Origin: an uncultured archaeon
GTDB lineage: Archaea; Aenigmatarchaeota; Aenigmatarchaeia; CG10238-14; SCSR01
Direction of reading: 5' to 3'
NCBI GenBank assembly: GCA_964646855.1
Contig: CAZYHQ010000001.1
Span: 3,414-67,413 of the forward strand
DNA: 64,000 nt
In this document: one piece after another, positions 1 to 64,000 of the stretch
Layout: the number at the start of each line of letters is the position of its first letter
Position numbering within the stretch: position 1 is the first letter of the stretch
Program-made: the position numbers and the translations under genes
Notes under the pieces: generated by a model
Database searches by the model: none
Told to the model about the DNA's origin: nothing
Seen by the model: only the letters and a program-made list of their open reading frames with translations

Positions 1-6
1 GAGAAA

Positions 7-504
7 TTGGAAAAGGTCCACACACCATTCAGCGTTGGAAATTTAGGCACAGCAATCCGTGATGTGTTGAACCATACTGTTACGTTGGCAGAAATTTGCA
101 TTCAAACCGCAGACAGTTTGCAAAAAAATTTTGGATTGAAAGTAAACAAAGATTATTTGATTGCCGGAGCGGTTTTACACGACATAATGAAAGTTATAGA
201 GTGGCAGATGAGTAACGAAGGACCTAAACATACTGGAGTGCTCTTGGATCACTCTATGCTTGGTGTTGCGGAACTTTACAGAAGAGATTTTCCAGAGGGA
301 GTGATTCATATCGTTGCGAGTCACTTTGGCGAGAGTGGACCAACTCCTCCGAGAAATTACGAAGCGTTGATTGTTCACTACATAGATTCCATGCTGTCAA
401 TAGCTGAATTCCAGATCAATGCCGGAAAACAGAATTCCCAACTGCCGATTTTATTTTTGGATGAGGAGACAATTAAAAAAATGGGTGAAAAATCTGAGGA
501 ATGA
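7..504 (+). CDS. HD-domain metal-dependent phosphohydrolase; probably 5'-partial, since the frame is open to position 1 and the listed start is TTG
   Basis: H..HD motif (AGAVLHDIMK) with downstream His/Asp residues (LLDHSM, HIVASHFG) typical of the HD superfamily. No stop codon upstream in frame. Confidence 0.5.
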   Translation: MEKVHTPFSVGNLGTAIRDVLNHTVTLAEICIQTADSLQKNFGLKVNKDYLIAGAVLHDIMKVIEWQMSNEGPKHTGVLLDHSMLGVAELYRRDFPEGVIHIVASHFGESGPTPPRNYEALIVHYIDSMLSIAEFQINAGKQNSQLPILFLDEETIKKMGEKSEE

Positions 505-1636
505 AATCGTCGAGAAACTTGTCAATGCTGCCGCAGATTATTTGAAAAGAATAAAACCTTCTGACAACGTACTCATCGTGCACGCGCACGACAACGATAG
601 CATCTGCTCTGCCGCGATAATCTACAGGATGATCAGACATCTCTCGGAAAAGGAGCCGAAACTTTTCACGACCGAAAACAATTTTTCTATCACCGAGAGC
701 GACGCAAAAAAAATCCTGAAAACGAAATCTGATTTTATAATCGTACTTGACATTTCTGATGTGCGTGTCGATATTGCAACGCAGCTGACAAAATCAAGCG
801 GGGTGATGATAATCGACCATCACAAGCCGAGGGGGCATGCAAGGATTGTTTATGTGAATCCGAGAATTTACGACAGGGAAATCTATCTGCCGACGACGTA
901 CATAGCCTACAAAATTTACGAGAAGTTTTTGGATCCGACAGGAATTCTGTGGATTGCAGGAGTGGGCACGCTCTCTGACATGGGAATGAAGTATGCCGAA
1001 GATTTATTTTCGAAAATAAGACTTGCAGACAAGGAACTGGTAGGTGACTGCAGGTCTATCGACGAGGAACTCTTCGACAACTCAACGCTCGGGACGCTGG
1101 CGAAAATCATCGGTAGCGCAAGAGACGCGAAAGGTTTGTCTGGAGTAGAACTGGCGATGAAAGTCCTCACCTCCGCGGGCGGCTACAAAGAAATTCTGGA
1201 GAAGAAGTCGAGCGACAGCAAAAAGTTGTTCACTTATTTCGAACTTGTAGAAAAGGAATTTAAGAGAATTGTCGACGACTTCCATAAAAATAAAAAGCAA
1301 ATTAAAAATTTCTTGGTCTACAAAATAAAATCGAAAATGAATATCAAGTCTGCCATAGCAAGCTACCTGCCAAAATTTTTGGACGATAAAATTCTAGTGA
1401 TAATGCTGAAGGAGAAGGAAAAAGATTTTGTTAACGTCAGTTTTCGCAGAGGAAAAAATGTGAATGTGGATTTGGCTAGTCTTGCTGTAGCTTTGGTAAA
1501 GGGTATTCCAAATTCCAACGGCGGAGGGCATCCGCAGGCTGCTGGTGGGGGATTTCCAAAAAAATACATGAAAAGTTTCATGAAAAATCTAACAGAACTT
1601 GCATATTCTAAAAATTTATCACGAGAAGATTTATAG
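461..1636 (+). CDS. DHH/DHHA1 phosphoesterase (archaeal RecJ/GAN- or NrnA-like nuclease)
   Basis: DHH-family motifs (HAHDNDSICSAAII, DISD, IIDHHKPRG) and the C-terminal DHHA1 GGGH motif (NGGGHPQAAGGGF). Start taken at the ATG at 461; the ORF-track start at 419 overlaps the upstream gene. Confidence 0.7.
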   Translation: MRRQLKKWVKNLRNEIVEKLVNAAADYLKRIKPSDNVLIVHAHDNDSICSAAIIYRMIRHLSEKEPKLFTTENNFSITESDAKKILKTKSDFIIVLDISDVRVDIATQLTKSSGVMIIDHHKPRGHARIVYVNPRIYDREIYLPTTYIAYKIYEKFLDPTGILWIAGVGTLSDMGMKYAEDLFSKIRLADKELVGDCRSIDEELFDNSTLGTLAKIIGSARDAKGLSGVELAMKVLTSAGGYKEILEKKSSDSKKLFTYFELVEKEFKRIVDDFHKNKKQIKNFLVYKIKSKMNIKSAIASYLPKFLDDKILVIMLKEKEKDFVNVSFRRGKNVNVDLASLAVALVKGIPNSNGGGHPQAAGGGFPKKYMKSFMKNLTELAYSKNLSREDL

Positions 1637-1657
1637 TTACAACGATAACTAAAAATT

Positions 1658-2065
1658 ATGACTGAGGGCATGGATCAAGAAGAGATTAGAATAGGTAATT
1701 CAAGAACTTTCTTAATAAGTTCAGTTACAGCTTTTATATTTATTGTTACATTTACGTCAGCTTATCAAACTAATATTGAATCTGTAATAATACAAACAGT
1801 CTCAGTTTTTTGGGCTTTATCAGTATTAACTAATTTTACATCCACTATAATAGCTGTCGATTTTTTCGATAAAAAATCAATTGTTTATAGAAGAAGATTA
1901 AAATATGCTTATAATTCTGGATTTATTATATTCCAATCGGCGTTTTTAATGACGTTCGGTATAATTTTTCCTATATACTGGACTGCGATACTAGCTCTCA
2001 GTATTTTGCTGGTTATGGCTACAGTAATTTTTTTGGCCAAGTACAAGTTACAAAAGATAGAATAA
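1658..2065 (+). CDS. hypothetical small integral membrane protein
   Basis: 135 aa with several hydrophobic helices and no recognisable motif. Confidence 0.35.
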   Translation: MTEGMDQEEIRIGNSRTFLISSVTAFIFIVTFTSAYQTNIESVIIQTVSVFWALSVLTNFTSTIIAVDFFDKKSIVYRRRLKYAYNSGFIIFQSAFLMTFGIIFPIYWTAILALSILLVMATVIFLAKYKLQKIE

Positions 2066-2118
2066 TTTACCAGTCGATGAAATTTTCTGCCCGTATGAGA
2101 CATGCAAAAAATCATTTC

Positions 2119-2832
2119 TTATATTGTTCCTAATGGAAAATGGAATTTTATAGTTTTTAGAACAATTTTAATAAAATCTAGAATATTCCATTCTAATTTT
2201 TTATAATCTGTACTGCCAAAGGGCGTGTGAGAAGAAAGTCCAAAATACGTTGTGAATTTCGAACCAATGTCAATAAGTTCTAATTTGTGTATGAAACCAC
2301 TCCTATACTGATCGTAAAAATTTTGTAGATAATCTTCAAATAAATTTTTTAAGAAACTTATTTTCTCTTCATCTAAAGTTTGATTTCGCATGAGAGATGC
2401 GTAATTGTGGATTACAAAATCTGGGAATGGTAAGATATCTTTTTCAAAGGATTCCATAACAGTTGTGACAAAATTTCGTCTACTGCCATATTTTTTTAAA
2501 TATTCTTCTTTAAGATTTTCCAAAATTGTTTGTAGTTCCTGATTACTTTTATTTGCGATTGTTTCTAATTTTTCATCAAGTAACCAATCAATCATTTGTT
2601 TGAACTCACTACCTTGTTTGTGATTTGAAATGCCTTCTACAATAGAACATAGAATCAAATATGTTGCTTCAGGAAAACGCATATCGATATGTTTGGTTGC
2701 ATAATTAAAAATGTATGATAATTTTTTAAAAAAAATATCGGATTTAATTCCTTGTCGTTCCAAAACTTTCACATACTCTTCAAATTCTTGTTTTATTTTT
2801 TCAAGTTCTTTTTCAAATCTTTCACGAGACAT
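2119..2832 (-). CDS. hypothetical protein
   Basis: 237-aa uninterrupted ORF in a gene-dense region, charged and helical N-terminus. No family recognised. Confidence 0.4.
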   Translation of the reverse strand: MSRERFEKELEKIKQEFEEYVKVLERQGIKSDIFFKKLSYIFNYATKHIDMRFPEATYLILCSIVEGISNHKQGSEFKQMIDWLLDEKLETIANKSNQELQTILENLKEEYLKKYGSRRNFVTTVMESFEKDILPFPDFVIHNYASLMRNQTLDEEKISFLKNLFEDYLQNFYDQYRSGFIHKLELIDIGSKFTTYFGLSSHTPFGSTDYKKLEWNILDFIKIVLKTIKFHFPLGTI

Positions 2833-2949
2833 GTATGTTTAAAAAGAAAATATAACTTTATAAGTTTTTGAGTCCTTATTGTTTGCTAATTTCAAAACGA
2901 AATGAACTCCCCCAAAAGCCAGGTATACCTTCTGCGGTAAATTAGTTTT

Positions 2950-3141
2950 ATGAGTATGCAATGCTTCCGATGCAAATCCAACCGCATAATGCGCTTTGTC
3001 GACGGTTTTGGAGAGAAAAGGATGTTCTGCAGGACGTGCTCAGGGAGCTTTCCCGAAAGGAGCGTGAAACTTTTAAACGAGCAGCAGAACCTGAACAGGT
3101 TTACAAAGGAGATGCACCAGAAACTTGGGTTCCACAACTAA
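2950..3141 (+). CDS. putative small zinc-ribbon protein (63 aa)
   Basis: CxxC...CxxC arrangement (CFRCKSN...CRTCSG) in an otherwise non-coding ~550 bp gap. An alternative overlapping ORF at 2961-3149 in another frame is less protein-like. Confidence 0.2.
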   Translation: MSMQCFRCKSNRIMRFVDGFGEKRMFCRTCSGSFPERSVKLLNEQQNLNRFTKEMHQKLGFHN

Positions 3142-3309
3142 TGGTTTAGTGATTTTATGCAAGAGACAACAGCAGCAGACATAGCGATAGTCAGAGATCG
3201 TGGGGTAGAAAAATTACGCGTCAGTTTGCTGAAGGACAATCAGATGATAGGGTTTTTACGGCCGTTGAAACCCAAGCCGAAAATATTTAAGTGATTTTTT
3301 TACTTTTGA

Positions 3310-3391
3310 GGAGAGGCGGCAGCCCCTTCGGATCTATCCGACTGCTACTTTTTCCAGCCCTCTCCTTGAAAGGATTTTTTAAATTTTTATT
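3310..3391 (+). terminator. GC-rich hairpin (GGAGAGG ... CCTCTCC, ~40-nt loop) followed by a T-rich tract; plus-strand terminator-like or structured RNA element
   Basis: A 7-bp GC stem at 3310-3316 / 3359-3365 stands out in an AT-rich genome. It is followed by ttgaaaggattttttaaatttttatt on the plus strand. Confidence 0.3.
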
Positions 3392-3839
3392 CAATCGTAG
3401 GTCGAAAATCTTCTTTTTGTATATTCAGCACAAGTAAGGTTTCTGTCCTTGCAATACCTTTTCTTTTTTGCAACTCTCGCACGAAACTGCTGAGCTCTTC
3501 AATATTTCTAAATCTGGCTATTACAAATATGTCGACTCTGCCAGCTACAGAATAAACAGAACAAACGTTAGGTAATGTAGAAAGATACTTGTCGATTGTA
3601 GTGGTTTTAATAGTTGTGCCAGTAATTTCTATTACAACAGTCAGCGGATAGCCAACTTTAATCGGATTGATAAAAGCGGAGTAATTCTCTATAACACCTT
3701 CCGACTCCAATCTGTTCAACCTTTCTATAGCTGTGCTGACGGAAACTCCAAGTCGTCTTGCCAACTCACGATAAGATAAGCGTGAGTCGTCGACAATAAT
3801 CTGCACAATTTTTTTATCGAGTTCATCGAATTCCAACAT
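3387..3839 (-). CDS. Lrp/AsnC family transcriptional regulator
   Basis: N-terminal HTH (LDKKIVQIIVDDSRLSYRELARRLGVSVSTAIERLNRLESEGVI) and C-terminal RAM/AsnC_trans domain. Start trimmed to the ATG at 3839; the ORF-track N-terminal extension to 4148 is hydrophobic low-complexity sequence and unlikely to be real. Confidence 0.75.
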   Translation of the reverse strand: MLEFDELDKKIVQIIVDDSRLSYRELARRLGVSVSTAIERLNRLESEGVIENYSAFINPIKVGYPLTVVIEITGTTIKTTTIDKYLSTLPNVCSVYSVAGRVDIFVIARFRNIEELSSFVRELQKRKGIARTETLLVLNIQKEDFRPTIE

Positions 3840-3966
3840 TTGTTCGCCTTTGTCTCTTTCCAAATTACGATTGTCTGATAGTGTTCGATTTTTCCTACTA
3901 ATTTTGAACATATGTATAATTTTTATATCCACAATGTATTTATATGTTCTTATTGATAGCTCAATT

Positions 3967-4161
3967 ATGAACAAATGGAATACTCTAAATCGCAGCAAAA
4001 CTAGCATGAGGGACGCAGAGAACCTCAGCAGGAAATTAAGCGACAGAAGATACGTCGCCGACAGCGCCAGTTTCACTTGCCCGTCATGCGAGTCGAAAGT
4101 GGGCATGAAAGACCTGATCGAAAGGAAAGGAAGTTTCGGCTGCGTCAACTGCGTAAGGTAA
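3967..4161 (+). CDS. putative small zinc-ribbon protein (~64 aa)
   Basis: C-terminal CPSCES...CVNCVR (two CxxC pairs). Lies divergent from the Lrp gene and convergent with fibrillarin. Start trimmed to the internal ATG at 3967. Confidence 0.3.
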   Translation: MNKWNTLNRSKTSMRDAENLSRKLSDRRYVADSASFTCPSCESKVGMKDLIERKGSFGCVNCVR

Positions 4162-4816
4162 GAACTACGAACAAATGGAATTTTTCATAGGGGTCCAACT
4201 CCACTTTGTCCAGAATTTTAAAATGTTTCTCCAGTTTTTCTAGTGCTTGTTTGTAGACCTGTGCAGGTTCTTTCGTTACGTCGATGCTCTGCGACTTGAT
4301 TGCAATCATCGCGTATCCACCTGCTTTCAGGAATTTTTCGCAATTGCGGATTAGAATCTCGATCTGGTCTGGGCTGGCGACATCCTCGTAAACCAAATCA
4401 ACCTTTTCCAAAATCTGATTTTCGTACTCCTCCGGCTTTCGCGTGTCGGCGAGTATAGGAATTATGTTGCCTCTTTTTTCGGCAACGGGAATCAGTTCCC
4501 TCAAAACCCGCTCAGAAATTTCTATCCCGTAAATTATTCCGCTTTTGCCGATTATGTCGGAAAAATGCGATGCTGTCGTGCCCGACGCGATTCCTAAATA
4601 CAATATCTTCATTCCGGCGGACAGCGGGAAATTTTTCAACCCTTTTTTAATTGCTGCTGCTGGCTTGCTTCTGTAGTGGTCCCATGTTCTGTACTCGGTT
4701 TTGTTGTCTTTGAGTAAATCTTCTCCGTAAACTTTTTCGCCTGAAACAAGATTTTTTGTCGCGAGCTTGCTACCAATTAGAAAAACATTTTCAAACTTGG
4801 ATTTTTTAATTTGCAT
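4145..4816 (-). CDS. flpA: fibrillarin-like rRNA/tRNA 2'-O-methyltransferase
   Basis: 223 aa with SAM-binding motif KILYLGIASGTTASHFSDIIG and conserved fibrillarin N-terminal region (FENVF...VYGE...YRTWDHYRSK). Sits directly downstream of nop5, as in the archaeal nop5-flpA operon. Confidence 0.9.
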   Translation of the reverse strand: MQIKKSKFENVFLIGSKLATKNLVSGEKVYGEDLLKDNKTEYRTWDHYRSKPAAAIKKGLKNFPLSAGMKILYLGIASGTTASHFSDIIGKSGIIYGIEISERVLRELIPVAEKRGNIIPILADTRKPEEYENQILEKVDLVYEDVASPDQIEILIRNCEKFLKAGGYAMIAIKSQSIDVTKEPAQVYKQALEKLEKHFKILDKVELDPYEKFHLFVVLTLRS

Positions 4817-4820
4817 AAAA

Positions 4821-5894
4821 TTACTTAGAACTTAGTATTTCTTTAACTCTTGCCTGGAGCTCTATTTTCATCTTGTCCGCCTTGTATTCCTTGCCGTAGT
4901 AGTCCAGTTTGGCTGCAATGGAAAGTTTTGACGCGAGCACTCTGGCTATTCTTCCCTTCAGTTTTTCTGGGGCGTTCTGCACAAGAGGATGGTTGTACAG
5001 GATTCCGAATCGTGGAGACTTGCCTTGACCGTGCAAAAATCTGAACAGGGCTTTCTCTGCACCTAACAACTGTATTGTTGAAGAGGGCATTCGCGAAATT
5101 TTGTCGAGTCCTCCAGAATGCGCAATCATTTTTGCGGCAAGTGAGGAACCTGCAATAGAAGTGAAGTTTGGTGCAACGCCTTGCAACAAATTATCCAAAT
5201 ATTTTGAAAGCATTTCACGAAGCTCGTACATCTTTACGAGCTCTGATGCAAGTAGCTGCATTGCTTTGACGTCCTCTTCACCGAAATCTGCTCCAATACT
5301 TTTTTCCTTAATCAAATTCAATTCAGGATCTTCTACGTTTTTCCTTTGACCGAATTTTTCAACGAGTTTAACAAATTTTTCATGCGAACTGACTGCACGC
5401 TCCATCTCTGGAAAATGCAAACCGTACCATTCGCGCAAACGCTCGACAAAAATATTTATCGATTTGTCCAGCTCTTCCATCGTTCCGTTAACCTGGGAAA
5501 TCAGACTGTCTCTGCCGACTGCCGACTTGATCTTCACTTTGGCGAGCTCGATGTTGACTTTTGAAAACAGTTGGTTGAACTCTGCTTGATCTTTAATAAT
5601 TTTGTAATCAACAGCCAGCTTTCGCAGATTTTCTTTTACAAAAATTTCAGCCGGGGTGTTGGGCTCTACATGCTTTACTCCTGGCTTTCTGTAGCCGTAA
5701 ATGAATGTTCTGAACTTTTTTCTTCCAAGCTCGTCCCTTACCTGCTTCTCTTCTTCAATCAGCTCGAGCTCTGACTTCTTGAGTTTCTCCGCCGCCTTCG
5801 CTGGATCTCTGGGCAACTGCCTGAACGCCAAAACTTTATTGTCCTCGTCTACCCCGAAAACTCCGACAAAAGTCGTGACAATGTAAGCTTTCAT
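4821..5894 (-). CDS. nop5: Nop5/Nop56-family C/D box snoRNP protein
   Basis: N-terminal NOP5NT-like region, coiled-coil middle, and Nop domain (GKSPRFGILYNHPLVQ, ASKLSIAAKLDYY). Adjacent to fibrillarin on the same strand. Confidence 0.85.
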   Translation of the reverse strand: MKAYIVTTFVGVFGVDEDNKVLAFRQLPRDPAKAAEKLKKSELELIEEEKQVRDELGRKKFRTFIYGYRKPGVKHVEPNTPAEIFVKENLRKLAVDYKIIKDQAEFNQLFSKVNIELAKVKIKSAVGRDSLISQVNGTMEELDKSINIFVERLREWYGLHFPEMERAVSSHEKFVKLVEKFGQRKNVEDPELNLIKEKSIGADFGEEDVKAMQLLASELVKMYELREMLSKYLDNLLQGVAPNFTSIAGSSLAAKMIAHSGGLDKISRMPSSTIQLLGAEKALFRFLHGQGKSPRFGILYNHPLVQNAPEKLKGRIARVLASKLSIAAKLDYYGKEYKADKMKIELQARVKEILSSK

Positions 5895-5933
5895 AGATTT
5901 TTATTTATACTAGTAAACTTTAAATGTGACAAA

Positions 5934-6173
5934 ATGGCAGAGGTAAACCTGGTTTCTGTCGGCATCATGGCGGTTTTGATAGGCGTGGTTTTAATTTTCG
6001 CAGGCATTATGCAGCAATCAAAGGGTAAAACGAAAGTCGAAGGCGGAGGTGTAATCTTCATTGGGCCGATACCGATTATTGGTGCTACAAGCGAACGGGC
6101 ACTTTACTTCGTGATTGCGCTGGCTGTAATCTTTTTATTAATCTCCGTTGTACTAAATTTAGTTGGTAGGTAG
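5934..6173 (+). CDS. small two-helix membrane protein (79 aa), hypothetical
   Basis: Two hydrophobic segments flanking a Gly-rich loop (EGGGVIFIGPIPIIGATSE). Overlaps the htpX start by 11 nt, suggesting co-transcription. Confidence 0.4.
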   Translation: MAEVNLVSVGIMAVLIGVVLIFAGIMQQSKGKTKVEGGGVIFIGPIPIIGATSERALYFVIALAVIFLLISVVLNLVGR

Positions 6174-7017
6174 AATGTCTTTCATAAGAACTGCAGCTTT
6201 GTTGGGGTTGTTGACCGGCATACTGCTTGCAATAGGTTTCTTTTGGTCGGGCGTAGCTGGTATGACGCTTTTCTTAGGAATCGCGCTTGTAATTAATTTT
6301 TTGTCATACTGGTTTTCAGACAGGATTGTACTTGCAATGTACAGAGCAAAACAAATTTCAAAAAGTGATGAGCCGAAATTGCATGAAATTGTGGAAAAAC
6401 TTTCGAAGGAAGCTGGCATACCAAAGCCGAGATTGTACAAAGTTAGTTTGCCTGTGCTGAATGCGTTCGCAACCGGTAGAAATCCTAATCATGCCGCAGT
6501 TGCGGTAACAGACGGTTTAATGAAACATTTAGAGTGGAATGAAATTGAAGGCGTGCTTGCTCACGAATTATCCCATGTAAAAAACAGGGACACTCTAACT
6601 TCTACGCTTGCTGCAACTGTGGCCGGAGCGATTGCATGGATAGCACAGATTGCGTGGTGGAGTTTGTTTACTGGCGGTGGCAGAAGGCAAGGTGGAAGTA
6701 TGATCTTTCTGCCGTTGCTGTTGCTAGCGCCATTCGCAGCAACTTTGATACAGCTTGCAATAAGCCGTACAAGGGAATATTCCGCTGATAAAACTGGTGC
6801 TCTGCTTTCTGGAAAGCCGTTAAGTCTTGCCACTGCTTTACAGAAAATTTCAAATGTTGCAAAACAGCATCCTATACATGGAAATTCTGCAACGAGCCAT
6901 TTGTTCATAGTGAACCCGTTCAAAGCCGATGGTTTTGTGCACCTCTTCATGACTCATCCTCCAGTAGAAGCCCGCGTACAAAGATTGAAAGAAATAGCTA
7001 AAGAATTAAAGAAGTAA
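6163..7017 (+). CDS. htpX: zinc metalloprotease HtpX (M48 family)
   Basis: HExxH motif (LAHELSHVKNRD), four transmembrane segments, and a conserved HtpX C-terminus (ADKTGA...KI, THPPVEARV). Confidence 0.85.
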   Translation: MVGRMSFIRTAALLGLLTGILLAIGFFWSGVAGMTLFLGIALVINFLSYWFSDRIVLAMYRAKQISKSDEPKLHEIVEKLSKEAGIPKPRLYKVSLPVLNAFATGRNPNHAAVAVTDGLMKHLEWNEIEGVLAHELSHVKNRDTLTSTLAATVAGAIAWIAQIAWWSLFTGGGRRQGGSMIFLPLLLLAPFAATLIQLAISRTREYSADKTGALLSGKPLSLATALQKISNVAKQHPIHGNSATSHLFIVNPFKADGFVHLFMTHPPVEARVQRLKEIAKELKK

Positions 7018-7026
7018 TTAATTCTT

Positions 7027-7767
7027 ATGAAGCGCGGAGGGTTGGCACTCCTGATTTCAAAAAATGAAAGTTACGTTACAAGTTTTGATAAAGATTTTCA
7101 CACTAAAGACGGTGTACTCTATGCGAAGTATCTGCGCAAGAAAAAATTCGGTGAAAAAATAAAAACTCATCTTGGAAAAGAATTTCTAATTGTTAAACCC
7201 ACCATTGCAGACATAATCGAGAAAAAAATCAAAAGAACAGCGCAAGTTATTTTGCCGAAAGATGCCGCATTAATTCTTGCTTATACCGGTGTAAATTCGG
7301 ATGCCGTGGTAGTCGATGCTGGAACGGGAAGCGGTTATCTTGCAATTTTTCTCGCAAACTTTTTGAGCAAAGGCAGGATCATAACTTACGAAAATAGAAA
7401 AGAATTTTTTGAAACTGCAAAACAGAATATAAAATCTTCAGGGCTGAAAAATATTTTTGTCAAGCAAAAAGACGTCAGCAAAGGTATAGCTGAAAGAAAT
7501 GTTGACTTGATAACGTTAGATTTGCAAAACGCCAGGGCTGTCGTAAGGCATGCACACAAATCACTGAGGGTTGGTGGGTGGCTGGTGGTCTACTCGCCGA
7601 CTGTGGAGCATTTGACATCTGTTTTGAAGGATGTAAATAGGAAAGGTTTTAGCCAAATAAAAACCGTAGAAAATATTGTTAGGGAGTGGCAAGTCGAAAG
7701 AACGACGCGCCCAAAAACCATAGGGCTGATGCACACTGGCTGGTTAACATTTGCGAGAAAATTGTGA
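7027..7767 (+). CDS. trmI: tRNA (adenine-N1)-methyltransferase TrmI / Gcd14-like
   Basis: Class I SAM motif I (VVDAGTGSGYLAIFLA), the acidic loop ITYENRKE, motif IV-like DLITLD, and a size and layout typical of archaeal TrmI. Confidence 0.7.
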   Translation: MKRGGLALLISKNESYVTSFDKDFHTKDGVLYAKYLRKKKFGEKIKTHLGKEFLIVKPTIADIIEKKIKRTAQVILPKDAALILAYTGVNSDAVVVDAGTGSGYLAIFLANFLSKGRIITYENRKEFFETAKQNIKSSGLKNIFVKQKDVSKGIAERNVDLITLDLQNARAVVRHAHKSLRVGGWLVVYSPTVEHLTSVLKDVNRKGFSQIKTVENIVREWQVERTTRPKTIGLMHTGWLTFARKL

Positions 7768-7771
7768 TTAG

Positions 7772-8383
7772 ATGATTGAAGACAAAGTTAAAAAAATGCA
7801 GGAAGTTCCACCAGAAGAACCTGCTGGACCACAGCCGTACATAAGTCCAGAAATGATACACACGGCTTTCCATGCGCTAGAAACAAAAGGAATGATTTAT
7901 TATTCCGAGGGCGGTGTTTACGTGCCAACCGAAAAGGGCTGGAAGCTTTTGATGAGCATAAGCGGGAATAGAGAAGAGATAACAGCTTACGGTAACGAAA
8001 CAGTAATTGCTACTAACAAAAACTGTTTCGCAATTATTCGAGGTAGTGAAATCAAAACCGATAAGGATTCTATTATCGCTGTAGGTGCAAACAAGTCTGC
8101 TGCTGAATTAAATCCGGAATTTATACGCTCATTGAAAGACAGCAGTAAAAAAATAGAAATGATAATTGAAGCTGATGGTATTGAGGATGTTGTAACTGCC
8201 TACAGTTCACCTGCGCTCAAGCTGAACAACGACAAAGCAGTTGTTGTAAGAAAAGACGACGTTATTGATGGAAGAGTTATTGCAATACTTGCCGATAAGT
8301 CTGCCGCTGATCTTAAAAAAGATTTGACTGAGAAATTAAAGAATCCTAAGACAAAAGTAAAAATAACTTTGGAAATAAAGTAG
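7772..8383 (+). CDS. hypothetical protein with an internally duplicated domain
   Basis: Two tandem ~55-aa segments with similar patterns (EEITAYGNETVIATNK...AIIRG...IIAVGANKSAAEL versus EDVVTAYSSPALKLNND...VIAILADKSAADL). No family recognised. Confidence 0.4.
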   Translation: MIEDKVKKMQEVPPEEPAGPQPYISPEMIHTAFHALETKGMIYYSEGGVYVPTEKGWKLLMSISGNREEITAYGNETVIATNKNCFAIIRGSEIKTDKDSIIAVGANKSAAELNPEFIRSLKDSSKKIEMIIEADGIEDVVTAYSSPALKLNNDKAVVVRKDDVIDGRVIAILADKSAADLKKDLTEKLKNPKTKVKITLEIK

Positions 8384-8390
8384 TGGTCGC

Positions 8391-8465
8391 GGGGTTGTAG
8401 TATAGCTTGGTCTAGTACCCGCGCCTCGGGCGTGCGGAACCTGGGTTCAAATCCCAGCAACCCCA
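8391..8465 (+). tRNA. tRNA-Pro (anticodon CGG); 3' CCA not encoded
   Basis: A manual cloverleaf folds cleanly. The 7-bp acceptor stem is GGGGTTG/CAACCCC with discriminator A. D-stem GTAT/GTAC encloses an 11-nt D-loop containing GG. Anticodon stem CGCGC/GTGCG encloses the loop CUCGGGC, giving U33, anticodon CGG and G37. Variable loop is 4 nt. T-arm is CTGGG-TTCAAAT-CCCAG. An alternative register giving anticodon UCG (Arg) pairs less well. Confidence 0.75.
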
Positions 8466-8508
8466 TGGTTTTTTACATCCTCACTCATAAAATTACTATT
8501 AAGATTCT

Positions 8509-8982
8509 ATGAGAATTACGAAAGGTTTTGCCGTAAAAATTTTAGTGATAACATTTTTTGCACTATCGATGGGTTACCTTGAAGCTGTTGTTGTAGTCTA
8601 CTTGAGGGACGCACTTGGCGTAACAGCTACGCAACCCAACACACAAATAGTAATCTCTGATACTGTCTTGCTGATTGAACAATTTAGAGAAGCTGCAACA
8701 ATTATCATGTTGATTGCTGTTGGCTGGTTGTATGGTAAAACGCTTAAGGAAAGGTTTGCAGCGTTCGTTTGGTGTTTTGCTCTTTGGGATCTGTTTTATT
8801 ACGTAAGTTTGTATTTTCTAGTTTCTTGGCCGTTATCAGTGATGGATATTGATCTTTTGTTTTTAATACCAGTCCCTTGGGTTGCTCCTGTGATTGTTCC
8901 TGTTGTGATTTCGGCTGTTGCATTAATTGTTTCTGGATACTTTTTGTTCAAGGAAAACAAACGTTCATTCAAACGAGATTAA
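8509..8982 (+). CDS. hypothetical integral membrane protein
   Basis: 157 aa with 4-5 hydrophobic helices. 3' end convergently overlaps hel308. Confidence 0.35.
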   Translation: MRITKGFAVKILVITFFALSMGYLEAVVVVYLRDALGVTATQPNTQIVISDTVLLIEQFREAATIIMLIAVGWLYGKTLKERFAAFVWCFALWDLFYYVSLYFLVSWPLSVMDIDLLFLIPVPWVAPVIVPVVISAVALIVSGYFLFKENKRSFKRD

Positions 8983-11160
8983 TTTAGTTTGTTCTTCTAT
9001 TTGTTTCATTGACTTCTTTCCAGCCAATTGATCCTTTATTGACTTGGTAGTTTTTACTCCTACCAACCGTTCCAAGCTTTCTACAGGAACTTCTCTGAGT
9101 TTTTGCAGACTCGTCATCCCTGCGGAGTAAAGTCTTCTTGCCCGCACCCTACCCACATCTTTCAGTTTTACCAGAGCCAACAGTTCTCCCTTTATGCCGT
9201 ACTGCATTCGCACACGGACTTTCCCTATCTCTGTCAACAAATCTTTGTGGCCGAGAAGAAGTGCGAGTTCGTGAAGAGAGTACAAAAGCCAGTTGGATGT
9301 TTCCAACCTGTTTCTCAGCTCGCCAGGGGCAACCCGATATTTTGTAAGTATCTGGTTTTCAGTTGCTTCATTAATCCAATCGGAAAACATTACAGATGTT
9401 TTAACTGATTTGAAAAACTCGTCAAATTCCAAGTCCCACTCCTCAGGAATTTTCTGCAAAAATTCTTTCTCTTTTATGACAAGCATGTTGCCGAGGTCTG
9501 CAATTTCTACAGACTTTACAGAAAGAAGTGGCCTCATTTCCAGACTGTTGGAAATTGTTTGGAGAAAGCTGAATTCCGTAATTTGCTTTTTGCTGGCAAC
9601 ATTTAACGATTCAATAAAATTGTGCGCTGTCAAAGGATCGATATAAAGTTCTGACACCCTTCTTCCCATTAGTGTAGGTCTGAGCTTGCCGTCGTCTATA
9701 GAAACAAAACCCCACCCTGCCAGCTGGCTTAGAATATCGAAAATTTTTTCTTCGATAAAAGACATGTCGCCGTACTGGAGAGCGTAAAAAGTTTTTGAAA
9801 AAAACTCTTTCAACGATTCCTGAGATTTTACAAACTCGCTGGCTATCAACGCCATTGTGTGCATGCGCAGGACAGGTTCGATTGCAAGCTTTGATGTGAT
9901 GTCTTCCACTTCACCGTTTATATAACGGTCCGACAAATCACTTGCGTCGTCATCGTTCTTCGCAACTAAAATTGCTTCTCCAAATTCGTCGTACTGCGGC
10001 CTGCCAGCGCGGCCGACCATCTGTTTGTACTCCAGAACAGGAATGTAGTTCGAGCCGACAGAATCGTAGTAGCGTTTTGCATCACGAATTATCACCCTGA
10101 ATGCCGGAAGATTTACTCCAAGTGCAAGAGTAGGAGTTGCAGTAATAACTTTAATCAACCCGTTTCTGAAATTTTCTTCTATGAGCCTCTTTTGTTTGCC
10201 CAGCAGTCCTGCATGATGAAATGCAACACCGCGTCTAACTGTCGCAGCAATTCTTTCGCATTGGTCTGTAGGACTTTCTAGAACGTTCAGAATTTCATTT
10301 GCTATTTTTTCCAGCTGCTCCGACTCAAGTTTGGTAAGAAATGGTTTTGTTGCGCTGGTGAGTGTCGAGGCGAGCTTCTCTGCTGTTTTTCTCGTCGCGA
10401 CAAAGAAAAGGCATTGTTTTTTCAGCAGCAGGGTGTTTTCGGCTATGGCCTCTTCAGTTTCAATCTCAGAAAGTTTGTACCCTTTCTTGCCGTAAAACTG
10501 AATTTGAGAATCGAACGACACGCCTTCGTACAATTTGACAGGACGAAAATCGCTCTCAATCAATGTGGCGTTCAACCACTTGGTAAGCTCAACAGAATTT
10601 TTTACCGTTGCTGACAAGGCGAATATCTGCGCACGCGGGGCAATTTCTTTCAGCTTTGTGAGAAGTATTTCCAAAGTTGCTCCGCGCGAAGAATCGTTCA
10701 ACAAATGAATTTCATCTGTAATTATCAAACCGATTTTGTTGACCCACTGTATATTGTGCCGAAGGAGAGAGTCAAGCTTCTCAGTGGTACAGCATATTAT
10801 GTCGTAATCCGCCAACCAAGGGTCAGAAGAATCAAAATCACCGACGGAAATCGCAACCTTGTACTTGCCTTCGAAAAGATTTTTGAAGTAATTATATTTT
10901 TCATAAGTGAGCGCGACGAGCGGGGCGATGTAAACAATTTTGCATCTGGTTTCCGCCAACTTGTGAATGATTGCGAGAGTTGCGATTAATGTCTTGCCGC
11001 CTGCTGTCGGCAGTGACACAACAAGATTCCTGTCTTTGAACAACCCTTTACGTATGATGTCTGCTTGTGGTGGATACAGTTCAAAAATTTTCTCTTCTTT
11101 GAATTTTTGTACGTATTCTTGGGGAATACCGTATTTCGTCAGCTCATCTACTTTCATCAT
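8965..11160 (-). CDS. hel308: ATP-dependent DNA helicase Hel308 (Hjm; Ski2-like)
   Basis: Walker A (PTAGGKTLIA), DEIH box (ITDEIHLL), helicase motifs SAT and QMVGRAGR, winged-helix/ratchet domains, and a C-terminal HhH (LVKLKDVGRVRARRLYSAGM). 731 aa. Confidence 0.85.
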   Translation of the reverse strand: MMKVDELTKYGIPQEYVQKFKEEKIFELYPPQADIIRKGLFKDRNLVVSLPTAGGKTLIATLAIIHKLAETRCKIVYIAPLVALTYEKYNYFKNLFEGKYKVAISVGDFDSSDPWLADYDIICCTTEKLDSLLRHNIQWVNKIGLIITDEIHLLNDSSRGATLEILLTKLKEIAPRAQIFALSATVKNSVELTKWLNATLIESDFRPVKLYEGVSFDSQIQFYGKKGYKLSEIETEEAIAENTLLLKKQCLFFVATRKTAEKLASTLTSATKPFLTKLESEQLEKIANEILNVLESPTDQCERIAATVRRGVAFHHAGLLGKQKRLIEENFRNGLIKVITATPTLALGVNLPAFRVIIRDAKRYYDSVGSNYIPVLEYKQMVGRAGRPQYDEFGEAILVAKNDDDASDLSDRYINGEVEDITSKLAIEPVLRMHTMALIASEFVKSQESLKEFFSKTFYALQYGDMSFIEEKIFDILSQLAGWGFVSIDDGKLRPTLMGRRVSELYIDPLTAHNFIESLNVASKKQITEFSFLQTISNSLEMRPLLSVKSVEIADLGNMLVIKEKEFLQKIPEEWDLEFDEFFKSVKTSVMFSDWINEATENQILTKYRVAPGELRNRLETSNWLLYSLHELALLLGHKDLLTEIGKVRVRMQYGIKGELLALVKLKDVGRVRARRLYSAGMTSLQKLREVPVESLERLVGVKTTKSIKDQLAGKKSMKQIEEQTKLISFE

Positions 11161-11644
11161 GAACCATATTTCTTTTGTTTCTTACATAAGTGAGAAAAGA
11201 ATAACCTTCTCCTTCCTCTCTGTTTTTTAGAATCCATTCGTTAAAATTTATTTTTGGGAAAAAGGTATCTCCTTCATAATTTCCATGTATTCTTGTTAGT
11301 TCTAAGGTGTCAGCAATTTTTAAGCCCTCATCGAATAAAGATTGTCCGCCGATAATGAAGACCTTGTCATAATTTTTGCAATATTCGATAGCTTCTTCCA
11401 ATGAGTTTTTTACAACTACATCTGGCGGACTAAATTCTTTTTGTTTTGTAAGTACTATGTTTACCCGATCCTTCAGGGGTTTTACAGGTAGCGATTCGTA
11501 TGTTTTCCTGCCCATAATCACAGGGTGGTTCAGCGTTAAAATTTTAAAATGTTGGAGGTCTTCTTTGATGTGCCAAGGGATTTTTCCATCTTTCCCTATC
11601 ACATTATTTTCGGAAACTGCTGCAATAATTATAATTTTACTCAT
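11144..11644 (-). CDS. folA: dihydrofolate reductase
   Basis: Classic DHFR signature (IIIAAVSENNVIGKDGKIPWHIKEDLQHFK...VIMGRKTYESLP...IIGGQSLF), 166 aa. Confidence 0.8.
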   Translation of the reverse strand: MSKIIIIAAVSENNVIGKDGKIPWHIKEDLQHFKILTLNHPVIMGRKTYESLPVKPLKDRVNIVLTKQKEFSPPDVVVKNSLEEAIEYCKNYDKVFIIGGQSLFDEGLKIADTLELTRIHGNYEGDTFFPKINFNEWILKNREEGEGYSFLTYVRNKRNMVHDESR

Positions 11645-12507
11645 ACTGCTAACTCGAATTTTATTGGGGGGTGCGAATTATAATTTTCTGCTTTTGTATC
11701 TTGATATCTCCATTCAAAGATCGATTTAAAATTTTCTGTTTTAATTGTTGGTAATGGGAGTGGTTTCCTTTCTAACTGCTCTTTTAGTCCTTCAACATGA
11801 GTAACATAAACATGTGTGTCTCCCAAAAAACCAGTTAATTTTCCTTCTTTAAGATTTGCTTCCTTTGCAAGCAAATGCAACAACAACCCGTAGCTAGCAA
11901 TGTTAAATGGCAGACCTAGAGCTACATCGATAGATCTCTGATTCCACATCAGGTTTAATTTGTCACCTATGACAGTGACTTGAAAGCTGTAATGACAGGG
12001 TGGCAGAGCCATTCTCTGAACATCCACAGGATTCCAAGATGTGACAATCATCCTTCTATCGTAAGGATCTTCCTTCAATTTTCTAACAACATTCGCTAGT
12101 TGGTCAATGCCGTCCCCGATCGGAGGTTTATCATAAGAAATATATTTCGCTCCAAAATTTCTCCACTGCCAACCATATATGGGGCCGAGGTCACGCGCTT
12201 CCATCATTTTCTTTTTTGTTTCAGAATCATGCCCATAATTAACAATATCTTGACTGGCCCATTCATCCCAAATATGATTATTGTTGTCGATAAGCCATTG
12301 TTTATCGGTCATGCCTTTAATAAAAAATTCAAGTTCAGATGCAACCAATCTAAACGGCACTTTTTTTGTTGTAAGCAAAGGAAAGCCACTTTCCATATTG
12401 TGCTCAAAAATCACACCGGCGATAGCAATAGTGTCAATACCAGTTCTGTTTTTTTTCAAAGTCCCGTTTTTCAAAATTTTATCGACAATGTCTAAATATT
12501 CTTTCAT
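11641..12507 (-). CDS. thyA: thymidylate synthase (ThyA type)
   Basis: Active-site motif ALPPCH, plus RRMIVTSWNP and the dUMP-binding DLGPIYG region. 288 aa. Overlaps folA by 4 nt. Confidence 0.9.
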   Translation of the reverse strand: MKEYLDIVDKILKNGTLKKNRTGIDTIAIAGVIFEHNMESGFPLLTTKKVPFRLVASELEFFIKGMTDKQWLIDNNNHIWDEWASQDIVNYGHDSETKKKMMEARDLGPIYGWQWRNFGAKYISYDKPPIGDGIDQLANVVRKLKEDPYDRRMIVTSWNPVDVQRMALPPCHYSFQVTVIGDKLNLMWNQRSIDVALGLPFNIASYGLLLHLLAKEANLKEGKLTGFLGDTHVYVTHVEGLKEQLERKPLPLPTIKTENFKSIFEWRYQDTKAENYNSHPPIKFELAV

Positions 12508-12548
12508 TATTTTACCATTTCTCTATAGTTTGTTTAATTATTTCTCCT

Positions 12549-13022
12549 TTATGCGAGCAGTGTATACAAATAAAAAACTGCTACGTTGAATGCAAAGCTG
12601 AACAAAATAAAAATCAAAAATTTGCCGCCAAAACCTCGCGAAATAAAAACCATTATTGCAGAGAGCAGATGGTATAGAACTAAAGCTGGCCAGAAGCCGG
12701 CAAGCTGCAATAGATTACCGAGGTAGACTGCCAGCAAAACTGCCGGTGTCGCGAACAAAATGTAATGCGCAATGTTAATGCTTGTCGCGATGTGAACTGC
12801 TAAAATTACGGTGGCTGCAATCATCCCTTCTGCTAAACCGTATTTGTAAGCTGCCATCCAAGGAGCAAAAAACAGAAAATCCGCCCCGTAAATGCCTGGG
12901 ATGAATTTTTTTCTGAAAAAACTTAGTGCTACATTTAGACTTGCGAAAATCAATATGAATATAACAAAATTTACCATGTAATCATTTATTCTAACTCTTG
13001 GTAAAGTGGGAATTGTTTGCAC
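12549..13022 (-). CDS. hypothetical multi-pass membrane protein
   Basis: 157 aa with ~5 TM helices, lying between thyA and glyA and overlapping the glyA start. Confidence 0.35.
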   Translation of the reverse strand: MQTIPTLPRVRINDYMVNFVIFILIFASLNVALSFFRKKFIPGIYGADFLFFAPWMAAYKYGLAEGMIAATVILAVHIATSINIAHYILFATPAVLLAVYLGNLLQLAGFWPALVLYHLLSAIMVFISRGFGGKFLIFILFSFAFNVAVFYLYTLLA

Positions 13023-14329
13023 AAATCCAAGACTTGTTCACGAACTTGTTTGATTTTTTCATTCTTGGAAATGTCATCGCGGAAGTTTTGTAAATCTGTT
13101 TGTCTTTGTGTTTTGTCCTCAGACAATTGATAATTTGCAACTTCGTTCACAATTTCTACAATCCAGTTTCCGATTTTTTCCATTTCTGATTCTTTCATGT
13201 TTCGTGTAGTTAGTGCTGGTGTACCTAATCGAACACCAGATGGATAGAAAGGCGAAGATGGATCGTCAGGAATGGTATTCTTGTTTACAATTATTCCTGC
13301 AGACTCTAATGCTTCATGTACAAAAATTCCTTTACCTTTACCAAATGGTGTTAGATCAATTAGCATCATGTGATTATCTGTTCCGTTTGAAACAAGCTTC
13401 AATCCTTTATCGATCAGTGTTTGAGCTAGGTTTTTAGCATTCTTTACTATTTGCTCGGAATACTGTTTGAACTCTGGTTTTGATGCTTCGCCTAATGCGA
13501 CAGCAATTCCTGCGGTAGTGTGATCGTGTGGGCCACCTTGTAGTCCTGGAAATATCGCACGATCGATTTTTCCAGCCAGTTCAGGATCCTTTTTCAAACC
13601 TCTTTCTGTAACCATAATCATCGCGCCCCGCGGACCGCGTAAAGTTTTGTGAGTGGTTGTAGTAACGATGTGAGCGTATTGAACAGGACTTTTGTGGACA
13701 CCAGCAACAACCAGTCCAGCAATGTGTGCGATATCGGCTGCTAAGTAAGCTCCAACTTCATCAGCAATCTTACTCAGTTCTTCGAACGGAAATTCTCTTA
13801 CGTATGCTGTTGCGCCCACCCACATTAGTTTCGGTTTATTTTCTAAAGCCAGTTTCCTAACTTCTTCCAAGTCGATATAACCATCTGGTTTAACACGATA
13901 CTGTACACTTTTGAAGAACTGGCCCGTAACACTTGCATTCCAACCATGTGTTAAATGCCCACCATGTGGTAGACTCTGTCCCATTACAGTATCGCCGACC
14001 TTACAAGTTGCTACGTAGACTGCAAAATTTGCTGGGCTCCCAGAATAAGGTTGGACATTTACATGTGGTACTCCAAAAAGTTTTTTGGCGCGTCCGATCG
14101 CTAAACTCTCGAGTTGATCAACAATTCTATTTCCTGCGTAATATCTTTTGAAAGGGTACCCTTCTGAATACTTGTTTGTGAATACAGAACCCATGGCTTG
14201 CAGGACAGCGATGCTCACATGGTTTTCAGAAGGGATCATTTCGAGTTCGAATTTTTGCCTCTCTAACTCTGCTCTAATCAATGCTGCAATCTCAGGATCG
14301 ATTTTATCTAGAATATCAGAAACTTTCAT
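12986..14329 (-). CDS. glyA: serine hydroxymethyltransferase
   Basis: PLP-lysine motif TTTTHKTLRGPRG, plus SEGYP, YYAGN and GYIDL motifs. 447 aa. Confidence 0.9.
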   Translation of the reverse strand: MKVSDILDKIDPEIAALIRAELERQKFELEMIPSENHVSIAVLQAMGSVFTNKYSEGYPFKRYYAGNRIVDQLESLAIGRAKKLFGVPHVNVQPYSGSPANFAVYVATCKVGDTVMGQSLPHGGHLTHGWNASVTGQFFKSVQYRVKPDGYIDLEEVRKLALENKPKLMWVGATAYVREFPFEELSKIADEVGAYLAADIAHIAGLVVAGVHKSPVQYAHIVTTTTHKTLRGPRGAMIMVTERGLKKDPELAGKIDRAIFPGLQGGPHDHTTAGIAVALGEASKPEFKQYSEQIVKNAKNLAQTLIDKGLKLVSNGTDNHMMLIDLTPFGKGKGIFVHEALESAGIIVNKNTIPDDPSSPFYPSGVRLGTPALTTRNMKESEMEKIGNWIVEIVNEVANYQLSEDKTQRQTDLQNFRDDISKNEKIKQVREQVLDLCKQFPLYQELE

Positions 14330-14369
14330 AACATCTATAAATATTCAGTCAAAGTTTAAATATAGAAAC

Positions 14370-15371
14370 GTGGCTTTAGTGGGAGAATTAATTTGTCTTG
14401 GTATAGAATCGACTGCCCACACGTTAGGAGTTGGGATTGTTGATGACAAAGGGAAAATTCTTGCTGAGAAAAGGGAAATGGTAAAAACTAAACTCGGTTC
14501 TGGTTTCGTTCCAAAAGAATTGTTTGAACATCATGTAGCTGTAGCAGACAAGTTGATTAAATCTGCTCTTGAAGATGCGAAATTAAAAATTACTGGCGTT
14601 GATGTTTTTTCTTTTTCGCAGGGCATGGGCATACCTAATGCCCTCCGTGCAGGAGCTGCAGCAGCAAGATTTCTGGCTGAGAAATACAATAAACCTTTGG
14701 TCGGCGTGAACCACGCGGTCGCACACATAGAAATTGGAAAATTGACGACTGGAGCGAGGGATCCTGTCGTTCTTTACTTGTCTGGTGGCAACACTCAGGT
14801 CATTGCTTTAGCCGAAGGTAGGTATAGAATTTTTGGAGAGACCGAGGACATACCGGTTGGAAATGCTCTGGATGTGATTGCACGCGACATGAATCTGCCG
14901 ATGCCTGGAGGTCCTGAAATAGAAAAATTTGCAAAGTTTGGGAAGTACGTAGATCTGCCTTACGTTGTCAAGGGAACGGACCTGTCTTTCAGCGGAATAC
15001 TCACAGCTGCAAAACAGAAACTACGTGACGGTGTGAGTAAAGAAGATGTTGCATACAGCATGCAGGAAGTTTGCTTTGCTATGCTGACTGAAGTCACAGA
15101 GCGCGCTCTGGCCCACATTGGTAAAAAAGAGGTTCTGTTGGTTGGTGGTGTGGCTGCAAATAAAAGACTGCAAGAAATGCTGAAAATAATGTGTGGTGAT
15201 CGTGGTGCGAAATTGTTTTACGTTCCTATGCAGTACGCGTCTGACAACGGGGCAATGATTGCATGGAACGGAATTTTAGCTTACAATTCCGGCCGACAAA
15301 CAAAAATAGAAAACTCTGGTGTAAAGCAAAATTGGAGAACTGATGAAGTAGAAATATTTTGGGTTGTGTAA
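14370..15371 (+). CDS. kae1: tRNA N6-adenosine threonylcarbamoyltransferase Kae1 (KEOPS catalytic subunit)
   Basis: N-terminal LGIESTAHTLGVGIV, metal-binding HxxAH (VNHAVAHIEI), LSGGNTQV and VGGVAANKRL motifs. Start trimmed to the GTG at 14370, because the ORF-track start at 14148 overlaps glyA by 180 nt. A TATA-like tttaaata sits ~12 nt upstream. Confidence 0.85.
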   Translation: MALVGELICLGIESTAHTLGVGIVDDKGKILAEKREMVKTKLGSGFVPKELFEHHVAVADKLIKSALEDAKLKITGVDVFSFSQGMGIPNALRAGAAAARFLAEKYNKPLVGVNHAVAHIEIGKLTTGARDPVVLYLSGGNTQVIALAEGRYRIFGETEDIPVGNALDVIARDMNLPMPGGPEIEKFAKFGKYVDLPYVVKGTDLSFSGILTAAKQKLRDGVSKEDVAYSMQEVCFAMLTEVTERALAHIGKKEVLLVGGVAANKRLQEMLKIMCGDRGAKLFYVPMQYASDNGAMIAWNGILAYNSGRQTKIENSGVKQNWRTDEVEIFWVV

Positions 15372-15382
15372 AACACATCACT

Positions 15383-15646
15383 TTAGAGCAGTTCGTTCTC
15401 GCTAACGATTACAAAATCTCCAACAGATTTTACAGAAGAAAATGGAATCAGCAGTCGCCCTTTTTCGTCTGATTTTAGATTAAGGTCAGACAAATGCTTC
15501 GTCGATTGCTCGACAATCAAGTTAAGCAACTCGCCGCTTTCTGTTACGAAATCTATGTTGCTTACGACTCCGAACTTCCTTCCTGTTTCTTCGCTGATTA
15601 TTGTCTTGCCGACAATGTCTCCTGCTCGTACTCTCTGTTCAGCCAT
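15383..15646 (-). CDS. PRC-barrel domain protein
   Basis: 87 aa. GDIVGKTIISEETGRKFGVVSNIDFVTESGEL resembles the PRC barrel (RimM-like) fold pattern. Confidence 0.5.
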   Translation of the reverse strand: MAEQRVRAGDIVGKTIISEETGRKFGVVSNIDFVTESGELLNLIVEQSTKHLSDLNLKSDEKGRLLIPFSSVKSVGDFVIVSENELL

Positions 15647-15709
15647 TAAAAATCACCTTATCCTGTTTACTATATTTGTTTTTAATCTTTTTTAAGTTAA
15701 CATAAGGTT

Positions 15710-16225
15710 ATGCCGAGGCTCTTTATCGGGATGATGTTGCCGGAAGGTTTAAAAGATAGTGTAATTGTGCTTCAGGAGAGAGTCAAAAAGTTTGTTGATG
15801 CTAAATTTGTCGAGGGTGGAAATTTGCACATAAGCCTCTCCTTCCTAGGAGAGGTAGACGAAACTCAAACGGAAAACATTAACAACAGTTTGGATGGCAT
15901 CTGCCGAGGGCATAAAAAATTCGAGGTGAAAACCGGGGAGGTAAAATTTATACCGAGTTTGGATTTTTTGCGCGTGGTTGCACTGGATGTAGAAAGCAAC
16001 GAATTAAAAGGAATCAGCAGGGAGGTAAAAACAGAAATCGGTGGCGATGTAAAACCGCCTCATCTGACTTTGTGCAGAGTTAGAAAAGTAGTTGATAAGG
16101 ACGGCCTTGCAAAACTTTCTGGTGTAGAAATGAAATTTGTCGTGGATAAAATCTGCGTTGTAGAAAGCAGGTTGTCGCGTGCGGGGCCGACTTACATTGC
16201 AGTGCACGATTCCTATCTCGATTAA
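15710..16225 (+). CDS. RNA 2',3'-cyclic phosphodiesterase / 2'-5' RNA ligase (LigT/ThpR, 2H family)
   Basis: Two H-x-T/S-x motifs (HISLSFLG and HLTLCRV) separated by ~85 aa. 171 aa. Starts MPRLFIGM. Confidence 0.7.
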   Translation: MPRLFIGMMLPEGLKDSVIVLQERVKKFVDAKFVEGGNLHISLSFLGEVDETQTENINNSLDGICRGHKKFEVKTGEVKFIPSLDFLRVVALDVESNELKGISREVKTEIGGDVKPPHLTLCRVRKVVDKDGLAKLSGVEMKFVVDKICVVESRLSRAGPTYIAVHDSYLD

Positions 16226-16692
16226 GTTGCTACTCTCCTATCGGCGAATTTTTTTCGGTTGAAAAACTTGTCGATAGACTGTTCTGTGCCTGACTCGTAC
16301 ATTGTTTTGAGCTTTGTGAAGGAACTCAATTCTTCAATCCTTTGAACGCCGAACACCAAGTGGATTTTTTGACGTAATCTTGAATTTACATAAATGCCTT
16401 TGGCCTGCAAATTCCTTCGGAGATAATCACAGATTAGCTCGCCTTCTTCGTCAAAATCCGAAAGTATAGTTACGGAATTAAAATGCTCCGAAATGTTTTG
16501 TACGACATCGTAAAGTGGTTTGCCGGATATGTCGAGGATGTTTTTAAAACCGATCTCTGCCAGAACCCTTTTGTCACGTATGCCCTCTACCACAAAAACG
16601 GAATTTTCCGCCTCTTCTATTTCTTTGTTAAGCATTAAATTTTTTGAAGAAAAATTCATAATTGTTAGTTTATACGATTTCTTCCAAGACAT
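16222..16692 (-). CDS. small Toprim-domain protein (COG1658-like)
   Basis: Toprim signature: conserved Glu in VVEG and acidic DxD in LSDFDEEGE. 156 aa. Convergently overlaps ligT by 4 nt. Confidence 0.6.
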   Translation of the reverse strand: MSWKKSYKLTIMNFSSKNLMLNKEIEEAENSVFVVEGIRDKRVLAEIGFKNILDISGKPLYDVVQNISEHFNSVTILSDFDEEGELICDYLRRNLQAKGIYVNSRLRQKIHLVFGVQRIEELSSFTKLKTMYESGTEQSIDKFFNRKKFADRRVAT

Positions 16693-17464
16693 CTCTTTCC
16701 GTAATTACTCCTTCAAGATTGTCGTTGTCGTCGACGACGACCAACCCGCCGACATCACGCGAAACCATTATCTTGACCGCTTCGGAAACGTCTACGTGTT
16801 TTTCTACTTTGACCGGTTTTCTGGTTGCAATTGTGGTGGCTTCCTTGTCCAGTCCTGTATTGGAAAAATTGTTGCCGGCTACGAAACTAAGCATGTCTGC
16901 GGACGTGACGATGCCGACTAATTTTTTGTTCTCGACCACGGGCAGGCGTCTGTAGTGGACGTTGACCATACTTTTCAGGCAATCCAATATTGACATTTTT
17001 TCCTTTATGAAAAATGGTTTTTTTGTCATAATTTCAGAAACTGTTTTGTTGAACTCGGTTTGGGAAAAATTTTTAACAAAGTCTCTTTCGCTTATCATGG
17101 CGACAAGCCGTTTGAAATTCAGAACCGGGAGTCCACCGCGTCTGGATATTTTCATTCGCTGCAGCACAGAATTTATTGTATCGTCACTGTTTGCCGAGAT
17201 CACATCACGAACCATTATCTCAGAAATTTTGTCATTGAAGTTGACTTTTCGCAGAAATGAGTCGAGAATGTCCATAGAGGTAACGATGCCGACGACTTCT
17301 TCCCTGTTGCTGACGACCGGAATGCGCCTGTGTTTTTTTCCAAGCATTTTGTCCACTACTGCGGAAATTTTTTCACTCTCTGTTGCATAAACAGGATTAA
17401 CATTAGCCAGTCGCAAAATATTCTCGTTCCTATTTATTCCTACAGCGTCGAGGTTTACACTCAT
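16670..17464 (-). CDS. CBS-domain protein (four CBS repeats)
   Basis: Four repeats of the CBS pattern (for example IMTKKPFFIKEKMSILDCLKSMVNVHYRRLPVV...LVGIVTSADML). Confidence 0.7.
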   Translation of the reverse strand: MSVNLDAVGINRNENILRLANVNPVYATESEKISAVVDKMLGKKHRRIPVVSNREEVVGIVTSMDILDSFLRKVNFNDKISEIMVRDVISANSDDTINSVLQRMKISRRGGLPVLNFKRLVAMISERDFVKNFSQTEFNKTVSEIMTKKPFFIKEKMSILDCLKSMVNVHYRRLPVVENKKLVGIVTSADMLSFVAGNNFSNTGLDKEATTIATRKPVKVEKHVDVSEAVKIMVSRDVGGLVVVDDNDNLEGVITERDVLEEIV

Positions 17465-18066
17465 TCTTCCGCTTCCGACTCGTCTCTACAGCTTTCGCAC
17501 AGCCATTGATCGTTTTTGTTTTGCAGGGTTGTAAAATAATTTTCGCAGGAATCGCATATGCCGGATGTGATTTCCTCGCGCAGCACGAATGGCTCTTCTT
17601 TCATCTTAAGCCTGTATTCCAGCAAATCCAGCATTTCTGGTGACGTTCGTGCCACGTCGGTTAGCGAGACGACCCCAACCAACTTGTCTTTGTCCACGAC
17701 TGGCAATCTATGAATGTTGTTGAGTTTCATTTTGCGGACCACATCGATTAACTCGTCTTCCGGCCTTACTCCAACGATTGGTGAACTCATTATATTTTTT
17801 ATTTTTATTTTGCTGGCTGTTTTATTTTCAGCAACAATTTTCTGTATCACATCGCTTTCAGACAATGTTCCGATTGGTTTTTTGTTTTTTGTGACAATCA
17901 GGAAACCACGCCTGACTTTTCGAAACAGTTCACCCGCCTCTCTGGCGTTTTTATTAACGTCAATGGAGTAAACTGGTGACGACATTATGTCTCTAACTTT
18001 AATTGGCAAATTATCACCTACAATAATTAATCGTAATTTGAATAATATTAATTGTGGTTCTTGCAT
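17461..18066 (-). CDS. CBS-pair protein with C-terminal zinc ribbon
   Basis: Two CBS motifs followed by CDSCENYF...CESCRDE. Overlaps the upstream CBS gene by 4 nt. Confidence 0.65.
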   Translation of the reverse strand: MQEPQLILFKLRLIIVGDNLPIKVRDIMSSPVYSIDVNKNAREAGELFRKVRRGFLIVTKNKKPIGTLSESDVIQKIVAENKTASKIKIKNIMSSPIVGVRPEDELIDVVRKMKLNNIHRLPVVDKDKLVGVVSLTDVARTSPEMLDLLEYRLKMKEEPFVLREEITSGICDSCENYFTTLQNKNDQWLCESCRDESEAEE

Positions 18067-18436
18067 GCAGGCGAAAAACAGATACAGAAAGGGGGCGAAT
18101 GCCGAACGAGAACTTGCAAAAATATTAAAGGGTCACGCGTTTGCTGTTGCGCGCTCTGCGAAAAGTGGCGGGAGAATTTCCATACCGGATGTCATTGGCG
18201 TCAAAGGTGGGACTGTTTTTGCGTTTGAATGTAAAACATGGAAGAGAAAACCTGTACTGAAACCCGAAGAGTTTGTAGAAATTTCCGATTGGTGTTCGAG
18301 GGCTGGCGCGAATGGCTTTCTGGCGTGGAGAAAAAGGGGCGAGTGGTTGTTTCTAAACATAGTCGATTTGAAAACCAAAGATATTAGCAAAGACGGACTA
18401 AAATTAGAAGATATAATAAATATGGTGCAAAAATGA
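18065..18436 (+). CDS. hjc: Holliday junction resolvase Hjc
   Basis: Archaeal Hjc nuclease pattern (KGANAERELAKILKG...AVARSAKSGG...PDVIGVKGGTVFAFECK). Start trimmed to the ATG at 18065; the track start at 17987 overlaps the opposite-strand CBS gene. Confidence 0.8.
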   Translation: MQAKNRYRKGANAERELAKILKGHAFAVARSAKSGGRISIPDVIGVKGGTVFAFECKTWKRKPVLKPEEFVEISDWCSRAGANGFLAWRKRGEWLFLNIVDLKTKDISKDGLKLEDIINMVQK

Positions 18437-19110
18437 AAATAGTTGCGGTTGGCTGCATACACAATGACGTCGAAAATCTCCTGAAGTTTTTGGACTCTGT
18501 GTCACAGTTCGACTTTGATGTTTTAGTATGCGCCGGGGATTTTACTGACGGTGCCCTGCCTAGGGGGTTCACAAATGTCGGCATATCGAAACTGATTGTT
18601 GAGGAGCTGAAGGGACCAGGCAGGCCTGTGCTGGTCGTGCCTGGAAGTTGGGACAAAGATCTGATAAGTTTTTTCGAGAAAGAAAACATGAGCATCCACG
18701 GAAAGGGGAGGAAGATTGGCGACGTTGGTTTTTATGGTTTCGGCGGCGCGAAAACGCCTTTTGGTTTGCCGCTTGAGCCAAGCGAGGAAGAAATTTCCAA
18801 CGGGTTGAGGAAGGCGTACAACGACATCAAGAGTGCAGAGTACAAAGTCCAGGTTACACATGCCCCGCCGGTCAAGACAAAACTTGACACCATATCAAGT
18901 GGAGCGCATGTCGGATCCGAAGCGGTAAGGAAATTTATAGAAGAGTCCGGGCCGCAGGCTGCAATCTGTTCCCACATTCATGAGGCGCGCGGTGTAGACG
19001 AGATAAAAGGCACAAAAATTGTTAACACCGGCAGGTTCCCAGAGGGTCACTACGGACTCATCGAGATAAAAAACGGGCTGGTCGACGCAAAATTAATTGA
19101 TTTGATATGA
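18433..19110 (+). CDS. calcineurin-like metallophosphoesterase
   Basis: Motifs GCIHND, GDFTDG, GSWD, and His residues in VTHAPP and CSHIHE. 225 aa. Overlaps hjc by 4 nt. Confidence 0.7.
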   Translation: MKIVAVGCIHNDVENLLKFLDSVSQFDFDVLVCAGDFTDGALPRGFTNVGISKLIVEELKGPGRPVLVVPGSWDKDLISFFEKENMSIHGKGRKIGDVGFYGFGGAKTPFGLPLEPSEEEISNGLRKAYNDIKSAEYKVQVTHAPPVKTKLDTISSGAHVGSEAVRKFIEESGPQAAICSHIHEARGVDEIKGTKIVNTGRFPEGHYGLIEIKNGLVDAKLIDLI

Positions 19111-19207
19111 ATATTGCAGTATACAAATTCATTTTTATTGCCGTACGCCCAATTGTATTCTACCCACACCAGGAAAACACGAAAATTTCGCACGGAGAAC
19201 CAATTCG

Positions 19208-19582
19208 ATGAACACAGAAACAAATTTTTTAGAAGCAACTGATGCCGCGCAGCTCGGAGAGCTGACAAAAGAGGACTTTTCCTTCTTTTCGAACTTCGAC
19301 ATAATAACCGTTAGGATAATACAGAAATTTTACGGCTCTGGTGTCGGCGCGCTGAACAGCGACGTCAACTGTTTCCACGTTCAGCAGCTTCATTTTATAC
19401 TTAAGGGTGAGGGGCTGCAGATCGGAACAGAGGGGCTGAGGAAAAAACTTGAGTTTCTTGTGCGTATTGGTTTTATAGAAAAGGTCAACACGTATCCGAG
19501 AATCTACATGCCGCTCAAACACGTGGATGCAATACAAAAAATCCAAACCAAAGTAGAACAGCTGAAAAGAATTTTCCTATGA
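19208..19582 (+). CDS. hypothetical protein
   Basis: 124-aa ORF with no recognised motif. Followed by a 356-bp AT-rich intergenic region. Confidence 0.35.
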   Translation: MNTETNFLEATDAAQLGELTKEDFSFFSNFDIITVRIIQKFYGSGVGALNSDVNCFHVQQLHFILKGEGLQIGTEGLRKKLEFLVRIGFIEKVNTYPRIYMPLKHVDAIQKIQTKVEQLKRIFL

Positions 19583-19938
19583 GGATGCGTACAGTTGGAC
19601 AACTGTGTGTGCGTTAAAATCGTAGTTTGAATTTTTCTGACCTTTAGATTTCGTTTCTTTTTACAACGGTTTTTATAAGTCTTCTATATATATTCTATGA
19701 TCTTTCTTATTCTATTCTATATCTTAATAACAATAACAACACAACAACATGTTTTTCAGCTGGGAAACACGGTCAGATAGACAAACGAGTGTAAGGTGGC
19801 AGCGCTCAGAGCCTTCTCATAGGATGTTTTGTTTTTCATAGTTTTGTTGAAGTTTCATATTTTGTGTGAAATCTCATAAGTTGTGGAAAAAACTTTCAGA
19901 ACAACTAATATAAGTATGAAATTTTAATAAAATAACTT

Positions 19939-20160
19939 ATGCCAAGGCGCGGTTATCAACAGCTTTTCGAGATAGCAATAATCTCGGTTCTTGATCAGAA
20001 CATACCCACCAACGTAGAGGACATAAGGCGCAAAGTCTCTGAAAAAATCGGCCGGAAAGTGAGCTGGAACACAATCAAAAAATATCTCAGGACACTTCGC
20101 GATTCACAGAAAATTGAAGAGATTCATTCGGGCAAGATGGAAGTGTACAAACTCAAATAA
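19939..20160 (+). CDS. small winged-helix DNA-binding protein (putative regulator)
   Basis: 73 aa, basic and helix-rich (EIAIISVLDQN...VEDIRRKVSEKIGRKVSWNTIKKYLRTL). Sits immediately upstream of the DP1-like and polB genes. Confidence 0.4.
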   Translation: MPRRGYQQLFEIAIISVLDQNIPTNVEDIRRKVSEKIGRKVSWNTIKKYLRTLRDSQKIEEIHSGKMEVYKLK

Positions 20161-20226
20161 AGAGCAAATTTTTGTCTCGCGCCGCGGAACGATTAAATCT
20201 TTTCAATACAATATGTTTATGTTTCT

Positions 20227-21414
20227 ATGGAGAGTTTGGAAATCATAAAAATTTTCATCAACAAAGGATTCCAGTTGGACAAAAAGGCGTTGGATTACTT
20301 GAGTTCCAACCCAGACACGATAAACAATCTCCTTACACGATTAGAATCCATGGAACAAAAACCGTTCATTGTTAATCTAGACATTGTCCAAAGCGCAGAG
20401 ACAAAGGCCGGAGTCTCCGTCATCAAAAAATTTACCGAAGGCAGAAAACCAAAATCTGTCCAAGAAGTAACGCAATTTTTTTTCAACCGATATCAAAAAT
20501 TCATTGAGCTGTTCTCGAACAGGCTCGAGATGGTTAATCTCATTTCAATAAACAAAGTGACAGACAAGACAAAGAAATTCTCTGTTGTAGGTCTGGTTAG
20601 AGAAAAGAGCGAAAGCGACAATTCCATCCTAGTCGAAGACTTCACCGGAGAGACGACACTGATTTTTTCTGACGGCGACAGGAGGTTTGACGAGGCGAAC
20701 ACGGATGATGTTTTGGGGTTTGTCTGCGAAAACGACAACGGTGCGAATTCAGTCAAAAACATAGTCTACCCAGACGTGCCTGTAAAAAAGGACACCGCCC
20801 GCACAAACGAAAACATAACATGCTACTTTTTCCCCGACCTGCACATTGACGCTGAAAATTTCGATGAAGAAAGATACAAACTAATGTTGAAGGAAGTCCA
20901 TTCCGACAGCGGCACAAAAATAATTTTTGTTTTAGGAGGGATTTCGCTCAACAAGGAACAAATATCAAAAGTAATCTCCGACCTACCAAAGGACGCATCC
21001 AAAGTAATAATGGTTTCTTCGGAAGATGCCGATTTTGAAATCGGAAGCAACACACTAAAAATTGGTGATCCGTGCGTAGTCGGCATCGGTCCTGTGAAAA
21101 TTTTCGTGTCACACGGCAACCTGTTTGAAAAATATATCAATGATTCGGGCAAACTTCCTGCAGAAACCCTGCTCGGTCTGGTGAGAAAACGTCACCTAAA
21201 CCCGAGGTTTGAACCAGACAAGAAAATATACGACGAAGACCCGTATTTTCTCGACACAATTCCGGACATATTTGCAATCGGGCACTTCCATAAACCAGGT
21301 CTTGTCAATTACAAAGGCGTAACAGTTTTGTCCACAGGCAGCCTAAGCGAGAATCCTATATTCTGGAAAATAAACTTAAGAACCAGAGAAAACTTAAAAA
21401 TTGATTTAACATAA
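20227..21414 (+). CDS. DP1-like / DNA polymerase B-subunit-like protein (calcineurin-like phosphoesterase fold, possibly degenerate active site)
   Basis: C-terminal region carries phosphoesterase motif I (FFPDLHID) and motif V (GHFHKPG). The positions expected for GDxxD and GNHD read VLGGISLN and VSSEDAD. N-terminal ~190 aa are non-catalytic. Located immediately upstream of polB. Confidence 0.5.
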   Translation: MESLEIIKIFINKGFQLDKKALDYLSSNPDTINNLLTRLESMEQKPFIVNLDIVQSAETKAGVSVIKKFTEGRKPKSVQEVTQFFFNRYQKFIELFSNRLEMVNLISINKVTDKTKKFSVVGLVREKSESDNSILVEDFTGETTLIFSDGDRRFDEANTDDVLGFVCENDNGANSVKNIVYPDVPVKKDTARTNENITCYFFPDLHIDAENFDEERYKLMLKEVHSDSGTKIIFVLGGISLNKEQISKVISDLPKDASKVIMVSSEDADFEIGSNTLKIGDPCVVGIGPVKIFVSHGNLFEKYINDSGKLPAETLLGLVRKRHLNPRFEPDKKIYDEDPYFLDTIPDIFAIGHFHKPGLVNYKGVTVLSTGSLSENPIFWKINLRTRENLKIDLT

Positions 21415-21421
21415 GATATTT

Positions 21422-24109
21422 ATGGAACTAGAATTTCAGCTACTGGATTGCGATTACGTCATTGTCGACAACCTGCCTGTTGTGAGAGTTTTCGGCAAAA
21501 CAGAAAGCGGCCAGACAACATGCGTGTTTTTCGAAAACTACTACCCGTATTTTTACATCCTGCCAAGAAAACAATCCGAATCAAGTGTTGTAAATTTCCT
21601 GAAATCCAAATTCAACAATCTGGTTTTAGACATCTCAATGGTAAGCAGATTCCTTCCAATAGGTTTCAGCGACGAAAAAACACAGTTGATGCTTGTAAAA
21701 TTACGCGACCCTTCGCAAGTGCCAACTGTCAGGGACGAGCTGCTCAAACAAGATTTTGTCCAAGAAATTTTCGAGGCCGACATACTTTTCAAATACAGGT
21801 TCATGATTGACAAAGATTTGGCCGGAATGAGATGGTACCGCGCCTCTGGAGAAGCCCTGAAAACAACAACTGTCAAAGCAGACAAGGTGATACGGGTCAA
21901 GAATCTGCAGAAAATCGAAAAACAAAATTCGAATCTAAAGTATGTCGCGATAGATATCGAAATTGCAACAGACAAGGAAGTTCTCATAGATTACAAAAAA
22001 AATCAGATATCGATGATCAGCATGGCATTTTCTGAACCGTTCGAGGGAAAGGAAAATCTGGTCTTGATAGCAAAGAAAGTCAAAACCGCAAACAACAACG
22101 TGATTTCCTTCAAGGACGAGGCAGAGATGCTGCAAGAATTTGCAGACACCATGGAAAGATTCGACCCAGACATCATCACAGGTTACAACATCAACGGCTT
22201 CGACATGCCTTACATACTCGAAAGACTCGCAATTGCAAAAGTTCCAAGGACAATCGGCAGATGCAACCAGAAACCAGCGATGTCCAAAAAATTTGGCAAC
22301 TATTACAAAAATGTTATAACAGGCAGAATTGTCGCAGACGTTTACGATCTAATCAGAGAATCCGTTAGCAAAGGATTCCTGCGACTGAAAAGATACGGAT
22401 TGGGAGATGTTTCTAAAGAACTGCTGGGCGAAGAAAAAGTCGATGTCGTGCACAGCGAAATCTCAAAATTCTGGATTGGCGACAGCGAGCAGTTTTCGAA
22501 ATTAATAGAATACGCAAGAAAAGACTCGCAGCTTGCATTAAAACTACTGATGGAAAAGAACATGCTAGACAAGTTTTTCGAGCTTTCAAAAATTTCAGGA
22601 CTGCTGCTCCAAGATGTTTTAGATGGCGGCGAGGCCAACAGAGTTGAAAACCTGTTGTTGAAAGAATTCAACAAGGAAGGATACGTCCTACCACTCAGAC
22701 CGTCTTCGCCAGAAATTCTGAACAGGAAAATAAAAAGAGAAGCGGAAGGTCTCAAGGGAGCTCTTGTCCTAGAGCCCAAAATCGGCCTGCACACAAACTG
22801 CACAGTCTATATGGACTTCAAAGCAATGTACCCATCGATTTTTATTTCGTACAATATTTGTCCGACTACTCTGCTGCTCAAGGAGAAGCAGATCGAACAC
22901 ATGGAAACTCCGAACGGCGCGAAATTCGTTTCCAAAAAAATTCGCGTCGGCATAATCCCGAAAATAGTTGAGCATCTTATTGAGGAAAGAGATTTGGTAC
23001 GAAACCAGATGAAAAACTCTTCGGACGATTTTGCGAGGCGACTTCTGGATGCAAAACAATACGCGTTAAAGATCATGGCGAACTCGTTCTACGGATACAC
23101 CGGCTACGTGAGGGCGAGGCTATATTTATTGGACATTGCCAATGCGATCACCGGTTGCGGCAGGTTCCTCATACAAAAAACCAAAGAAATAGTTGAAGCC
23201 GACAAAAATTTCGAAGTGATTTACGGGGACACAGATTCTATAATGGTCAAGACTAGCACAAAAAATCCGGACGAGGCGTTTTCAACAGGCGCAATAATCG
23301 AATCAAAAATAAACGAAGAGTTGCGTGGAATTGTGCAGATGAAGATTGAAAATGTTTTTAGAACGCTTCTGATTCTCTCTAAAAAGAGATATGCGGGCCT
23401 GTCATTGGAAAAAATAAACGGCTCATCGAGGGAAAAAATTTTAATGAAGGGAATCGAGACCATCAGGAGGGACTGGTGCGACCTCACGAGCGAAACGCTC
23501 TTCGGAGTTTTGGAAATAATGCTGAAAGAGGGGGATCCCAAAAAAGCAGTCAGATACGTAAAGACAGTACTCGTCGATTTGGAAAAAAACAAAATACCTG
23601 TCGAAAAACTCGTGATAACAAAAAGCATTTCCAAACCACTGAAGGAATACAAGGGAATCCAGCCACACATCGAGCTTCTGAAAAAACTGCGCAAGCGTGC
23701 GCCTGCAGGCTCGCCAGGCATCGGGGACAGAATAGGGTTCGTCATAACTCAGGGTTTGCAGCTCATGTCTGACAGGGCAGAGGATCCTGAATATGTAAAG
23801 GCAAACAATCTAAAAATCGATTCTAAATATTACATGGAAGGGCAGCTGTTGCCGCCGCTGGAAAGAGTTTTCGAAGCGATTGGCATCGGCAAGACAGACA
23901 TATTGAACGTCGGCAGGCAGATGATTTTGTCGGACGCAATTAAAAACGGAAACTCAAATTCAAAGAGTCACGTGCTGACGGACTTTGATGGTTTTGTCTG
24001 CGGCAAGTGCAATACGAATTTCAGGCGCCCGCCGCTCGTCGGAAAATGCAGGTGCGGCGGCGAACTTATGTTTTTCTCCGGACAAAACAGGTCAACAGTG
24101 ATAATGTGA
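21422..24109 (+). CDS. polB: family B DNA polymerase with C-terminal Cys4 module
   Basis: Exo I (YVAIDIEIAT), Exo II (YNINGFDMPYI), Exo III (YARKDSQLAL), Pol A (DFKAMYPSI), Pol B (KIMANSFYGYTGY) and Pol C (YGDTDS). C-terminal CGKCNTNF...GKCRCGG. Confidence 0.9.
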   Translation: MELEFQLLDCDYVIVDNLPVVRVFGKTESGQTTCVFFENYYPYFYILPRKQSESSVVNFLKSKFNNLVLDISMVSRFLPIGFSDEKTQLMLVKLRDPSQVPTVRDELLKQDFVQEIFEADILFKYRFMIDKDLAGMRWYRASGEALKTTTVKADKVIRVKNLQKIEKQNSNLKYVAIDIEIATDKEVLIDYKKNQISMISMAFSEPFEGKENLVLIAKKVKTANNNVISFKDEAEMLQEFADTMERFDPDIITGYNINGFDMPYILERLAIAKVPRTIGRCNQKPAMSKKFGNYYKNVITGRIVADVYDLIRESVSKGFLRLKRYGLGDVSKELLGEEKVDVVHSEISKFWIGDSEQFSKLIEYARKDSQLALKLLMEKNMLDKFFELSKISGLLLQDVLDGGEANRVENLLLKEFNKEGYVLPLRPSSPEILNRKIKREAEGLKGALVLEPKIGLHTNCTVYMDFKAMYPSIFISYNICPTTLLLKEKQIEHMETPNGAKFVSKKIRVGIIPKIVEHLIEERDLVRNQMKNSSDDFARRLLDAKQYALKIMANSFYGYTGYVRARLYLLDIANAITGCGRFLIQKTKEIVEADKNFEVIYGDTDSIMVKTSTKNPDEAFSTGAIIESKINEELRGIVQMKIENVFRTLLILSKKRYAGLSLEKINGSSREKILMKGIETIRRDWCDLTSETLFGVLEIMLKEGDPKKAVRYVKTVLVDLEKNKIPVEKLVITKSISKPLKEYKGIQPHIELLKKLRKRAPAGSPGIGDRIGFVITQGLQLMSDRAEDPEYVKANNLKIDSKYYMEGQLLPPLERVFEAIGIGKTDILNVGRQMILSDAIKNGNSNSKSHVLTDFDGFVCGKCNTNFRRPPLVGKCRCGGELMFFSGQNRSTVIM

Positions 24110-24645
24110 GTTTTGCAGATTTAGATTTACAAATTTTGAAAATATTCAACCACCCATCATCAATAAACGTAGACATTTTTGTCGTGACTGCGATATTCGC
24201 AGTTTACGTTTTTCTGATTTACCTCGTCTACAACAACTTTAGAAAAAACTACACACCCAAATTCGCACACATAATTCTGGCTTCTATAATCGGCTACGCG
24301 TTTGTCACGGTGCTGAAATACATCGTTGCCAGACCCAGGCCGTACACGGACGCGAGCGTGGACGCCGTTATCACGAAACCTTACGACCCGCACAGTTTTC
24401 CGTCTGGTCACAGTTTCGTCGCCTTTCTGCTGCTGAATTTTCTGCCCGAAAGCTGGCCGAACTATGCAAAATATCTGGCGGCGGCCTACATAGTTTTCAT
24501 TCCTGTAGGATCAATGTACATAGGAGTTCACTACCCTTCGGATGTCTTATTCGGCTCTCTGCTCGGCTTCATTTTTCCGAAAATCCTCTCAGAAAAAATT
24601 TCTTTCAAAATATTTAACAAAATCTCACAGCTGCATCTTCGTTAG
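24106..24645 (+). CDS. PAP2-family phosphatase (phosphatidic acid / polyprenyl-pyrophosphate phosphatase-like) membrane protein
   Basis: PAP2 motifs KYIVARPRP, SFPSGHS and GVHYPSDV, with multiple TM helices. Start uncertain: GTG at 24106 or TTG at 24136. The ORF-track start at 24007 overlaps polB by ~100 nt. Confidence 0.7.
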   Translation: MSFADLDLQILKIFNHPSSINVDIFVVTAIFAVYVFLIYLVYNNFRKNYTPKFAHIILASIIGYAFVTVLKYIVARPRPYTDASVDAVITKPYDPHSFPSGHSFVAFLLLNFLPESWPNYAKYLAAAYIVFIPVGSMYIGVHYPSDVLFGSLLGFIFPKILSEKISFKIFNKISQLHLR

Positions 24646-26238
24646 CGTGTTGAACAGAATCGGTTTCGTAATCAAGAGCCCGGTAATGACACCAAACATC
24701 AGTACGAAACCGAATCCCCTGGCAAAGATTAACAACGCAACCGATGCCGCAAAAACTACCAGGTTAATCATCCAATTTATCCGACCGAACTTTTTGATTC
24801 TGTAAGAAAGGCTCAGGTCCTTCTTCTGCAGTATGTATTCCATGCCGAACAACATCTGCCCAATGCTTATCGCACCAAAAACAGAAAAGCCGTTAACAGT
24901 CGCCAAATCAATCAAGAAAAAAGTGAACTTCTGTACAACAGAGATGAGACCAAAAACTATGAACAGTTCTGCCAAGACCAACCCAGCCAAAACATACCAG
25001 TACCTGTACACTTTGTATCTCGTCTGGACTAAAACAAAACTTGCTGCAAGAGCCGAAATAAGAAAAGTCGCTACTGAAATTTCAGCAAAAAACCTCCCGC
25101 TCGGCTCCAAACTTTCTACCGAAACTTTTTCAAAATTCGTGTCCAACGGGTCTGAATTCAGGCAGAGATGAAGCTCTGCCCCTACATTTTCTAAGTTTTT
25201 CAAATTGTTGTCGAAGCTTACAACCGCAAGTCTGGCAATATTCTGCCTTGCAATTTCGCTTAGAACTGGCACCTCGTTGATTATCCGTTCGTCAAGTTTG
25301 AAAACAAAACCCGCGTCCAAGACGCTAATACCGCTCACAAAAAACGACTTTACACCTTTCGTAATTGTACTGAATCTGTCAGATGCGGTAGGTGAAACTG
25401 AAAGAGGAAGCTCCAACCTGAACGAACTGGCTTGCGGAACGTAATTCACAGACTGCAATCCAATGACTTCTACGTCGCTGTTGTTTGCAAAAATCTGTTT
25501 TGTTGTTATGGTCGTGTTCGATTCATGCTGCAATTTGGTTTCTACGTTATCCAAATAAAAACTTTCATCCAGCTGGTACCAGCTGCCGTTCAACTTAAAC
25601 TGCACACCGCTGAACTCAACTTCGTATCTTTTCCCATTCAGTTCCACAAAGCTTTCGTTTTGCGTCTGGCCAAATTTGCGTACCACTTCAATTGAAAATT
25701 TGCACGGTTTTGTCAGCGCTGAAATGTCCTTTTCCAAACTCATTATTTTAATTAAATCTTGCTCCAAACTTACGTCGTACCCGACAAGCTTCAGACCTTC
25801 AATTCTGCTTCTCATTGTCTCTAAAATTTCTCCAAGTTCACTGGCATCTTCGGCTTTGAGCTTGGTTGCAAAACTTTCTCCCAATTCACCACTCAGTTTT
25901 AGTTGAGAGCCGGAAACGTCGGACACTTCCACCCCGAGATAACCGTCTCTAATCGCCACGCAGCCAGCAGGGCCGCCATTCACAACCATTGGCACATACG
26001 TGCCGGCAGCAACATACAGCGTTTTTTCTTCAAAATCCTGCGAATCACCAATTATTGAGCCCGCAACCTGATTAACCGCAGCGCCCAAGCTCACACTTGA
26101 ACACTTGTTGGCAGGATCCAAGGACGAAACAACAACGCCGCTTGTTCTAAAAACATAAGGCGAAAAAACCAAATACGCGGCCAGCACAACAAGCACTAGA
26201 AGCAAATAAACTCTAAAGTTCGCCATTAATCCCACCAA
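24625..26238 (-). CDS. SecD-like protein-export membrane protein (tentative)
   Basis: N-terminal TM anchor, a ~330-aa extracytoplasmic domain, then 5-6 C-terminal TM helices (GRINWMINLVVFAASVALL...GVITGLLITKPIL) resembling the SecD/SecF transmembrane region. No adjacent SecF was found. Confidence 0.4.
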   Translation of the reverse strand: MVGLMANFRVYLLLVLVVLAAYLVFSPYVFRTSGVVVSSLDPANKCSSVSLGAAVNQVAGSIIGDSQDFEEKTLYVAAGTYVPMVVNGGPAGCVAIRDGYLGVEVSDVSGSQLKLSGELGESFATKLKAEDASELGEILETMRSRIEGLKLVGYDVSLEQDLIKIMSLEKDISALTKPCKFSIEVVRKFGQTQNESFVELNGKRYEVEFSGVQFKLNGSWYQLDESFYLDNVETKLQHESNTTITTKQIFANNSDVEVIGLQSVNYVPQASSFRLELPLSVSPTASDRFSTITKGVKSFFVSGISVLDAGFVFKLDERIINEVPVLSEIARQNIARLAVVSFDNNLKNLENVGAELHLCLNSDPLDTNFEKVSVESLEPSGRFFAEISVATFLISALAASFVLVQTRYKVYRYWYVLAGLVLAELFIVFGLISVVQKFTFFLIDLATVNGFSVFGAISIGQMLFGMEYILQKKDLSLSYRIKKFGRINWMINLVVFAASVALLIFARGFGFVLMFGVITGLLITKPILFNTLTKMQL

Positions 26239-26310
26239 AACTATTCGTGTAAAGTATTATTAATCCACAACACTTTTAAAAATAACTCCGCAACTAACTA
26301 AAAGATTAAG

Positions 26311-27624
26311 ATGAAAGTTTCTGTGATTGGTACAGGTTACGTAGGCCTTACCGCTGCCTGCCTAGCGGATTTCGGGCACAATGTTGTTTTAATCGGCAGG
26401 AGCAAAGACAAAATCGATGTGATTAACCAAGGAGCCTCGCCAATCTACGAGCCCGGTCTGGACGAAGTATTGAAAAGAAATATATCCGCTGGCAGGCTAC
26501 ACGCAACCACAGACTACAAAGAAATTGACGACAGCGACGTTGTTTTCATCTGTGTCGGTACGCCGTCCAACGATGACGGCTCTATAGATTTGTCTCAGGT
26601 CGAAGAATGCTCAATCCAAATCGCCGAGCGTCTGAAGAACAGCAGCAAATACAAAATCATAGTAGTCAAGAGCACCGTAGTGCCCAAAACCACAAAAAAC
26701 TTTGTCATACCAGTTCTCGAAAAGCATTCCGGTAAAAAAGCCGGCAAGGATTTTGGAGTCGGCATGAACCCGGAATTTTTGCGCGAAGGCACAGGAGTTT
26801 ATGATTTTGTGAACCCGGACAAAATTGTCATCGGCGGGCTTGATGAAAAATCTACTGCAACACTCTCAACCCTTTACGAAAATTTTGATAAAAAATTCCA
26901 CCGTGTTACAACAGATTTGACAACCGCGGAGATGATAAAATACGCGCAAAATTCCGCTCTGGCAGCAAGGATATCATTCATTAACGAGATTGCAAACATC
27001 TGCGAAAAATATTCCGTTGATGTCAAAGAAGTCGCTCATGCCATAGGTCTCGACACCAGAATAGGCCAGAGATTTTTGAGCGCCGGCATCGGTTTTGGCG
27101 GCAGCTGCTTTCCTAAAGACGTCAACGCTTTGATCTCAGCAGCAAAAGCCGTGGGCATAAACCCAGTTTTTCTTCAAACCATAATGGAAATCAACGAGCG
27201 GCAGCCACACAGACTAGTTGAGCTGGCAAAAGAAGCCGCCGGCGACCTGCATGGCAAAACAATTGCTGTGTTAGGTCTGGCATTCAAAAATGATACGGAT
27301 GATATGCGCGAATCGCGAGCAACGCCAATAATCAACAGCCTGCTGCACGCAGGCGCAAACGTGAGGGCTCACGACCCAAGAGCAATGGAGAACGCGAAGG
27401 AAATTTTCGGAGACAAAATTGAATACTGCAATTCCAAAGAAGAGTGTGTCCGCGGTGCGGATTTGTGCATGATCGTAACAGAGTGGGACGAATTCAGAAA
27501 TTTGGATTTGAATTCTGTGAAATGCCCGGTTATCGACGGCAGGAGAGTTCTGGATCCCGAGAAGGCAAAGTCACACGGATTAATTTACAAAGGAATAGGT
27601 TACAAGGGAAATTTTGGTGTTTGA
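26311..27624 (+). CDS. nucleotide-sugar 6-dehydrogenase (UDP-glucose / UDP-ManNAc dehydrogenase family)
   Basis: N-terminal Rossmann motif KVSVIGTGYVGL, catalytic region GFGGSCFPKD, 437 aa. Confidence 0.85.
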   Translation: MKVSVIGTGYVGLTAACLADFGHNVVLIGRSKDKIDVINQGASPIYEPGLDEVLKRNISAGRLHATTDYKEIDDSDVVFICVGTPSNDDGSIDLSQVEECSIQIAERLKNSSKYKIIVVKSTVVPKTTKNFVIPVLEKHSGKKAGKDFGVGMNPEFLREGTGVYDFVNPDKIVIGGLDEKSTATLSTLYENFDKKFHRVTTDLTTAEMIKYAQNSALAARISFINEIANICEKYSVDVKEVAHAIGLDTRIGQRFLSAGIGFGGSCFPKDVNALISAAKAVGINPVFLQTIMEINERQPHRLVELAKEAAGDLHGKTIAVLGLAFKNDTDDMRESRATPIINSLLHAGANVRAHDPRAMENAKEIFGDKIEYCNSKEECVRGADLCMIVTEWDEFRNLDLNSVKCPVIDGRRVLDPEKAKSHGLIYKGIGYKGNFGV

Positions 27625-28449
27625 ATGAAAGCGATAATTCTTGCCGCTGGCAGGGGCACCAGACTGAGGCCACTAACGTACGGCATACCTAAACCGCTGC
27701 TTCCGGTAAAAGGCAGGCCAATGTTGGACTGGGTAATCAGCAGCATCGTAGACAAATCCATCGACGAAATTATTGTTGCAGTTTCCGGAACTGTTGGCAA
27801 CGACGCAATGGAAAGAGTTTTGACACACATTCACGGAATTTGCATCGATTCTTATCTGAAAAACGCAAACTACAATTTTAACATAAGAACAATTCCAACC
27901 CCGCAAAGAGAGACTGCCGGTGACTTGAGATATGTGCTTGAAGAGATTGGTATGAGAAGTGGCGAAGTGCTGGTTGTCTACGGGGACAACATTACCTCAT
28001 TTAACATGTCACAGTTTGTCGATTATCACAGAAGTTGCAGAAAAGAGCTTGGAACTTCTGCGTCAGTCGTCTTGTTCGAGGCTCCGGAGCAAGAATTGCA
28101 CAGATTCGGCATAGCAAAAGTAAACCAAATAAAAAATTTCACCATGATTGAAAAATTCGTTGAGAAACCTTCATTGGCCGAAGCGCCATCAAGACTTGCC
28201 AGCGCAGGTTATTACATTTTGGAAGTTGGAGATGTGCTGGAAGCACTTTCACGCGAGAAGGTCAAAGTTGAAAATTCTTTGTTTCCAACACTGGCATCCC
28301 AAGGCAAACTGGCAGGGTTTGTTACCAAACTGCCATACTGGATTGACATAAGTACGATGGAAGCTTACAATCTCGCCAATCAGCTTGCGCACGACAATCT
28401 CATTTTGCCGCCACCTGTTCACGATGATAAGGATGGACGAAATAGTTAG
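27625..28449 (+). CDS. sugar-phosphate nucleotidyltransferase
   Basis: MKAIILAAGRGTRLRPLT...PKPLLPV signature of the NTP_transferase family. 274 aa. Start overlaps the upstream stop. Confidence 0.75.
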   Translation: MKAIILAAGRGTRLRPLTYGIPKPLLPVKGRPMLDWVISSIVDKSIDEIIVAVSGTVGNDAMERVLTHIHGICIDSYLKNANYNFNIRTIPTPQRETAGDLRYVLEEIGMRSGEVLVVYGDNITSFNMSQFVDYHRSCRKELGTSASVVLFEAPEQELHRFGIAKVNQIKNFTMIEKFVEKPSLAEAPSRLASAGYYILEVGDVLEALSREKVKVENSLFPTLASQGKLAGFVTKLPYWIDISTMEAYNLANQLAHDNLILPPPVHDDKDGRNS

Positions 28450-29461
28450 ACAGGATCTGGAAAAAATAAAATCGGACATTTCAGATCTTCATTCAAAAAT
28501 TCAGGGAAAGACATTTTTGGTTACCGGCGGCGCTGGATTCATCGGAAGTTGGATTTGCGATTTGTTGGCAGACCTCGGCGCAAAAGTCATTTGCGTCGAC
28601 AACCTAGTTACAGGCTCGGAAAAAAATTTGCAGAACAGAAACCAAAACATGCAATTCGTCAACTCTGACATAACAAACTTCGAATTCAAAGGCGACTGCG
28701 ACTACATAATACATCTGGCTGCAATACCTTCCCCGCTTGTTTATTTGGAAAGGCCGATAGAGACTTTGAACACGAGCATAACAGGGACAAAAAATATTTT
28801 GGAGATTGCACGTAGAACAAACGTCAAGGGTTTTATTTTTGCAAGTACTAGCGAGGTGTATGGCGACCCACCAGCCGACATGGTTCCGACATCAGAAAAC
28901 TTTTTCGGTTATGTCAATCCAGTTGGTGCAAGAGCAGCATACTACGAAGGGAAAAGAATTGCAGAAACGCTCTGCTCGCTATATTGGAAAGATTACAAGA
29001 CGCCTGTTAGAATTGCCAGACTGTTCAACACGTATGGTCCAAGATTAGATTTTAAGCTCCCGTCCTCTTATGGACGGGCCGTGATTAATTTCATCAAGCA
29101 ATCTCTAAACAACGAACCTGTTTTGGTTTTCGGCGACGGAAAACAAACACGCAGCTTCTGCTACATTACTGACACAATAACCGGAATACTTAGGTTGCTG
29201 TTAATTGACGGACTTGACGGTAAGGTAATCAACATCGGTAATCAGGAGGAAATTAAAATCATCGATCTGGCTGAAAAAATAATTTCATTTACAAACCCAA
29301 ATTCGAAAGTTGCTTTTAAACAGTTGCCTGAAGATGATCCGCTGAGACGACTACCTGACATAACAAAAGCCCAGCAACTGTTGGGTTACAAGCCAGCTGT
29401 AGGTTTGGACGAAGGTCTGAAGCGTACTATAGAATGGGCAAGAGTTCACTTCACGATGTGA
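28424..29461 (+). CDS. NAD-dependent epimerase/dehydratase, UDP-glucuronate decarboxylase (UXS)-like
   Basis: [12 protein letters not shown] motif, with the DNLVTGS and YxxxK features of extended SDRs of the UXS type. Sits downstream of the nucleotide-sugar dehydrogenase. Confidence 0.75.
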   Translation: MIRMDEIVRQDLEKIKSDISDLHSKIQGKTFLVTGGAGFIGSWICDLLADLGAKVICVDNLVTGSEKNLQNRNQNMQFVNSDITNFEFKGDCDYIIHLAAIPSPLVYLERPIETLNTSITGTKNILEIARRTNVKGFIFASTSEVYGDPPADMVPTSENFFGYVNPVGARAAYYEGKRIAETLCSLYWKDYKTPVRIARLFNTYGPRLDFKLPSSYGRAVINFIKQSLNNEPVLVFGDGKQTRSFCYITDTITGILRLLLIDGLDGKVINIGNQEEIKIIDLAEKIISFTNPNSKVAFKQLPEDDPLRRLPDITKAQQLLGYKPAVGLDEGLKRTIEWARVHFTM

Positions 29462-29467
29462 GTTACC

Positions 29468-30406
29468 ATGATGAAAATTTTAGTGACAGAACCGGAATTT
29501 TTTTATGAAGATTTCTTTGAAACCCTTCAAAAATCTGGGAGCTCGGTTGTAAAAATTTTTGGCAGTGACTCGCTGGTTAAAGAAATTGTTGACGCAGACA
29601 TACTCATAATAAGAGTCGGGACAACCGTTGGCAAAGAACTTTTAGACAGGGCCAAACAACTGAAACTGATAGTATCGGCTACGACCGGTTTGAACCACAT
29701 AGATATGGAGTATGCAAAAGAAAAGAAAATAGAAATCTTCAATCCTGTCGGATATGCGACCGAATCAACGGCCGAACATACCTTCGCTTTGATTTTAAGC
29801 TTAGCTAGGAGGATTCCATGGGCATTTCAGTCAGTTGCTGTTGGCGAATGGGAGCGACACAAATTTTCTGGCGTGCAGCTCTCAGGAAAAGTTTTAGGAA
29901 TAATCGGTCTCGGCAGGATAGGAAAAGAAACAGCCAAATATGCACTCGCATTCGGCATGAAAGTTTTAACTTACGACCCCTACATTACGAAAGAAATTGC
30001 TACTGATGCAGGTTCAGAAATGGTCTCGTTGGAAGAACTTTTGTCCAAATCAGACTTCATAACTGTAAATGTTGCACTAACTCCGGAGACACAAGGCATG
30101 ATTAACAAAGACATTTTTAACAAAATGAAAAAAGGTGCAATGTTAATTAACACTTCGCGCGGCGCCGTGATTAATGAAAACGATTTGGTTGAAGCTCTTG
30201 AGTATGGAAAAATTTCCGGAGCGGCTTTGGACGTTTTCGCAACCGAACCATTGACTGTAAACAGTTCGCTGATTACATACTCCAAAAATCACACCAATCT
30301 CCTGCTAACTCCGCATATAGGAGGTTCTACGGACCAGTCGATGAGGAATGCGTGCGATCGCATAACGGCAAAATTAAAAGAGCTTCTAGAGAAATCTGGC
30401 TCTTAG
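29468..30406 (+). CDS. D-isomer-specific 2-hydroxyacid dehydrogenase (phosphoglycerate dehydrogenase-like)
   Basis: NAD motif GIIGLGRIGKETA plus the catalytic region (TSRGAVIN, HIGGST). 312 aa. Confidence 0.75.
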   Translation: MMKILVTEPEFFYEDFFETLQKSGSSVVKIFGSDSLVKEIVDADILIIRVGTTVGKELLDRAKQLKLIVSATTGLNHIDMEYAKEKKIEIFNPVGYATESTAEHTFALILSLARRIPWAFQSVAVGEWERHKFSGVQLSGKVLGIIGLGRIGKETAKYALAFGMKVLTYDPYITKEIATDAGSEMVSLEELLSKSDFITVNVALTPETQGMINKDIFNKMKKGAMLINTSRGAVINENDLVEALEYGKISGAALDVFATEPLTVNSSLITYSKNHTNLLLTPHIGGSTDQSMRNACDRITAKLKELLEKSGS

Positions 30407-31057
30407 CGCCGCAAACAAAAAGTTCAGTATATCATTGAAAAATTTCAGTTTCGACCTGCCTCTCCTTTCTTCAAAATCAATCGGAACATCTTTGTATCTG
30501 TAACCTTTTCGGATTGCCATCGTTGTAAACATAACTTCGTATTCCAGGCCGCCCTTAGGTTCTATCTTCTTTGCAATCGGAAGTTTCGTCAGCTCCTTTT
30601 TGAAAATTCTCATCCCGCTTGTCGCATCGGTTATCCTTGTAAGATTAATAACTGATATCACCAACGAGCCGACTATGTTCGCCAGATTCCGAAACCAAGG
30701 AAGACCTTTTGCAAAACCTTTTGCAAATCTCGAGCCCACAACCAAGTCATTGTTTTTTATCGCAGCAATCAATTTCGGGAAATCTTCAGGCGGATAAGAA
30801 GCATCCGAGTCTATCGTCCCGATTATATCATGCTTTGCGTGTTCGTATCCAGTTTTCAGCGCGTATATCTTGCCCTTGTTCGGCACGTATCTTACAACTT
30901 TAACCCCAGTCTTCTTTGCTTCCATGTATGTCTTGTCGGTAGAGCCGTCGTCCACCACGATTATTTCGGCGTCTGGCAAGGTTTTTTTAGTGCGCTGTAC
31001 CACTTCCCGGATAGATTTTTCTTCGTTGTAGGCAGGAATTATTATCGAAATTTTCAT
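30386..31057 (-). CDS. GT2 glycosyltransferase (dolichyl-phosphate sugar synthase-like)
   Basis: ISIIIPAYNEE, VVDDGSTD and DSD(A) motifs. 223 aa. DPM-synthase-like architecture. Confidence 0.8.
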   Translation of the reverse strand: MKISIIIPAYNEEKSIREVVQRTKKTLPDAEIIVVDDGSTDKTYMEAKKTGVKVVRYVPNKGKIYALKTGYEHAKHDIIGTIDSDASYPPEDFPKLIAAIKNNDLVVGSRFAKGFAKGLPWFRNLANIVGSLVISVINLTRITDATSGMRIFKKELTKLPIAKKIEPKGGLEYEVMFTTMAIRKGYRYKDVPIDFEERRGRSKLKFFNDILNFLFAALRARFL

Positions 31058-31092
31058 CTTATTAATTTTGAATTGAGGTTAATTATAAATAG

Positions 31093-31803
31093 TTGAATCA
31101 AATGTCAGCAGAGATTAGCGTAATCGTACCGGCGTATAATTCGGAAAAGACTTTGAAAGTCGTCACATCACAACTGCTCACAGAGTTGAGGAAAATCAAA
31201 AAAGGTTCCGAACTAATTATAGCGGAAGACGGAAGCACAGACAATACCTATCAGCTCGCCAAGGGCATTTCGAAAAGCCACAAAAATGTCAGACTAATCC
31301 ACTCAGATGAAAAATTAGGAAAGGGCGGAGCTCTAGGAAACGCTTTTTTCAAAGCCAGAGGCAGAAAAATAATTTTCATCGATGCGGATTACATCGATGT
31401 TCCCAAATTTCTGCCTCAAATGGTAAACGCTCTTGACAGGTTTGATGTTGTCATAGGAAGCAGGTACCAGAAGCCATCAAAGACAAAAAGAATTTTTAGA
31501 AGGCTGGTGGCAAGCAAGGTTTACATATTCTTGGCAAAACTTTTCTTCTTTCTCCCGTTTTCAGATCTGCAGTGTGGGTTCAAAGGAATGAATAAAAAGG
31601 TTGTAGGGATGCTGAAAAATGTCAAGTCCAGAGATTATTTCTGGGATACGGAATTTTTAGTAAAGGCAAGCAGAGACGGTTACACCATTTCCGAGATTCC
31701 AATAACTTGGATCGAAAAAAAATCCAAACACTCTGCGAGTTTGCTCAAAAACTCATTTAAGTTCGTGAAATCTTTAATTAAATTAAGATTAGGACTTTTA
31801 TGA
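31093..31803 (+). CDS. GT2 glycosyltransferase (dolichyl-phosphate sugar synthase-like)
   Basis: ISVIVPAYNSE, AEDGSTDNT and DADY motifs. 236 aa. Overlaps the next gene by 4 nt. Confidence 0.75.
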   Translation: MNQMSAEISVIVPAYNSEKTLKVVTSQLLTELRKIKKGSELIIAEDGSTDNTYQLAKGISKSHKNVRLIHSDEKLGKGGALGNAFFKARGRKIIFIDADYIDVPKFLPQMVNALDRFDVVIGSRYQKPSKTKRIFRRLVASKVYIFLAKLFFFLPFSDLQCGFKGMNKKVVGMLKNVKSRDYFWDTEFLVKASRDGYTISEIPITWIEKKSKHSASLLKNSFKFVKSLIKLRLGLL

Positions 31804-33383
31804 AAATCAGATTGAGCGCGCTCTGGTTGCTTGGAATTCTTGTACTAGCTGTAATTTTCAGATTTTACAATTTGAATGAGCCGATGGTGTGGGTAGACGA
31901 GCCCATCTACATAGTCGGCGGTATCAAACTACTTTTGCAGGACAGGAACCTTTACGACCCAAGCTTGTGGAATTTCGAGCACCCGCCATTGTCAAAATAT
32001 CTAATTGGTATAACCACGACTTTCGCTCCGGTGAGCTTTGACGCAATAACACAGCTCCCACCGAACTACTATGTAGGATTAGGAAACCCGAACGTGGCAG
32101 AGGCTATGGACGCGGCGTTGACATTTTCAAGATCTTCTGCGGCGGTCTTCGGCGTTCTGCTAGTTCTGATAGTTTACTTGTTCGCAAGAAACCTGTACGG
32201 TGAAATTAATGCAATACCCGCTGGTCTCATGGCTGTTCTATCTGTGGACCTTCTCGCTTTCAGCAGAAATGCGCACTTGGACATCTTTCTGTTTTTCTTT
32301 TCAACTTTAGGCGTATATTTATTTTACAAATTTGTTAACTCAGAAGGAAGCAGACTCGCCTTTTCAAAAACGGATTTCAAACTCGTGTTAAACAACAGGC
32401 TAGTTTATCTATTATCTTCCGCACTAGCTGTAGGATTGTCTTTATTGACAAAAACCATCCAACCATTCATTTTGTTACCAGTTTTCATTGTGCTATACTT
32501 CGTATTCAGGCAAAAAATCTCTTTACCAGAAATCCTAATATTTTTCTTAATTTCAATCGCTGTTTTTTTCATAGGACTCGGCGGCAACTTGGAACTATAC
32601 TCACAGGCAGTTTCCTATTTTGGCGGCGACGGGTCCCTAATTAATTTCTCCAACATTATCAATTCCAGTAAAATACTTCTCAGAATACAACCTGCGTTGA
32701 CAGTAATTGTCTTGATTGCTGCAATAAGTTTCTTGCGCAGAAAGAATTTTGTGAACAACGAGCTATTCGCAATTATCCCGGCTATGTTCATAATTTTATC
32801 ATTCATACTTACGACAAATCAACATTACAGGTATTTCGATTTCGCACTGCCGTTCTTGATAATTTTTTCAGCCCGAATTTTCTCGACACGTAAAGCAATT
32901 TACTATTCTGTCCCGCTGTTCGCGCTGTTACTCTACACAGCAGTTGTTTGGTCGCCAGACTATCTTATTTACACAAATCTATTGGACGAGCTGACTGGGA
33001 GAAGCTATTTCTGGTCTAACTTCGGCTTCACAGGGTTCAGCGAATCGGCAAACTACCTGAAGGAAAAGACAACTCAGGATGATTTAATTTTTTCCTCGGA
33101 CGATGCTATAAGATACAGGCTAAGTAGAAACCTTATTGTACATGAAAACGGCAGGAACACAGTCTATCTTGTAGACGGGAGGTTTGCAGATTTGGAATCC
33201 AACAGATGTCCTACCATAGACGATTTGAAATTAAATAATGTAACATACGCAGTCGTCGCGAATCCCATCAGCTTGGGGGATGAATACTGCAGTACAATCA
33301 AAGACCTTTACAGAACTTTGGAACCGGTCCTGACAGTCCATAAAAACAATGTGGACGTAATGAAAGTTTTCAAGTTGGTGTAA
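31800..33383 (+). CDS. GT-C family membrane glycosyltransferase (ArnT / PMT-like, GT39/GT83-type)
   Basis: 527 aa, ~11 TM helices. The first extracytoplasmic loop carries an acidic motif (VWVDEP) typical of GT-C enzymes that use polyprenyl-phosphate sugar donors. Confidence 0.6.
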   Translation: MKIRLSALWLLGILVLAVIFRFYNLNEPMVWVDEPIYIVGGIKLLLQDRNLYDPSLWNFEHPPLSKYLIGITTTFAPVSFDAITQLPPNYYVGLGNPNVAEAMDAALTFSRSSAAVFGVLLVLIVYLFARNLYGEINAIPAGLMAVLSVDLLAFSRNAHLDIFLFFFSTLGVYLFYKFVNSEGSRLAFSKTDFKLVLNNRLVYLLSSALAVGLSLLTKTIQPFILLPVFIVLYFVFRQKISLPEILIFFLISIAVFFIGLGGNLELYSQAVSYFGGDGSLINFSNIINSSKILLRIQPALTVIVLIAAISFLRRKNFVNNELFAIIPAMFIILSFILTTNQHYRYFDFALPFLIIFSARIFSTRKAIYYSVPLFALLLYTAVVWSPDYLIYTNLLDELTGRSYFWSNFGFTGFSESANYLKEKTTQDDLIFSSDDAIRYRLSRNLIVHENGRNTVYLVDGRFADLESNRCPTIDDLKLNNVTYAVVANPISLGDEYCSTIKDLYRTLEPVLTVHKNNVDVMKVFKLV

Positions 33384-35179
33384 TGCAGATTAAATTCCGG
33401 ATTACAAAAACAAAAATTGTCCTAGTCGCATTTCTAGTGCTTTTAGCAGGACTCTACTGGAATTCCCGTCAGCACGTACTGACATACGACGATTACAGAG
33501 ACATGCATCTGGGAAAAAATCTTCTAAGCGGACAGTACAGTTTTTTCGGCGACGCTTACTTCAAGCATCCACCATTGTACATGATGACTCTAGCAGCAAG
33601 TTTTTCAATTTTCGGTTTTGGCGAAGACGCAGGTTACATCGTTTCAATTTTCTTTGCTCTGGCAACTTTATTCATTACTTTCCTGTTCGCAAGAAAAATT
33701 ACAAATAACAAAATCGCGTTCGCCGCAATTGCGATACTCGCTGTCAACCCTTGGTTCGTGCAGTTTGCAAGAGATTTGCGTTTTGAAATGGCAACAACCT
33801 TCTTTTTCATTCTGAGCCTTTACATGTACTGGAGATTTTTTGAAACCAGCAACAAAAAATATCTCATCGCATCCGGCGTTTCGATTGGCTTGGGCCTTTT
33901 GACAAAATCTTTTATCTTTCTGCTGTTTCCAGCGTATTTACTTTTCGTAATTCTGCTGGCGTACAAGAAAAAACACAGTTTCGTTAAAGGATTTTTCCAT
34001 CTAGCAATCATGACAGCAATCGCATTTGTCGTTTACTTACCGTGGATTGCGTACGGCTCCTTGAACCACGGACCATCACAGCTTACAGCGCAGATAGAAG
34101 AGTTCACAGGCAAACTAAGTTGGGCTCCGGATTATGTGCCGCCACCGTTCTACTTTTACATTCAAGAATTACCTAAAGTGCTTACGTATCCCATAATGTT
34201 ACTTTCCATACTCGGATTTGTTTACTTCATTAAAAATAAATCGAAAAGTTTGTTGTTAGTGTTGTGTTGGATTTTTGTTTACTTCATTTTTGTTTCGATA
34301 ATGGGTTGGAAGGAAGGCAGGTTTTTGATGTACATTTTGCCAGGATTTGCTGTTCTAGCTGCTCTGGGACTAAACTGGATTTTGCCGAAAATCAAGCTAG
34401 CTAAGAGTAGTATATTTTGGATTTTTGTAATCTCGGTGATTTTCTTAACAGTTACGCCAATAACATTTCTAGGCATCTCTAACGACGTCTTCAGCCAACT
34501 GTGGCCATATGCAAAATCTCCTGCTGATTGGGAACTTTGGGATTATGTTGACCAGCTTGTGGACAAAAACGACTATCTGCTAACAAACAATTATGGAATG
34601 GTTGAAATTTATTCACGACCGTCTGATGCTTTGTTTAAAAATTGGCAGACTGATTCGATGAGATTTTTGATGTTCGATTCACAGTATGCATTGATCGAAA
34701 CCAACGTTGATTATCCAAGAAACTCCCCAGAAATTTTCACTCCCATAAAGAGTTTTAATTTTGTCACGTACGAAAATAACATTTCTCTAATACTTTACAA
34801 GGTTGATTTGGAAAAACTGTCGCAGCTGATTTATGGCAACAACACAATAAAGGTTACCGGAAAGATCTATGACGTAAACACCGGTCAAAGCATACACAGA
34901 GCAAAGCTGCTTGCTGCAGACCCCTCTTCTGGCCAGCTAATCGGTATATTTTATTCCAAAATGGACGGAACAGTTACTGCTTACCTACCAGCGCACGCTA
35001 CTTATTTAATGCAGACAAGCGCTTTTGGATACGAGCTGAAGAATTTGCTTGTTGATTTGAAACCAGACGCTATTACAATTTGTGAAACACAAAACCAGTG
35101 CTTTCAGAAACCCAGTCTGGAAATTGGTTTAGCCTTCAAAAGTTTTCTTGTCCATGAATATCCGAACGTAAGATTCTAA
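33383..35179 (+). CDS. GT-C family membrane glycosyltransferase (ArnT / PMT-like), paralog with a large C-terminal soluble domain
   Basis: 598 aa. N-terminal multi-TM region followed by a ~200-aa C-terminal extracytoplasmic domain. Start overlaps the previous stop by 1 nt. Confidence 0.6.
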   Translation: MQIKFRITKTKIVLVAFLVLLAGLYWNSRQHVLTYDDYRDMHLGKNLLSGQYSFFGDAYFKHPPLYMMTLAASFSIFGFGEDAGYIVSIFFALATLFITFLFARKITNNKIAFAAIAILAVNPWFVQFARDLRFEMATTFFFILSLYMYWRFFETSNKKYLIASGVSIGLGLLTKSFIFLLFPAYLLFVILLAYKKKHSFVKGFFHLAIMTAIAFVVYLPWIAYGSLNHGPSQLTAQIEEFTGKLSWAPDYVPPPFYFYIQELPKVLTYPIMLLSILGFVYFIKNKSKSLLLVLCWIFVYFIFVSIMGWKEGRFLMYILPGFAVLAALGLNWILPKIKLAKSSIFWIFVISVIFLTVTPITFLGISNDVFSQLWPYAKSPADWELWDYVDQLVDKNDYLLTNNYGMVEIYSRPSDALFKNWQTDSMRFLMFDSQYALIETNVDYPRNSPEIFTPIKSFNFVTYENNISLILYKVDLEKLSQLIYGNNTIKVTGKIYDVNTGQSIHRAKLLAADPSSGQLIGIFYSKMDGTVTAYLPAHATYLMQTSAFGYELKNLLVDLKPDAITICETQNQCFQKPSLEIGLAFKSFLVHEYPNVRF

Positions 35180-35204
35180 ATAACTTCAGAAACTTCTAAA
35201 ACAC

Positions 35205-36572
35205 TTATTCAATTTTGTAAATATCAATGTAACCTGACATAACTTTTTTGACGTTAGGTTGCTTTTCAATGAACTCTGGAAGAGGGCCATCAAAGTAAAT
35301 ATAATTTATTTTGTATTTTTCTACGTTTTCCAAGAACTCCTGCTCACTGGAACCAGCAGGAACCCAATTTCTTTTCGTGTACAACCAAAGCCATGCATGC
35401 GCATTTGTCATCACGGTTTCATTTTCTGATGTCATATCTTTCACATATAATGCCGCGTTTTTTCTGTCCAAACTCTCAGCAAAGTATGCTCTAATTTCGA
35501 TGAAACTCGGCAATTGTTTGAATTCTTGATGGGGATTGATGAAAAGATACGTGACAACGTATCCGACTACAAGATTTAGGGAAAGCGAAATCAAAACAAG
35601 CGCTACAAGCCTTTTGCTGCTTCGATCAAAACCACCGAAAGCAAGAATTGCAATGAAAGGCAGAAGCGGTATCAAATATCTGAACGATGACAGAATAAAA
35701 CCGTTCGCCACAAGGAAAACCACAATAAAAATTACACTGAACTTTTGCCAAGTCAGTTTCGGTTTTGATTTGTAGAATTTGTAAATACCATAAACGAAAA
35801 ACGGCGTGGAGAAAAGAGGAAGCAACCAAAAATACAAAACATAATTAGTGGGAAATTCAAATTTTTCGAACTTCAGTTGCGGAGAATTAGCGATTACTTC
35901 ATTTGAATTAATTGCAAAATCAATGAACGGGTATGCAATCAACAGAGACACAATAATGCCTACAAAAAAATACTGCGTGGTTAAAATTTTTTTCAACCAA
36001 CCTCTCTCGAGAGTGAGAAAGTAAATAAGGTATATCACGGGAATTATAAAAAGATTGTATCGTGTCAATATCGCCAAGACCAAAGTTGCCGCAAACGGGA
36101 CGAAGAACCTAACATCCTTGCGCATTTTTACGAAAAGGTAGAAGGACAGCACAACGAGTAAAATGGACAGCATTTCCACAAAAATTCTATTCGAAAAGAA
36201 AACAACAAGATGGTTAGTAGCCAAAAACAAAGTTGCAAGCAGGCTTACCTTCTTTGAGTAAAAACTCTTCAAAACAGTGTAGAAAATTACTACCGACACA
36301 ACAAACAACATCGATACAAAAATCTGAGCAACTGCAATCTCTGCACCAAATATAGAAAATAAACCTGCAAGCATTATAGGAAACAAAGGAGGTCGAAACG
36401 CCTCTACATTAAGATTTCCTATATAGCCGTATTCCTTGCCTTCAGCTAAGCTTTCTGCCAGACCCAAATAGACGGCCTCGTCCCACGAGAAAGAGACATT
36501 GATATCGAATGTAGCTAACCGAATTCCGATTACAACCAATAACAATAAAAGAAGAAATTTTTCTAGTTTCAT
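35205..36572 (-). CDS. GT-C family membrane glycosyltransferase (ArnT / PMT-like), third paralog
   Basis: 455 aa. N-terminal pattern (FSWDEAVYLGLAESL...FRPPLFPIM) is typical of PMT_2/ArnT-like GT-C enzymes. Multiple TM helices. Confidence 0.6.
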   Translation of the reverse strand: MKLEKFLLLLLLVVIGIRLATFDINVSFSWDEAVYLGLAESLAEGKEYGYIGNLNVEAFRPPLFPIMLAGLFSIFGAEIAVAQIFVSMLFVVSVVIFYTVLKSFYSKKVSLLATLFLATNHLVVFFSNRIFVEMLSILLVVLSFYLFVKMRKDVRFFVPFAATLVLAILTRYNLFIIPVIYLIYFLTLERGWLKKILTTQYFFVGIIVSLLIAYPFIDFAINSNEVIANSPQLKFEKFEFPTNYVLYFWLLPLFSTPFFVYGIYKFYKSKPKLTWQKFSVIFIVVFLVANGFILSSFRYLIPLLPFIAILAFGGFDRSSKRLVALVLISLSLNLVVGYVVTYLFINPHQEFKQLPSFIEIRAYFAESLDRKNAALYVKDMTSENETVMTNAHAWLWLYTKRNWVPAGSSEQEFLENVEKYKINYIYFDGPLPEFIEKQPNVKKVMSGYIDIYKIE

Positions 36573-36943
36573 TACGACTCCAACTTTTCCAATTTAACCT
36601 TCCCATCTTTTACGTCAGTTACGGTGTACCCATTTTTCTTGTAAAAGTTAATAACCTTGTCATCACCGATTGTTATCGCCCAAGGATTTTTCGGCTCGGT
36701 CTGCTCCAAGAGCAAAGAACCAACACCCATTCCCTGCGCTTTTTTGCTGACGGTAATTACACCCAATCTTCTGCCAGACCAAATTGCTATTCCAGATATT
36801 TTGTTCTCTTCGACACAAACGTAGGCCGTACCGCGTATTATACCCCTGACTAGAAAATAAAAAAAGCTCGGAAACAACCAATATTCTTTTTGCACACGTA
36901 TTACATCAATAACTTCACTAAGTTTCATCTTTCTTACTTGCAT
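36572..36943 (-). CDS. GNAT-family N-acetyltransferase (tentative)
   Basis: Acetyl-CoA-binding-like motif (KKAQGMGVGSLLLE) and C-terminal FYKKNGY. 123 aa. Confidence 0.5.
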   Translation of the reverse strand: MQVRKMKLSEVIDVIRVQKEYWLFPSFFYFLVRGIIRGTAYVCVEENKISGIAIWSGRRLGVITVSKKAQGMGVGSLLLEQTEPKNPWAITIGDDKVINFYKKNGYTVTDVKDGKVKLEKLES

Positions 36944-37023
36944 AATTTATTTCAGCCTCGCACACGAATTAAATTAAACATTTGTTCGAAAGATTTTTAT
37001 ATTCTATGGTCGTATGGTTTATA

Positions 37024-38217
37024 ATGAAAATTTGTTACCTCACCAGAATATTCCCACCGCGCATTGGCGGACCCGGGACGCTAACACACTTAATAGGGAC
37101 ACAAATGGTGAAGAGGGGTTTTGGTGTTACGGTCGTCACACAAAACAAAGGCGACGCCCCAAAGTACGAAGTCATCAACGGCATGAAGGTGCACAGGACT
37201 TTTTGTTTTTCAAACGAGTTTACGCCATACAACTTATCGATATCGACTGTACTGTTCATAAAAAAAGTTTTAGGACAGCTTGAACACAACGACATGTTCC
37301 AGGCAATGGACATTTCTGTCGCTGGATTCGGTGGCTACATAGCAAAGCACTTTTCAAAAAAGCCGTTCTTCCTGCACTATGGAGGAGATTTGGTCTTCGA
37401 ATTCCTTTCTCTGAAAAAACAAAAAAACTGGGATCCAAAAAAAGGCGTGACTGGAGCTTTAGAACAAAAAAGTCTTACTGCAAAAGTACTGCTGGCGATT
37501 CAAAATGACTACATGGAAAAATACAACGTCATTATTCCGGACAGCGAATTTGGGGAAAGACTGTTGCTAGAAAAGTTCCATGTTCCTAAGGAAAAGGTCA
37601 AGCTCATAGTTAACGGCGTGGATACGCAGAGATTCAAGCCTTCCAACAAGGAGCAGGCAAAAAAGAAACTTGGCTTGAACGGGCGGATAATTCTGACTGC
37701 TACACGCCTTGTGCCTTGGAAGGGAATAGATTTTTTAATCAAATCCATGCCAGCTGTCTTGAAAAAAATCCCTGATACGAAACTTATGATAGCCGGCGAG
37801 GGAATAATGTACGATAGGCTGCGCATTCTAGCAGAATCTTTGAAACTGGGGAATCACGTGAAACTTCTTGGCAGAGTACCTGAAGATTTGATGCCGTTTT
37901 ACATGAAGGCGTGCGATGTTTACGCCTTGCCATCATTTTTTGACACGGTTCCAAATATACTTTTGGAGATAATGTCATCCGGGAAACCGACAATAGTCTC
38001 TGACATAGACGGTTTGCGTGAAGTTGTCACAAATAAAACGAGCATCAAGATTCCAGTTGGGGATTCCGATGTGCTTGCAGAAAAATTGATTGAAGTGCTC
38101 TCGAGTTCAGATAAGATGCAGAAGATGGGTGCAGCCGCACGAAGGAACATACTACAAAAATACTCAAGAGAAAAAATGATTAAAGAATATGTGAAGTTGT
38201 ACGAATCTTGGTCGTGA
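37024..38217 (+). CDS. GT4 (GT-B fold) glycosyltransferase
   Basis: N-terminal PPRIGGPGT loop and C-terminal E-x7-E region (LPSFFDTVPNILLEIMSSGKPTI). ~398 aa from the ATG at 37024. Confidence 0.8.
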   Translation: MKICYLTRIFPPRIGGPGTLTHLIGTQMVKRGFGVTVVTQNKGDAPKYEVINGMKVHRTFCFSNEFTPYNLSISTVLFIKKVLGQLEHNDMFQAMDISVAGFGGYIAKHFSKKPFFLHYGGDLVFEFLSLKKQKNWDPKKGVTGALEQKSLTAKVLLAIQNDYMEKYNVIIPDSEFGERLLLEKFHVPKEKVKLIVNGVDTQRFKPSNKEQAKKKLGLNGRIILTATRLVPWKGIDFLIKSMPAVLKKIPDTKLMIAGEGIMYDRLRILAESLKLGNHVKLLGRVPEDLMPFYMKACDVYALPSFFDTVPNILLEIMSSGKPTIVSDIDGLREVVTNKTSIKIPVGDSDVLAEKLIEVLSSSDKMQKMGAAARRNILQKYSREKMIKEYVKLYESWS

Positions 38218-38717
38218 TTATTACGTTTATCAAAACACCACATCAATTTCTTGTAGAAAGAGAACTACGAAAATATGCAGCCAACAAAACAAATAAAAAA
38301 ATTCTAGAAATAGGGTCGGGAACCAGCAGTTACAGAAATTTTTTTGAAAAATGTTCCTTTCTCGCGACAGACATTAGAAAATTTTCTGGTGTAGACGAAA
38401 TAGCCGATGTAACAAAACTACAATACAAATCCAATTCGTTTGACATTGTGATTTGTGTAAGCGTTTTAGAGCATGTGAAGGACTACAACAAGGCCGTGTC
38501 AGAAATTTTTAGAGTCTTGAAACCTGGTGGTGAAACAGTCATTGCAGTACCCTTTTTATTTCCGTTGCATGATGTGCCAGGCGACTATTGGAGATTTACT
38601 GTTTACGCACTAAAAGAAATTTTGAAAAAATTCTCTAAGGTTATTGTAAAACCGATAATACCTTCAAAATTCCTTTGGAGATTTGTTCTCGACTACTTTG
38701 TTGTCGCGAAGAAATAA
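38208..38717 (+). CDS. class I SAM-dependent methyltransferase
   Basis: Motif I (ILEIGSGTSS), a post-I acidic residue, and motif LKPGG. 169 aa. Confidence 0.65.
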   Translation: MVVIITFIKTPHQFLVERELRKYAANKTNKKILEIGSGTSSYRNFFEKCSFLATDIRKFSGVDEIADVTKLQYKSNSFDIVICVSVLEHVKDYNKAVSEIFRVLKPGGETVIAVPFLFPLHDVPGDYWRFTVYALKEILKKFSKVIVKPIIPSKFLWRFVLDYFVVAKK

Positions 38718-38742
38718 ATACTGCGCGGCTCATTTTATTTGT

Positions 38743-39696
38743 ATGAAATTCTCGACACGCCCATTAGTTTTTGTTGGACTTGCAATTTTCGCCTACATAG
38801 TTTATAGTGTTGGCCTTGAAAAGATAATTAATATCTTGACAAAGGTTGACCCCTTCTACCTTTCGATTTCGTTACTTTTCCCCTTGCCCACTATAATTCT
38901 GAAAGCCCTAAGATGGAAATTCATTATAAGTTATCTTAATACAGATTACAATTTCTTAAAATCGATAAAGGTCTGGCTAATTGGTTCCACGCTAGGCATA
39001 ATTACTCCGGGCCACTTGGGAGATTTTTCCCGCAGTTTTTATCTACACAGAGACACAGGAATGAGTTTGGGTAAATCGTTTTCAACAACTGTTTTAGACA
39101 GATTTTTTGACATCGCCGTGCTATTGGTTTTATCAGTTTTTGGAATAATATATATTCTGATTACTTATAGCGTGTCTTTATTCACACCAACCATAGTCGT
39201 AGTTTTTATCTTCTTTGGAATTTTTTTACTTGGCGTAATCAAAAGAAAGTTCATAAGTTTTTTACTCAAACCATTTTTTAATTTTCTTACGCCACAGAAA
39301 TATAAAAGTTCTTTGATAGAAGGTTTCAACGAATTCTACAAGGGGCTGAAAATAATTCTAGAATGGCGAAAATTTGCGGTTTTGTCTGGTCTATCTATAG
39401 TTTCTTGGTTTGTTTCCATACTGCAGGGTCTAATAATTCTAAAAGCATTCGGGATCGACGCACCATTCCTGTTTCTTCTTTCTGTTTTCCCTATAGAGGT
39501 ACTAATTTCTCTTTTGCCAATAACAATCTCTGGGTTTGGAACGAGGGAGCTTACGTTCATTTTCTTTTTCTCAATAATTGGCGTGGCTGCTGACACAGTA
39601 ATAGCATTTTCATTGATCAGCGTTTTTCTAATTTGGGCAATGGTAGCAGTCGGGTTCTTTTTCTGGTATAGAAACCCGATAAAAATTGAGTTATAG
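38743..39696 (+). CDS. flippase-like polytopic membrane protein (lysylphosphatidylglycerol-synthase-TM / UPF0104-like)
   Basis: ~8 TM helices with a topology typical of the family often found beside GT2 genes in archaeal glycosylation loci. Start trimmed to the ATG at 38743. Confidence 0.5.
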   Translation: MKFSTRPLVFVGLAIFAYIVYSVGLEKIINILTKVDPFYLSISLLFPLPTIILKALRWKFIISYLNTDYNFLKSIKVWLIGSTLGIITPGHLGDFSRSFYLHRDTGMSLGKSFSTTVLDRFFDIAVLLVLSVFGIIYILITYSVSLFTPTIVVVFIFFGIFLLGVIKRKFISFLLKPFFNFLTPQKYKSSLIEGFNEFYKGLKIILEWRKFAVLSGLSIVSWFVSILQGLIILKAFGIDAPFLFLLSVFPIEVLISLLPITISGFGTRELTFIFFFSIIGVAADTVIAFSLISVFLIWAMVAVGFFFWYRNPIKIEL

Positions 39697-39704
39697 AAAA
39701 TTTT

Positions 39705-40847
39705 TTATTTCACTTCTCTGCTAACTTTTTCGATAGCACCAAACATTTCTTCCAGTTCTTCTTCAGTCATCTCAGGATACAGTGGTAGTGTGATTATAGA
39801 TTTTGATATTTCCTCTGCAACTGGCAGTGATATCCTGCCAAACAGGTTTGTGTAAAACGGCTGCAAGTGTACCGGCGGATCGTAATGGACGGATGCGCCT
39901 ATGCCGGCCTCCCTCAACTTTTCAAGAAAAGTTCTTCTGTCCTTGCCGACGATTCTGGCTGTGTACATGTGATAACTGTGTTTGTGATTATCCGGTGTGT
40001 TTTGCGGTACAATAAAATCAAACTGCTCGAGGAATTTTGTAATTTTCTGGGCGATTTTAATTCTGTTCTCTATGTTTTCGTTTATCCTTTTCAGCTGTCC
40101 TATTCCCATCGCCGCTTGGAAATTGGTCATCCTGAAATTGAATCCGAGGTCACTTTGGATCCTCTCCCAAGGATATTTTGCATAAGATCGTGCCCACGTT
40201 GATTTGTCTATACCGTGGCCGGCAAACTTCAAAACCTTTTCAGCAATTTCATCTTGGTTGGTTGTCACCATCCCACCCTCACCTGTTGTTATGTGTTTGG
40301 TAGAGAAGAAGGAGAAACACCCGAGCCCGAAACTTCCGGCTTTTTTCCCGCCGAATTCGGCACCAAGTGACTGCGCGACGTCTTCCACTACATGCAAATT
40401 ATTTTTTTCGGTCAATTCGGAGAGCCTTGCCATGTCGCATGTAAGGCCCGCGTAATGAACAGGCACTATCGCTTTTGTTCTGCTTGTCATCTTTTTTCCC
40501 GCATCCTCAATGTCCATGTTGAACGTATCCAATTCGGATTCCACAAAAATTGGTTTCGCTCCGCAATACATGACAGCGTTCGCGGTTGCAACAAATGTAA
40601 AAGAGGGGACTAATACCTCGTCGCCAGGCTTGATGCCGCTTGCCACCAAAGACAAGTACAAAGCCGAAGTGCACGAGTTAACCGACACAGCCCTTTTAAC
40701 ACCAATGTAATTCGCAAAAAGGTTTTCAAACTCTTCGTTCTTATCTCCGTAAGTGAACCAACCGGATTTCAAAACTTCTATTACGTCGTTTATTTCCTTT
40801 TCAGTGATGTTCGGTTTCATTAACGGTATCATGATATCACATTTCAA
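39705..40847 (-). CDS. DegT/DnrJ/EryC1/StrS-family PLP-dependent sugar aminotransferase
   Basis: PLP-lysine region SFFSTKHITTGEGGMV with N-terminal NSCTSALYLSL. 380 aa. Confidence 0.85.
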   Translation of the reverse strand: MKCDIMIPLMKPNITEKEINDVIEVLKSGWFTYGDKNEEFENLFANYIGVKRAVSVNSCTSALYLSLVASGIKPGDEVLVPSFTFVATANAVMYCGAKPIFVESELDTFNMDIEDAGKKMTSRTKAIVPVHYAGLTCDMARLSELTEKNNLHVVEDVAQSLGAEFGGKKAGSFGLGCFSFFSTKHITTGEGGMVTTNQDEIAEKVLKFAGHGIDKSTWARSYAKYPWERIQSDLGFNFRMTNFQAAMGIGQLKRINENIENRIKIAQKITKFLEQFDFIVPQNTPDNHKHSYHMYTARIVGKDRRTFLEKLREAGIGASVHYDPPVHLQPFYTNLFGRISLPVAEEISKSIITLPLYPEMTEEELEEMFGAIEKVSREVK

Positions 40848-40850
40848 TAA

Positions 40851-41873
40851 TCACTCAAAGCGCAGGTCTGCCGCTTTAGCTTCTAACAAATTTTTGTAAC
40901 GTTTAACAGTTTGATATTTCTCACTCTCAAAATCTTCTTTTTTCAGTTCAATTGTTTTCAAATATTCGTGGACCTCTTTCACACCATCTCTGACACTGAT
41001 TTTCGGAGCAAATCCTAAAACATCTTTTATTTTTGTGAAATCCACTTGGTATGTTCTTTGGTCATTGTTGCTGCCAGCGATGCGTACAATCTTTGTGTTT
41101 GACACTTCTTCTGAAACTATTTTTGCAATATCTTGTACTTGGTGATTTTGTGAATCGCCGCCGACATTAAAAATTTGACCACCAACAGATTCAGAATCTG
41201 CCCGCGATGCCAGCAGGAATGCACGCGATATGTCCTTTATGTGCACCAAAGGCCTCCATATAGTTGCTTCGGATGCGAGCTCCAATGTGCTAGTCATAAA
41301 TGCGCGAGCTGTCATGCTGTTAACAACCAAATCAAACCTCATTCTCGGCGAGACGCCAAAAGCTGTAGCACTCCTCAACACGACCGTTTTGAAATTTTTA
41401 TTAGACATATTTAAAATTTCTTTTTCTGATAACAGTTTTGATTTTGCATATGCAGTGAGCGGTTTGCATTCAGAATATTCATTAACCATACCATTGCTCA
41501 CACCATACACAGCGCAACTAGATGAGAACAAAAATTTTTCCACCCCGGACAATTTCGATAATTCAACTAGTTTTTTGGTTGCCAGAAAATTTATTTCATT
41601 TGTAAGTCTCGGGTTCAATTCTCCGGACGGATCGTTCGAGATTGCAGCCAAATGTACTACGACGTCTATACCATTCAAATCATTCTCGGAAATGTCTCTT
41701 ACGTCTTTTATTATTTGTCTAAAATTTTCTCCGAATGTCGTATCAGGCAAGAATTCTTTGAAATGCCCAGCATCTAGGCCAACAACTTCAAAATTATTTG
41801 AAAGAAAAGTCTGTGTTAAAACGTGTCCGATGTAACCTAAATTACCGGTGATTAGAACTCTCATTTTTACCAA
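40851..41873 (-). CDS. NAD-dependent nucleotide-sugar epimerase/dehydratase
   Basis: VLITGNLGYIGHVL Rossmann motif and catalytic YAKSK. 340 aa. Paralog of 45849-46886. Confidence 0.8.
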   Translation of the reverse strand: MVKMRVLITGNLGYIGHVLTQTFLSNNFEVVGLDAGHFKEFLPDTTFGENFRQIIKDVRDISENDLNGIDVVVHLAAISNDPSGELNPRLTNEINFLATKKLVELSKLSGVEKFLFSSSCAVYGVSNGMVNEYSECKPLTAYAKSKLLSEKEILNMSNKNFKTVVLRSATAFGVSPRMRFDLVVNSMTARAFMTSTLELASEATIWRPLVHIKDISRAFLLASRADSESVGGQIFNVGGDSQNHQVQDIAKIVSEEVSNTKIVRIAGSNNDQRTYQVDFTKIKDVLGFAPKISVRDGVKEVHEYLKTIELKKEDFESEKYQTVKRYKNLLEAKAADLRFE

Positions 41874-41880
41874 CTCAAAA

Positions 41881-42972
41881 TCACAAAGCGATGAAGGAAT
41901 TTTCTCCTACAAAAACTTGGCAAGCCTTTGGCAGACTATCCGCAGACGAAACTATTGTAACATTTTTTCCTATCAAGCTGTCAATTATTCTTTGTCCACA
42001 GCTTATTTTTGAATCGCCAATCAAAACACTCGATTCTATTTCTGTATTTTCAATAACACAATTATCTCCTATTGAGGTATACGGTCCAATGTAAGTCTTC
42101 TCACCAATCACACAGTTCTTTCCAATAACTACAGGGCCGCGAACCGAAGAACCACTTTTTATGATAGACCCTTCATCAATCCCAACTTGACCAATAACGT
42201 TTGCCCCTTCTTCGATTATTCCTCTGTTGAATGGCACCAAATCATGCAATAAGAGTCTATTCGCCTCAACGATTCCCTCACGGTCTCCTGGGTCTTTCCA
42301 CCATGCAGCACCAACTATTTCATATGTTACCTTTTTTTCGTTCGTAAGTAAACCTTGTATCGCATCTGTTATCTCGTATTCGTTTCTCCATGAAGGTTTC
42401 AACGTTGCTATCGAATCAAAAATAGAATTGTTCAAAAAATATATCCCAACCAAAGCCAGGTTGCTTATCGGAGTTTTCGGTTTCTCAACGAGTCTGATAA
42501 TTTTCCCGTTGTTTACTTCTACCACACCAAACCTTTCAGGATTAGTAACTTCTTTAAGCAGCAAATGGCCGTCCACATCGTGGGTCGAAAAGTAATCTAC
42601 ATAGTTTTTAATTCCACCTCGCAGAATATTGTCTCCGAGATGGACGACAAACTTACCACCGCTGTTGTTAGTAGTCAAAAATTCTTTTCCTGTTGCAACC
42701 GCGTGAGCGAGTCCGCGAGCCGCATCCTGCTCTATGTAAGTTGCCTTGATGCCGAATTTCGAGCCGTCGCCAATGGCATCTTTTATTTCCTGTATCCTCT
42801 GCGGCGTGTGGCCAACAATTATTCCTATGTCAGTAATCCCAGCTTCCTTTAGGGTTTCTATTGCATAGTGAATCATTGGTTTGTTTGCCAAAGGAAGCAA
42901 GTGCTTGTTGCTGGTATGCGTTAGAGGTCGCAATCTTGTTCCAGTCCCTCCAGACAAAATCAAACCTTTCAT
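41881..42972 (-). CDS. bifunctional sugar-1-phosphate nucleotidyltransferase with C-terminal left-handed beta-helix (acyl/acetyltransferase) domain
   Basis: N-terminal GLILSGGTGTRLRPLT; C-terminal hexapeptide repeats (VIGKNCVIGEKTYIGPYTSIGDNCVIENTEIESSVLIGD). Start at the ATG at 42972. Confidence 0.75.
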   Translation of the reverse strand: MKGLILSGGTGTRLRPLTHTSNKHLLPLANKPMIHYAIETLKEAGITDIGIIVGHTPQRIQEIKDAIGDGSKFGIKATYIEQDAARGLAHAVATGKEFLTTNNSGGKFVVHLGDNILRGGIKNYVDYFSTHDVDGHLLLKEVTNPERFGVVEVNNGKIIRLVEKPKTPISNLALVGIYFLNNSIFDSIATLKPSWRNEYEITDAIQGLLTNEKKVTYEIVGAAWWKDPGDREGIVEANRLLLHDLVPFNRGIIEEGANVIGQVGIDEGSIIKSGSSVRGPVVIGKNCVIGEKTYIGPYTSIGDNCVIENTEIESSVLIGDSKISCGQRIIDSLIGKNVTIVSSADSLPKACQVFVGENSFIAL

Positions 42973-43072
42973 ATCAACAACTTTCTGAGAAAAATATAAA
43001 CTTTTGGTTTTTAAAGTTAAGTGAATCTCTGATTCTAACAAGTTATTTAACCGCATATTTCATCTAAAATTT

Positions 43073-43924
43073 ATGAAAAAAATTTTAGTAACAGGAGGAA
43101 ACGGTTACATCGGTTCAAAACTTGCAACAGTTCTAAAAGAAAAAGGATACGAAGTGGAGACATTTGATCAGCCAAAAGACATTCGGAGCAAAACAGAAGT
43201 TGAAGAAGCAGTTAAAGGAAAAGACATAGTCTACCATTTAGCCGCAGTGACGAATCACAGTTGGATGGATGCACACCCATCAGAAACATTCGACGTCAAC
43301 ATTGTTGGAACAAAAAATGTTGCGGAAGCGTGTGCAGCCAACAAAGTTCTTTTAAATTTCATATCGACTTGTAGCATTTTTGAAGATTCATTGGAATCTC
43401 CCACTGATGTGTACGCAGCTAGCAAAGCTGCCGGCGAATGGGTAGTAAAAGCATGGCATATCTCAACAGGAGTTGAGTATAATATTTTAAGAGTGGACAC
43501 TGTATACGGACTAAGCATAGATAACAAAATGAGGACCGACACATGTATTCCAGTGTTTTTGGAACATGCAATCAGAAACAAAAAACTACCTATATTTGGA
43601 ACTGGAAAAGAGACCAGAAACTATCTGCACATCGATGATGTAATTGATGCATTGGTTGCTGTGTTAGAGAAAGAGGTAAAAAATGAAACTATCAACCTAT
43701 CTGGTGTAGAACAAATTTCAGTTCTTGACGTGGCACGCACGGCATTAAAATCAGCTGGAATGCCAGAAGATTCCGTTGAGTTTTATCCGCCAAGAAAAAA
43801 CAGCTTTAGTTATCCAGTTATCAGCATTGAAAGGGCAAAGAAACTTCTTGGATGGTATCCTAAAATTAGCTTTGAACAGGGAATGTCAAATCTGTATAAT
43901 TTGCTAAAAAATACAAAATCGTAA
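43073..43924 (+). CDS. short NAD-dependent epimerase/dehydratase
   Basis: KILVTGGNGYIGSKL and YAASK motifs. 283 aa. Confidence 0.7.
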   Translation: MKKILVTGGNGYIGSKLATVLKEKGYEVETFDQPKDIRSKTEVEEAVKGKDIVYHLAAVTNHSWMDAHPSETFDVNIVGTKNVAEACAANKVLLNFISTCSIFEDSLESPTDVYAASKAAGEWVVKAWHISTGVEYNILRVDTVYGLSIDNKMRTDTCIPVFLEHAIRNKKLPIFGTGKETRNYLHIDDVIDALVAVLEKEVKNETINLSGVEQISVLDVARTALKSAGMPEDSVEFYPPRKNSFSYPVISIERAKKLLGWYPKISFEQGMSNLYNLLKNTKS

Positions 43925-43934
43925 TTTAATTACA

Positions 43935-44960
43935 TCATACGTCAGCAAATTCCTTCAGGTAAACTTTTCTATTTTCTGCTGCAGACAACCTCACGGCTTC
44001 CATTAACTTTGCCTGGGCTAGAATGTTTTTGTATACATCGGAAATTTTTTGTATATTCTTGCTCAATACTGTGTTGCAAAAATCTCTAAAAATAATCTCG
44101 AAGTGGTTTGCCGCCTGCACTTTTACCGAAGTGATTACGTCTTTCGCGGTCTCGTTGTGCAAGATTTCTACCGGAGGTTCCAAGTTCGCAGGTATGCTAT
44201 ATGCACGGTTGACCCTAACAAGACCTTTCTCACCCCAGACAGTGTAATTGTTTTGATAAACCTGGTTGAACCCGAAGGAGCAGAATGCAACCTTGTTGTT
44301 TGGAAATTCGACATAAGCAGAACCCTGTACGTCTACACCAGTCTCACTGTCAATAACAAGGTTCGCGGTGACAGCAACAGGTTCGCCTTCCAACATTTTT
44401 CTGGCCATAAAAAGCGTGTAAGAACCTGCATCGTTCAAGCTACCGCCTCCCAATTTTTTGTCATAACGGAAATTTTTTTTGTCAAGCGGAGGAAAACCAA
44501 AATATCCCTTGAACACAAAAGGCTCGCCTATCTCACCTTCATGTATGAGCGACAGAACTTTTGCGTGCTGAGGATGGAATCCGCACATAAAATTTTCATA
44601 TAGAGCAACACCGTTAGATTTACAGGCTTCAATCATTTTCACTGCAGATGAAAAACTGCCTGTTAAAGACTTCTCGCACAACACATGCTTTCCTGCAGAT
44701 GCAGCTTTGATGACCCATTCCTCATGCAGGCCCACAGGAAGCGGTATGTATACAGCATCTATGTCAGTCCTCTGCAATACAGCATCATAAGATTTTTCCG
44801 CAGATATTCCATGGCGTTTTGCACACTCTTCAGCCTTTTTAGGATTCCTGCTCGCAACGCAAATCAATTCCGCGTTATCGATGAACTTGAATGCGTTTAT
44901 CGAATATTTTTCTGCTATAGCTGCGCATCCCAAAATCCCAATTCGAACTTTTCCTGCCAT
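43935..44960 (-). CDS. Gfo/Idh/MocA-family oxidoreductase (nucleotide-sugar 3-dehydrogenase-like)
   Basis: N-terminal NAD Rossmann (IGILGCAAIAEKY) and the typical EKP-like motif (CEKS). 341 aa. Confidence 0.8.
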   Translation of the reverse strand: MAGKVRIGILGCAAIAEKYSINAFKFIDNAELICVASRNPKKAEECAKRHGISAEKSYDAVLQRTDIDAVYIPLPVGLHEEWVIKAASAGKHVLCEKSLTGSFSSAVKMIEACKSNGVALYENFMCGFHPQHAKVLSLIHEGEIGEPFVFKGYFGFPPLDKKNFRYDKKLGGGSLNDAGSYTLFMARKMLEGEPVAVTANLVIDSETGVDVQGSAYVEFPNNKVAFCSFGFNQVYQNNYTVWGEKGLVRVNRAYSIPANLEPPVEILHNETAKDVITSVKVQAANHFEIIFRDFCNTVLSKNIQKISDVYKNILAQAKLMEAVRLSAAENRKVYLKEFADV

Positions 44961-44968
44961 AACAAAAA

Positions 44969-45712
44969 CTACAGAAGAGCGAACACTTCGCGTGCCAGTG
45001 AGTTAACCACACCATCCATCCTCAGCAGTTTTTTAATCTGTGGTAATGTCAGCCAGATAAACTCTTCTGGCGCTTTTACATCTTCGTTTTCATTAACTTC
45101 AACCAACACGCTTCTGTTTGTTTTCAAATAAAATCGTCCGCCATCCTCCACACCTTCGGCGGAATATAAAACTCTACCCTTTCCACCTTCTTCAAAATAT
45201 TCAGCCAGTAAAGGTTTCTTTCCACCATGAACCAACTTCAAATTGCTTTGAGTCGCTTGTAACGCAGGAGAAAGTTGCAGATTCGGGTTGTTGCCAGGTT
45301 CGAATTTCGCATTCAGCAAATAATGTCTAACACCATTTATTTTTTTTGTGATGACACCCAAAATCCCACACTCAGCTTGTTTCATCATCGGTTGCGTCCA
45401 CGACGACACTTCACGATTTCCGGCCCCAGTCACGCGAACACCAATGATTTGAAAAAACCTTCCAGACTCGTGCGTTATCCAGCCTGTTTTTGGATCAACA
45501 TGCCACTTGTCCAATTCATTTATCCCAACTTCCTCAACCTTGGCAGGATATTTTTTTCTCTGTTCTTCTAACCACTGCAACACGCCTGTAATGTCAGACT
45601 TATCCTGCGCTAGCGTCATTTCTGCCAATCGCTCTGCAGCAACGGCAACTTCGTCAGTTACTTTGTACCCTTTTTGTTGTATGAACTGTACGATTTCCTC
45701 TTGCAAACCCAT
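44969..45712 (-). CDS. NDP-hexose 2,3-dehydratase-like protein (single-domain; tentative)
   Basis: The segment LLNAKFEPGNNPNLQLSPALQATQSNLKLVHGG recalls the conserved core of EvaA/TylX3-type hexose 2,3-dehydratase domains. Only 247 aa, whereas canonical enzymes have two such domains. Confidence 0.4.
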   Translation of the reverse strand: MGLQEEIVQFIQQKGYKVTDEVAVAAERLAEMTLAQDKSDITGVLQWLEEQRKKYPAKVEEVGINELDKWHVDPKTGWITHESGRFFQIIGVRVTGAGNREVSSWTQPMMKQAECGILGVITKKINGVRHYLLNAKFEPGNNPNLQLSPALQATQSNLKLVHGGKKPLLAEYFEEGGKGRVLYSAEGVEDGGRFYLKTNRSVLVEVNENEDVKAPEEFIWLTLPQIKKLLRMDGVVNSLAREVFALL

Positions 45713-45848
45713 TTCTATCTCAAATTTATTTGAGTCCGTGTTTTAAAAACCATCTGAACCAATGGTATTCTACCAAAAGTCCATTCGTTCAATAATTTCT
45801 TAAACACAATTTTCGTACAAATAAATCAGCTAAGTCTAAGTATTTCGA

Positions 45849-46886
45849 GTGAATATCATGAGCACTGTACTGGTTACCGGCGGAGCAGGTTACATCGGTT
45901 CTGTGTTGGTCAGAAAACTTCTTGACGAGGGCTTTAAGGTGAAGTGTCTTGACAGGTTCTTTTTCGGCATGGAATCTGTCAGCGAGCTGTTGGGTAACAG
46001 CAATTTTCAGGTAATCAAGGACGATATAAGATGGTTCAATCCGAAAATTTTGGAAGGCGTAGATTGTGTGATGGACCTGGCTGCAATTTCGAACGACCCG
46101 GCAAGCGAACTCGATCCTTCAAAGACGTACGACATCAATTTTGTGGGAAGAGTCAGAGTTGCGAACCTGAGCAAGAAGTACGGCGTCAGCAAGTACGTAC
46201 TTGCATCAACGTGCAGCGTTTACGGCGCGAAAGATCACAACGAAGTGTCAAACGAGAAATCCGAGCCCAACCCGCTCACTACATATTCAAAGGCAAATCT
46301 GATGGCAGAGAAAGAGATATTGCCGTTTGCTGACAACAAATTTTCTGTTACAGTTTTGAGGCAGGCAACAATTTACGGAGTCTCTCCACGCATGAGATTC
46401 GACATTGCGATAAACGCAATGGTTTTGAACGTGATGAAAAGTAAAAAACTTATGCTGATGCGCGATGGCACCCAGTGGAGACCGTTCGTCCACATAGCAG
46501 ACACATCAAGTGCATTCTTGGCAGTTGCAAATAGTTCTGTGGATACGGTGAACGGTCAGACATTCAATGTCGGCTCGAATGATCAAAATATTCAGGTGAA
46601 TGTTTTGCCGGAATTGGTAAAAAGTTCTCTGCCTATTGATTTTGAAATCGAATGGTATGGAAGTCCTGATACAAGATCTTACAGAGTTGACTTCGATAAG
46701 ATCGCCGAAATGCTTCACTTCAAGCCAAAGTTCTCACCCAAAGACGGAATCAAAGAGATTCATGATGCGATATCTTCAAATAAGATTTCTGATACGCTGA
46801 AGACCAGAACTGTTGATTGGTACAAGCATCTGATTGAGTCGGACAAACTTATTAAGGGCGTATCCATTAACTCTCAAATTTTGTGA
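45849..46886 (+). CDS. NAD-dependent nucleotide-sugar epimerase/dehydratase
   Basis: VLVTGGAGYIGS and YSKANLMAEK motifs. 345 aa. Confidence 0.75.
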   Translation: MNIMSTVLVTGGAGYIGSVLVRKLLDEGFKVKCLDRFFFGMESVSELLGNSNFQVIKDDIRWFNPKILEGVDCVMDLAAISNDPASELDPSKTYDINFVGRVRVANLSKKYGVSKYVLASTCSVYGAKDHNEVSNEKSEPNPLTTYSKANLMAEKEILPFADNKFSVTVLRQATIYGVSPRMRFDIAINAMVLNVMKSKKLMLMRDGTQWRPFVHIADTSSAFLAVANSSVDTVNGQTFNVGSNDQNIQVNVLPELVKSSLPIDFEIEWYGSPDTRSYRVDFDKIAEMLHFKPKFSPKDGIKEIHDAISSNKISDTLKTRTVDWYKHLIESDKLIKGVSINSQIL

Positions 46887-46890
46887 TATT

Positions 46891-48057
46891 ATGAAAGTTC
46901 TGATGATATCAAGAAAATTTGGGCCTCTACCGCAGATGTCATTCGGTCCGTTCCCTATGGTTTACAAACTTGTCAAGGGTCTGAATGAAAAGATAGACAT
47001 CGCAGTTTTATCTTCACATCGCGGTTTACCTGGAAAAGAAAGTGTGGAAGGCGTTGACGTATACAGGACTTTCTTTCCTCCCATAGATGACATGACAAAA
47101 TTATTTTTCATGCCGCATGCATTTTTTGAAAACGGTTTTGTCGGTAAATTCTCGCCAGAAGTATTGCACTCTCAAGATGTGGAGGGTGCAGCAGTTTTCA
47201 AGAAATATAAAAACACGAGTATGAAAAAAATTTTTGCGGTGAAATCCGCAGTATCGTTCAGAACCAAAAACAGGAGCCCAGATTATGGAACAAAGCAAAA
47301 GATTTACAGCAAGACTTTGGGTTTCTGGGAAAAAGTAATCATAGAAAATTCAGACTACTTCATCACGCCTGTGAATTTTTTGAAGCGCGAAATAAGCGAA
47401 CACTACGGAATAGACGATAGCAGATTCTTCAACATCAAAAACGGAACGTTCACAGATTTGTTCACGCCTCATGTGGATGACAGCAAACTCAGAAAGAAAT
47501 TGGGGTTGGGTAACGAAACAGTTTTTTTCAGCACATCTGCAGGATGGAGAAAGGGTTTTGACGCCCTGCTGAAGTCATTCAACATAATCAAAAAAGATTG
47601 CGACGACGCAAAACTTGTTGTTGCCGGCGCATCAAGCTTGGGCACATTTGAAAAATTTGTTGACACAAATGTCGTGGATTCGAAAGAGGATATAATTCTT
47701 GTTGGATATGTCAGCAATTACGATTTTCCGATGTACTACAACATGGCAAAACTTTTCTTGTTCCCGTCATTCATGGAGACACAACCTAACACACTAATAG
47801 AATCTTTGTCGTGCGGTACACCGGTCGTCACGTTCAATTCAGGGGGTTGCCCAGAATTGGTTTCGAAAAATGAGGGAGCCATTGTCAGGGTTGGGGACAC
47901 GGAAGGATTTGCAGAAGCAACTCTCAAACTATTGGACAACAAATCAAGACTAAGAAAATTGGAAGCTAATTGCAGAAAGCGGGCGTTGAGAGATTACACA
48001 ATCGAGAAGTCTGTTAACGAACACATTAAGATGTACGAAAGTGTTTTGAGCAGCTAG
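46891..48057 (+). CDS. GT4 (GT-B) glycosyltransferase
   Basis: C-terminal region [23 protein letters not shown] (E-x7-E-like). Start at the ATG at 46891. Confidence 0.75.
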
Positions 48058-49023
48058 ATGTTTATGGGCGAAAAAATTTTAGTTACTGGCGGAGCAGGCT
48101 TCGTTGGCAGCCATATATGCGAACGGCTTGTTGCAGAAGGCAAAGAGATAGTTATAGTCGACAATCTGCATAATTTTTACGATCCTAAAATAAAACTGTC
48201 CAATTTGAAAGGCCTTGCTCAAAACCCAAATGTAACGATTTTGAATGCCGACATTCGCGATGCTAACATTCAATCCGAGCTGAGTAAGTTCGAAATAAGT
48301 TCTGTACTCCATGTCGCGGCTATTGCAGGTGTCAGGCCGTCCATGCTGAATCCTGGGGAGTACATAGACATCAACGTGAAAGGAACGCTGAACATCTTGG
48401 AATTTGCGAGGAAAGCAGATGCAGACAAGTTCATTTTCTCTTCATCTTCATCAGTTTATGGCGATGTCCCCTTATCAGAGTTGCCAGTGGCAGAGACGGT
48501 GGAGCCAAAACCAATCTCACCTTACGCAGCTTCAAAACTCGGAGCCGAGATACTTTGCAACACCTACTTAAAAACATTCGGGCTCGATACAACAATCTTG
48601 CGATACTTTACTGTATACGGCCCTAGGCAAAGGCCGGATGAAGCGATATCAAAATTCACTTCTCTTATTCTGAAAAACCAGCCGATAGAAATTTTCGGCA
48701 ACGGAGAGCAGCAGAGGGATTTCACGTATGTGTCGGATGCAGTCGAAGGAACGCTGCTAGCACTGCGCAGCAAGAACTGCAGCGGCGAAACGATTAACAT
48801 AGCAGGAGGAAAAAGAATTTCTGTCAACGAACTTGTAAAAATAATTTCAAATATCCTAGGCTCACAACCAAGGATAATTTTTTCGGACAAGAAAGCTGGC
48901 GAGGCGTCTAACACGCACGCAGACATATCAAAAGCGGAAAAGATTTTGGGCTACAAACCGAAAGTTAGTATGGAAGAAGGAATTAGGAATTTTGTTCAAT
49001 GGTTCAAGAGTCAGCAGATATAA
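48058..49023 (+). CDS. NAD-dependent nucleotide-sugar 4-epimerase-like SDR
   Basis: [13 protein letters not shown] and YAASKLGAE motifs. 321 aa. Confidence 0.8.
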
Positions 49024-49041
49024 TTTTATTTATGAATTTTT

Positions 49042-50511
49042 ATGAGAGAATTTGAGAAGATAGGTCTTGACAGCCTGTACAATCTTCTTGGGTCAGTTTT
49101 TGTAGCTATCCTGACTTTTTTTATAACCGTAATCATAACAAGAAAGCTGGGTCCTGAGGACTACGGAATATTTTCTTATGCATTTTCTGTTTTTTCCCTG
49201 CTACCGCAATTCTGCTTGCTGAGCCTGAACACAATTTTGTTGAGGGACACTGCGTTTTTCGCTGGCAAGCGCGACCCTTCTGCAATAAAATCTTACTTCC
49301 TTCAGTTCTCAAAAATTGTTTTTCTGACTACCACAGCTATTTCTTTAGGGTTACTCGTGACAATTTTTGCGTTTCCAGGTCTCATTCCATTCTCTAATTT
49401 CCTTGTCATGTTCATCCCGTATCTGTTCATCATAAATTTCTTTACCCTGATTACATCAGGATCTTTGTCGGGACTGAGGAAATTCGGTCTTGTGAATTCT
49501 CTCACAGTTGTGTCTAGAGTATTGCTTCTGTTGTTTGTGCTATTGTTTATTGGCCAAAGGGTTTCAGGCGTGATAGTTTCTTACACGGTCAGCCTTGCAA
49601 TCCCACTTGCGATCTCACTGTTTTTTGTCCACAAAATTATTTTGTCAAAAGTCAAGACCAAGAAAATCAGTATTAATGAAATATTCTCGTTCTCACTGCC
49701 GTTCTTCATTGCGCAGATTCTTTTCGGCGTATTGCTTTATTTCAACATATTTGCTCTGACTTACTTCGCTCCAAAGTTTGGTTTCGATGACGTCGGTTTC
49801 TATTCGCTAGCATTTCACATCGAACTGTTTTTGGAAACTTTGCTGCTGTTTGTAGCAAACTCCGTAACGCCGGCAATTTCCCAGTTCTACGGTGCAAATG
49901 AATTTTCAAGAATCAAAAAAATATTTTCTCTTGGTATGAAGTACACGTTTATTTTTGTATTTCCGATAATGTTTTCGCTTGTGGCTGCAGCAGATGTACT
50001 GATACGCGATGTTTTCACAAAGACCTATTCAGGGTCGACCTTGGTGCTGCAAATACTTGCGTTCACATTGGTAGCCACGATGCTTCTCAGGTACATGCTT
50101 TCTATAATTCTTGCGAAAAAACTTGTCAGATCGTATCTTTACTTGGGAATTATACTGCTTGTAGTTACGGTGCCGTTGACACTGTTCCTTACATCAGAAT
50201 TTTCTGCGATAGGCGCAGCACTTTCAAGGGTCGTACCGCTTGTAGTGCTTACGATAATTTTTACTAAAATCATAGTCAAAAAGGCGCGACTTCAGCTGCC
50301 CTCAAGAGATTTGTTGGCAGAATTTGCCGGCTCGCTAATGTTTCTGCTGTTGTTCTTGGCCCCAAGAAACTTATTCTCTGTAATCGCATACTTTATGGCA
50401 ATTGGTATAGCCTACATTTCCTTCTTGTATTTTGTTAAAGTTCTTAGAGCAAGCGACATCGAAAGGGTAAAAACGTTTTTCAAGCTTCTAATTGATCCGT
50501 CCGCTAGATGA
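49042..50511 (+). CDS. Wzx-like oligosaccharide flippase (MOP/polysaccharide biosynthesis protein family)
   Basis: 489 aa with ~12-14 TM helices and an N-terminal pattern typical of PST-family flippases. Confidence 0.65.
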   Translation: MREFEKIGLDSLYNLLGSVFVAILTFFITVIITRKLGPEDYGIFSYAFSVFSLLPQFCLLSLNTILLRDTAFFAGKRDPSAIKSYFLQFSKIVFLTTTAISLGLLVTIFAFPGLIPFSNFLVMFIPYLFIINFFTLITSGSLSGLRKFGLVNSLTVVSRVLLLLFVLLFIGQRVSGVIVSYTVSLAIPLAISLFFVHKIILSKVKTKKISINEIFSFSLPFFIAQILFGVLLYFNIFALTYFAPKFGFDDVGFYSLAFHIELFLETLLLFVANSVTPAISQFYGANEFSRIKKIFSLGMKYTFIFVFPIMFSLVAAADVLIRDVFTKTYSGSTLVLQILAFTLVATMLLRYMLSIILAKKLVRSYLYLGIILLVVTVPLTLFLTSEFSAIGAALSRVVPLVVLTIIFTKIIVKKARLQLPSRDLLAEFAGSLMFLLLFLAPRNLFSVIAYFMAIGIAYISFLYFVKVLRASDIERVKTFFKLLIDPSAR

Positions 50512-50585
50512 TTGTTCCATCGGTTTTATATATGTTTTTTCCAACAATAACCTATAGAAAAATTTTTTGAATAAAGGTAAACAAA

Positions 50586-51554
50586 ATGAAAAGTTCTCAG
50601 CCCTACGTGTTAGTAACAGGCGGGTCAGGTTTCATAGGCTCACATACCGTTGAAGAACTTTTGTCAATCGGCAAGAACGTAATTATTTTGGATCCGGCCC
50701 CGCCGTTGTTTGCTGACAGAGAATTGGTGAAATCAGGGCGCGTTATTTACAAACACGGAACTAGCTATGATTTACCGCAGATGCTGGACATAGCTAACAA
50801 TTTCGAGCTCGAAGGCATATTCGACATTGGCGGCATACTCGGCACAGAAGAGTTGAGTAAGCGAATAGACAGCGCTATGGCGTTCAACGTAATCGGTTCT
50901 ACAAACACATTGGAACTGGCACGGATGAAAGATTTGAAAATTTTCTTTCCGATGAAAGAAGGCGTGTGGCTCGAAGGATACAGCCTGACAAAGAACACAA
51001 TACTGCACCAATACAAAATCTACAGAAAGATGTACGGGCTGAAAACTGTGGTTTGTGTGTGGTACCATGCGTATGGAGAGAGGCAGGCGGTATTCCCGGT
51101 AAGAAAAGCAGTTCCTACTTTCATAATGCAGGCGCTGTGCGGGGACAATTTTACGATAATGAACGACCCGAAGAACGCGCTTGATTACATATACGTTAAA
51201 GACGTGGGCAAGATAGTTGTTAATTTATTCTATTCGGACAAAACCAATTTCGACGAGGTATACGAAATCGGAAGCGGCAAGTCAATTACTTTGGAGGATC
51301 TCGTGAATCTGATAAAGCGGCTTACAAACAGCAGCAGCAATACAGAACTTATAGAGTATAGAAAGACACTACCAGAGCACCCTTTCGGCACTGCGGATGT
51401 AACAAAATTCGAGAACGTCATCGGCAAGTACGATTTCATGCCTCTGGAAAAAGGCATGAAGTTGACAGTTGACTGGTACAAACAGAATTATTCCATTGAG
51501 CAGCTGAAGAACGCTCTTGCATTGTGGAGACAGAGACAAACATACGGCGTTTGA
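50586..51554 (+). CDS. NAD-dependent epimerase/dehydratase
   Basis: VLVTGGSGFIGSH motif. 322 aa. Confidence 0.7.
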   Translation: MKSSQPYVLVTGGSGFIGSHTVEELLSIGKNVIILDPAPPLFADRELVKSGRVIYKHGTSYDLPQMLDIANNFELEGIFDIGGILGTEELSKRIDSAMAFNVIGSTNTLELARMKDLKIFFPMKEGVWLEGYSLTKNTILHQYKIYRKMYGLKTVVCVWYHAYGERQAVFPVRKAVPTFIMQALCGDNFTIMNDPKNALDYIYVKDVGKIVVNLFYSDKTNFDEVYEIGSGKSITLEDLVNLIKRLTNSSSNTELIEYRKTLPEHPFGTADVTKFENVIGKYDFMPLEKGMKLTVDWYKQNYSIEQLKNALALWRQRQTYGV

Positions 51555-51631
51555 ACAGCAACAGCAACTGCAACGTAGACGATTGTTCCACTTGTTTTAA
51601 ATATTTTTTTCCAGCAATAGTTTTTGAGAAA

Positions 51632-52438
51632 ATGGAAGACATACCAGTAGTTATTCTCTGCGGCGGTAAAGGTTTCAGGCTAAGAGAATTCACCGAAACA
51701 ATGCCCAAAGCCTTGGTGCCGATAGGGAACATGCCGATACTGTTACACGTGATGAAACTTTACGCGCACCACGGCTACAGAAGATTCATCCTGTCTTTAG
51801 GATACAAAGGCAACGAAATCAAACAGTACTTCATGAACCATGATTGGATGTCAAACGATTTTTTACTCAAGATGGGTCCGGCAAAAGAAGTAAGACACCT
51901 GTCCAGCAACTTGCACGATTTTGAAATAACCTTTGTTGACACAGGATTGGAAACAAATACTGGCGGGAGAGTTAAAAAAATAGAGAAACACATCGACACG
52001 GAAAATTTCATGGCAACATACTGCGACGGCGTGGCAAACATAGACTTGAACTCGCTTTTGGGATTCCATAAAAATATGGGCAGGATAGCAACTCTTACAG
52101 GCGTGCATCCTATAACATCTTTCGGTTTCATAGAAACTGAAAACGGAATAGCAAAATCATTCAGGGAGAAGCCGGCGCTCCCCGGCTTGGTCAACGGCGG
52201 ATTCTTCGTCTTCAACAAAAAAATTTTCGAATTCCTCGAAGAGGACAGCATCTTGGAAGACAAACCGCTGAGAACTTTGGCCTCAGCAGGGCAGCTTGCA
52301 GTTTACGAGCATAAAGATTTTTGGGCTTGCATGGATACTTTCAAAGATGTCGAGCGACTGAACGGTATTTGGGACACAGGGTACATGCCGCTCGGCTATT
52401 ACCAATTCAAAAAAGCTCCTTGGAAAATCTGGGAATAA
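51632..52438 (+). CDS. rfbF: glucose-1-phosphate cytidylyltransferase
   Basis: Close to the RfbF signature (VVILCGGKGFRLREFTETMPKALVPIGNMPILLHVMKLYAHHGYRRFILSLGYKGNEIKQYF). Start at the ATG at 51632. Confidence 0.85.
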   Translation: MEDIPVVILCGGKGFRLREFTETMPKALVPIGNMPILLHVMKLYAHHGYRRFILSLGYKGNEIKQYFMNHDWMSNDFLLKMGPAKEVRHLSSNLHDFEITFVDTGLETNTGGRVKKIEKHIDTENFMATYCDGVANIDLNSLLGFHKNMGRIATLTGVHPITSFGFIETENGIAKSFREKPALPGLVNGGFFVFNKKIFEFLEEDSILEDKPLRTLASAGQLAVYEHKDFWACMDTFKDVERLNGIWDTGYMPLGYYQFKKAPWKIWE

Positions 52439-52442
52439 TTCC

Positions 52443-53447
52443 ATGTCAGATAATTTTTGGCCAGACAAAAGAGTTTTGATAACTGGTGCAACAGGTTTCA
52501 TTGGCTCATGGCTGACTGAAGATTTGATTTCTAAAGGAGCGAGTGTTTCAGTTTTTGTAAAAAAGGATTCATTCGGAACCGACGCAGTCAAGCATTTAGA
52601 ATCCAAACTGAAAACTTTTCATGGAGATATAACTCAGAAGGACACGATAAAACCGGCAATAAGCGATCAAGAAATTATTTTTCACCTTGCAGCATACAGT
52701 CAGGTCCTGCATTCAATTGAAAATCCCAGTGAAGCATTTTTAGTGAACGCAACCGGTACTTTGAACTTGCTTGAAGAAGTGCGGAAAAACAATTCGAATT
52801 CTATTTTCGTTTTTGCTAGTACAGACAAAGTTTACGGCGAGCCGAAATACCTGCCGATTGATGAGCAGCACACTTTAAGCGCAAAATCTCCCTATGACGC
52901 ATCCAAACTAGCAGCAGACCGGTTGACATATTCTTACTATACTTCTTACGGCATGAATTGCACAATTTCCCGCTGGTCGAATACAATTGGCGGGCGAGAC
53001 GCAAACATTTTACGCGCGGTTCCAGATTTTGTAACAAGCCTACTGAATAACAGACCACCAACAATAAGAAGAACAGGGGAAGACGTTCGTGATTACATGT
53101 ATGTGACCGACGCGATTCGTGGAATCGAACTCCTTGCACAAGAAATTAATTTGACGAAAGGCCAAGCGTTTAATCTTGGAACAGAGAAACCGATTAAGCT
53201 AATAGAATTGTGCAAATTAATTTTGAAAACAATGGGACACGAAAATAAATTCCAGCCAACAATTTTAGGAAAACAAATTCCTGGGGAAATTGATAAACAG
53301 CATTTGTCTGCTAAAAAATCCATGGAAGTTACGAAATGGAGTCCTGAAGTAACATTAGAGGAAGGAATAAGGAAATCAATCGAGTGGTATTCACAGAACA
53401 GATGGTGGGAAGAAGTAATGAAGAGAGTGGCTAACGCCCGCACCTAA
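52443..53447 (+). CDS. rfbG: CDP-glucose 4,6-dehydratase
   Basis: N-terminal FWPDKRVLITGATGFIGSWL and YDASK, typical of RfbG/DdhB. 334 aa. Confidence 0.8.
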   Translation: MSDNFWPDKRVLITGATGFIGSWLTEDLISKGASVSVFVKKDSFGTDAVKHLESKLKTFHGDITQKDTIKPAISDQEIIFHLAAYSQVLHSIENPSEAFLVNATGTLNLLEEVRKNNSNSIFVFASTDKVYGEPKYLPIDEQHTLSAKSPYDASKLAADRLTYSYYTSYGMNCTISRWSNTIGGRDANILRAVPDFVTSLLNNRPPTIRRTGEDVRDYMYVTDAIRGIELLAQEINLTKGQAFNLGTEKPIKLIELCKLILKTMGHENKFQPTILGKQIPGEIDKQHLSAKKSMEVTKWSPEVTLEEGIRKSIEWYSQNRWWEEVMKRVANART

Positions 53448-54739
53448 ACAATTCTCGGCCCCGGTATAGGGATAATAAATTTTCCACCAATGTCTTTGTA
53501 TTTTTGTTGCTGCCTCATTACTTCGTCAGCAAAATTCCAAGCAAGTATAAACATATAGTCAGGTTTGTCTTCCAAAATTTTTTCTACCGGAACAACTGGA
53601 ATGTGCATACCAGGCGTAAGCAATCCATGTTTCAGCGGGTTTTTGTCTGCTATGTAATCCAATAACTTTGTGTCGATACCAAAGAAATTAAGCAGTGTGT
53701 TGCCCTTTGCTGGCGCGCCGTACCCGATTATATTTTTGCCTTCTGATCTCAATTTTTTTAGCAACGAAATCAAATTTTCTTTCAGCCTTTTTATTCTATC
53801 TGCAAATTCCAGATAAGTTTCAAATTTGTCAAGTTCCATTTCTTCCTCCAACTTCAGCAATTCACCAACAGCAGCTGTAGTTTTCAAGTTTGATGATTTC
53901 TTTTTTACGTAAATCCTTATCGTGCCGCCATGAATTGGAAAACGCTTTACGTCGAAAATTTCCATGTCAAAGCTTTTGAAAAGTTCTGTCAAAGGTCTGA
54001 TTGCAAAATAGGAAAGGTGTTCATGGTAAGCAGTATCGAACTCGTTGTTTTGTATCATGTCAACAAGGTATGGCACCTCGATGACAAACGCACCATCATC
54101 CTCAAGCAAAACACTGACTCCTGCCAACAAATCGTAGGAATCGTTTATGTGCGCTACTACATTGGTCGCGGTTATAATCTTTGCTTTGCTTTTTTCTTTT
54201 ACTATTTTCTCTGCAGTGGCTGAATTGAAAAAATCGTTCACAGTTTCTATCCCGGATTTTCTTGCGATTTCTGCGATGTTAGTTGCAGGTTCGACGCCAA
54301 GAGTTCTTATACCAACCTTTTTGAAACCCTTCAGTAATGTCCCGTCATTGCTCCCTATGTCAACAACAAGCGAATTCTCGCCAGCGCCAACAATCTTTGT
54401 GGACTCGTCAGCAAGCTGCTGAAAATGCACAGGAACTGCGTCAGACGTTCCAGATACCCACAGATAACTTTTGAACATCAATTCCGGGGGTACAACATAA
54501 TCCAGCTGCACTAAACCACAATTGTTGCAGAAAACTAAGTTTAGTGGGTAGGTTGGTTCTGGTTTTTTCAAGTCTTCTTTCCTCAAAAAACTGTTTGCCA
54601 AAGGCTGATTACCAAGTTCCAAAAATTTTTTTAGTTCAGCGTTTTTGCAAATCCTACAATTGGTTACCTGCATGTCATCACTTGTAGACTTTAGATACAA
54701 CGGATTTAAATTTTGTGTACTCTTATTTCCATCATGCAA
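53444..54739 (-). CDS. NDP-hexose C-methyltransferase (TylCIII-like; zinc-ribbon + SAM MTase + C-terminal C-MT domain)
   Basis: N-terminal CRICKNAELKKFLELGNQPLANSF Zn-binding motif, SAM motif VVDIGSNDGTLL, and the characteristic C-terminal domain. 431 aa. Confidence 0.8.
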   Translation of the reverse strand: MHDGNKSTQNLNPLYLKSTSDDMQVTNCRICKNAELKKFLELGNQPLANSFLRKEDLKKPEPTYPLNLVFCNNCGLVQLDYVVPPELMFKSYLWVSGTSDAVPVHFQQLADESTKIVGAGENSLVVDIGSNDGTLLKGFKKVGIRTLGVEPATNIAEIARKSGIETVNDFFNSATAEKIVKEKSKAKIITATNVVAHINDSYDLLAGVSVLLEDDGAFVIEVPYLVDMIQNNEFDTAYHEHLSYFAIRPLTELFKSFDMEIFDVKRFPIHGGTIRIYVKKKSSNLKTTAAVGELLKLEEEMELDKFETYLEFADRIKRLKENLISLLKKLRSEGKNIIGYGAPAKGNTLLNFFGIDTKLLDYIADKNPLKHGLLTPGMHIPVVPVEKILEDKPDYMFILAWNFADEVMRQQQKYKDIGGKFIIPIPGPRIV

Positions 54740-55618
54740 ATACTTGTTACCGGCGGAACAGGAGTAATTGGTTACAAGCTAGTGAAATATTTCGTTGATA
54801 ACGGCGAGAATGCCAGCTACACATATCTTTCACATGAAACCGAAATCAAAAGTGCAATTGGCCACAAACTTGATATAACAGACACGCAAGCAGTTCTTGA
54901 TTTGATAAATAAAATCAAGCCAAACGTCGTTGTACATACTGCGGCATTGACAAAGGTTGACTTGTGCGAAACAAATCACAAACTTGCGGATGCGATGAAT
55001 ATAGAAGGCACAAGAAACATAGTTGAAGCTTGCAAAGCTACCGGCAGCAAAATAGTGTTGGTTTCTACTTCAGCTGTATTCGACGGCAAAAAATCTGTTT
55101 ACTACGAGGACGACGAAGTCAACCCTCAATATTATTATGCTTTCACCAAAGCAGAAGCAGAAAAAATTGTAAAAACTTCTGGCTTAGAATTTCTGATTCT
55201 TCGAACAGACCAACCTTACTGCTGGACAGAGAAGTGGCAGCATGACAACTCAGTTCTGCGAGTGATTAACAAACTGAAGGCAGGAAAGGTTATGAAAGAC
55301 GTTGCTGACTGGTATAACAACCCAACCCTTGTTGACAATTTTGTTGAAGTTGCATTCGCTTTGATCAAGAAAAATCAAACTGGAATCTATCACGTTTGCG
55401 GTTCTGATTATTTGAACCGTTATGAAATGGCACTGAAAGTTGCGGAAGTTTTTGGATTAAATAAAGATTTAGTTCAGTCGATGAAGTCAATAGAACTTAG
55501 CCTGCCAGCAAAAAGAGTTAATGTGAATTTGAATAATGAAAAGGCTCAGAAAGATTCTGGGGTCAAACTGCTAAATTTTGAAGAAGGACTAAACTCAATG
55601 AAAGTAAAAATTGCTTAA
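54734..55618 (+). CDS. RmlD-like NAD(P)H-dependent nucleotide-sugar 4-ketoreductase
   Basis: ILVTGGTGVIGYKL Rossmann motif and YAFTKAEAEK catalytic region. ~295 aa, the size of dTDP-4-dehydrorhamnose reductases. Confidence 0.6.
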   Translation: MQILVTGGTGVIGYKLVKYFVDNGENASYTYLSHETEIKSAIGHKLDITDTQAVLDLINKIKPNVVVHTAALTKVDLCETNHKLADAMNIEGTRNIVEACKATGSKIVLVSTSAVFDGKKSVYYEDDEVNPQYYYAFTKAEAEKIVKTSGLEFLILRTDQPYCWTEKWQHDNSVLRVINKLKAGKVMKDVADWYNNPTLVDNFVEVAFALIKKNQTGIYHVCGSDYLNRYEMALKVAEVFGLNKDLVQSMKSIELSLPAKRVNVNLNNEKAQKDSGVKLLNFEEGLNSMKVKIA

Positions 55619-57813
55619 TTTGAAACAACTGTCTGAAATGTATCATTGTAGGAAGTCTGATTGACAGTTATGTTTGGTGTGTAGATTGCATTGGTTGTAT
55701 AATCAGTCTCAATTATTACGAAAACTTTTTCCGAGTTGTTAAGCGAAGTGGTCTGCGTCGAGTGTATGTTTGATTGGCCGGTATTGAACAACCATGAAAA
55801 TATCTGGCTACCCAAGTTATTGACTATCTCAAAGACCTGAACTGTGCTGTCTTTGTTTTCCTTCAGCACAAGACCGCCCAACACTTCTATCATGTTCACT
55901 TGGAATTTGTCTGCAAAGCTGTTGTTGAAAGTTCCGTTATATGCTTGAACAGCTGGTGTTCTTTTGCCCTGCGCGCTGTAGTTTACTTCTACTGTAAAGT
56001 TTGTAGTTTCTCTCGGCGCAAGAGTTACCGAAGTGTTGCTAGTTACACCTGCATCAGAAATACGCCAATTTATGTTGGAAACATTGTAAGGCCAGTAGTT
56101 TGTTATGTTAAACCTGAAGACTCTTATGTTTGTTTCATTTTTCTTGTAGCTTTCAAAGTTTTCAATTCTTATTGCGTTGAGAACAAATGATTCGTTAAAG
56201 CGATCTGAAATGGCCCCAGAGACTATTGTAACATTAACATCTTTGTTACCGTCAGTAGTGTAGTTTATACTTTGCGTTACTGTGCTTGATGCATCGGTTC
56301 CCAAGCTGCCTGTGCTTCCAGAAAACAGCTGGTCATCGCTTCTTATGTTATAAGTTACCGTCAATGCCGACCAATAATTCTTGATGTTGAACTGCATGTT
56401 TCTATTGTTTTCTCCAACAGAACTTGTGTTGTAATCTTCAATTTTTGTTCCTTTTAGTTCAAACTTTACAAACTTTGTATCGTTTCCTTCGGGTGAAGTT
56501 ACGTTGCAATTTAGGTATTTTGCTCCGGGCGAACCGTATGTTCTGTTGAGGTATTCGGTTCTCCTGCCGAAAGCTGATACAGAAAACGAACTGTTTGACT
56601 TGGCACCGTTATCGCAAGCCCAGTCCATGTTGCTTACAGTAGAATTCAGGCCGTTGAGTATTGTCATGTTGAAATTTGCCTTGTCTCCATTCTGGCTGAT
56701 GAATGATAGCGACCCTATGGTAATTCCAAACTTGTTTGTAATGTTTTCGAAATCATAAGAACCAGGATTAGACCGTGCCGTCACATTTACTTTGTAACTT
56801 CCGCCAGATGAGTAATTATGTTCGACTATAACTAACACTGATTCGTTGGTCGATACATTAAATGCATTTGTAGAAATAATCTGATTGCCGTCTCCAAAAT
56901 CTGCAGTCCAGTTTACATCTGTAATTGTAGAATTCTTTTCGTTTGCAAGATAAAACTGGAAAGTTCTGTTTCTGTCAGCAGAATAAAGATTTTCTTGTCT
57001 GCTAACATCTACGCCAGCATCCACCGTTACTATCTGCGACGGCGCGTGCACAGGGTAACTGCCGTAAACGAATTTTGTTGTATTGGCACTGTCTCTCACT
57101 ATTTTCAGAATGTTGCCTATCGGATTGTATGAGTATAACCAAGTGTTGCCTGCGATAGAAACATTTACCAGCCTGTCCAGAAAGTCATAAGCCATTCTGT
57201 AAGTTCGATTGTTTGCGGTGTCATTAATCAGGACAATGTTGCCCACAGAATCATACGTGTAATTAATATTTTGAATCGCACCAGTTTTTATTTGCTGCAA
57301 TCTTGAATTTGTTTCATTGTAAGTCTGTTCAGTAATCCTGGTATTTGCATAAGTCCTGTTCAGCATTTTGTCGAACGCATCGTAGAAAGTATTGGTTATG
57401 TAGTTAGTAATCTTGTTTACCTTGCTCTGGTTGTTGTAGTAGTATTCTATTTCTTGTCCTGTTAAATTTATTTCAAGTACTCTATCCATAGAGTCATAGA
57501 CATATCTTTTCTCAAATTGTATACCATCGATAATCCTGATTTCCGTTATCAGTCTCAGTTTGTCATTGTATTCGTACTTTACTGTGTCATTGCCGAATGT
57601 AACGTTTGTCAGAGTTCCTTGGTGTTGCTCGTCGTAAGTGTAGTTTATGCTAATGCCTGTAGAATTTTTAGTTACAATTCTGTTTAACGCATCGTAAGTT
57701 ATGTTCACTTGGTTCGTCGGATTGTCGTAAGTTAAATCTTGTGTGGCAGCAATCGCCAACTGCGGGATTAATGCAAAAACGATCATTGCAAATAAAAACA
57801 ATTTAGTCTTCAT
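55615..57813 (-). CDS. secreted YD-repeat protein with Ig/PKD-like domains, extremely rich in N-x-S/T sequons
   Basis: Signal peptide MKTKLFLFAMIVFALIPQLAIAA. N-terminal YD repeats (YTYDALNRIV, YTYDEQHQG, YEYNDKLRL, YVYDSMDRV, YTYDSVGNI), then beta-rich repeats with more than 40 N-x-S/T sites. Start at the ATG at 57813. Confidence 0.7.
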   Translation of the reverse strand: MKTKLFLFAMIVFALIPQLAIAATQDLTYDNPTNQVNITYDALNRIVTKNSTGISINYTYDEQHQGTLTNVTFGNDTVKYEYNDKLRLITEIRIIDGIQFEKRYVYDSMDRVLEINLTGQEIEYYYNNQSKVNKITNYITNTFYDAFDKMLNRTYANTRITEQTYNETNSRLQQIKTGAIQNINYTYDSVGNIVLINDTANNRTYRMAYDFLDRLVNVSIAGNTWLYSYNPIGNILKIVRDSANTTKFVYGSYPVHAPSQIVTVDAGVDVSRQENLYSADRNRTFQFYLANEKNSTITDVNWTADFGDGNQIISTNAFNVSTNESVLVIVEHNYSSGGSYKVNVTARSNPGSYDFENITNKFGITIGSLSFISQNGDKANFNMTILNGLNSTVSNMDWACDNGAKSNSSFSVSAFGRRTEYLNRTYGSPGAKYLNCNVTSPEGNDTKFVKFELKGTKIEDYNTSSVGENNRNMQFNIKNYWSALTVTYNIRSDDQLFSGSTGSLGTDASSTVTQSINYTTDGNKDVNVTIVSGAISDRFNESFVLNAIRIENFESYKKNETNIRVFRFNITNYWPYNVSNINWRISDAGVTSNTSVTLAPRETTNFTVEVNYSAQGKRTPAVQAYNGTFNNSFADKFQVNMIEVLGGLVLKENKDSTVQVFEIVNNLGSQIFSWLFNTGQSNIHSTQTTSLNNSEKVFVIIETDYTTNAIYTPNITVNQTSYNDTFQTVVSN

Positions 57814-58027
57814 AGAAACCTCCTGAGACAATTCTCATCAGCTCTTTGAACGGAGTGTAAATTTTCGTGCTGGCAGAATCGTTGCGAGAAATCTCTGACA
57901 GTCTTAACGAAAGAATTCGGAAATTATTTTTGGAAAATATTTTTATTTCAGCTAGATAATTTTGATTGTCCTTTGTTAATTTTTTTACTATAATTATTTT
58001 ATTTTCTAAAAGCGACTCTTGTTTCAT
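57803..58027 (-). pseudogene. orphan ORF carrying a fragment of the RHS core (…RNDSASTKIYTPFKELMRIV…)
   Basis: The 74-aa ORF has a C-terminal half that duplicates 20 aa found in the large RHS protein. Confidence 0.35.
57836..57883. repeat. 48-bp direct repeat (46/48 identical to 59607-59654) derived from the RHS core-coding region
   Basis: catcagctctttgaacgg[a/c]gtgtaaattttcgtgctggc[a/t]gaatcgtt. Encodes ...STKIYTPFKELMRIV... on the minus strand in both copies. Confidence 0.85.
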
Positions 58028-58590
58028 TGTTCAGAAACCTCCCTTGTTTGGTTAAGAACAATAGTTTTACCAGTGTCAGGATCACATACTAAGAAGTCTT
58101 TGTTTTGATTGTACCAACCTTTCCAAGCATTAAGAATCTGGTCTTGGTTAGTTTCGTTGACAGAGCCAAGATATACACCGGTAATTGCATTAAGTATAAC
58201 GTTTATAGTTTTTCCAACAGTGTTCTTGCCTATAACACCGTATTCTTCAAAAGATCCTCTAGGGAGAATTATCAACGCATTGCTACTATCTGTTCGGTTA
58301 AGATTATCTATCAGAATTGGTATTGAATTATCAGAAAGTAAAATCAATTCCGCAACACTCCTGTAAGATAGAGCAGCATCATAAGATGTTATATCGTCAA
58401 TACGTTTCTGAATTTCTTCTTTTGAGAGGCTGTAACTACAAGATGGCGTCGATTCGTAGAAATCTCGTACGTCTCTTAATGTTTGTTCGTCTACAGTACT
58501 TTTTTCTATCAAAAACAAAATAATTACAAGAAAAATAGCTACAAGAGTTACAAAAACAAATTTTATGTTTAAATAATTCCTAATTCTCAA
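58024..58590 (-). CDS. small membrane-anchored protein, candidate cognate immunity/partner of the RHS metallopeptidase toxin
   Basis: 188 aa with an N-terminal signal anchor. Its (TTG) start overlaps the RHS stop in a TTGA arrangement, so translation is coupled. Confidence 0.5.
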   Translation of the reverse strand: MRIRNYLNIKFVFVTLVAIFLVIILFLIEKSTVDEQTLRDVRDFYESTPSCSYSLSKEEIQKRIDDITSYDAALSYRSVAELILLSDNSIPILIDNLNRTDSSNALIILPRGSFEEYGVIGKNTVGKTINVILNAITGVYLGSVNETNQDQILNAWKGWYNQNKDFLVCDPDTGKTIVLNQTREVSEQ

Positions 58591-61500
58591 TTAAGATCAC
58601 TTTGTGTTCTTGGTTCAATGAGATGAGTCTCTTTTCCAGTCAGCCAAGTATCAATAAAAGGATCTAGTGGTCTAAACCACCATCTGACCGCACCAACAAA
58701 ACTGGTCCATGTATCTTTAGGTTCGTCTTTAAAATACGGATCAATGATTGCATTTGTGTTTTCTTGTTTTGCGTGGTAAAATTTTCCCGGGTTCATAATG
58801 TTCTCTGCATCAAGGCGGTCGTCCAAACCAAAGAAATGACCGACCTCATGTACGTATTGCTCTCGATCTGTAGTCCATTCACCAGTCCTACCATAGTTAT
58901 TATCTAATGGAAGATTACCAAAAGGAACGATAGATTTATCTCTCTTAGAAATACTAAAGATTTCTACGGCATTCTCATACAAGGGTATGTAATCAGGCTT
59001 ACTACTTACATATGCAACCTTAACATCAAATCTTACATTATAAGTCTGCCCCCCGCTTTGATAAGTAAATCCTTGATTCCAAACGAAATTTATATCTTCT
59101 TCCATTTGCTTTGCAAGATCTGCATTAGCAGCATCACCATAAATGTAGATTGTGGTGCTAACCACGATTTCTTTATTTTCGTCGTCAATTACAAGTTTTG
59201 CATCTCTTCCTGTCGGGTCGATATATTTTATCGGATTGTTTAACGAATATGAAAATCTATTCAAACTCTGGGAATTATATATATTTGGTACATTTACATC
59301 AGGTTGATGCCATCTGCCTATACACGGATTGTAATATCTGGCACCATAATAAAATTGACAACTAGAATCTTTGAATTGCCCAGTGTATAGTTTATTTTCA
59401 GCACTTCCCCCACCCAGCAACTCCCCGAACGGACTATAGAACGTGTTCTCAACAACATTCCCATTCTGATTTGTTATTAAACTAGTGCTTCCCAAATGAT
59501 CCGGATGATAGTAATATTTCGAGCCGTCTGGATTGACACGTGCGACTAAAGTACCGTCTTGGTAAATGTAAGTGAAGTCAAATGTTCCGCTGCTATTAAC
59601 TATCCGCATCAGCTCTTTGAACGGCGTGTAAATTTTCGTGCTGGCTGAATCGTTTCTCTCGATTTTTATGCGGATACCAAACGGATCGTATGTGTAATTT
59701 TCGATAATTGGTGAACTGACAGTAGAGCCATTGCGAATTATTATCAACTGATTTAGCGCGTCATACTCGCGATAAAATCCGTCACCAGTTACTAAATTGC
59801 CACCACCCTGTTGCTGCTGGCGAATTAAATTTCCAGCAAGATTGTAAGTGTAAGTCCAGTTGCCGAGATCAGGATCGATCAATGCGGTGCGCCTGCCGAG
59901 TGAATCGTAAGTAAAACTAAAAATGTTTCCTAACGAATCAGTAATTTTTACGAGATTATCACTAGTGTCGTACTCATAGCTAGTATTGTAAATGTCTGAC
60001 TCGAAATTCCAGCCGAGAACAGGATCGTTATTGTATTCGAGAACATTTTTAATACGATCGTATGTATCAAGAACGTAAGCCTTGCGATGTCCATTTTCAT
60101 CGTATGCTGTAATCGTGCGATGGTCGAAATTAATTGTCTTGTTGCTGCTATCCGGATTCAAAACAAAATTAACTCTGCCTAGAGTATCGTAAGTGTAATT
60201 AGTAGCATTAACAGTTGAAGAAGGAGTTGACAATGAAACAGAAAACGTATCGAAATATGGATTGCTCTCAGAAATAACTCTGCCCAATCCGTCATAATAA
60301 AAGTTTTTGACAATCTGCCTGTTGTTGTCTGCCGGACGCTTTAGCTGAATGAAGTTTCCAAATCCATCATAGTAAAAATATGTATCTGAAGTTTTGTTCG
60401 CTGAAGTTCGCTGTGAAATCTTAATATATTCAGGAGTATTACCATCGAAAAAGTAAGTGTAATTCTTAGTAGGCAACTCGTATGAATCAAACGGTTGCAC
60501 TTCCTTAATTATTCTGCCGAAAATGTCGTAGTAGAAATAATTAGTGATTTCGTTCTGCTTCTGCCAAATCAGATTGCCGGTACCAATGTCATAAGCGTAA
60601 TCAGCAGTGTGGAACAAAGCATTAGTGATTCTGTCTGGGTAAGTGAACGTAGTGTCGCGCAACCCGTATGTGTAAGTCGTCTCAGCACCGAGCGGATTGG
60701 TCTCGCGGATTACATTGCCGAGAGAATCGTATGCAAACTTTGTCTTTTGATTGCCTCCAGTATCCAGCCAGTTGTCTATTTCTGTCAAGTCTCCGCGAAT
60801 GGGAGCAGCAGAGTAAGGAAGATTATCGTAAGAATATTTTGTCTCTATAACCTTTGTAGAGTTGTCAGAAGCAAACAGCAAGTACCAGCTAAGTCTGTCA
60901 ACAATCCAGCCAGAAGTGTTTAATGCGTATGCATACCGCTCGTATTTTTCATCGCCGCTGATGTTAACATCGCCGAAGAAATTTCTGTGCAAAACATTTC
61001 CATAACTGTCGTAAACGTAAGAAACATTTGTGATGTTTGGTGCAATCGGTGAACCGTCGTAGAAATAATTTGTCTGAGACAGCAGGAAAGTTTTGTGATA
61101 CAGATTGCCTCCAACGGAGATGTTTGTATAATTAAAGAAATTTTCAGCGCGAGAAAACAAACTGCGGGAAGAATTGTAAATTTCAGTTTTGTATTCCTTG
61201 CCTTTGCGGGCATCGTCTTGATGGAAATAATGGACAATTAAACTTTTGTCAGGAAGAGTTTCGTTTGTCAAGGCAAACCCGCGGAATTCGGAATTGTCGT
61301 AATCGTAACTTCCGCCGGAGTAGTTGTATGTATAGTTTGCAATTACAGCAAACCTGCCGGGCATCGAGTTGTTTTGCAAAACATTCCGTACGACCCAAAT
61401 ATTGAATCCTAAATCGGACAGCGAGTCGTTGCCTGTGTTGTTGAATTGAGTTGACTTGTTGTACTGGACAGAAACGGAGTCTATTGTAATTGTCCCGCCG

Positions 61501-63575
61501 TATTCAGTTGTTATCTTTTTCAGCAGGAATGGAGTGGTAATGTTTTTCTCCCATGTCCAGAACTGGGTAGTAGTCTCGTTCTTGTAGGCTACCACAAGGT
61601 CTGCAAACCCGTCGCCATTGACATCAGCAAGCCTCCTGCCTTTATTCTGGCCATGACTCAGAAGAATTTCATTTACATTCCAAGAGTCATTTTGCAACCA
61701 GCCAGTGCCGTTGTTTATCCAAACATGTTTTTCTGTATTTGTGCTGTTTTCCATCCCAACCACAAGGTCTACCAACCCATCCCCGTTTATTTCCAAAAGT
61801 CTGAGACCTGTATCGCCATTATCTACAAAGTTCATCGGAATATCATTCCAAACAGAGGAATTTTCCCAACCATTGCCGTTATTCAGCCAAGCACGTTTCG
61901 TCTGACCACCGCCCCATTCTCTGTAGGATTCGATTATATCTGGAAGACCGTCGCCATTGACGTCTTCAACTCTTACTCCCTTGTCTGTGTTGCCATCCAT
62001 GAAGTAAGTCGGCGGCAGCCAAGTTGCGGTCGCGTCTGTCCAACCTTTTCCTGTGTTCAGCCATGCCGATTTGTTTTTTGGGCTCTCGAAAGTGTTTTCC
62101 CTAGACATCAAAATGTCCACTCTGCCGTCTCCGTTGAAGTCGGTGAACAGCACACCGAAATCAGGGATTCCCGTAGAACTTCTAACAAAATCTATGGGTG
62201 GCTTCCAGATGCTAGATACATCAATCCATCCGTTGCCGTTGTTCATCCACGCTTTTCTCTCTGAAGGGTAAGTCGCATCGGCACGAAGTATGTCAACAAA
62301 CCCGTCGCCGTTGAAATCCACAAGCCTGAAACCGTAATCTTCCTGCAGAGGACCGAGGAACTCAATCGGCGGAGCCCATACAGAACTCGCGTCAGTCCAA
62401 TTGTTCGCACCGTTGTTGAGCCAAGCCTTTTTTGCAATATTGCCGCCACTGAAGTCCCTGCCCTGTATCATATCGACGTAACCGTCCCTGTTCAGATCCA
62501 CCAGACGCACGCCATCATCTTCAATGGTGTCTGAAAACTCGACTGGTGCAATCCAGACTGTCGTGCGGTTTCTGTAACCAATCTCTGGATAATGATATGC
62601 AAAGGAAACTTGGTGCAGCAAAGATGTACCATCTGAACCAAAATATTTTATTTTTGCAAGCGAGAACGACGACTGTTCCGCGCTCAAATTTGCATATTCG
62701 AATCTGTAATTTCTTACGGCCAACCCGTTAGCCCAAACGACTATCTCCGAAAGTCTCCTGCTTTGGTTTACGTAATGACCCTGTTCGATTACCAACCTTC
62801 TAGCGCCTGTAGCCTCGTAACTGAAATCTACCTGCCTCTGTTGGTCGTTGTTGTAGACAATCTGCGAAGGATAAGTAACATTCCTGTCTTCTGGATTCGA
62901 GTTTTCAAGATACGAGTAAATTATCTTGTTGTCGTGAGTGTCCTTGACTTCGTCCAAGTACCAGCGGAGCGAATAGTTTCTTGCCACAGTAGACTCCAAC
63001 TCGGAATCATTGTTGTAACCAAACCTGTATCGCATGCCGTCTTTCGTTGTGACAACCCAATAAACGCTGTTGTTATTTGGAGCGCCTGTCAGGTTTTGTA
63101 CTTTCAAAAACGATTCCATTTTTGTGTGGTAAAGACCATCAGATGAGTCGTAAACCAAATCGTAAGAAGCATCGTTGAAAATTAATTTGAATTCGTCGTC
63201 GCTAACATTGCTGGGAGTGGAGTTTACGTCTCTGTATACGTAGTTCTGTGTGATTGACCAACCGGAACCCAGCAAACCGCTTTGTTTTGCAGACTGGCTG
63301 TTATAGGACAGTGCAACCGACGGTTGCAGACCGTTCGTGCCAGACGGCGTTTCAATTGAATACGTATAAGTCGCCGCACCTGGGAACAAATTAGTTGCGT
63401 AACTTCCGTACAATTTTAATTTCGGATGCTCGGGAATCTGCGGTTCATGCAGGTAGGGTTTGTAAGGATCTGCGGCTGATGCATGTTGCACATTAAAAAG
63501 GAAAATCGTGAAAAATAAAATTGCGAAAACAACCTCGAAATTTTTTTGGGGTAAAATTTTCTGAATAAATTTCAC
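58587..63575 (-). CDS. Tc-toxin/teneurin-like RHS-repeat polymorphic toxin with C-terminal zinc-metallopeptidase domain
   Basis: Signal peptide (…FNVQHASA-ADP); six FG-GAP/VCBS-like motifs (DLNRDGYVDM, DFNGDGFVDIL, DFNGDGRVDIL, DVNGDGLPDII, INGDGLVDLV, DVNGDGFADLV); many YD repeats; RHS core (YYHPDHLGSTSL...YTGQ...YYGARYYNPCIGRWHQPD...YIDPTGR); then a ~230-aa tip with HEVGHFFGLDD (HExxHxxGxxD). Confidence 0.85.
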   Translation of the reverse strand: MKFIQKILPQKNFEVVFAILFFTIFLFNVQHASAADPYKPYLHEPQIPEHPKLKLYGSYATNLFPGAATYTYSIETPSGTNGLQPSVALSYNSQSAKQSGLLGSGWSITQNYVYRDVNSTPSNVSDDEFKLIFNDASYDLVYDSSDGLYHTKMESFLKVQNLTGAPNNNSVYWVVTTKDGMRYRFGYNNDSELESTVARNYSLRWYLDEVKDTHDNKIIYSYLENSNPEDRNVTYPSQIVYNNDQQRQVDFSYEATGARRLVIEQGHYVNQSRRLSEIVVWANGLAVRNYRFEYANLSAEQSSFSLAKIKYFGSDGTSLLHQVSFAYHYPEIGYRNRTTVWIAPVEFSDTIEDDGVRLVDLNRDGYVDMIQGRDFSGGNIAKKAWLNNGANNWTDASSVWAPPIEFLGPLQEDYGFRLVDFNGDGFVDILRADATYPSERKAWMNNGNGWIDVSSIWKPPIDFVRSSTGIPDFGVLFTDFNGDGRVDILMSRENTFESPKNKSAWLNTGKGWTDATATWLPPTYFMDGNTDKGVRVEDVNGDGLPDIIESYREWGGGQTKRAWLNNGNGWENSSVWNDIPMNFVDNGDTGLRLLEINGDGLVDLVVGMENSTNTEKHVWINNGTGWLQNDSWNVNEILLSHGQNKGRRLADVNGDGFADLVVAYKNETTTQFWTWEKNITTPFLLKKITTEYGGTITIDSVSVQYNKSTQFNNTGNDSLSDLGFNIWVVRNVLQNNSMPGRFAVIANYTYNYSGGSYDYDNSEFRGFALTNETLPDKSLIVHYFHQDDARKGKEYKTEIYNSSRSLFSRAENFFNYTNISVGGNLYHKTFLLSQTNYFYDGSPIAPNITNVSYVYDSYGNVLHRNFFGDVNISGDEKYERYAYALNTSGWIVDRLSWYLLFASDNSTKVIETKYSYDNLPYSAAPIRGDLTEIDNWLDTGGNQKTKFAYDSLGNVIRETNPLGAETTYTYGLRDTTFTYPDRITNALFHTADYAYDIGTGNLIWQKQNEITNYFYYDIFGRIIKEVQPFDSYELPTKNYTYFFDGNTPEYIKISQRTSANKTSDTYFYYDGFGNFIQLKRPADNNRQIVKNFYYDGLGRVISESNPYFDTFSVSLSTPSSTVNATNYTYDTLGRVNFVLNPDSSNKTINFDHRTITAYDENGHRKAYVLDTYDRIKNVLEYNNDPVLGWNFESDIYNTSYEYDTSDNLVKITDSLGNIFSFTYDSLGRRTALIDPDLGNWTYTYNLAGNLIRQQQQGGGNLVTGDGFYREYDALNQLIIIRNGSTVSSPIIENYTYDPFGIRIKIERNDSASTKIYTPFKELMRIVNSSGTFDFTYIYQDGTLVARVNPDGSKYYYHPDHLGSTSLITNQNGNVVENTFYSPFGELLGGGSAENKLYTGQFKDSSCQFYYGARYYNPCIGRWHQPDVNVPNIYNSQSLNRFSYSLNNPIKYIDPTGRDAKLVIDDENKEIVVSTTIYIYGDAANADLAKQMEEDINFVWNQGFTYQSGGQTYNVRFDVKVAYVSSKPDYIPLYENAVEIFSISKRDKSIVPFGNLPLDNNYGRTGEWTTDREQYVHEVGHFFGLDDRLDAENIMNPGKFYHAKQENTNAIIDPYFKDEPKDTWTSFVGAVRWWFRPLDPFIDTWLTGKETHLIEPRTQSDLN
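59607..59654. repeat. 48-bp direct repeat, copy inside the RHS gene (partner of 57836-57883)
   Basis: See the partner repeat. Confidence 0.85.
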
Positions 63576-63579
63576 CCTC

Positions 63580-64000
63580 CTAAGAAATTCTTGTAGCGTT
63601 TATGAAATTTTGGACTTGAGTCGTGGTTTCAGCAGAAGTTAGGTTCGTCATTTCTAAAACATACAGTGAAGTGCTTATGTTTGGTATACTTGTTAGCGCA
63701 TCGCTGCCGGTTAAGTAGTTAAATGCCCAGTACTGAGCTCCGTATTTAGTGACTTCATCGAACCTTCCTAACTTTTGGAAATTGGAGGCATTGCGTACAT
63801 AGATTTGCTGATCTGTGAATATTGGAGCAGTGCTGCCAAGAACATTTCTAATTCCGGTGTTAATTGCATTTCTTGCATCCGCTTCACTGGTATTTGGTGT
63901 ATTATTTAGATCGCCTGCCCCCCAAGAATAAGTAGGTTCTGGTATTGTAAAATTCCTTACTGCGAACCAGTCTAAAACATATCTTCCGCTCGGACCAGTT
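63580..64000 (-). CDS. 3' end of a further secreted-looking, sequon-rich protein that runs off the window edge
   Basis: Manual translation of minus frame 63583-63999 gives 139 codons without a stop (…SGRYVLDWFAVRNFTIPEPTYSWGAGDLNNTPNTSEADARNAINTGIRNVLGSTAPIFTDQQIYVRNASNFQKLGRFDEVTKYGAQYWAFNYLTGSDALTSIPNISTSLYVLEMTNLTSAETTTQVQNFINATRIS*). Stop TAG is 4 nt upstream of the RHS start. Confidence 0.4.
   Translation of the reverse strand, partial: TGPSGRYVLDWFAVRNFTIPEPTYSWGAGDLNNTPNTSEADARNAINTGIRNVLGSTAPIFTDQQIYVRNASNFQKLGRFDEVTKYGAQYWAFNYLTGSDALTSIPNISTSLYVLEMTNLTSAETTTQVQNFINATRIS

Follow-up and report, generated by a model that had tools for sequence, protein, structure and literature searches.

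A pairing of a family-B DNA polymerase (PolB) with subunits otherwise associated with archaeal PolD has been described twice in Aenigmatarchaeota. Kazlauskas et al. (2020, NAR, PMC7544198) reported a PolB group, B6-aenigma1, with a C-terminal domain (CTD), an inactivated DP1 and loss of DP2 in Aenigmatarchaeota, and named the inactivated DP1 group 'Aenigma_GB_GCA_002789635-like'. A later study (Nat Ecol Evol 2025, PMC12680538) named the Aenigmatarchaeota polymerase 'PolB-DP2CTD', reported its interaction with DP1 by Y2H and AF3, and called its CTD 'degenerate', with a different predicted structure. In Baldrarchaeia, PolB3-DP2CTD (formerly 'B6-aenigma2', PMC12680538) likewise bears a DP1-binding, DP2-derived CTD on a PolB in a lineage without DP2; there the CTD has a greater length, two metal motifs and a predicted structure resembling that of eukaryotes, whereas the Aenigmatarchaeota tail is short.

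We analysed a window of 64 kb (the whole stretch of DNA considered here), in which a DP1-like gene is followed by a PolB gene (Table 1). The PolB corresponds to B6-aenigma1 or 'PolB-DP2CTD', and the pairing is thus one already published in 2020 and 2025: the phylum, the length of about 895 aa, the single Cys4 motif most like DP2 Zn-III, the inactivated DP1 partner and the lack of DP2 (here, none in the window) are all shared, and the PolB core seems to have the Delta-like affinities as well. There is no essential difference, and the locus is one more instance. We consider it probable, at roughly 85%, that the two genes encode a two-subunit, eukaryote-like replicative polymerase of Aenigmatarchaeota (DPANN), consisting of a PolB with a DP2 tail and a catalytically dead, DP1-like B-subunit. 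The earlier note on this DNA had read the locus as an archaeal pair of PolB-CTD and B-subunit, and this reading is supported by the homology of both proteins, the dead motifs, the Zn-III tail and the conserved operon.

Table 1. Features of the DP1-like/PolB locus, in window coordinates
Feature	Coordinates	Strand	Remark
Small winged-helix (WH) protein gene, 73 aa	19939..20160	+	66 nt upstream of DP1-like gene
DP1-like / B-subunit-like gene, 395 aa	20227..21414	+	N-terminal helical domain, OB fold, apparently inactivated calcineurin-like phosphoesterase (PDE) domain
PDE motif I kept, P203-D204-L-H206	20833..20844	+	alignment with canonical DP1s
PDE motif II remnant, G237-G238-I239	20935..20943	+	canonical = GDxxD
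PDE motif III remnant, S264-S265-E266-D267	21016..21027	+	canonical = GNHD
PDE motif IV kept, S295-H296-G297	21109..21117	+	alignment with canonical DP1s
PDE motif V kept, G352-H353-F-H355	21280..21291	+	alignment with canonical DP1s
Intergenic spacer DP1-like/PolB, GATATTT, 7 nt	21415..21421	+	operonic spacing
Family-B DNA polymerase, 895 aa, DP2-derived C-terminal tail	21422..24109	+	
3'-5' exonuclease domain, residues 115-327	21764..22402	+	Exo I, Exo II intact
Palm/fingers/thumb region, residues 396-820	22607..23881	+	motifs A, B, C, KKRY
DP2-derived C-terminal module, residues 826-884	23897..24073	+	helix/linker, then Zn-ribbon
Cys4 zinc-binding motif, C860-x2-C863-x12-C876-x-C878	23999..24055	+	
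R868-R869-P870-P871 loop	24023..24034	+	equivalent of KxRRxP loop (R1131/R1132) of P. abyssi DP2 Zn-III

The locus can be compared with two better-characterized architectures. Canonical PolD (P. abyssi, PDB 6HMS/6T8H) has in common with it a small subunit with N-terminal domain, OB and PDE folds, an alpha1'/Zn-III docking module with an RRxP loop, and the order of small then catalytic subunit gene; it differs in having a two-barrel DP2 core where a family-B core is found here, in its DP1 nuclease site, which here appears dead, and in the part of DP2 that follows Zn-III, whose helices and C-terminal PIP box the PolB tail lacks. Eukaryotic Pol delta, alpha, epsilon and zeta (PDB 6TNY, 4Y97, 5VBN) share with the locus a family-B subunit with a Cys-rich C-terminal extension, an inactivated DP1-derived B-subunit and proofreading in the PolB exonuclease domain, and among solved structures Pol delta comes closest to the PolB core. 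Unlike these enzymes, the PolB here has a single metal module (CysB/Zn-III-like); it lacks CysA, an intervening helical bundle and any Fe-S cluster signature.

We found that the PolB is complete, as the earlier note had claimed. It matches the Pfam models DNA_pol_B (E = 1e-115) and exo1 (E = 2.5e-37), and all exonuclease motifs (Exo I, D178-I-E; Exo II, N256..FD; Exo III, Y364..D, with Y364/D368) and polymerase motifs (A, D465..YPS; B, K550..NSFYG; C, YGDTDS at 601; KKRY at 654) are intact. The best match among PDB sequences is human Pol delta (1.6e-107), at 364 bits versus 362 for Thermococcales PolB, and the top five fold matches of the PolB model (pLDDT 83) are all Pol delta. Among three cysteines that we take to be Delta-like, only one is present, after motif A (N-I-C480-P-T-T). 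The protein is 55-93% identical to hundreds of homologs labelled Aenigmatarchaeota.

The C-terminus reads exactly as had been noted, CGKC…(12)…CRCGG (C860-G-K-C863, 12 residues, C876-R-C878-G-G), and contains four cysteines only. A profile search of the PDB with PolB tails recovered solved DP2 Zn-III modules at 1e-8 and 2e-7, and generic zinc ribbons gave matches weaker by orders of magnitude. Because the Cys4 motif is conserved in 120/120 PolB homologs (as C-x2-C-x12-C-x(1-2)-C) and the DP2 Zn-III profile match reaches 1e-8, the observation goes far beyond chance. All 22 PolB tails tested also matched the NCBIfam DP2 models; with three DP2 proteins as queries, tblastn against the window matched the PolB tail alone (23876-24073); and residues 826-884 align with residues 1092-1148 of P. 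abyssi DP2, its alpha1'/Zn-III module (E = 1e-5), which maps the junction between PolB and DP2 to about residue 824-826. A single-sequence phmmer search with the tail against 1.84 billion representatives returned PolBs and fragments only, DP2 not being reached at that database size; what ties the tail to DP2 are the profile, NCBIfam and tblastn matches. Within and beside the loop, R869, P871 and L872 are at least 90% conserved among PolB homologs. Judged from its sequence, then, the tail corresponds in particular to Zn-III of DP2, the module that binds DP1. The earlier note had likened it to the Cys-rich tails of eukaryotic PolBs, and this holds with one nuance: the Cys4 module is present and DP2-derived, but it is a single DP2-type finger and not the two-module CysA and CysB arrangement. 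Consistent with this, only 4 of 22 PolB tails matched Pfam zf-DPOE (best E-value 0.0085), and the tail profile retrieved no eukaryotic CTD from the PDB.

In PolD, the RRxP loop of DP2 Zn-III inserts into the acidic OB/PDE groove of DP1, and Zn-III also contacts the nascent duplex (PMC6355029). The helices that follow Zn-III in DP2 contact DP1 as well. As the PolB tail has neither these helices nor the PIP box, the interface would be smaller than in PolD; this, together with the description of the CTD as 'degenerate' (PMC12680538), counts against our explanation. The confidence of the PolB model is low over residues 830-849 (pLDDT below 50) and higher over 857-891 (about 73-84). The low-confidence linker contains a weak PIP-like motif (Q833..L836), canonical in 3/22 relatives; this segment can be aligned with the end of Thermococcales PolB as well as with helix alpha1' of DP2, and the PIP-box reading is ambiguous. 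Divergent PolBs of about 780 aa with the same finger occur in virus-like contexts. When IMG/VR was scanned, first with a protein sequence and then with two degenerate patterns of the finger, nothing beyond chance matches came up, which does not establish a viral origin.

These features bear on a rival explanation, according to which the finger is a zinc ribbon of generic type that contacts DNA, PCNA or primase rather than DP1, and the pairing is synteny inherited without a complex. The duplex contact made by Zn-III in PolD, the PIP-like motif in the linker and a tail shorter than the CTD of DP2 would all fit such a role. However, it is DP2 Zn-III specifically that the tail resembles, down to the RRxP docking loop, a dead DP1 kept under purifying selection beside PolB needs a reason to persist, and the Aenigmatarchaeota pair was positive by Y2H (PMC12680538). 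We therefore regard this explanation as improbable.

Both genes lie on the same strand and PolB is directly downstream of the DP1-like gene, as the earlier note had it. The arrangement is not peculiar to this genome. In related loci, gathered by a contig scan with a 9-sequence alignment, PolB is adjacent to and follows the DP1-like gene in 14/14 other Aenigmatarchaeota genomes, with a gap of 3-9 nt in 12/13 loci; the pair is also found in a close relative, L060 (GCA_053536775.1). The DP1-like gene and PolB thus form a conserved operon. A scan of the locus for sigma-70 promoters and terminators was uninformative, the host being an archaeon. Related archaea provide a comparison: at 17 control loci a canonical DP1 is followed downstream by a match to the PolB tail, and at each of the three such loci checked the gene downstream of DP1 is DP2, with the tail-like segment at its 3' end. 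PolB therefore occupies the slot of DP2, following DP1 as the catalytic subunit does in the DP1-DP2 operons of related archaea. This identity of gene order suggests that the body of DP2 was replaced in place by PolB.

The earlier note had also recorded no DP2 gene in the window, and the tblastn search agrees, its sole match being the PolB tail; the N-terminal, central and catalytic domains of DP2 are absent from the window, which accordingly does not encode a canonical PolD holoenzyme. Nor is DP2 present in the flanks of the 14 related loci. A conventional PolD could nonetheless be envisaged, with the DP1-like protein as its small subunit, DP2 encoded elsewhere in the genome, and an independent PolB that merely shares the operon. 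The window represents 64 kb of the genome, and a DP2 elsewhere is conceivable, which we count against our own explanation; moreover, the DP1 and DP2 genes do not lie side by side in every archaeon, and in several control loci from Thermoplasmata no DP2 tail follows DP1. Against this, PolB itself carries the putative DP1-binding module, the two genes are adjacent in all 14 other genomes at loci without DP2, there would be no precedent for a PolD whose proofreading subunit is dead, and DP2 is reported to be absent from Aenigmatarchaeota (PMC7544198, PMC12680538). A conventional PolD is thus very unlikely.

The 395-aa protein is a homolog of DP1 and the B-subunits by both sequence and fold. It matches NCBIfam DP1 models at 2e-39, and DP1 is the sole kind of protein matched among PDB sequences (1.6e-17). 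Its AF2 model (pLDDT 90.5) includes an OB domain, and Foldseek ranked DP1 first (1e-24, TM 0.70) and the B-subunits of eukaryotic Pol epsilon, delta, zeta and alpha second (1e-19 to 1e-10), followed by a steep fall to LpxH (TM 0.30). The DP1-like identity proposed in the earlier note therefore holds in the comparison with DP1 and eukaryotic B-subunits for which that note had called. Mre11/SbcD, to which the protein might have aligned better, gave no sequence match in the PDB at E-values up to 10 and is absent from the top 50 fold matches; with an OB domain present, an Mre11/SbcD identity is ruled out.

Alignment indicates that losses at motifs II and III have inactivated the phosphoesterase site. 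In motif II, Gly stands in place of the Asp that serves as metal ligand, and a deletion has removed the second Asp together with the loop behind it; across the DP1-like family, the metal-ligand Asp survives in 8/23 members, and 22/23 share the deletion of the second Asp. Motif III has lost the Asn ligand as well as the proton-donor His (retained in 3/23 and 0/23 members, respectively); in P. abyssi DP1 the counterpart of this His, H451, is indispensable to the nuclease (PMC4996933). The protein thus has an incomplete set of the motifs I-V, including the GNHD His, expected of an active proofreading exonuclease. Both the substitution of GDxxD and GNHD and the retention of motifs I and V (D204/H206; H353/H355) that the earlier note had recorded proved correct, and the suggested likeness to the inactivated B-subunits of eukaryotes is borne out by the loss at motifs II and III and by the B-subunit fold matches. 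Motif IV (H296), which the earlier note did not mention, is also kept. Since motifs I, IV and V persist, residual metal binding by the protein is possible. Across the family, these three motifs are also gone in about half of the members, and the gene is under purifying selection (dN/dS = 0.13); the selected function is therefore other than catalysis. The intact D204, H206, H296, H353 and H355 speak for a still-active nuclease of Mre11/DP1 type that would use an altered metal site and contribute a further exonuclease or end-processing activity next to the polymerase. This is hardly credible given that motif II has lost its Asp and motif III its Asn and its essential His, with deletion of adjoining loops, that the remaining motifs have decayed in about half of a family under purifying selection, and that neither sequence nor fold resembles Mre11/SbcD.

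The two-subunit polymerase that we favour may thus be pictured as follows. The catalytic subunit would be a proofreading-proficient family-B polymerase, possibly the main replicase, whose last ~60 residues correspond to DP2 alpha1'/Zn-III, joined to the thumb by a linker that we read as flexible from its low model confidence. The zinc ribbon and RRxP loop would dock in the OB/PDE groove of the co-transcribed partner, the DP1-like protein, which would have been kept as a structural or regulatory B-subunit. We propose that its nuclease site was lost because proofreading now resides in the PolB exonuclease domain. PolB would have replaced the catalytic body of DP2 in place, with the 3' end of the DP2 gene kept.

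A further gene may belong to this unit. The 73-aa protein encoded upstream matches the Pfam TBPIP/Hop2 WH model at 24.4 bits (cutoff 22.8). In all 13 Aenigmatarchaeota loci that include upstream sequence, a WH homolog immediately precedes the DP1-like gene, at a gap of 0-16 nt in 8/13, and none of 37 control DP1 loci has one; dN/dS for the WH gene is 0.05. Its synteny makes it a candidate member of the DP1-like/PolB unit. More speculatively, WH, DP1-like and PolB-Zn-III could form a three-gene operon in which the WH protein of ~73-85 aa is an undescribed third polymerase subunit, with the placement of PolB implying replacement of the DP2 core in place by recombination; we hold this extension to be doubtful. 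Under it, the WH protein may play a part comparable to that of the N-terminal winged helix of Pol32/p66, a domain that binds the B-subunit. Alternatively, the WH protein would be only a transcriptional regulator of the operon. An analogy with the RPA2 winged helix and PolD was rejected, as the RPA2 domain binds DP2, not DP1.

Earlier work recognised the significance of such pairings and tested it in part (Kazlauskas 2020; Nat Ecol Evol 2025), and the locus adds an instance rather than a discovery. It makes two modest additions, the synteny evidence for a PolB in the ancestral position of DP2 and the conserved, unnamed WH gene that heads the operon; neither the exact slot nor the upstream gene is stated in the main text of PMC7544198 or PMC12680538. 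At the probability given above, the pairing would be a living archaeal analogue of the step that gave rise to the eukaryotic replicative polymerases, in which a family-B core acquired the docking tail of the PolD large subunit while the PolD small subunit was kept and inactivated.

The DP1-like gene and the gene for the family-B polymerase (PolB) lie on the same strand, separated by a 7-nt spacer. We found that PolB matches DNA_pol_B (1e-115) and the exonuclease domain (2.5e-37) in Pfam, that its exonuclease motifs (Exo I D178xE, Exo II N256..FD, Exo III Y364..D) and polymerase motifs (A D465..YPS, B K550..NSFYG, C YGDTDS, and KKRY) are complete, and that it ends in C860-G-K-C863, 12 residues and C876-R-C878-G-G. 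The earlier note had described a complete PolB with a CGKC/CRCGG ending directly after a DP1-like gene, and both its coordinates and its motifs are as claimed. The best PDB sequence match of the polymerase core is Pol delta (6s1m, 1.6e-107), and by fold the best five matches are all Pol delta (TMq 0.76-0.79), with Thermococcales PolB at about 0.72. Homologs of both proteins carry the labels Candidatus Aenigmatarchaeota or Aenigmarchaeota; the Aenigmatarchaeota are a DPANN phylum. Several PolB homologs from this phylum (P0125, P0153, P0156, P0166, P0183, P0198, P0202, P0209) have a polymerase domain that contains one or two inteins, recognised by Intein_splicing and LAGLIDADG domains; the copy in the window has none.

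Features of the window discussed in the text
Feature	Position	Strand	Remark
Hel308-type helicase	8965-11160	-	~9 kb upstream of the polymerase operon
Hjc Holliday-junction resolvase	17987-18436	+	1.8 kb upstream of the polymerase operon
Stand-alone calcineurin-like metallophosphoesterase, 225 aa	18433-19110	+	Pfam 1.3e-14
Winged-helix gene, 73 aa	19939-20160	+	66 nt upstream of the DP1-like gene
DP1-like gene, 395 aa	20227-21414	+	
PolB, 895 aa	21422-24109	+	
PolB tail segment matched by DP2 proteins	23876-24073	+	E ~1e-7
PolB linker motif, residues ~831-840	23912-23941	+	low-confidence thumb-ribbon linker
RHS+PKD protein, 738 aa	55615-57831	-	next in the same cluster
ORF after the 1662-aa protein, 188 aa	58024-58590	-	no Pfam match
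SpvB + TcdB-middle + FG-GAP + RHS-repeat protein, 1662 aa	58587-63575	-	Tc-toxin TcB/TcC-like architecture

The DP1-like protein has no significant match in Pfam; it matches the NCBIfam models for DP1, the small subunit of PolD (2e-39), and a PDB sequence search returned DP1 chains only (best 6knb_A, 1.6e-17), with no Mre11/SbcD at E up to 10. AlphaFold2, given 48 sequences of the family, produced a confident model (pLDDT 90.5, pTM 0.81). Its best Foldseek matches are archaeal DP1s (E 1e-24 to 1e-19, TM 0.63-0.71); the B-subunits of eukaryotic Pol epsilon, delta, zeta and alpha come next (1e-19 to 1e-10), after which scores fall steeply to LpxH (TM 0.30). By sequence and by fold the protein is of the DP1/B-subunit type rather than an Mre11/SbcD-type nuclease.

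In an alignment with canonical DP1s, the window protein retains motifs I (D204, H206), IV (H296) and V (H353, H355); motif II reads GG-I and has lost its second Asp together with a loop of 19 residues, and motif III reads SSED where canonical DP1s have GNHD. This bears out the initial reading that motifs I and V are kept and that GDxxD and GNHD are substituted. The His of motif III, which corresponds to H451 of Pyrococcus abyssi DP1 and H85 of Mre11, is a proton donor essential for nuclease activity (PMC4996933), and it is missing in all 23 members of the DP1-like family. Selection is not acting on the catalytic site, since each of the remaining phosphoesterase (PDE) ligands is retained in only about 8-15 of the 23. 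It does act on the gene itself: against the closest relative, dN/dS is 0.13 for the DP1-like gene and 0.11 for its PDE part alone, as compared with 0.07 for PolB and 0.05-0.08 for neighbouring genes. The protein is therefore an inactivated DP1 that has been kept for something other than catalysis, as the eukaryotic B-subunits have.

The four Cys of the PolB tail are present in 120 of 120 homologs with the spacing C-x2-C-x12-C-x(1-2)-C. A profile of 22 tails matches Zn-III, the C-terminal zinc module of the PolD large subunit DP2 (6knb_B 1127-1157 at 9.8e-9; 6hms_B 1119-1149 at 2.1e-7), with generic zinc fingers scoring orders of magnitude more poorly, and each of the 22 is also recognised by the four NCBIfam DP2 models. 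The local resemblance of the window finger, C-G-K-C-N-T-N-F-R-R-P-P-L-V-G-K-C-R-C-G-G, to P. abyssi DP2 is striking; in the PolD cryo-EM structure the KxRRxP loop (R1131/R1132) enters an acidic groove at the DP1 OB/PDE interface (PMC6355029). A search with the last 122 PolB residues split cleanly, with 780-823 resembling the end of the thumb in Pol zeta, Pol delta and archaeal PolBs and 826-884 resembling P. abyssi DP2 1092-1148. In the PolB model, residues 830-849 have low confidence and 857-891 form a small beta module (pLDDT ~73-84), which we read as a flexible linker that carries a probable zinc ribbon. In real DP2s, Zn-III is followed by roughly 60 residues of helices and a C-terminal PIP box (QExLxxWF), neither of which is present in the PolB tail. 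Eukaryotic polymerases have a two-module CysA/CysB domain, whereas the PolB tail has a single Cys4 and is therefore not such a domain. The linker carries a conserved G-[KR]-Q-x-[LI]-L-x-D-x-I, which in three of 22 relatives is a canonical PIP box (QTLLKDLF, QMLLTSLF, QTLLTTLF). This motif may be a degenerate PCNA-binding site; its origin is ambiguous, as the same segment also aligns to DP2 helix alpha1'.

Our scan of species-representative genomes yielded 14 Aenigmatarchaeota loci with a full-length member of the DP1-like family. PolB is the next same-strand gene in all 14, the gap is 3-9 nt in 12 of the 13 loci measured, and the tail is seen wherever the contig allows; the arrangement in the close relative GCA_053536775.1 is identical. 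The same scan also picked up 37 loci of other archaea with a canonical DP1. In 17 of them nothing in the window PolB except its tail finds a match, which lies on the DP1 strand, 3-5 kb downstream. At the three of these control loci that were examined, a full DP2 begins within a few nucleotides of DP1 and the tail-like segment lies at its 3' end. Thus PolB occupies the DP2 position of a DP1-DP2 operon, a location consistent with an in-place swap of the DP2 catalytic body with its 3' end retained. As first noticed, the 64-kb window holds no DP2 gene: three real DP2 proteins match the PolB tail only. The other large ORFs encode an RHS/Tc-toxin-like protein, a Hel308-type helicase and an RHS+PKD protein.

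The 73-aa ORF upstream encodes a winged-helix domain on its own (Pfam TBPIP/Hop2 WH, 24.4 bits), and 13 of 17 members of its family match the same model. In all 13 Aenigmatarchaeota loci for which upstream sequence is available, a homolog, mostly of 85 aa, directly precedes the DP1-like gene (gap 0-16 nt in eight); none was found in the 37 control loci. Besides the window, the loci with the gene immediately before DP1-like are L001-L012, L016 and L060, the close relative. Its family counts at least 432 members, whose annotations go no further than hypothetical protein or predicted transcriptional regulator. In Pol delta, the B-subunit is bound by the N-terminal winged-helix domain of Pol32/p66. 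The winged-helix protein may regulate its own operon or be a third subunit of the polymerase.

In 12 of 14 Aenigmatarchaeota loci the metallophosphoesterase gene is conserved some 1-2 kb ahead of the polymerase operon; in the window copy its motifs are atypical by eye (G-C-I-H as motif I, G-S-W-D for GNHD). Since the region also has conserved LigT and CBS genes, this conservation may reflect no more than general synteny. Hjc is also present in L060; tblastn found none in the 14 more distant Aenigmatarchaeota loci. The polymorphic-toxin-like cluster at 55615-63575 is unusual in a DPANN archaeon.

An exhaustive tail search also recovered three divergent PolBs of about 780-796 aa (P0196, P0205, P0213) with the same finger at the end, in a DP2-Zn-III-like pattern, C..C...RRPPL.G.C.CGG. 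P0196 and P0205 lie on short viral- or mobile-element-like contigs (loci L052, 807-3158, and L053, 2317-4707) beside ThyX, UDG, a PD-(D/E)xK nuclease and a P-loop kinase; these contigs have no DP1-like gene, and IMG/VR searches for such PolBs returned nothing further. They may represent an element that borrows host DP1, or a mobile source of B6 polymerases.

The system of an inactivated DP1 and a PolB with a DP2 C-terminal domain (PolB-DP2CTD) is already known. Kazlauskas et al. 2020 (PMC7544198) defined an archaeal PolB group B6, including 'B6-aenigma1' with a single C-terminal metal motif nearest to the DP2 zinc motif, reported that DP2 is missing from most Aenigmarchaeota, described an inactivated DP1 group, and proposed that a B6-aenigma1 PolB had replaced DP2. 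A later study (Nat Ecol Evol 2025, PMC12680538) found that only Aenigmatarchaeota and Baldrarchaeia keep DP1 without DP2, with AF3 and yeast two-hybrid data for DP1 binding to PolB-DP2CTD in both; it termed the Aenigmatarchaeota domain shorter and 'degenerate', and reassigned 'B6-aenigma2' to Baldrarchaeia contamination. The earlier note's interpretation of a B-subunit paired with a PolB C-terminal module was correct and agrees with this published system. The main texts of both papers mention neither the operon arrangement or adjacency nor the winged-helix gene. We consider it likely, at a probability of roughly 85%, that the catalytic PolB would dock on the dead DP1 through its DP2-derived zinc finger to form a Pol-delta-like two-subunit polymerase. 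Two small leads for specialists are the synteny at the DP2 slot and the conservation of the winged-helix gene.

Follow-up and report, generated by a model that had tools for sequence, protein, structure and literature searches.

The window, the whole 64,000-nucleotide stretch of archaeal DNA analysed here, contains five genuine genes that lie exactly within positions 30386–36572: two GT2 glycosyltransferases (GT2a and GT2b) and three membrane proteins (GTC1, GTC2 and GTC3). GT2a is a single gene of 223 aa on the minus strand (30386–31057). The GT2b ORF occupies 31093–31803 on the plus strand and opens with a TTG at 31093, but translation probably begins at the ATG at 31102, which yields a protein of about 233 aa, the length seen in orthologues; the alignment with the 62% identical orthologue in the related genome L009 begins at M4. 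GTC1 (31800–33383, 527 aa) and GTC2 (33383–35179, 598 aa) follow on the plus strand and form an operon with GT2b in which stop and start codons overlap, as ATGA between GT2b and GTC1 and as TAATG between GTC1 and GTC2, with a TATA-like AT-rich element upstream of GT2b. GTC3 (35205–36572, 455 aa) is on the minus strand and converges on GTC2. It is downstream of, and co-transcribed with, a gene for a small GNAT acetyltransferase (36572–36943, minus strand; Pfam Acetyltransf_7, 2.1e-7) whose stop codon shares 1 nt with the GTC3 start codon. The sequence-only reading had the GT-C genes following the GT2 genes; the five do not all run in one direction, GT2a and GTC3 being on the minus strand. The gene order is kept in independent assemblies with orthologues that are 38–89% identical, and the five ORFs are therefore genes rather than chance ORFs.

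Both GT2 proteins score above the gathering threshold of Pfam Glycos_transf_2 (9.7e-32 for GT2a, 2.4e-31 for GT2b). Their proposed resemblance to dolichyl-phosphate-mannose synthases was borne out by PDB searches, in which the catalytic domain of the P. furiosus Dol-P-Man synthase (PfDPMS, 5mlz) came first, over nearly the full length, followed by ArnC and GtrB. For GT2a this best match has an E value of 4e-26 over residues 1–206; for GT2b the values are 1.6e-15 for PfDPMS, 4.2e-15 for GtrB and 4.8e-12 for ArnC. The two are 25% identical to each other and share a DxD motif (DSD at 83–85 in GT2a, DAD at 97–99 in GT2b) and a D-x-x-[SC]-G-[FM]-[RK] motif (D144ATSGMR and D158LQCGFK, respectively). 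In NCBIfam, GT2a comes closest to a Dol-P hexose transferase (1.6e-29), then to AglJ (3e-26), but it stays far under the cut-off of either (for example 102 bits against an equivalog cut-off of 375). No TM segment was found in GT2a, and both proteins are without the C-terminal TM helices that PfDPMS, GtrB and ArnC carry, so that they would depend on a partner or on amphipathic helices to associate with the membrane. GT2a is predicted to be a GT-A enzyme, either soluble or peripheral, that belongs with DPMS, AglJ and PpgS to the polyprenyl-phosphate glycosyltransferase type, and GT2b, the first gene of its operon, to be a second DPMS/GtrB/ArnC-like GT2. A point against assigning them this role is that GT2 enzymes of similar size (AglG, AglI, AglE) also elongate lipid-linked glycans in the cytoplasm.

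The three membrane proteins are all predicted GT-C enzymes, and the earlier assignment to the ArnT/PMT type rather than the STT3/AglB type stood up. Above Pfam gathering scores, GTC1 matches PMT (PF02366, 3.8e-12) and PMT_2 (3.8e-6), GTC2 matches PMT_2 (1.5e-22), Glyco_transf_22 (7.5e-9) and PMT (2e-8), and GTC3 matches PMT_2 (3.1e-10); a scan at E <= 0.01 gave no STT3 match for any of them, and the WWDxG signature of STT3/AglB is absent from all three. The closest solved structure is ArnT, by sequence for GTC2 (5ezm; 7e-9 by phmmer, 4e-8 by profile) and GTC3 (profile, 1e-6 over residues 7–342) and, in fold comparison, for GTC1 and GTC2, and best matches to transporters or to STT3/AglB did not emerge. 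Searched as a sequence profile against the PDB, GTC1 matched only AglB, and weakly so (E 0.0048, confined to the TM region); its Pfam PMT match and fold match to ArnT are the stronger evidence. Fold comparisons covered GTC1 and GTC2, while GTC3 was placed by sequence. With the AF2 model of GTC1 (pLDDT 88.1, pTM 0.91), Foldseek ranked ArnT 5f15 first (2.2e-9, TM 0.54), then AglB, Pmt4 and ALG12; with that of GTC2 (pLDDT 83.8) ArnT was again first (3.9e-11, TMt 0.61). GTC1 spans the membrane with about 11 TM helices; its first outer loop is long (~78 aa), and about 140 aa at the C terminus form an alpha/beta domain. GTC2 also carries an alpha/beta domain towards the C terminus and, after it, a beta-sandwich resembling CarboxypepD_reg/CnaB (residues ~488–583) for which Foldseek returned CnaB2 and carboxypeptidase D domain II. 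GTC3 is the shortest of the three.

An invariant D-[DE] closely follows the first membrane helix of each GT-C, and its Asp is the sole invariant column across 34 superfamily sequences. Residues invariant among orthologues are W31-V-D33-E34 and E60-H-P in GTC1; D36-[DE]37, K61-H-P-P and R130-D-L-R-F-E135 in GTC2; and W30-D31-E32, F59-R-P-P and R298-Y in GTC3. K/R residues at the N terminus and the acidic loop 1 that comes after them put the D-[DE] motif outside the cell, in the first outer loop, where the sequence-only reading had expected it. That reading also called the three proteins paralogous. Homology is indeed evident from profile-profile comparison (hhalign), in which all three pairs reach 97.3–99.7% probability with E values from 1.9e-11 to 2.9e-27 (GTC3 against GTC2, 99.7%; GTC3 against GTC1, 98.9%), but only at great depth: BLASTP gives 22% identity for GTC1/GTC2 and for GTC2/GTC3 and no match for GTC1/GTC3. 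The three are ancient paralogues of about 15–22% identity. Only one NCBIfam family, TIGR03663 (flippase activity-associated protein Agl23), is common to the three proteins, at 31–55 bits against a cut-off of 126 (GTC2, 54.9 bits over nearly the full model), so that they are not members of the Agl23 family. Since all NCBIfam equivalog matches are far under cut-off, no specific function can be transferred.

The five genes are embedded in a large surface-glycan biosynthesis island. Upstream, on the plus strand, a nucleotide-sugar operon opens with an AglM-like UDP-glucose 6-dehydrogenase (26311–27624; three UDPG_MGDP_dh Pfam domains), a gene whose position is kept in the relatives L002 and L005. 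It scores 518.8 bits (E 1e-155) with NCBIfam AglM, under the equivalog cut-off of 670, and passes that of the NDP-sugar dehydrogenase subfamily model. A sugar-1-phosphate nucleotidylyltransferase follows (27625–28449; Pfam NTP_transferase, 1.6e-32), which resembles AglF/GalU/RmlA, with NCBIfam matches that all stay sub-threshold. Next is a UDP-glucuronate decarboxylase (UDP-xylose synthase) of the UXS-type SDR family (28424–29461), in an ORF that opens at 28385 and for which orthologues suggest a 345-aa product. Its best phmmer match in the PDB is human UXS1 (2b69; E 2.5e-76, 260 bits), the next family reaching 147 bits, and it matches ArnA in NCBIfam at 85 bits only. By these assignments the operon is predicted to make UDP-glucuronate and UDP-xylose. 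The last upstream gene encodes a D-isomer-specific 2-hydroxyacid dehydrogenase (29468–30406, plus strand; Pfam 2-Hacid_dh_C, 2.2e-62), the 3' end of which overlaps GT2a convergently; L002 carries an Ldh-family gene at this place.

Beyond the GNAT gene, a divergent operon on the plus strand consists of a cytoplasmic GT4 (GT-B) glycosyltransferase (36982–38217; Pfam Glycos_transf_1, 2.6e-35), a SAM-dependent methyltransferase (38208–38717; Methyltransf_11, 2.2e-15) and, about 2 kb downstream of the five-gene locus, a flippase-like membrane protein with the PF03706/UPF0104/MprF flippase domain (38683–39696; LPG_synthase_TM, 1.6e-47; NCBIfam TIGR00374, 139 bits against a cut-off of 43.2). The last is a candidate Dol-P-sugar translocase, and a role of UPF0104 flippases in archaeal glycosylation was proposed earlier (PMC5898192). 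The wider island includes a Wzx/AglR-type (Polysacc_synt/MATE-like) flippase (49042–50511, plus strand; Polysacc_synt, 1.8e-12; MatE, 2.6e-7) and a DegT aminotransferase, which belongs to a separate, deoxyhexose-type operon. Among the scanned window ORFs of at least 150 aa there was no AglB and no obvious initiating phosphoglycosyltransferase.

Conservation in relatives supports the association of these genes, with one exception. The GT2b-GTC1-GTC2 operon is kept in L009 at 47–62% identity, and the GNAT-GTC3 pair in L002 and L005. The methyltransferase gene is kept near the GT-Cs in L002, L004, L005 and L009, and the PF03706 gene recurs near them in L002, L005, L009 and L011; a triad of GT2, PMT-like glycosyltransferase and UPF0104 flippase is also seen around distant homologues in L009 and in L011. 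In L004, the most distant genome with all three GT-C orthologues, there is no GT2 within 10 kb of them. The pairing of GT2 and GT-C is therefore not universal. In L004, the orthologues of GTC1, GTC2, GTC3 and the GT4 (29% identical and adjoining the GTC2 orthologue) instead surround AglB and an AglH-like gene, with a Wzx-like gene of the Polysacc_synt type nearby, which ties the GT-Cs to a general surface or N-glycan pathway.

The analysis shows gene content, membership of families and folds, motifs, the structure of the operon and its conservation; from these we infer lipid carrier, sugar identity, flippase role and acceptor. The two GT2s probably load single sugars on a membrane lipid and the three GT-Cs probably move sugars to surface molecules, and our preferred reading, to which we give a probability of about 0.65, is an archaeal 'three-component' route for glycosylation outside the cytoplasm (GT2, flippase, GT-C). 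On the cytoplasmic face, a DPMS-like GT2 would load dolichyl phosphate with one sugar taken from a UDP-sugar. Its translational coupling to GTC1 and GTC2 makes GT2b the safest candidate for this Dol-P-sugar synthase; GT2a may act likewise on a different sugar, or may, like AglJ, initiate a glycan on Dol-P. Given that the adjacent operon is predicted to make UDP-Glc, UDP-GlcA and UDP-Xyl, the sugar donated is likely to be glucose, glucuronate or xylose. The Dol-P-sugar would then pass to the outer leaflet, likely through the PF03706 protein, and the three GT-Cs, each with its own conserved orthologues, would each transfer sugar to a different position or acceptor, relying for this on the invariant Asp that the first outer loop carries in its D-[DE] motif. 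The likeliest acceptors would be sugars of an N-linked or other surface glycan, as for Haloferax AglS and eukaryotic ALG3/9/12, with protein Ser/Thr or lipids less likely. The L004 neighbourhood favours such decoration over a dedicated O-glycosylation system, because the GT-C orthologues there adjoin AglB and the AglH-like gene. The sequence-only reading was right about the enzyme families, but we found nothing specific for the O-glycosylation or glycolipid-decoration system that it proposed.

In eukaryotes, DPM1/ALG5-like GT2s feed Dol-P-sugars to several paralogous GT-Cs, the luminal mannosyl/glucosyltransferases ALG3/9/12, which lengthen a glycan on the opposite membrane face. Significant fold matches include ALG12 and ALG9, and GTC2 matches Glyco_transf_22; however, ArnT scores better, and nothing found here points to a Dol-PP-linked oligosaccharide as acceptor. 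The bacterial systems ArnC/ArnE-F/ArnT and GtrB/GtrA/Gtr* follow the same logic of synthase, flippase and GT-C and supply ArnT as best solved match of the GT-Cs and ArnC and GtrB among the best for the GT2s. Unlike these, our locus has a flippase candidate of the MprF/UPF0104 rather than SMR/GtrA type and GT2s without TM anchors, its carrier would be dolichyl phosphate, and its acceptor cannot be lipid A or O-antigen; moreover, K85 of the ArnT YFEKP motif aligns with H or R in profile alignments.

The arrangement is real and conserved, yet already described in archaea, and its novelty had been overstated. A neighbourhood of arCOG00899 (UPF0104 flippase), arCOG00563 (PMT/STT3-like glycosyltransferase, for example MJ_1079) and arCOG00897 (AglD-like GT2, for example MJ_1080) has been known since 2015 and implicated in S-layer glycosylation by comparative genomics (Makarova et al. 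2015, PMC5898192); the same three protein types, matched by type, share one neighbourhood here. A difference is that the GTC1 orthologue group is tiny: in a search of 1.84 billion proteins only 3 cluster representatives exceeded 700 bits, and the following one reached 158 bits. Two further archaeal systems have been studied experimentally. In Haloferax volcanii, AglD, AglR and AglS are Dol-P-Man synthase, flippase-associated protein and Dol-P-Man mannosyltransferase (PMC3871713). The likeness is one of pathway logic, in that a GT2 loads a separate Dol-P, the product moves outward and a membrane transferase passes the sugar to a surface glycan, and AglM-like and AglF-like genes are adjacent in our locus. 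However, instead of a single enzyme of each kind we find two GT2s and three GT-C paralogues, the GT2s stay far under the AglJ and Dol-P-hexose transferase cut-offs, and the sugar suggested by the UXS gene is xylose or GlcA, not mannose. AglD also fuses a UPF0104 domain to its GT2 domain (PMC5898192), whereas these modules are separate genes here, 7 kb apart in one island. In Haloarcula hispanica, the GT2 Agl22 and the multi-spanning TIGR03663 protein Agl23 provide Dol-P-hexose for N- and O-glycans (PMC11182771), a pairing that resembles ours except that our GT-Cs fall outside the Agl23 family.

Protein O-glycosylation, in which at least one GT-C would act like a PMT and transfer one sugar from Dol-P to Ser/Thr of secreted or S-layer proteins, is the best of the alternatives but unlikely. 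GTC1 and GTC2 clear the Pfam PMT gathering score, Pmt4 and Pmt1/2 are among the significant fold matches, and the loop 1 D-E motif resembles that of PMTs; yet ArnT comes first by sequence and by fold, the fold ranking of GTC2 puts AglB and ALG12 above PMTs, that of GTC1 runs AglB, Pmt4, ALG12 and then other PMT entries, and the Pfam scan showed neither a MIR domain nor a PMT_4TMC module. Archaeal S-layer proteins do carry O-glycans, no archaeal O-glycosyltransferase was found in the literature searched, and the use of Agl22/Agl23 product for O-glycans fits, as does the location, in L010, of a distant GTC3 homologue at 1 kb from a gene for an S-layer protein. Against this stand the AglB/AglH context in L004 and the fact that three linkage-specific glycan-modifying steps suit three conserved paralogues at least as well.

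Somewhat less probable still is Arn/Emb-like decoration, in which a UDP-GlcA-derived pentose or amino-pentose on Dol-P would reach membrane glycolipids or exopolysaccharide through ArnT-like GT-Cs. To our knowledge, archaea have no lipid A, and the L004 context is again an AglB cluster. ArnT is the closest solved relative, and the series of UDP-Glc dehydrogenase, UDP-GlcA decarboxylase, ArnC-like GT2 and ArnT-like GT-C parallels the Arn pathway, but the decarboxylase is clearly of the UXS and not the ArnA type, and formyltransferase and deformylase were not found. The island does hold a GNAT gene and a DegT aminotransferase that matches ArnB (302 bits), though the latter is closer to PseC (360 bits) and lies in a different operon. 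H. hispanica offers a precedent for the exopolysaccharide, which is fed by Dol-P-GlcA from the synthase AepG.

It is very improbable that at least one GT-C-like protein is a translocator of lipid-linked sugars rather than a transferase, as proposed for Agl23, the nearest named archaeal family, which is reported as a flippase and when purified moved lipid-linked oligosaccharide in vitro (PMC11182771): TIGR03663 is common to all three, but every score is well under the family cut-off, within each orthologue group the [HR]PP motif and the Asp presumed to be catalytic are strictly conserved, a pattern in keeping with catalysis, and the island already holds separate flippase-like and Wzx-like genes.

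Region 30386-36572 contains five ORFs and zero competing long ORFs, and the five-gene set recognized in the sequence-only reading stands, with its family calls correct. Two dolichyl-phosphate-sugar-synthase-like GT2 genes lie at 30386-31057 on the minus strand (GT2a, 223 aa) and at 31093-31803 on the plus strand (GT2b). They are followed by three genes for GT-C membrane proteins: GTC1 (31800-33383, plus strand, 527 aa), GTC2 (33383-35179, plus strand, 598 aa), and GTC3 (35205-36572, minus strand, 455 aa). The true start of GT2b is probably the ATG at 31102, given that its orthologues are 233 aa long and the alignment with L009, a contig from another genome, begins at M4. Stop/start overlaps (ATGA and TAATG) couple GT2b, GTC1, and GTC2, which therefore form one operon. 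GT2a is a lone gene divergent from GT2b, with an AT-rich spacer of ~44 bp that carries TATA-like elements, and a small GNAT gene (36572-36943, minus strand) precedes GTC3 in a shared transcript, the two overlapping by 1 nt.

The three membrane proteins are GT-C enzymes of the ArnT/PMT type and not of the STT3 type, as had been proposed, on the evidence of Pfam, fold, and motifs. All three exceed the Pfam gathering scores for PMT and/or PMT_2. The PMT N-terminal domain (PF02366, gathering score 22.7) was found at 46.7 bits in GTC1 and 34.5 bits in GTC2; GTC3 gave no PF02366 match in the Pfam scan. Hydropathy indicates at least 10 hydrophobic segments in these proteins and C-terminal tails of 143, 231, and 109 aa, and the AlphaFold2 models of GTC1 (pLDDT 88.1, pTM 0.91) and GTC2 (pLDDT 83.8) comprise ~11 TM helices and then alpha/beta domains, with soluble alpha/beta or beta domains at the C-termini. 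When these models were searched with Foldseek, ArnT came first both for GTC1 (2.2e-9, ahead of AglB, Pmt4, ALG12, ALG9, and STT3) and for GTC2 (3.9e-11, TM 0.61, then AglB and ALG12), and matches with E < 1e-3 were GT-C enzymes without exception. GTC2 also matched ArnT directly (7e-9, structure 5ezm) and by profile (4e-8), as did the GTC3 profile (1e-6), these sequence matches being at ~13–15% identity. GTC1 showed no sequence match to ArnT in direct and profile searches of solved structures, and none of the three matched any NCBIfam ArnT model at E ≤ 0.01.

Acidic loop-1 residues lie directly past TM1 in each protein: D33-E34 in GTC1, D36-D37 in GTC2, and D31-E32 in GTC3. They belong to a W-x-D-[DE] motif, followed ~25 residues on by [HR]-P-P, that is invariant within each orthologue group, and the Asp past TM1 is the sole invariant column in a 34-sequence superfamily alignment. 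HMMER aligns the D-E and E-K-P-P motifs of ArnT with these, ArnT K85 being replaced by H or R. By the positive-inside rule, the K/R residues in the short N-terminus, together with the acidity of loop 1, would put the D-[DE] motif outside the cell. The TM-rich N-terminal domain, soluble C-terminal domain, loop-1 acid, and fold similarity are those of GT-C fold class A. The GTC3 orthologue on the distant contig L004 (19908-21302, minus strand) keeps W-D-E, but SRSRYF replaces the otherwise invariant F-R-P-P-L-F.

Taken together, the best matches of these proteins are neither to transporters nor to STT3/AglB. The WWD[YWFN]G motif, and even WW, is absent from all of them and the Pfam scan (E ≤ 0.01) gave no match to the STT3 family (PF02516), so they are not oligosaccharyltransferases; the archaeo_STT3 match scores 19 bits against a cut-off of 450, and the sole profile match of GTC1 among solved structures is a weak one to the TM3-6 region of A. 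fulgidus AglB (E 0.0048). Transporters and GPCRs appeared only at E > 0.3 and TM-scores of ~0.1 in the Foldseek searches of GTC1 and GTC2, and a transporter identity was rejected. Scores against the Agl23 family TIGR03663 (54.9 bits for GTC2, 32.0 for GTC1, 31.4 for GTC3) fall below its curated cut-off of 126.25. Matches of GTC2 residues ~335–440, a Trp-rich stretch, to PLL/PHL lectins (E 2e-5 to 5e-4) were treated as spurious because the confident AlphaFold2 model folds this stretch as a TM helix and a small alpha/beta domain rather than a beta-propeller.

The description of the three GT-Cs as paralogous holds for every pair in profile-profile comparison (probabilities 97.3%, 98.9%, and 99.7%; E 1.9e-11 to 2.9e-27), but only at great depth. 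BLASTP found 22% identity between GTC1 and GTC2 (N-terminal 200 aa) and between GTC2 and GTC3, and no match between GTC1 and GTC3. In the GTC1/GTC3 and GTC2/GTC3 pairs the profile alignment runs on into the first soluble C-terminal domain. Separate orthologues exist for every paralogue, even in genomes where identity falls to 33–43%, so the triplication is old and all copies have been retained, which argues that the three differ in specificity. Few sequences belong to the GTC1 orthologue group: of 1.84 billion cluster representatives, 3 score above 700 bits, the next scores 158 bits, and only 185 reach E ≤ 1e-10. GTC2 alone carries an additional C-terminal beta-sandwich (residues ~488–583) with likeness to CarboxypepD_reg/CnaB2 and carboxypeptidase D domain II, which could be a carbohydrate-binding or acceptor-binding module; two cysteines in it, C567 and C573, are invariant. 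A database protein 71% identical to GTC3 (P0029) bears the public label 'glycosyltransferase family 39 protein'. NCBI lists its 2-kb contig under 'Candidatus Babeliales bacterium', but this contig is probably mis-binned, since the longer contigs with orthologues are all archaeal in context.

Both GT2 enzymes are Dol-P-Man synthase (DPMS)-like, in agreement with the sequence-only reading. GT2a and GT2b, 25% identical to each other, both match Pfam Glycos_transf_2 (PF00535) at ~1e-31, and their best solved-structure match is the Pyrococcus furiosus enzyme PfDPMS (5mlz; 4e-26 for GT2a, 1.6e-15 for GT2b), followed by ArnC and GtrB. Nearly the whole query is covered: PfDPMS residues 23-233 align with GT2a 1-206 and residues 22-244 with GT2b 5-229, so that the match extends from the GT-A domain, with its DxD motif (DSD or DAD), through the DPMS acceptor-side helices. 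A D-x-x-[SC]-G-[FM]-[RK] motif is also present in both. The C-terminal TM anchor of PfDPMS, GtrB, and ArnC is absent from both proteins in a hydropathy scan, which detected no hydrophobic segment in GT2a and one weak internal segment (138-156) in GT2b; we take these anchorless enzymes to resemble DPM1 and Ppm1-type enzymes. The best NCBIfam matches of GT2a are the haloarchaeal Dol-P hexose transferase (102.5 bits, cut-off 375), AglJ (92.5 bits, cut-off 325), and PpgS (also below its equivalog cut-off), and that of GT2b is PgfS (68 bits, cut-off 500). Because these scores are far below the equivalog cut-offs, neither enzyme can be assigned a sugar from NCBIfam. GpgS-like compatible-solute synthesis, an idea raised by the adjoining 2-hydroxyacid dehydrogenase gene, is less likely, as the GpgS matches (1e-7 to 1e-8) are much weaker than those to DPMS and span the N-terminal half only.

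The five genes lie inside a glycan island of ~30 kb, from ~26 to 56 kb of the window. Directly upstream, on the strand of GT2b, is an AglM-like UDP-glucose 6-dehydrogenase (519 bits), together with a sugar-1-phosphate nucleotidylyltransferase, the 2-hydroxyacid dehydrogenase, and an SDR that is a UDP-glucuronate decarboxylase (UXS; human UXS1 2.5e-76, 260 bits vs 147 for the next family). On the downstream side, GT4 and methyltransferase genes are accompanied by one for a 'flippase-like' membrane protein (PF03706/TIGR00374) that scores above the curated cut-off; farther on come a deoxy-amino-sugar pathway, another GT4, and a Wzx-like flippase. GC content across 30–36 kb is 0.38–0.41, against an overall range of 0.34–0.45; the GC profile of the window has no compositional break at the cluster and gives no sign of recent gene transfer. 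Fibrillarin, Nop5, a Hel308-like helicase, Kae1, and a family B polymerase (PolB) encoded in the window, along with NAC and AglB on L004, establish an archaeal origin.

Gene order from the UDP-glucose dehydrogenase through the PF03706 gene is kept on two contigs from other genomes, L002 and L005. L009 keeps GT2b-GTC1-GTC2 at 47–62% identity, with GT4, PF03706, and methyltransferase genes nearby. On L004, the most distant, orthologues of GTC1, GTC2, GTC3, and the GT4 surround AglB (STT3) and an AglH-like Glycos_transf_4 gene; there is also a Wzx-like gene, and no GT2 gene within 10 kb of the GT-Cs. Distant GTC3 homologues are likewise near GT2 genes, with a PF03706 gene too on L011. By sequence, then, candidate synthase, flippase, and GT-C types are co-located at 30386-39696, and this association recurs on L002, L005, L009, and L011.

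We propose that the cluster encodes a three-component extracytoplasmic glycosylation module, a general mechanism to which we assign a probability of about 0.65. Its first step would be Dol-P-monosaccharide formation by a DPMS-like GT2, most plausibly GT2b in view of its coupling to GTC1 and GTC2. Either the PF03706 or the Wzx-like protein would then carry the Dol-P-sugar outward, and each of the three GT-Cs would hand the sugar to a site of its own. Judging from the neighbouring operon, this sugar may be Glc, GlcA, or Xyl; AepG is a known case of a DPMS-like archaeal GT2 that makes Dol-P-GlcA. A second donor might come from GT2a, which could alternatively start a glycan on Dol-P like AglJ; the latter would fit with no obvious phosphoglycosyltransferase having been found among the window ORFs of 150 aa or more.

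As to what receives the sugars, we tentatively favor a glycan, as for AglS or the ALG enzymes, at odds a little short of even, on account of the L004 context beside AglB and AglH. The O-glycosylation or glycolipid-decoration role first suggested for the region is one of several possibilities, but not the one that context supports best. O-linkage to protein Ser/Thr is unlikely: GTC1 and GTC2 do carry the PMT N-terminal domain, but GTC1-3 have no match to the MIR domain, which eukaryotic PMTs have in loop 5, or to the C-terminal PMT_4TMC module (Pfam, E ≤ 0.01). A lipid or exopolysaccharide acceptor seems less probable still. It is tempting to speculate, as a long shot, that at least one of the three GT-Cs, fed by Dol-P-xylose or Dol-P-GlcA that a DPMS-like GT2 would make with supplies from the UDP-Glc dehydrogenase and UXS operon, is an archaeal protein O-glycosyltransferase acting on Ser/Thr of surface proteins; if so, it would be the first identified in archaea, and its pentose or uronate lipid donor would be one not known from protein glycosylation before. 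A true Arn (L-Ara4N) pathway is unsupported: with an adjoining decarboxylase of the UXS and not the ArnA type, an Ara4N donor is not indicated; the aminotransferase matches PseC more closely and lies in another operon, and no formyltransferase was found. ArnT's own acceptor, lipid A, is impossible here because, to our knowledge, archaea do not have it.

The logic of the cluster matches that of Haloferax AglD, AglR, and AglS (PMC3871713) and Haloarcula Agl22/Agl23 (PMC11182771), as well as bacterial Gtr and Arn systems and eukaryotic DPM1/ALG5 with the ALG GT-Cs. A conserved archaeal neighbourhood that combines a UPF0104 flippase with a PMT/STT3-like glycosyltransferase (arCOG00563) and an AglD-like GT2 (arCOG00897) was reported by Makarova et al. 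(2015; PMC5898192), who linked it to S-layer glycosylation and noted that GT2 and UPF0104 domains are fused in AglD itself; the two modules are separate genes in our cluster. The cluster is thus a new, lineage-restricted version of a module already described by comparative genomics and haloarchaeal genetics, and opens no new category. If our extracytoplasmic model is right, an uncultured archaeal lineage assembles its surface glycan partly outside the cell, with three separately conserved GT-Cs fed by Dol-P-monosaccharides, much like the eukaryotic luminal ALG steps and bacterial Gtr/Arn. Three compact, well-modelled archaeal GT-Cs beside a likely donor pathway (UDP-Glc, UDP-GlcA, UDP-Xyl) make donor and acceptor specificity open to in vitro testing.

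Several features of the surroundings deserve mention. The position between UXS and GT2a is occupied by a D-2-hydroxyacid dehydrogenase (PGDH-like; 29468-30406) in the window and in L005 and by an unrelated Ldh/Mdh family gene in L002 (6103-7008). This looks like non-orthologous replacement and suggests a 2-hydroxy/2-keto acid redox step in the pathway. The deoxysugar pathway at 39705-55618 comprises a long-form RmlA, several SDRs, a DegT aminotransferase, an NDP-hexose 2,3-dehydratase of just 247 aa with a single PF03559 domain, a GFO/IDH/MocA oxidoreductase, a sugar C-methyltransferase (Methyltransf_13/14), and an RmlD-like reductase. It resembles the EvaA-E/TylC3-type routes to branched amino-dideoxy sugars of antibiotics, unusual for an archaeal surface glycan. 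A conserved 537-aa membrane protein (24625-26238, minus strand), encoded between the island and a PAP2 phosphatase gene, has no Pfam or NCBIfam match; an outer domain of ~350 aa separates its N-terminal TM helix from a C-terminal TM bundle, and SecD/SecF occupy the counterpart position in L002. This archaeal genome also carries two very large Tc-toxin/polymorphic-toxin-type genes (55615-57831 and 58587-63575, both minus strand), separated by a 188-aa ORF without a family match: one encodes a 1662-aa protein with SpvB, FG-GAP, TcdB_toxin_midN, and RHS repeats, the other a 738-aa RHS-repeat protein. On L012, another contig, a 791-aa SDR epimerase/dehydratase (3604-5979) just upstream of a distant PMT_2 homologue is split by an intein (Intein_splicing). 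Finally, L004, the contig with NAC and AglB, begins with a SAM synthetase of the bacterial/eukaryotic MetK type (1-1047; S-AdoMet_synt_N/M/C) and not the archaeal type, which could aid lineage placement.

Follow-up and report, generated by a model that had tools for sequence, protein, structure and literature searches.

A four-gene set for a C-methylated sugar and a half-size 2,3-dehydratase set, possibly of separate origin, in an archaeal surface-glycan island

Does an archaeal gene cluster with enzymes for CDP-glucose formation, sugar C-methylation and 2-deoxygenation encode one biosynthetic route or two? The question is raised by a region of the window (the whole stretch of 64,000 nucleotides that was analysed), which belongs to an archaeal surface-glycan island, probably of a DPANN archaeon. 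The original prediction joined a hexose 2,3-dehydratase-like protein with CDP and C-methyl genes into a single route and regarded a CDP-activated, C-methylated deoxysugar in an archaeal surface glycan as unusual.

Gene content and layout of the island

All predicted genes were found at or very near their expected coordinates, with family matches far beyond chance. The range 44969-55618 contains the genes named for it and cuts the unit short, as positions 39705-44960, contiguous with the 2,3-dehydratase gene, hold a 3-ketoreductase, a short-chain dehydrogenase/reductase (SDR) of 283 aa, a long-form RmlA, a second SDR and a DegT aminotransferase. Of the six contiguous genes between 39705 and 45712, the dehydratase gene included, only the 283-aa SDR gene (43073-43924) is on the plus strand; the other five lie on the minus strand. 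The longest open reading frames (ORFs) start too far upstream, and starts were corrected with gene calls in relatives and ATG checks for the nucleotidyltransferase (NT, 51632), the C-methyltransferase (C-MT, 54673), the RmlD-like reductase (54734), the GT4 glycosyltransferase (46891) and one SDR (45858). Between the 2,3-dehydratase gene and the four-gene set at 51632-55618 lie three further SDR genes, in agreement with the several SDR epimerases/reductases predicted nearby, together with genes for the glycosyltransferase and a Wzx-like flippase:

45858-46886, plus: SDR, 342 aa, first gene of the plus-strand operon; paralog of the SDR at 40851-41864, with Y-S-K-A-N replacing Y-x-x-x-K
46891-48057, plus: GT4 glycosyltransferase, 388 aa (Pfam Glycos_transf_1 and Glyco_trans_1_4)
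48058-49023, plus: GalE-like or UDP-sugar-epimerase-like SDR, 321 aa (S-S-S-S-S-V-Y-G)
49042-50511, plus: Wzx/MOP-family flippase, 489 aa (Pfam Polysacc_synt and MatE)
50586-51554, plus: atypical SDR, 322 aa, catalytic region shortened

The 45849-type SDR shares 42-44% identity with relatives of the 40851-type SDR. In the related locus L004, the homolog of the atypical SDR adjoins the 3-ketoreductase instead.

The four-gene set and its nucleotide carrier

The four genes, referred to below as module A, are as follows:

51632-52438, plus: RfbF-family sugar-1-phosphate NT, 268 aa (longest ORF 51524-52438)
52443-53447, plus: candidate NDP-glucose 4,6-dehydratase (extended SDR), 334 aa, with S-T-D-K-V-Y-G and Y-D-A-S-K motifs
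53444-54673, minus: SAM-dependent NDP-hexose 3-C-methyltransferase of the TylCIII/MtmC/TcaB9 family, 409 aa (longest ORF 53444-54739)
54734-55618, plus: RmlD-like NDP-4-ketohexose 4-reductase, 294 aa (longest ORF 54713-55618)

The prediction of RfbF held for the family. The best NCBIfam match of the NT was glucose-1-phosphate cytidylyltransferase (TIGR02623, 247 bits; next family 86 bits), at a score below the equivalog cut-off of 300.25, and in the alignment its subclade is marked by a C-terminal insert of 10 aa and by G-F-R replacing the G-T-R of the family. The protein matched 1tzf (E 3.5e-61) and kept the equivalents of R15, K25 and R111; homologs at 55-60% identity carry the NCBI name glucose-1-phosphate cytidylyltransferase, and members of the subclade adjoin bona fide RfbH (716-723 bits versus a cut-off of 423). 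The NT is probably a glucose-1-phosphate cytidylyltransferase. RfbG, predicted for the second gene, is pointed to only by the S-T-D-K motif; profile scores do not make the protein an RfbG ortholog, as it stays below cut-off on both dehydratase models, with 192 bits for dTDP-glucose and 171 bits for CDP-glucose. Its best PDB match was 2hun, a P. horikoshii entry labelled dTDP-glucose 4,6-dehydratase. CDP-glucose and UDP-GlcNAc dehydratases typically have the D-K pair, while RmlB has D-E, and the RfbG and RmlB sequences that were read conformed to this pattern. A gap of 4 bp separates the NT and dehydratase genes, and both the S-T-D-K motif and the pairing of the two genes are conserved in L050, L051, L055 and L056.

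The remaining two assignments were borne out. The Pfam architecture of the C-MT (PF08421, Methyltransf_13; PF13489, Methyltransf_23; PF08484, Methyltransf_14) and its matches to MtmC (4rv9, E 5.5e-101) and TcaB9 (1.1e-88) identify a TylCIII-type C-methyltransferase rather than an O- or N-methyltransferase; the sugar 3-C-methyltransferase 5t64 was also matched, and the sequence contains two C-x2-C pairs and an H-E-H-L-S-Y stretch. The enzyme is 41-44% identical to bacterial C-MTs encoded downstream of rfbF-rfbG. The phylogeny proposed for it was run as a neighbour-joining tree, which gave the window enzyme no clear placement with either the CDP-context or the dTDP-context types; its identity to all of them is 41-48%. 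The reductase gene, divergent from the C-MT gene across a 60-bp gap, encodes an RmlD-like protein (RmlD_sub_bind, 195.8 bits; TIGR01214, 188 bits, cut-off 224) whose PDB matches are RmlD structures; the reductases encoded in the L049, L055 and L056 four-gene sets share 51-61% identity with it.

The closest C-MT relatives are encoded in L055 and L056 (77% and 67% identity) within the same arrangement of RmlD-like, C-MT, S-T-D-K SDR and RfbF-like NT genes (57-61%, 67-77%, 56-74% and 64-70% identity to the window proteins, respectively), with no 2,3-dehydratase or KijD10-like gene within 8-10 kb. L051, a strain-level variant with an NT 98% identical to that of the window, keeps the NT, the 4,6-dehydratase and the C-MT, whereas no 2,3-dehydratase, ketoreductase, 283-aa SDR or long-form RmlA gene lies between its SDR and GT4 genes. 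Since the closest relatives keep the four genes without a nearby 2,3-dehydratase and L051 lacks genes of the other set, we consider module A, on gene content, an autonomous four-gene set. CDP is a reasonable, not a secure, carrier for it: the assignment is supported by RfbF being by far the best NT family, by the names of the homologs and by the subclade members in operons with RfbH, and we infer it rather than read it because both the NT and the 52443 dehydratase score below their equivalog cut-offs.

The same scores allow an all-dTDP reading, in which the 52443 dehydratase would act on dTDP-glucose supplied by the long-form RmlA, and the RfbF-like enzyme would not be CTP-specific or would act for another sugar. 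The product, on the pattern of L005, would be a dTDP-mycarose-like or dTDP-2,6-dideoxy sugar. The slightly higher score of the dehydratase on the dTDP model and the label of its best PDB match favour this reading, as do the sub-threshold NT, the lost Thr of G-T-R and the dTDP type of all other half-size dehydratase loci. We nevertheless find this reading improbable in view of the NT directly upstream of the dehydratase in a conserved unit, the coupling of the L050 pair to RfbH and the D-K pair itself. Moreover, L055 carries the RfbF-like/S-T-D-K pair alongside a canonical RmlA-RmlC-RmlB (S-T-D-E) set with RmlA-long, an arrangement that speaks for a different nucleotide in each of the two pairs.

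The half-size 2,3-dehydratase and the minus-strand genes

The second group of genes comprises:

39705-40820, minus: DegT-family sugar aminotransferase, 371 aa (PF01041 at 2.3e-122)
40851-41864, minus: SDR, 337 aa (S-S-S-C-A-V-Y-G)
41881-42972, minus: long-form glucose-1-phosphate thymidylyltransferase (RmlA_long), 363 aa, with NTP_transferase and hexapeptide domains
43073-43924, plus: short SDR, 283 aa (Pfam Epimerase and RmlD_sub_bind; NCBIfam matches weak only)
43935-44960, minus: KijD10-type NDP-3,4-diketo-2,6-dideoxyhexose 3-ketoreductase, 341 aa, GFO/IDH/MocA family (Pfam GFO_IDH_MocA)
44969-45712, minus: half-size single-domain NDP-hexose 2,3-dehydratase, 247 aa (Pfam Hexose_dehydrat, PF03559)

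The predicted resemblance of the 247-aa protein to hexose 2,3-dehydratases was confirmed by the profile search (E 2.4e-64, 216.9 bits, cut-off 25, one domain), by its match to EvaA (4j7g, E 4.4e-70) and by the catalytic glutamates E138 and E189, which correspond to E139 and E190 of EvaA and are invariant in 35 homologs. Whereas EvaA has two domains, the window enzyme has one and is half of EvaA; it aligns to both EvaA halves (N-terminal 143 bits, C-terminal 94 bits), and the top fold matches of its AF2 model (pLDDT 91.5) were EvaA 4j7g/4j7h, covering about half of the chain. Judged by these sequence features, the protein is a true member of the NDP-hexose 2,3-dehydratase family in a half-length form uncharacterised before. 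It is 65% identical to the L005 dehydratase and differs from dTDP-context homologs at only 2 well-conserved positions.

The 3-ketoreductase gene, outside the range originally considered, starts 9 bp downstream of the dehydratase gene. Its product matched KijD10 (3rbv) at 2.4e-52 (next match 2.9e-35), with the E-K-x lysine and the active-site tyrosine aligned and conserved. The long-form RmlA scored 414.9 bits on TIGR01208, above the cut-off of 320.25. The prediction had missed both of these neighbours of the dehydratase. The 283-aa SDR, present in L004 and missing from L051, is without a D-E or D-K dehydratase pair and is likely a 4-ketoreductase belonging with the dehydratase (module B).

The 40851 SDR was ruled out as a 4,6-dehydratase by its S-S-S-C-A-V-Y-G motif. 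Its best PDB match was 6vo6/6vo8 (2.2e-35), which we take to be C. jejuni Cj1427, a GDP-heptose C4-dehydrogenase, and it is possibly a C4-dehydrogenase feeding the adjacent aminotransferase; an SDR of this type adjoins DegT also in L004 and L051. The DegT protein, with PDB matches to perosamine synthetase (6.9e-73) and ArnB (1.7e-68) and all NCBIfam matches below cut-off, is by sequence closest to C4-aminotransferases. With these two enzymes, the minus-strand genes could form a route without 6-deoxygenation: dTDP-glucose from the long-form RmlA would be oxidised at C4 by the 40851 SDR, lose its 2-OH through the 2,3-dehydratase and the 3-ketoreductase and be aminated at C4 by DegT, giving a 4-amino-2,4-dideoxyhexose. 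Such a route would agree with the shared strand, the likely C4 chemistry of both enzymes and the arrangement in L049, where a 40851-type SDR occupies the place expected of a 4,6-dehydratase, between an RfbF-like NT and RmlC/RmlD/RfbH. We know of no 2,3-dehydratase, however, that acts on a sugar that is not 6-deoxy; L051 retains the SDR-DegT pair but has no dehydratase, ketoreductase or RmlA with it, which makes the groups separable, and elsewhere the dehydratase pair travels with RmlB. This route seems to us very improbable.

Distribution of the two gene sets

Among 39 loci with the half-size dehydratase, its neighbours include a KijD10-like reductase in 34, RmlA in 29 and RmlB in 26. The dehydratase-ketoreductase pair occurs in 38 genomes, archaeal (Woesearchaeota, Nanoarchaeia) and of Patescibacteria, almost always with RmlA/RmlB; in L005 the NT and the 4,6-dehydratase are true RmlA and RmlB types (RmlB 427 bits, cut-off 365). 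In the window the pair sits with a long-form RmlA. Among the 39 loci, only L004, an 84% relative, has an RfbF-like NT together with the dehydratase. No canonical RmlB was found in the 64-kb window, where a six-frame scan for [ST][ST]D[EK]xYG returned only the gene at 52443; a canonical RmlB was likewise missing in the 20 kb of L004 that were covered. As this sole 4,6-dehydratase candidate adjoins the RfbF-like NT, module B would be without its second step within 64 kb.

The predicted single route would lead from CDP-4-keto-6-deoxyglucose (51632/52443) through the half-size 2,3-dehydratase and the KijD10-like reductase to C3-methylation and C4-reduction, yielding a CDP-linked mycarose-like 2,6-dideoxy-3-C-methylhexose. 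The island has all five enzyme types required after the NT, the only 4,6-dehydratase candidate being the one coupled to the RfbF-like NT, and only the window and L004 pair the dehydratase with the RfbF-like set, without RmlA-short/RmlB. RmlB, RmlA, RmlD-like, C-MT, dehydratase and ketoreductase genes are contiguous in L005 and about 12 Patescibacteria loci, so the combination exists in these lineages, and MtmC, which among solved structures matches the window C-MT best, works on a 2,6-dideoxy substrate. The comparative context, however, speaks against one route, since each set recurs without the other. In the window they lie about 6 kb apart in different operons, and the C-MT is only 48% identical to the type that accompanies the half-size dehydratase elsewhere, itself 62-67% conserved between archaea and Patescibacteria. 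The dehydratase shows nearly no lineage-specific change hinting at a nucleotide switch, and a thymidylyltransferase scoring above cut-off shares the strand of the neighbouring dehydratase pair, from which only the opposite-strand 283-aa SDR gene separates it. We therefore regard the single route as unlikely.

The reading that we prefer, and to which we give about an even chance, is that two nucleotide-sugar modules of separate origin share one glycan island. It rests on the recurrence of the four-gene set without the 2,3-dehydratase and of the dehydratase with RmlA/RmlB; family membership, conserved catalytic residues, gene order and the co-variation of the modules across genomes were read directly.

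Discussion

From these data we infer the substrates, nucleotide carrier and stereochemistry of the two modules, the dimer and the source of the module B 4,6-dehydratase. In module A, the RfbF-like transferase would supply CDP-glucose, which the S-T-D-K dehydratase would convert to CDP-4-keto-6-deoxyglucose; the TylCIII/MtmC-type methyltransferase would then place a methyl group on C3, beside the 4-keto group, before C4 is reduced by the RmlD-like enzyme. This would give a CDP-3-C-methyl-6-deoxyhexose, probably D-configured, as no RmlC-type epimerase was found in the window. Module B (41881-45712) would be a 2,6-dideoxyhexose set of the kind usual in DPANN archaea and Patescibacteria. Starting with dTDP-glucose from the long-form RmlA, the 4-keto-6-deoxy intermediate would be taken by the half-size 2,3-dehydratase, presumably a homodimer reproducing the two-domain pseudo-dimer of EvaA, and reduced at C3 by the KijD10-type reductase and at C4 by the 283-aa SDR. 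The 4,6-dehydratase may be encoded elsewhere in the genome, or the gene at 52443 may be shared.

Module A mirrors the cereose/cillose operon of Bacillus cereus, in which CDP-cereose and CDP-cillose are made by the same four enzyme types (pathway cited in PMC7725333). Gene sets annotated rfbF-rfbG-C-MT(-reductase) are found as operons in B. cereus, B. thuringiensis, Leisingera, Roseibium and S. meliloti. The chemistry of a CDP-linked C-methyl 6-deoxysugar is thus known and not unprecedented, and the island extends this chemistry to new hosts rather than forming a new kind of system.

Gene content of the glycan island

The window codes for an archaeal-type Nop5 (with the Nop5 N-domain), a helicase with archaeal domain 4 and a family B polymerase, which point to its archaeal origin. 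The deoxysugar genes are embedded in a larger glycan island (~26 to 56 kb), which also contains a UDP-glucose dehydrogenase, a UXS-like short-chain dehydrogenase/reductase (SDR), GT2 and GT4 transferases, three PMT/GT-C-like proteins and a Wzx-like flippase. The ten genes between 44969 and 55618 proved to be real and to belong to the families given in the original prediction. The range missed a GFO/IDH/MocA-family oxidoreductase gene (43935-44960), located 9 bp after the 2,3-dehydratase gene. The other features considered were the following:

39705-40820, minus strand: DegT aminotransferase, closest to C4-aminotransferases
40851-41864, minus strand: SDR with the motif S-S-S-C-A-V-Y-G, best PDB match 6vo6
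same strand as the 2,3-dehydratase gene: long-form glucose-1-phosphate thymidylyltransferase (TIGR01208, 415 bits; cut-off 320)
44969-45712, minus strand: 247-aa half-size 2,3-dehydratase (Pfam Hexose_dehydrat, E = 2.4e-64)
51524-52438: nucleotidyltransferase (NT) ORF, closest to RfbF (1tzf, 3.5e-61)
52443-53447: extended SDR, dehydratase-like
53444-54739, minus strand: sugar C-methyltransferase (C-MT) ORF, 431 aa, with the full sugar C-methyltransferase architecture
54713-55618: RmlD-like ORF

Based on gene calls in close relatives and ATG checks, the starts of five genes were shifted inward (NT, 51632; C-MT, 54673; RmlD-like, 54734; GT4, 46891; SDR, 45858). Below, the NT, the 52443 dehydratase, the C-MT and the RmlD-like reductase are referred to as the four-gene set, and the genes at 41881-45712 (long-form RmlA, a 283-aa SDR, a 3-ketoreductase and the half-size 2,3-dehydratase) as the dehydratase module.

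The upstream part of the island (26311-36572) encodes the UDP-glucose dehydrogenase, a GalU/RmlA-like NT, the UXS-like SDR (A-S-T-S-E-V-Y-G), a D-2-hydroxyacid dehydrogenase, two GT2 proteins and the three PMT/GT-C-like membrane glycosyltransferases. The island is bordered by two large minus-strand genes, encoding a 738-aa RHS-repeat protein (55615-57831) and a 1662-aa protein with SpvB, TcdB_toxin_midN, FG-GAP and RHS domains (58587-63575). With this RHS pair, a small archaeal genome carries genes of Tc-toxin-like (TcB/TcC-type) architecture, and an RHS protein is found in the same place, adjoining the RmlD-like gene, in L004, the locus of an 84% relative. The plus-strand SDR at 45858-46886, a paralog of the one at 40851-41864, carries Y-S-K-A-N at the expected catalytic Y-x-x-x-K and, judging from this motif, may lack activity or rely on a lysine displaced from the usual position. 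The 322-aa SDR at 50586-51554 (plus strand) has Y-S-L-T-K unusually close to the expected catalytic Ser/Thr position and matches Pfam in two separate pieces; its L004 homolog (76%) adjoins the 3-ketoreductase, not the RfbF-like NT. Beside the family B DNA polymerase gene, two ORFs (20227-21414, plus strand, 395 aa; 24625-26238, minus strand, 537 aa) had no Pfam match at the thresholds used. The genes for a ThyA-type thymidylate synthase and serine hydroxymethyltransferase are adjacent (11641-14329, minus strand). The presence of ThyA means that the organism is able to make dTMP, which is relevant if dTDP-sugars are used.

A single-domain 2,3-dehydratase and its ketoreductase partner

The 247-aa protein scored 216.9 bits on PF03559 (cut-off 25) and matched EvaA, from chloroeremomycin biosynthesis, with an E value of 4.4e-70. 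Residues 43-245 align to both halves of the 471-residue EvaA (143 bits for the N-terminal and 94 bits for the C-terminal half), the former being the closer. By alignment, E138 and E189 correspond to EvaA E139 and E190, and both are invariant across 35 aligned homologs. With the HMM score far above the cut-off and the catalytic glutamates kept, the predicted homology to hexose 2,3-dehydratases held. In a review of EvaA (PMC8987622), E139 and E190 of pocket A are described as needed for activity by mutagenesis, and pocket B as an inactive gene-duplication remnant. The window protein shares with EvaA the Nudix-type fold and both activity glutamates. EvaA consists of two tandem domains, with the active pocket A and the non-catalytic pocket B, whereas the window protein lacks the tandem Nudix-like arrangement and is single-domain; no second dehydratase half is encoded near its gene. 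Its AlphaFold model (pLDDT 91.5) was matched by Foldseek to EvaA (4J7G/4J7H) with an E value of 5e-17 and TM scores of 0.70-0.74 on the query length and ~0.4 on the EvaA length, covering ~40% of EvaA. The next matches were Nudix hydrolases, e.g., NUDT5. Such hydrolases act as homodimers, and it is a natural inference that the 247-aa enzyme is a homodimer with two equivalent pockets.

The single-domain form is not confined to the window. The best 120 database homologs have one domain as well; their lengths span 209-266 aa, with almost all at ~245 aa. Among GTDB species genomes, 38 loci were found, all of them in Woesearchaeota, Nanoarchaeia, otherwise unclassified archaeal genomes or Patescibacteria; this distribution suggests that the window comes from a DPANN archaeon. 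The matches on plasmids of cultured bacteria were nearly all from Streptomyces and related actinomycetes, and the 93 records contained 185 match places, i.e., ~2 per record, which fits the two-domain form. No dehydratase homolog was detected in the phage collection.

The oxidoreductase encoded at 43935-44960 has KijD10 (3rbv) as its closest solved relative (2.4e-52, 181 bits over ~325 aligned residues, a moderate similarity), followed by a structure at 2.9e-35. Like KijD10, a dTDP-sugar C-3 ketoreductase that acts after a 2,3-dehydratase in the kijanimicin/digitoxose pathway, it combines the GFO/IDH/MocA fold with coupling to a 2,3-dehydratase. Two conserved residues, K97 and Y181, line up with the lysine of E-K-P and the tyrosine of D-I-G-V-Y; the catalytic pair of KijD10 is K102 and Y186. 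The gene neighbourhood was evaluated by tblastn of the window proteins and the RmlA/B/C/D references of L005 (GCA_035291225.1) against all fetched loci, including 39 dehydratase loci. A KijD10-like reductase was present at 34 of these, a short RmlA at 29 and RmlB at 26; a distinct C-MT clade was directly adjacent to the dehydratase gene at 14. Based on the genetic coupling to the KijD10-like 3-ketoreductase, the 247-aa protein is predicted to dehydrate an NDP-4-keto-6-deoxyhexose at C2/C3.

The dehydratase module resembles the sets of DPANN-type archaea and Patescibacteria with the composition RmlA-RmlB-(RmlD-like)-(C-MT)-dehydratase-ketoreductase (e.g., L005 and L031-L045), to which it is 54-65% (dehydratase) and 47-61% (ketoreductase) identical. 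L005 has an RmlA-like transferase that stays below its cut-off (228-231 bits) and a true RmlB as 4,6-dehydratase (427 bits versus 365), and the set lies ~1.4 kb from an STT3/AglB oligosaccharyltransferase gene. These sets use true RmlA/RmlB and another C-MT clade, unlike the window and L004, which have no RmlB nearby and an added RfbF-like four-gene set. Across L005-L046, comparison of archaeal genomes (Woesearchaeota, Nanoarchaeia, unclassified) with Patescibacteria gives 47-67% identity for the dehydratase, the ketoreductase and the C-MT next to them, which suggests cross-domain gene transfer among ultra-small episymbionts. The literature searches gave nothing relevant on archaeal or Patescibacteria 2,3-dehydratases or mycarose, no paper describing the RmlA-RmlB-dehydratase-ketoreductase sets and no description of the single-domain dehydratase/ketoreductase family. 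This family, widespread in DPANN-type archaea and Patescibacteria, is the departure from the known pattern.

The C-methyl four-gene set and its nucleotide carrier

The C-MT has a three-part architecture (PF08421, 91.5 bits; PF13489, 54 bits; PF08484, 210.2 bits) and aligns end to end with MtmC, its best solved match. The E values for MtmC, TcaB9 and the 5t64 sugar 3-C-methyltransferase ranged from 1e-88 to 5.5e-101. The expected TylCIII/TcaB9/MtmC-type sugar C-methyltransferase, with a zinc-binding N-domain, a SAM domain and a C-methyltransferase C-terminal domain, was thereby confirmed. Four zinc-binding cysteines (C-R-I-C ... C-N-N-C) and the motif Y-H-E-H-L-S-Y are aligned to MtmC; the E-H catalytic pair of TcaB9 is Glu224/His225. 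The enzyme would methylate C3 rather than C5, on a substrate that may carry a 2-OH or be 2-deoxy. A neighbour-joining tree (without bootstrap) and pairwise comparisons assigned it to neither the CDP nor the dTDP type, its identities being 41-48% to every reference group.

For the NT, RfbF was by far the best family (TIGR02623, 247 bits versus a cut-off of 300.25; next family 86 bits), and 1tzf was the best structure (210 bits; next 60). Subclade relatives at two other fetched loci, L049 and L050, were likewise below the cut-off (259-263 bits). Of the residues that we take to anchor the ligand in 1TZF (Thr14, Arg15, Lys25 and Arg111), equivalents of R15, K25 and R111 are kept; the T14 position is Phe in the window NT and varies within the subclade (F, L, T or M). 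The 52443 protein, ~28-30% identical to annotated RfbG, reached 171 bits on the RfbG model TIGR02622 (cut-off 278.45) and 192 bits on the dTDP model. It contains S-T-D-K-V-Y-G and Y-D-A-S-K, i.e., the catalytic Thr-Asp-Lys and Y-x-x-x-K. The corresponding stretch is T-S-D-K-C-Y in annotated RfbG of Bacillus, S-S-D-K-C-Y in that of Leisingera and S-T-D-E-V-Y-G in the RmlB of locus L055; a D-K pair is found in RfbG and a D-E pair in RmlB. The orthology to RfbG claimed originally was abandoned, since the protein falls below both the RfbG and the RmlB cut-offs and only the motif favours RfbG. The RmlD-like protein scored 188 bits on TIGR01214 (cut-off 224.05) and 195.8 bits on Pfam RmlD_sub_bind. 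No RmlC was found in the 64-kb window by tblastn with seven cupin epimerases; as the window is without this type of epimerase, unlike L004, L055 and L056, the product is probably D-configured.

Judged by sequence, the four-gene set is probably CDP-based. Besides the family assignment of the NT, its homologs at 55-60% identity bear NCBI's name for the RfbF enzyme, and on two archaeal contigs members of its insert-bearing subclade share an operon with bona fide RfbH, which scores 716-723 bits against a cut-off of 423. L055 carries an RfbF-like NT/dehydratase pair together with a separate RmlA-long/RmlC/RmlB (S-T-D-E) set; the two would be redundant if both worked on dTDP, which counts for CDP in the NT/dehydratase pair. 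The 52443 dehydratase also has the D-K pair of annotated RfbG and not the D-E of RmlB. Against CDP, neither the NT nor the dehydratase reaches its equivalog cut-off, the dTDP model gives the dehydratase a slightly better score, and the NT has Phe in place of the family Thr in G-x-G-T-R. The reading in which both modules use dTDP throughout is very unlikely.

Two possible sugar modules and candidate sources of the 4-keto-6-deoxy substrate

The original prediction had joined the dehydratase and C-methyl genes in a single route. In the window, all enzyme types of a mycarose-type pathway are present, in separate operons ~6 kb apart and not clustered as one unit. The four-gene set is contiguous in the window (51632-55618) and recurs in L004, L055 and L056, and in part in L051, a locus of a near-identical strain. 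L055 and L056 (C-MT 77% and 67% identical) show the same arrangement as the window, with a divergent RmlD-like gene, C-MT, S-T-D-K SDR and RfbF-like NT, the four proteins being 56-77% identical. Each carries a small RmlC-like gene, and no 2,3-dehydratase or KijD10-like gene was found within 8-10 kb of their four-gene sets. Conversely, an RfbF-like transferase was near the half-size dehydratase gene at only one of the 39 loci, L004. In L051, the NT (98%), the dehydratase (94%) and a C-MT fragment (96%) are nearly identical to the window, and the SDR-DegT pair is also kept. Between its SDR and GT4 genes, the 2,3-dehydratase is missing together with the ketoreductase, the 283-aa SDR and the long-form RmlA; a different GFO protein and a DAO oxidase are encoded there. 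No 2,3-dehydratase was present in the ~12 kb of L051 covered, the contig stopping just after the 4,6-dehydratase gene. According to the comparisons with L055/L056 and L051, 51632-55618 behaves as one unit and the dehydratase, ketoreductase, 283-aa SDR and RmlA genes as another. The single joint route was thus not sustained, and we put the chance that the island holds two separate sugar modules at about even.

The difference from L051 (GCA_053536775.1) amounts to a strain-level cassette swap (2457-5604 versus 41864-46891 of the window) between flanks 62-98% identical (NT 98%, DegT 89%, GT4 62%). RmlA-long, the 283-aa SDR, the ketoreductase, the 2,3-dehydratase and a 342-aa SDR are swapped out, and a 295-aa GFO protein and a DAO-family oxidase are swapped in. 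This suggests a fast turnover of surface-sugar genes.

A second 4,6-dehydratase was not found in the 64-kb window by tblastn with the RmlB of L005 or by a six-frame motif scan; the SDR at 28385-29461 has a T-S-E motif, as in UDP-xylose synthase types. The 52443 protein is therefore the only NDP-hexose 4,6-dehydratase candidate in these 64 kb, which leaves the dehydratase module without a visible source of its 4-keto-6-deoxy substrate. The possibilities are an RmlB elsewhere in the genome (the window covers 64 kb of a 134-kb contig), the 52443 enzyme serving both nucleotides, or a dehydratase/ketoreductase pair drawing on the CDP intermediate. The last possibility would merge the modules into a CDP-mycarose-like route and is unlikely. 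Two facts lean against it: only two well-conserved positions (K51Q and V185A, substitutions whose weight depends on the ligand contacts) set the window dehydratase apart from dTDP-context homologs, and the window C-MT, 48% identical to the dehydratase-linked C-MT clade, lies outside that clade (62-67% identical internally). In its full form, the half-size dehydratase and the ketoreductase would take CDP-4-keto-6-deoxyglucose from the island's sole 4,6-dehydratase, a CDP-linked 2,6-dideoxy-3-C-methylhexose ('CDP-mycarose') would enter the surface glycan, and the minimal homodimeric dehydratase would have both pockets active; this we consider distinctly unlikely.

The 6vo6-type SDR could be another origin of a 4-keto sugar. 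PDB 6vo6 is the C4-dehydrogenase Cj1427, and SDRs of this type always lie beside a C4-type DegT gene in the window (39705-41864), L004 and L051. In L049 (8001-12672), such an SDR occupies the place expected for a 4,6-dehydratase, with an RfbF-like NT on one side and RmlC, RmlD and a bona fide RfbH on the other. These genes may represent a C4-oxidation route to 4-amino sugars or to 3-deoxysugars retaining the 6-OH. A 6-hydroxy route via the Cj1427-like SDR as an account of the window's sugar is highly improbable.

Comparison with known systems

Li and colleagues are said to have found that a four-gene operon of B. cereus makes CDP-cereose and CDP-cillose, which are CDP-3-C-methyl-6-deoxyhexoses. 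CDP-vinelose of Azotobacter vinelandii set an older precedent, on the chemical side, for C-methyl 6-deoxysugars linked to CDP. Like the B. cereus operon, the window has a contiguous set of a probable cytidylyltransferase of the RfbF family, a D-K 4,6-dehydratase, a TylCIII-family C-MT (42% identical) and a 4-reductase. The differences are that the window NT, from a distinct subclade (37-41% identity, 10-aa insert, G-F-R), does not reach the equivalog cut-off, that the dehydratase has ~30% identity to RfbG and stays under both the RfbG and the RmlB cut-off, that the reductase is of the RmlD type (the Bacillus reductase finds its best window match, ~25%, in a different SDR), and that the host is an archaeon. 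The CDP-cereose and CDP-cillose pathways are named in PMC7725333, which cites Li et al., J Biol Chem 2017, 292:7636. Plasmids of B. cereus, B. thuringiensis, Leisingera and Roseibium carry PGAP-annotated rfbF-rfbG-methyltransferase(-reductase) operons, with the order rfbF-rfbG-MT-reductase annotated on those of the two Bacillus species, and a ddhA-ddhB-'NDP-hexose 3-C-methyltransferase' set is present in S. meliloti. In C. jejuni HS:41, RmlC- and RmlD-like enzymes likewise belong to characterised CDP-based routes to 6-deoxyhexoses. Given the Bacillus, plasmid-operon and vinelose precedents, the original description of the pathway as unusual is true of the archaeal host and not of the chemistry.

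The window also resembles the dTDP-mycarose pathways of actinomycetes (L-mycarose, TylX3/TylC1/TylC3/TylK/TylC2; D-mycarose of mithramycin, MtmC) in using the same families for 2,3-dehydration, 3-ketoreduction, 3-C-methylation and 4-ketoreduction. It differs from them in its one-domain dehydratase (two-domain in actinomycetes), in the coupling of the C-MT to an RfbF-like NT instead of RmlA/RmlB, and in its context, the genes lying among those for a flippase and glycosyltransferases in a glycan island and not in a polyketide cluster. None of the enzymes is of a new kind. As a further, archaeal member of the characterised Bacillus pathway, the probably CDP-based C-methyl four-gene set adds hosts and not chemistry. 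Of the original prediction, the families named thus stand and the interpretation is partly supported; its joint route, RfbG orthology and unusual chemistry do not hold.

Textbooks associate C-methyl-branched and 2,6-dideoxy sugars with actinomycete antibiotics, and a flippase/glycosyltransferase island of a small archaeal genome is an unexpected host for such genes. If 'CDP-mycarose' were made, it would be a first in two respects, as a CDP-activated 2,6-dideoxysugar and as an antibiotic-type 2-deoxysugar shown in an archaeal cell envelope. The half-size dehydratase provides a natural experiment on the published view of EvaA's second pocket as a duplication relic, and is a possible compact glyco-engineering tool. 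The dehydratase/ketoreductase pair is common to DPANN-type archaea and Patescibacteria at 47-65% identity, which suggests that these episymbiont lineages display such sugars on their surfaces and pass the genes between them.
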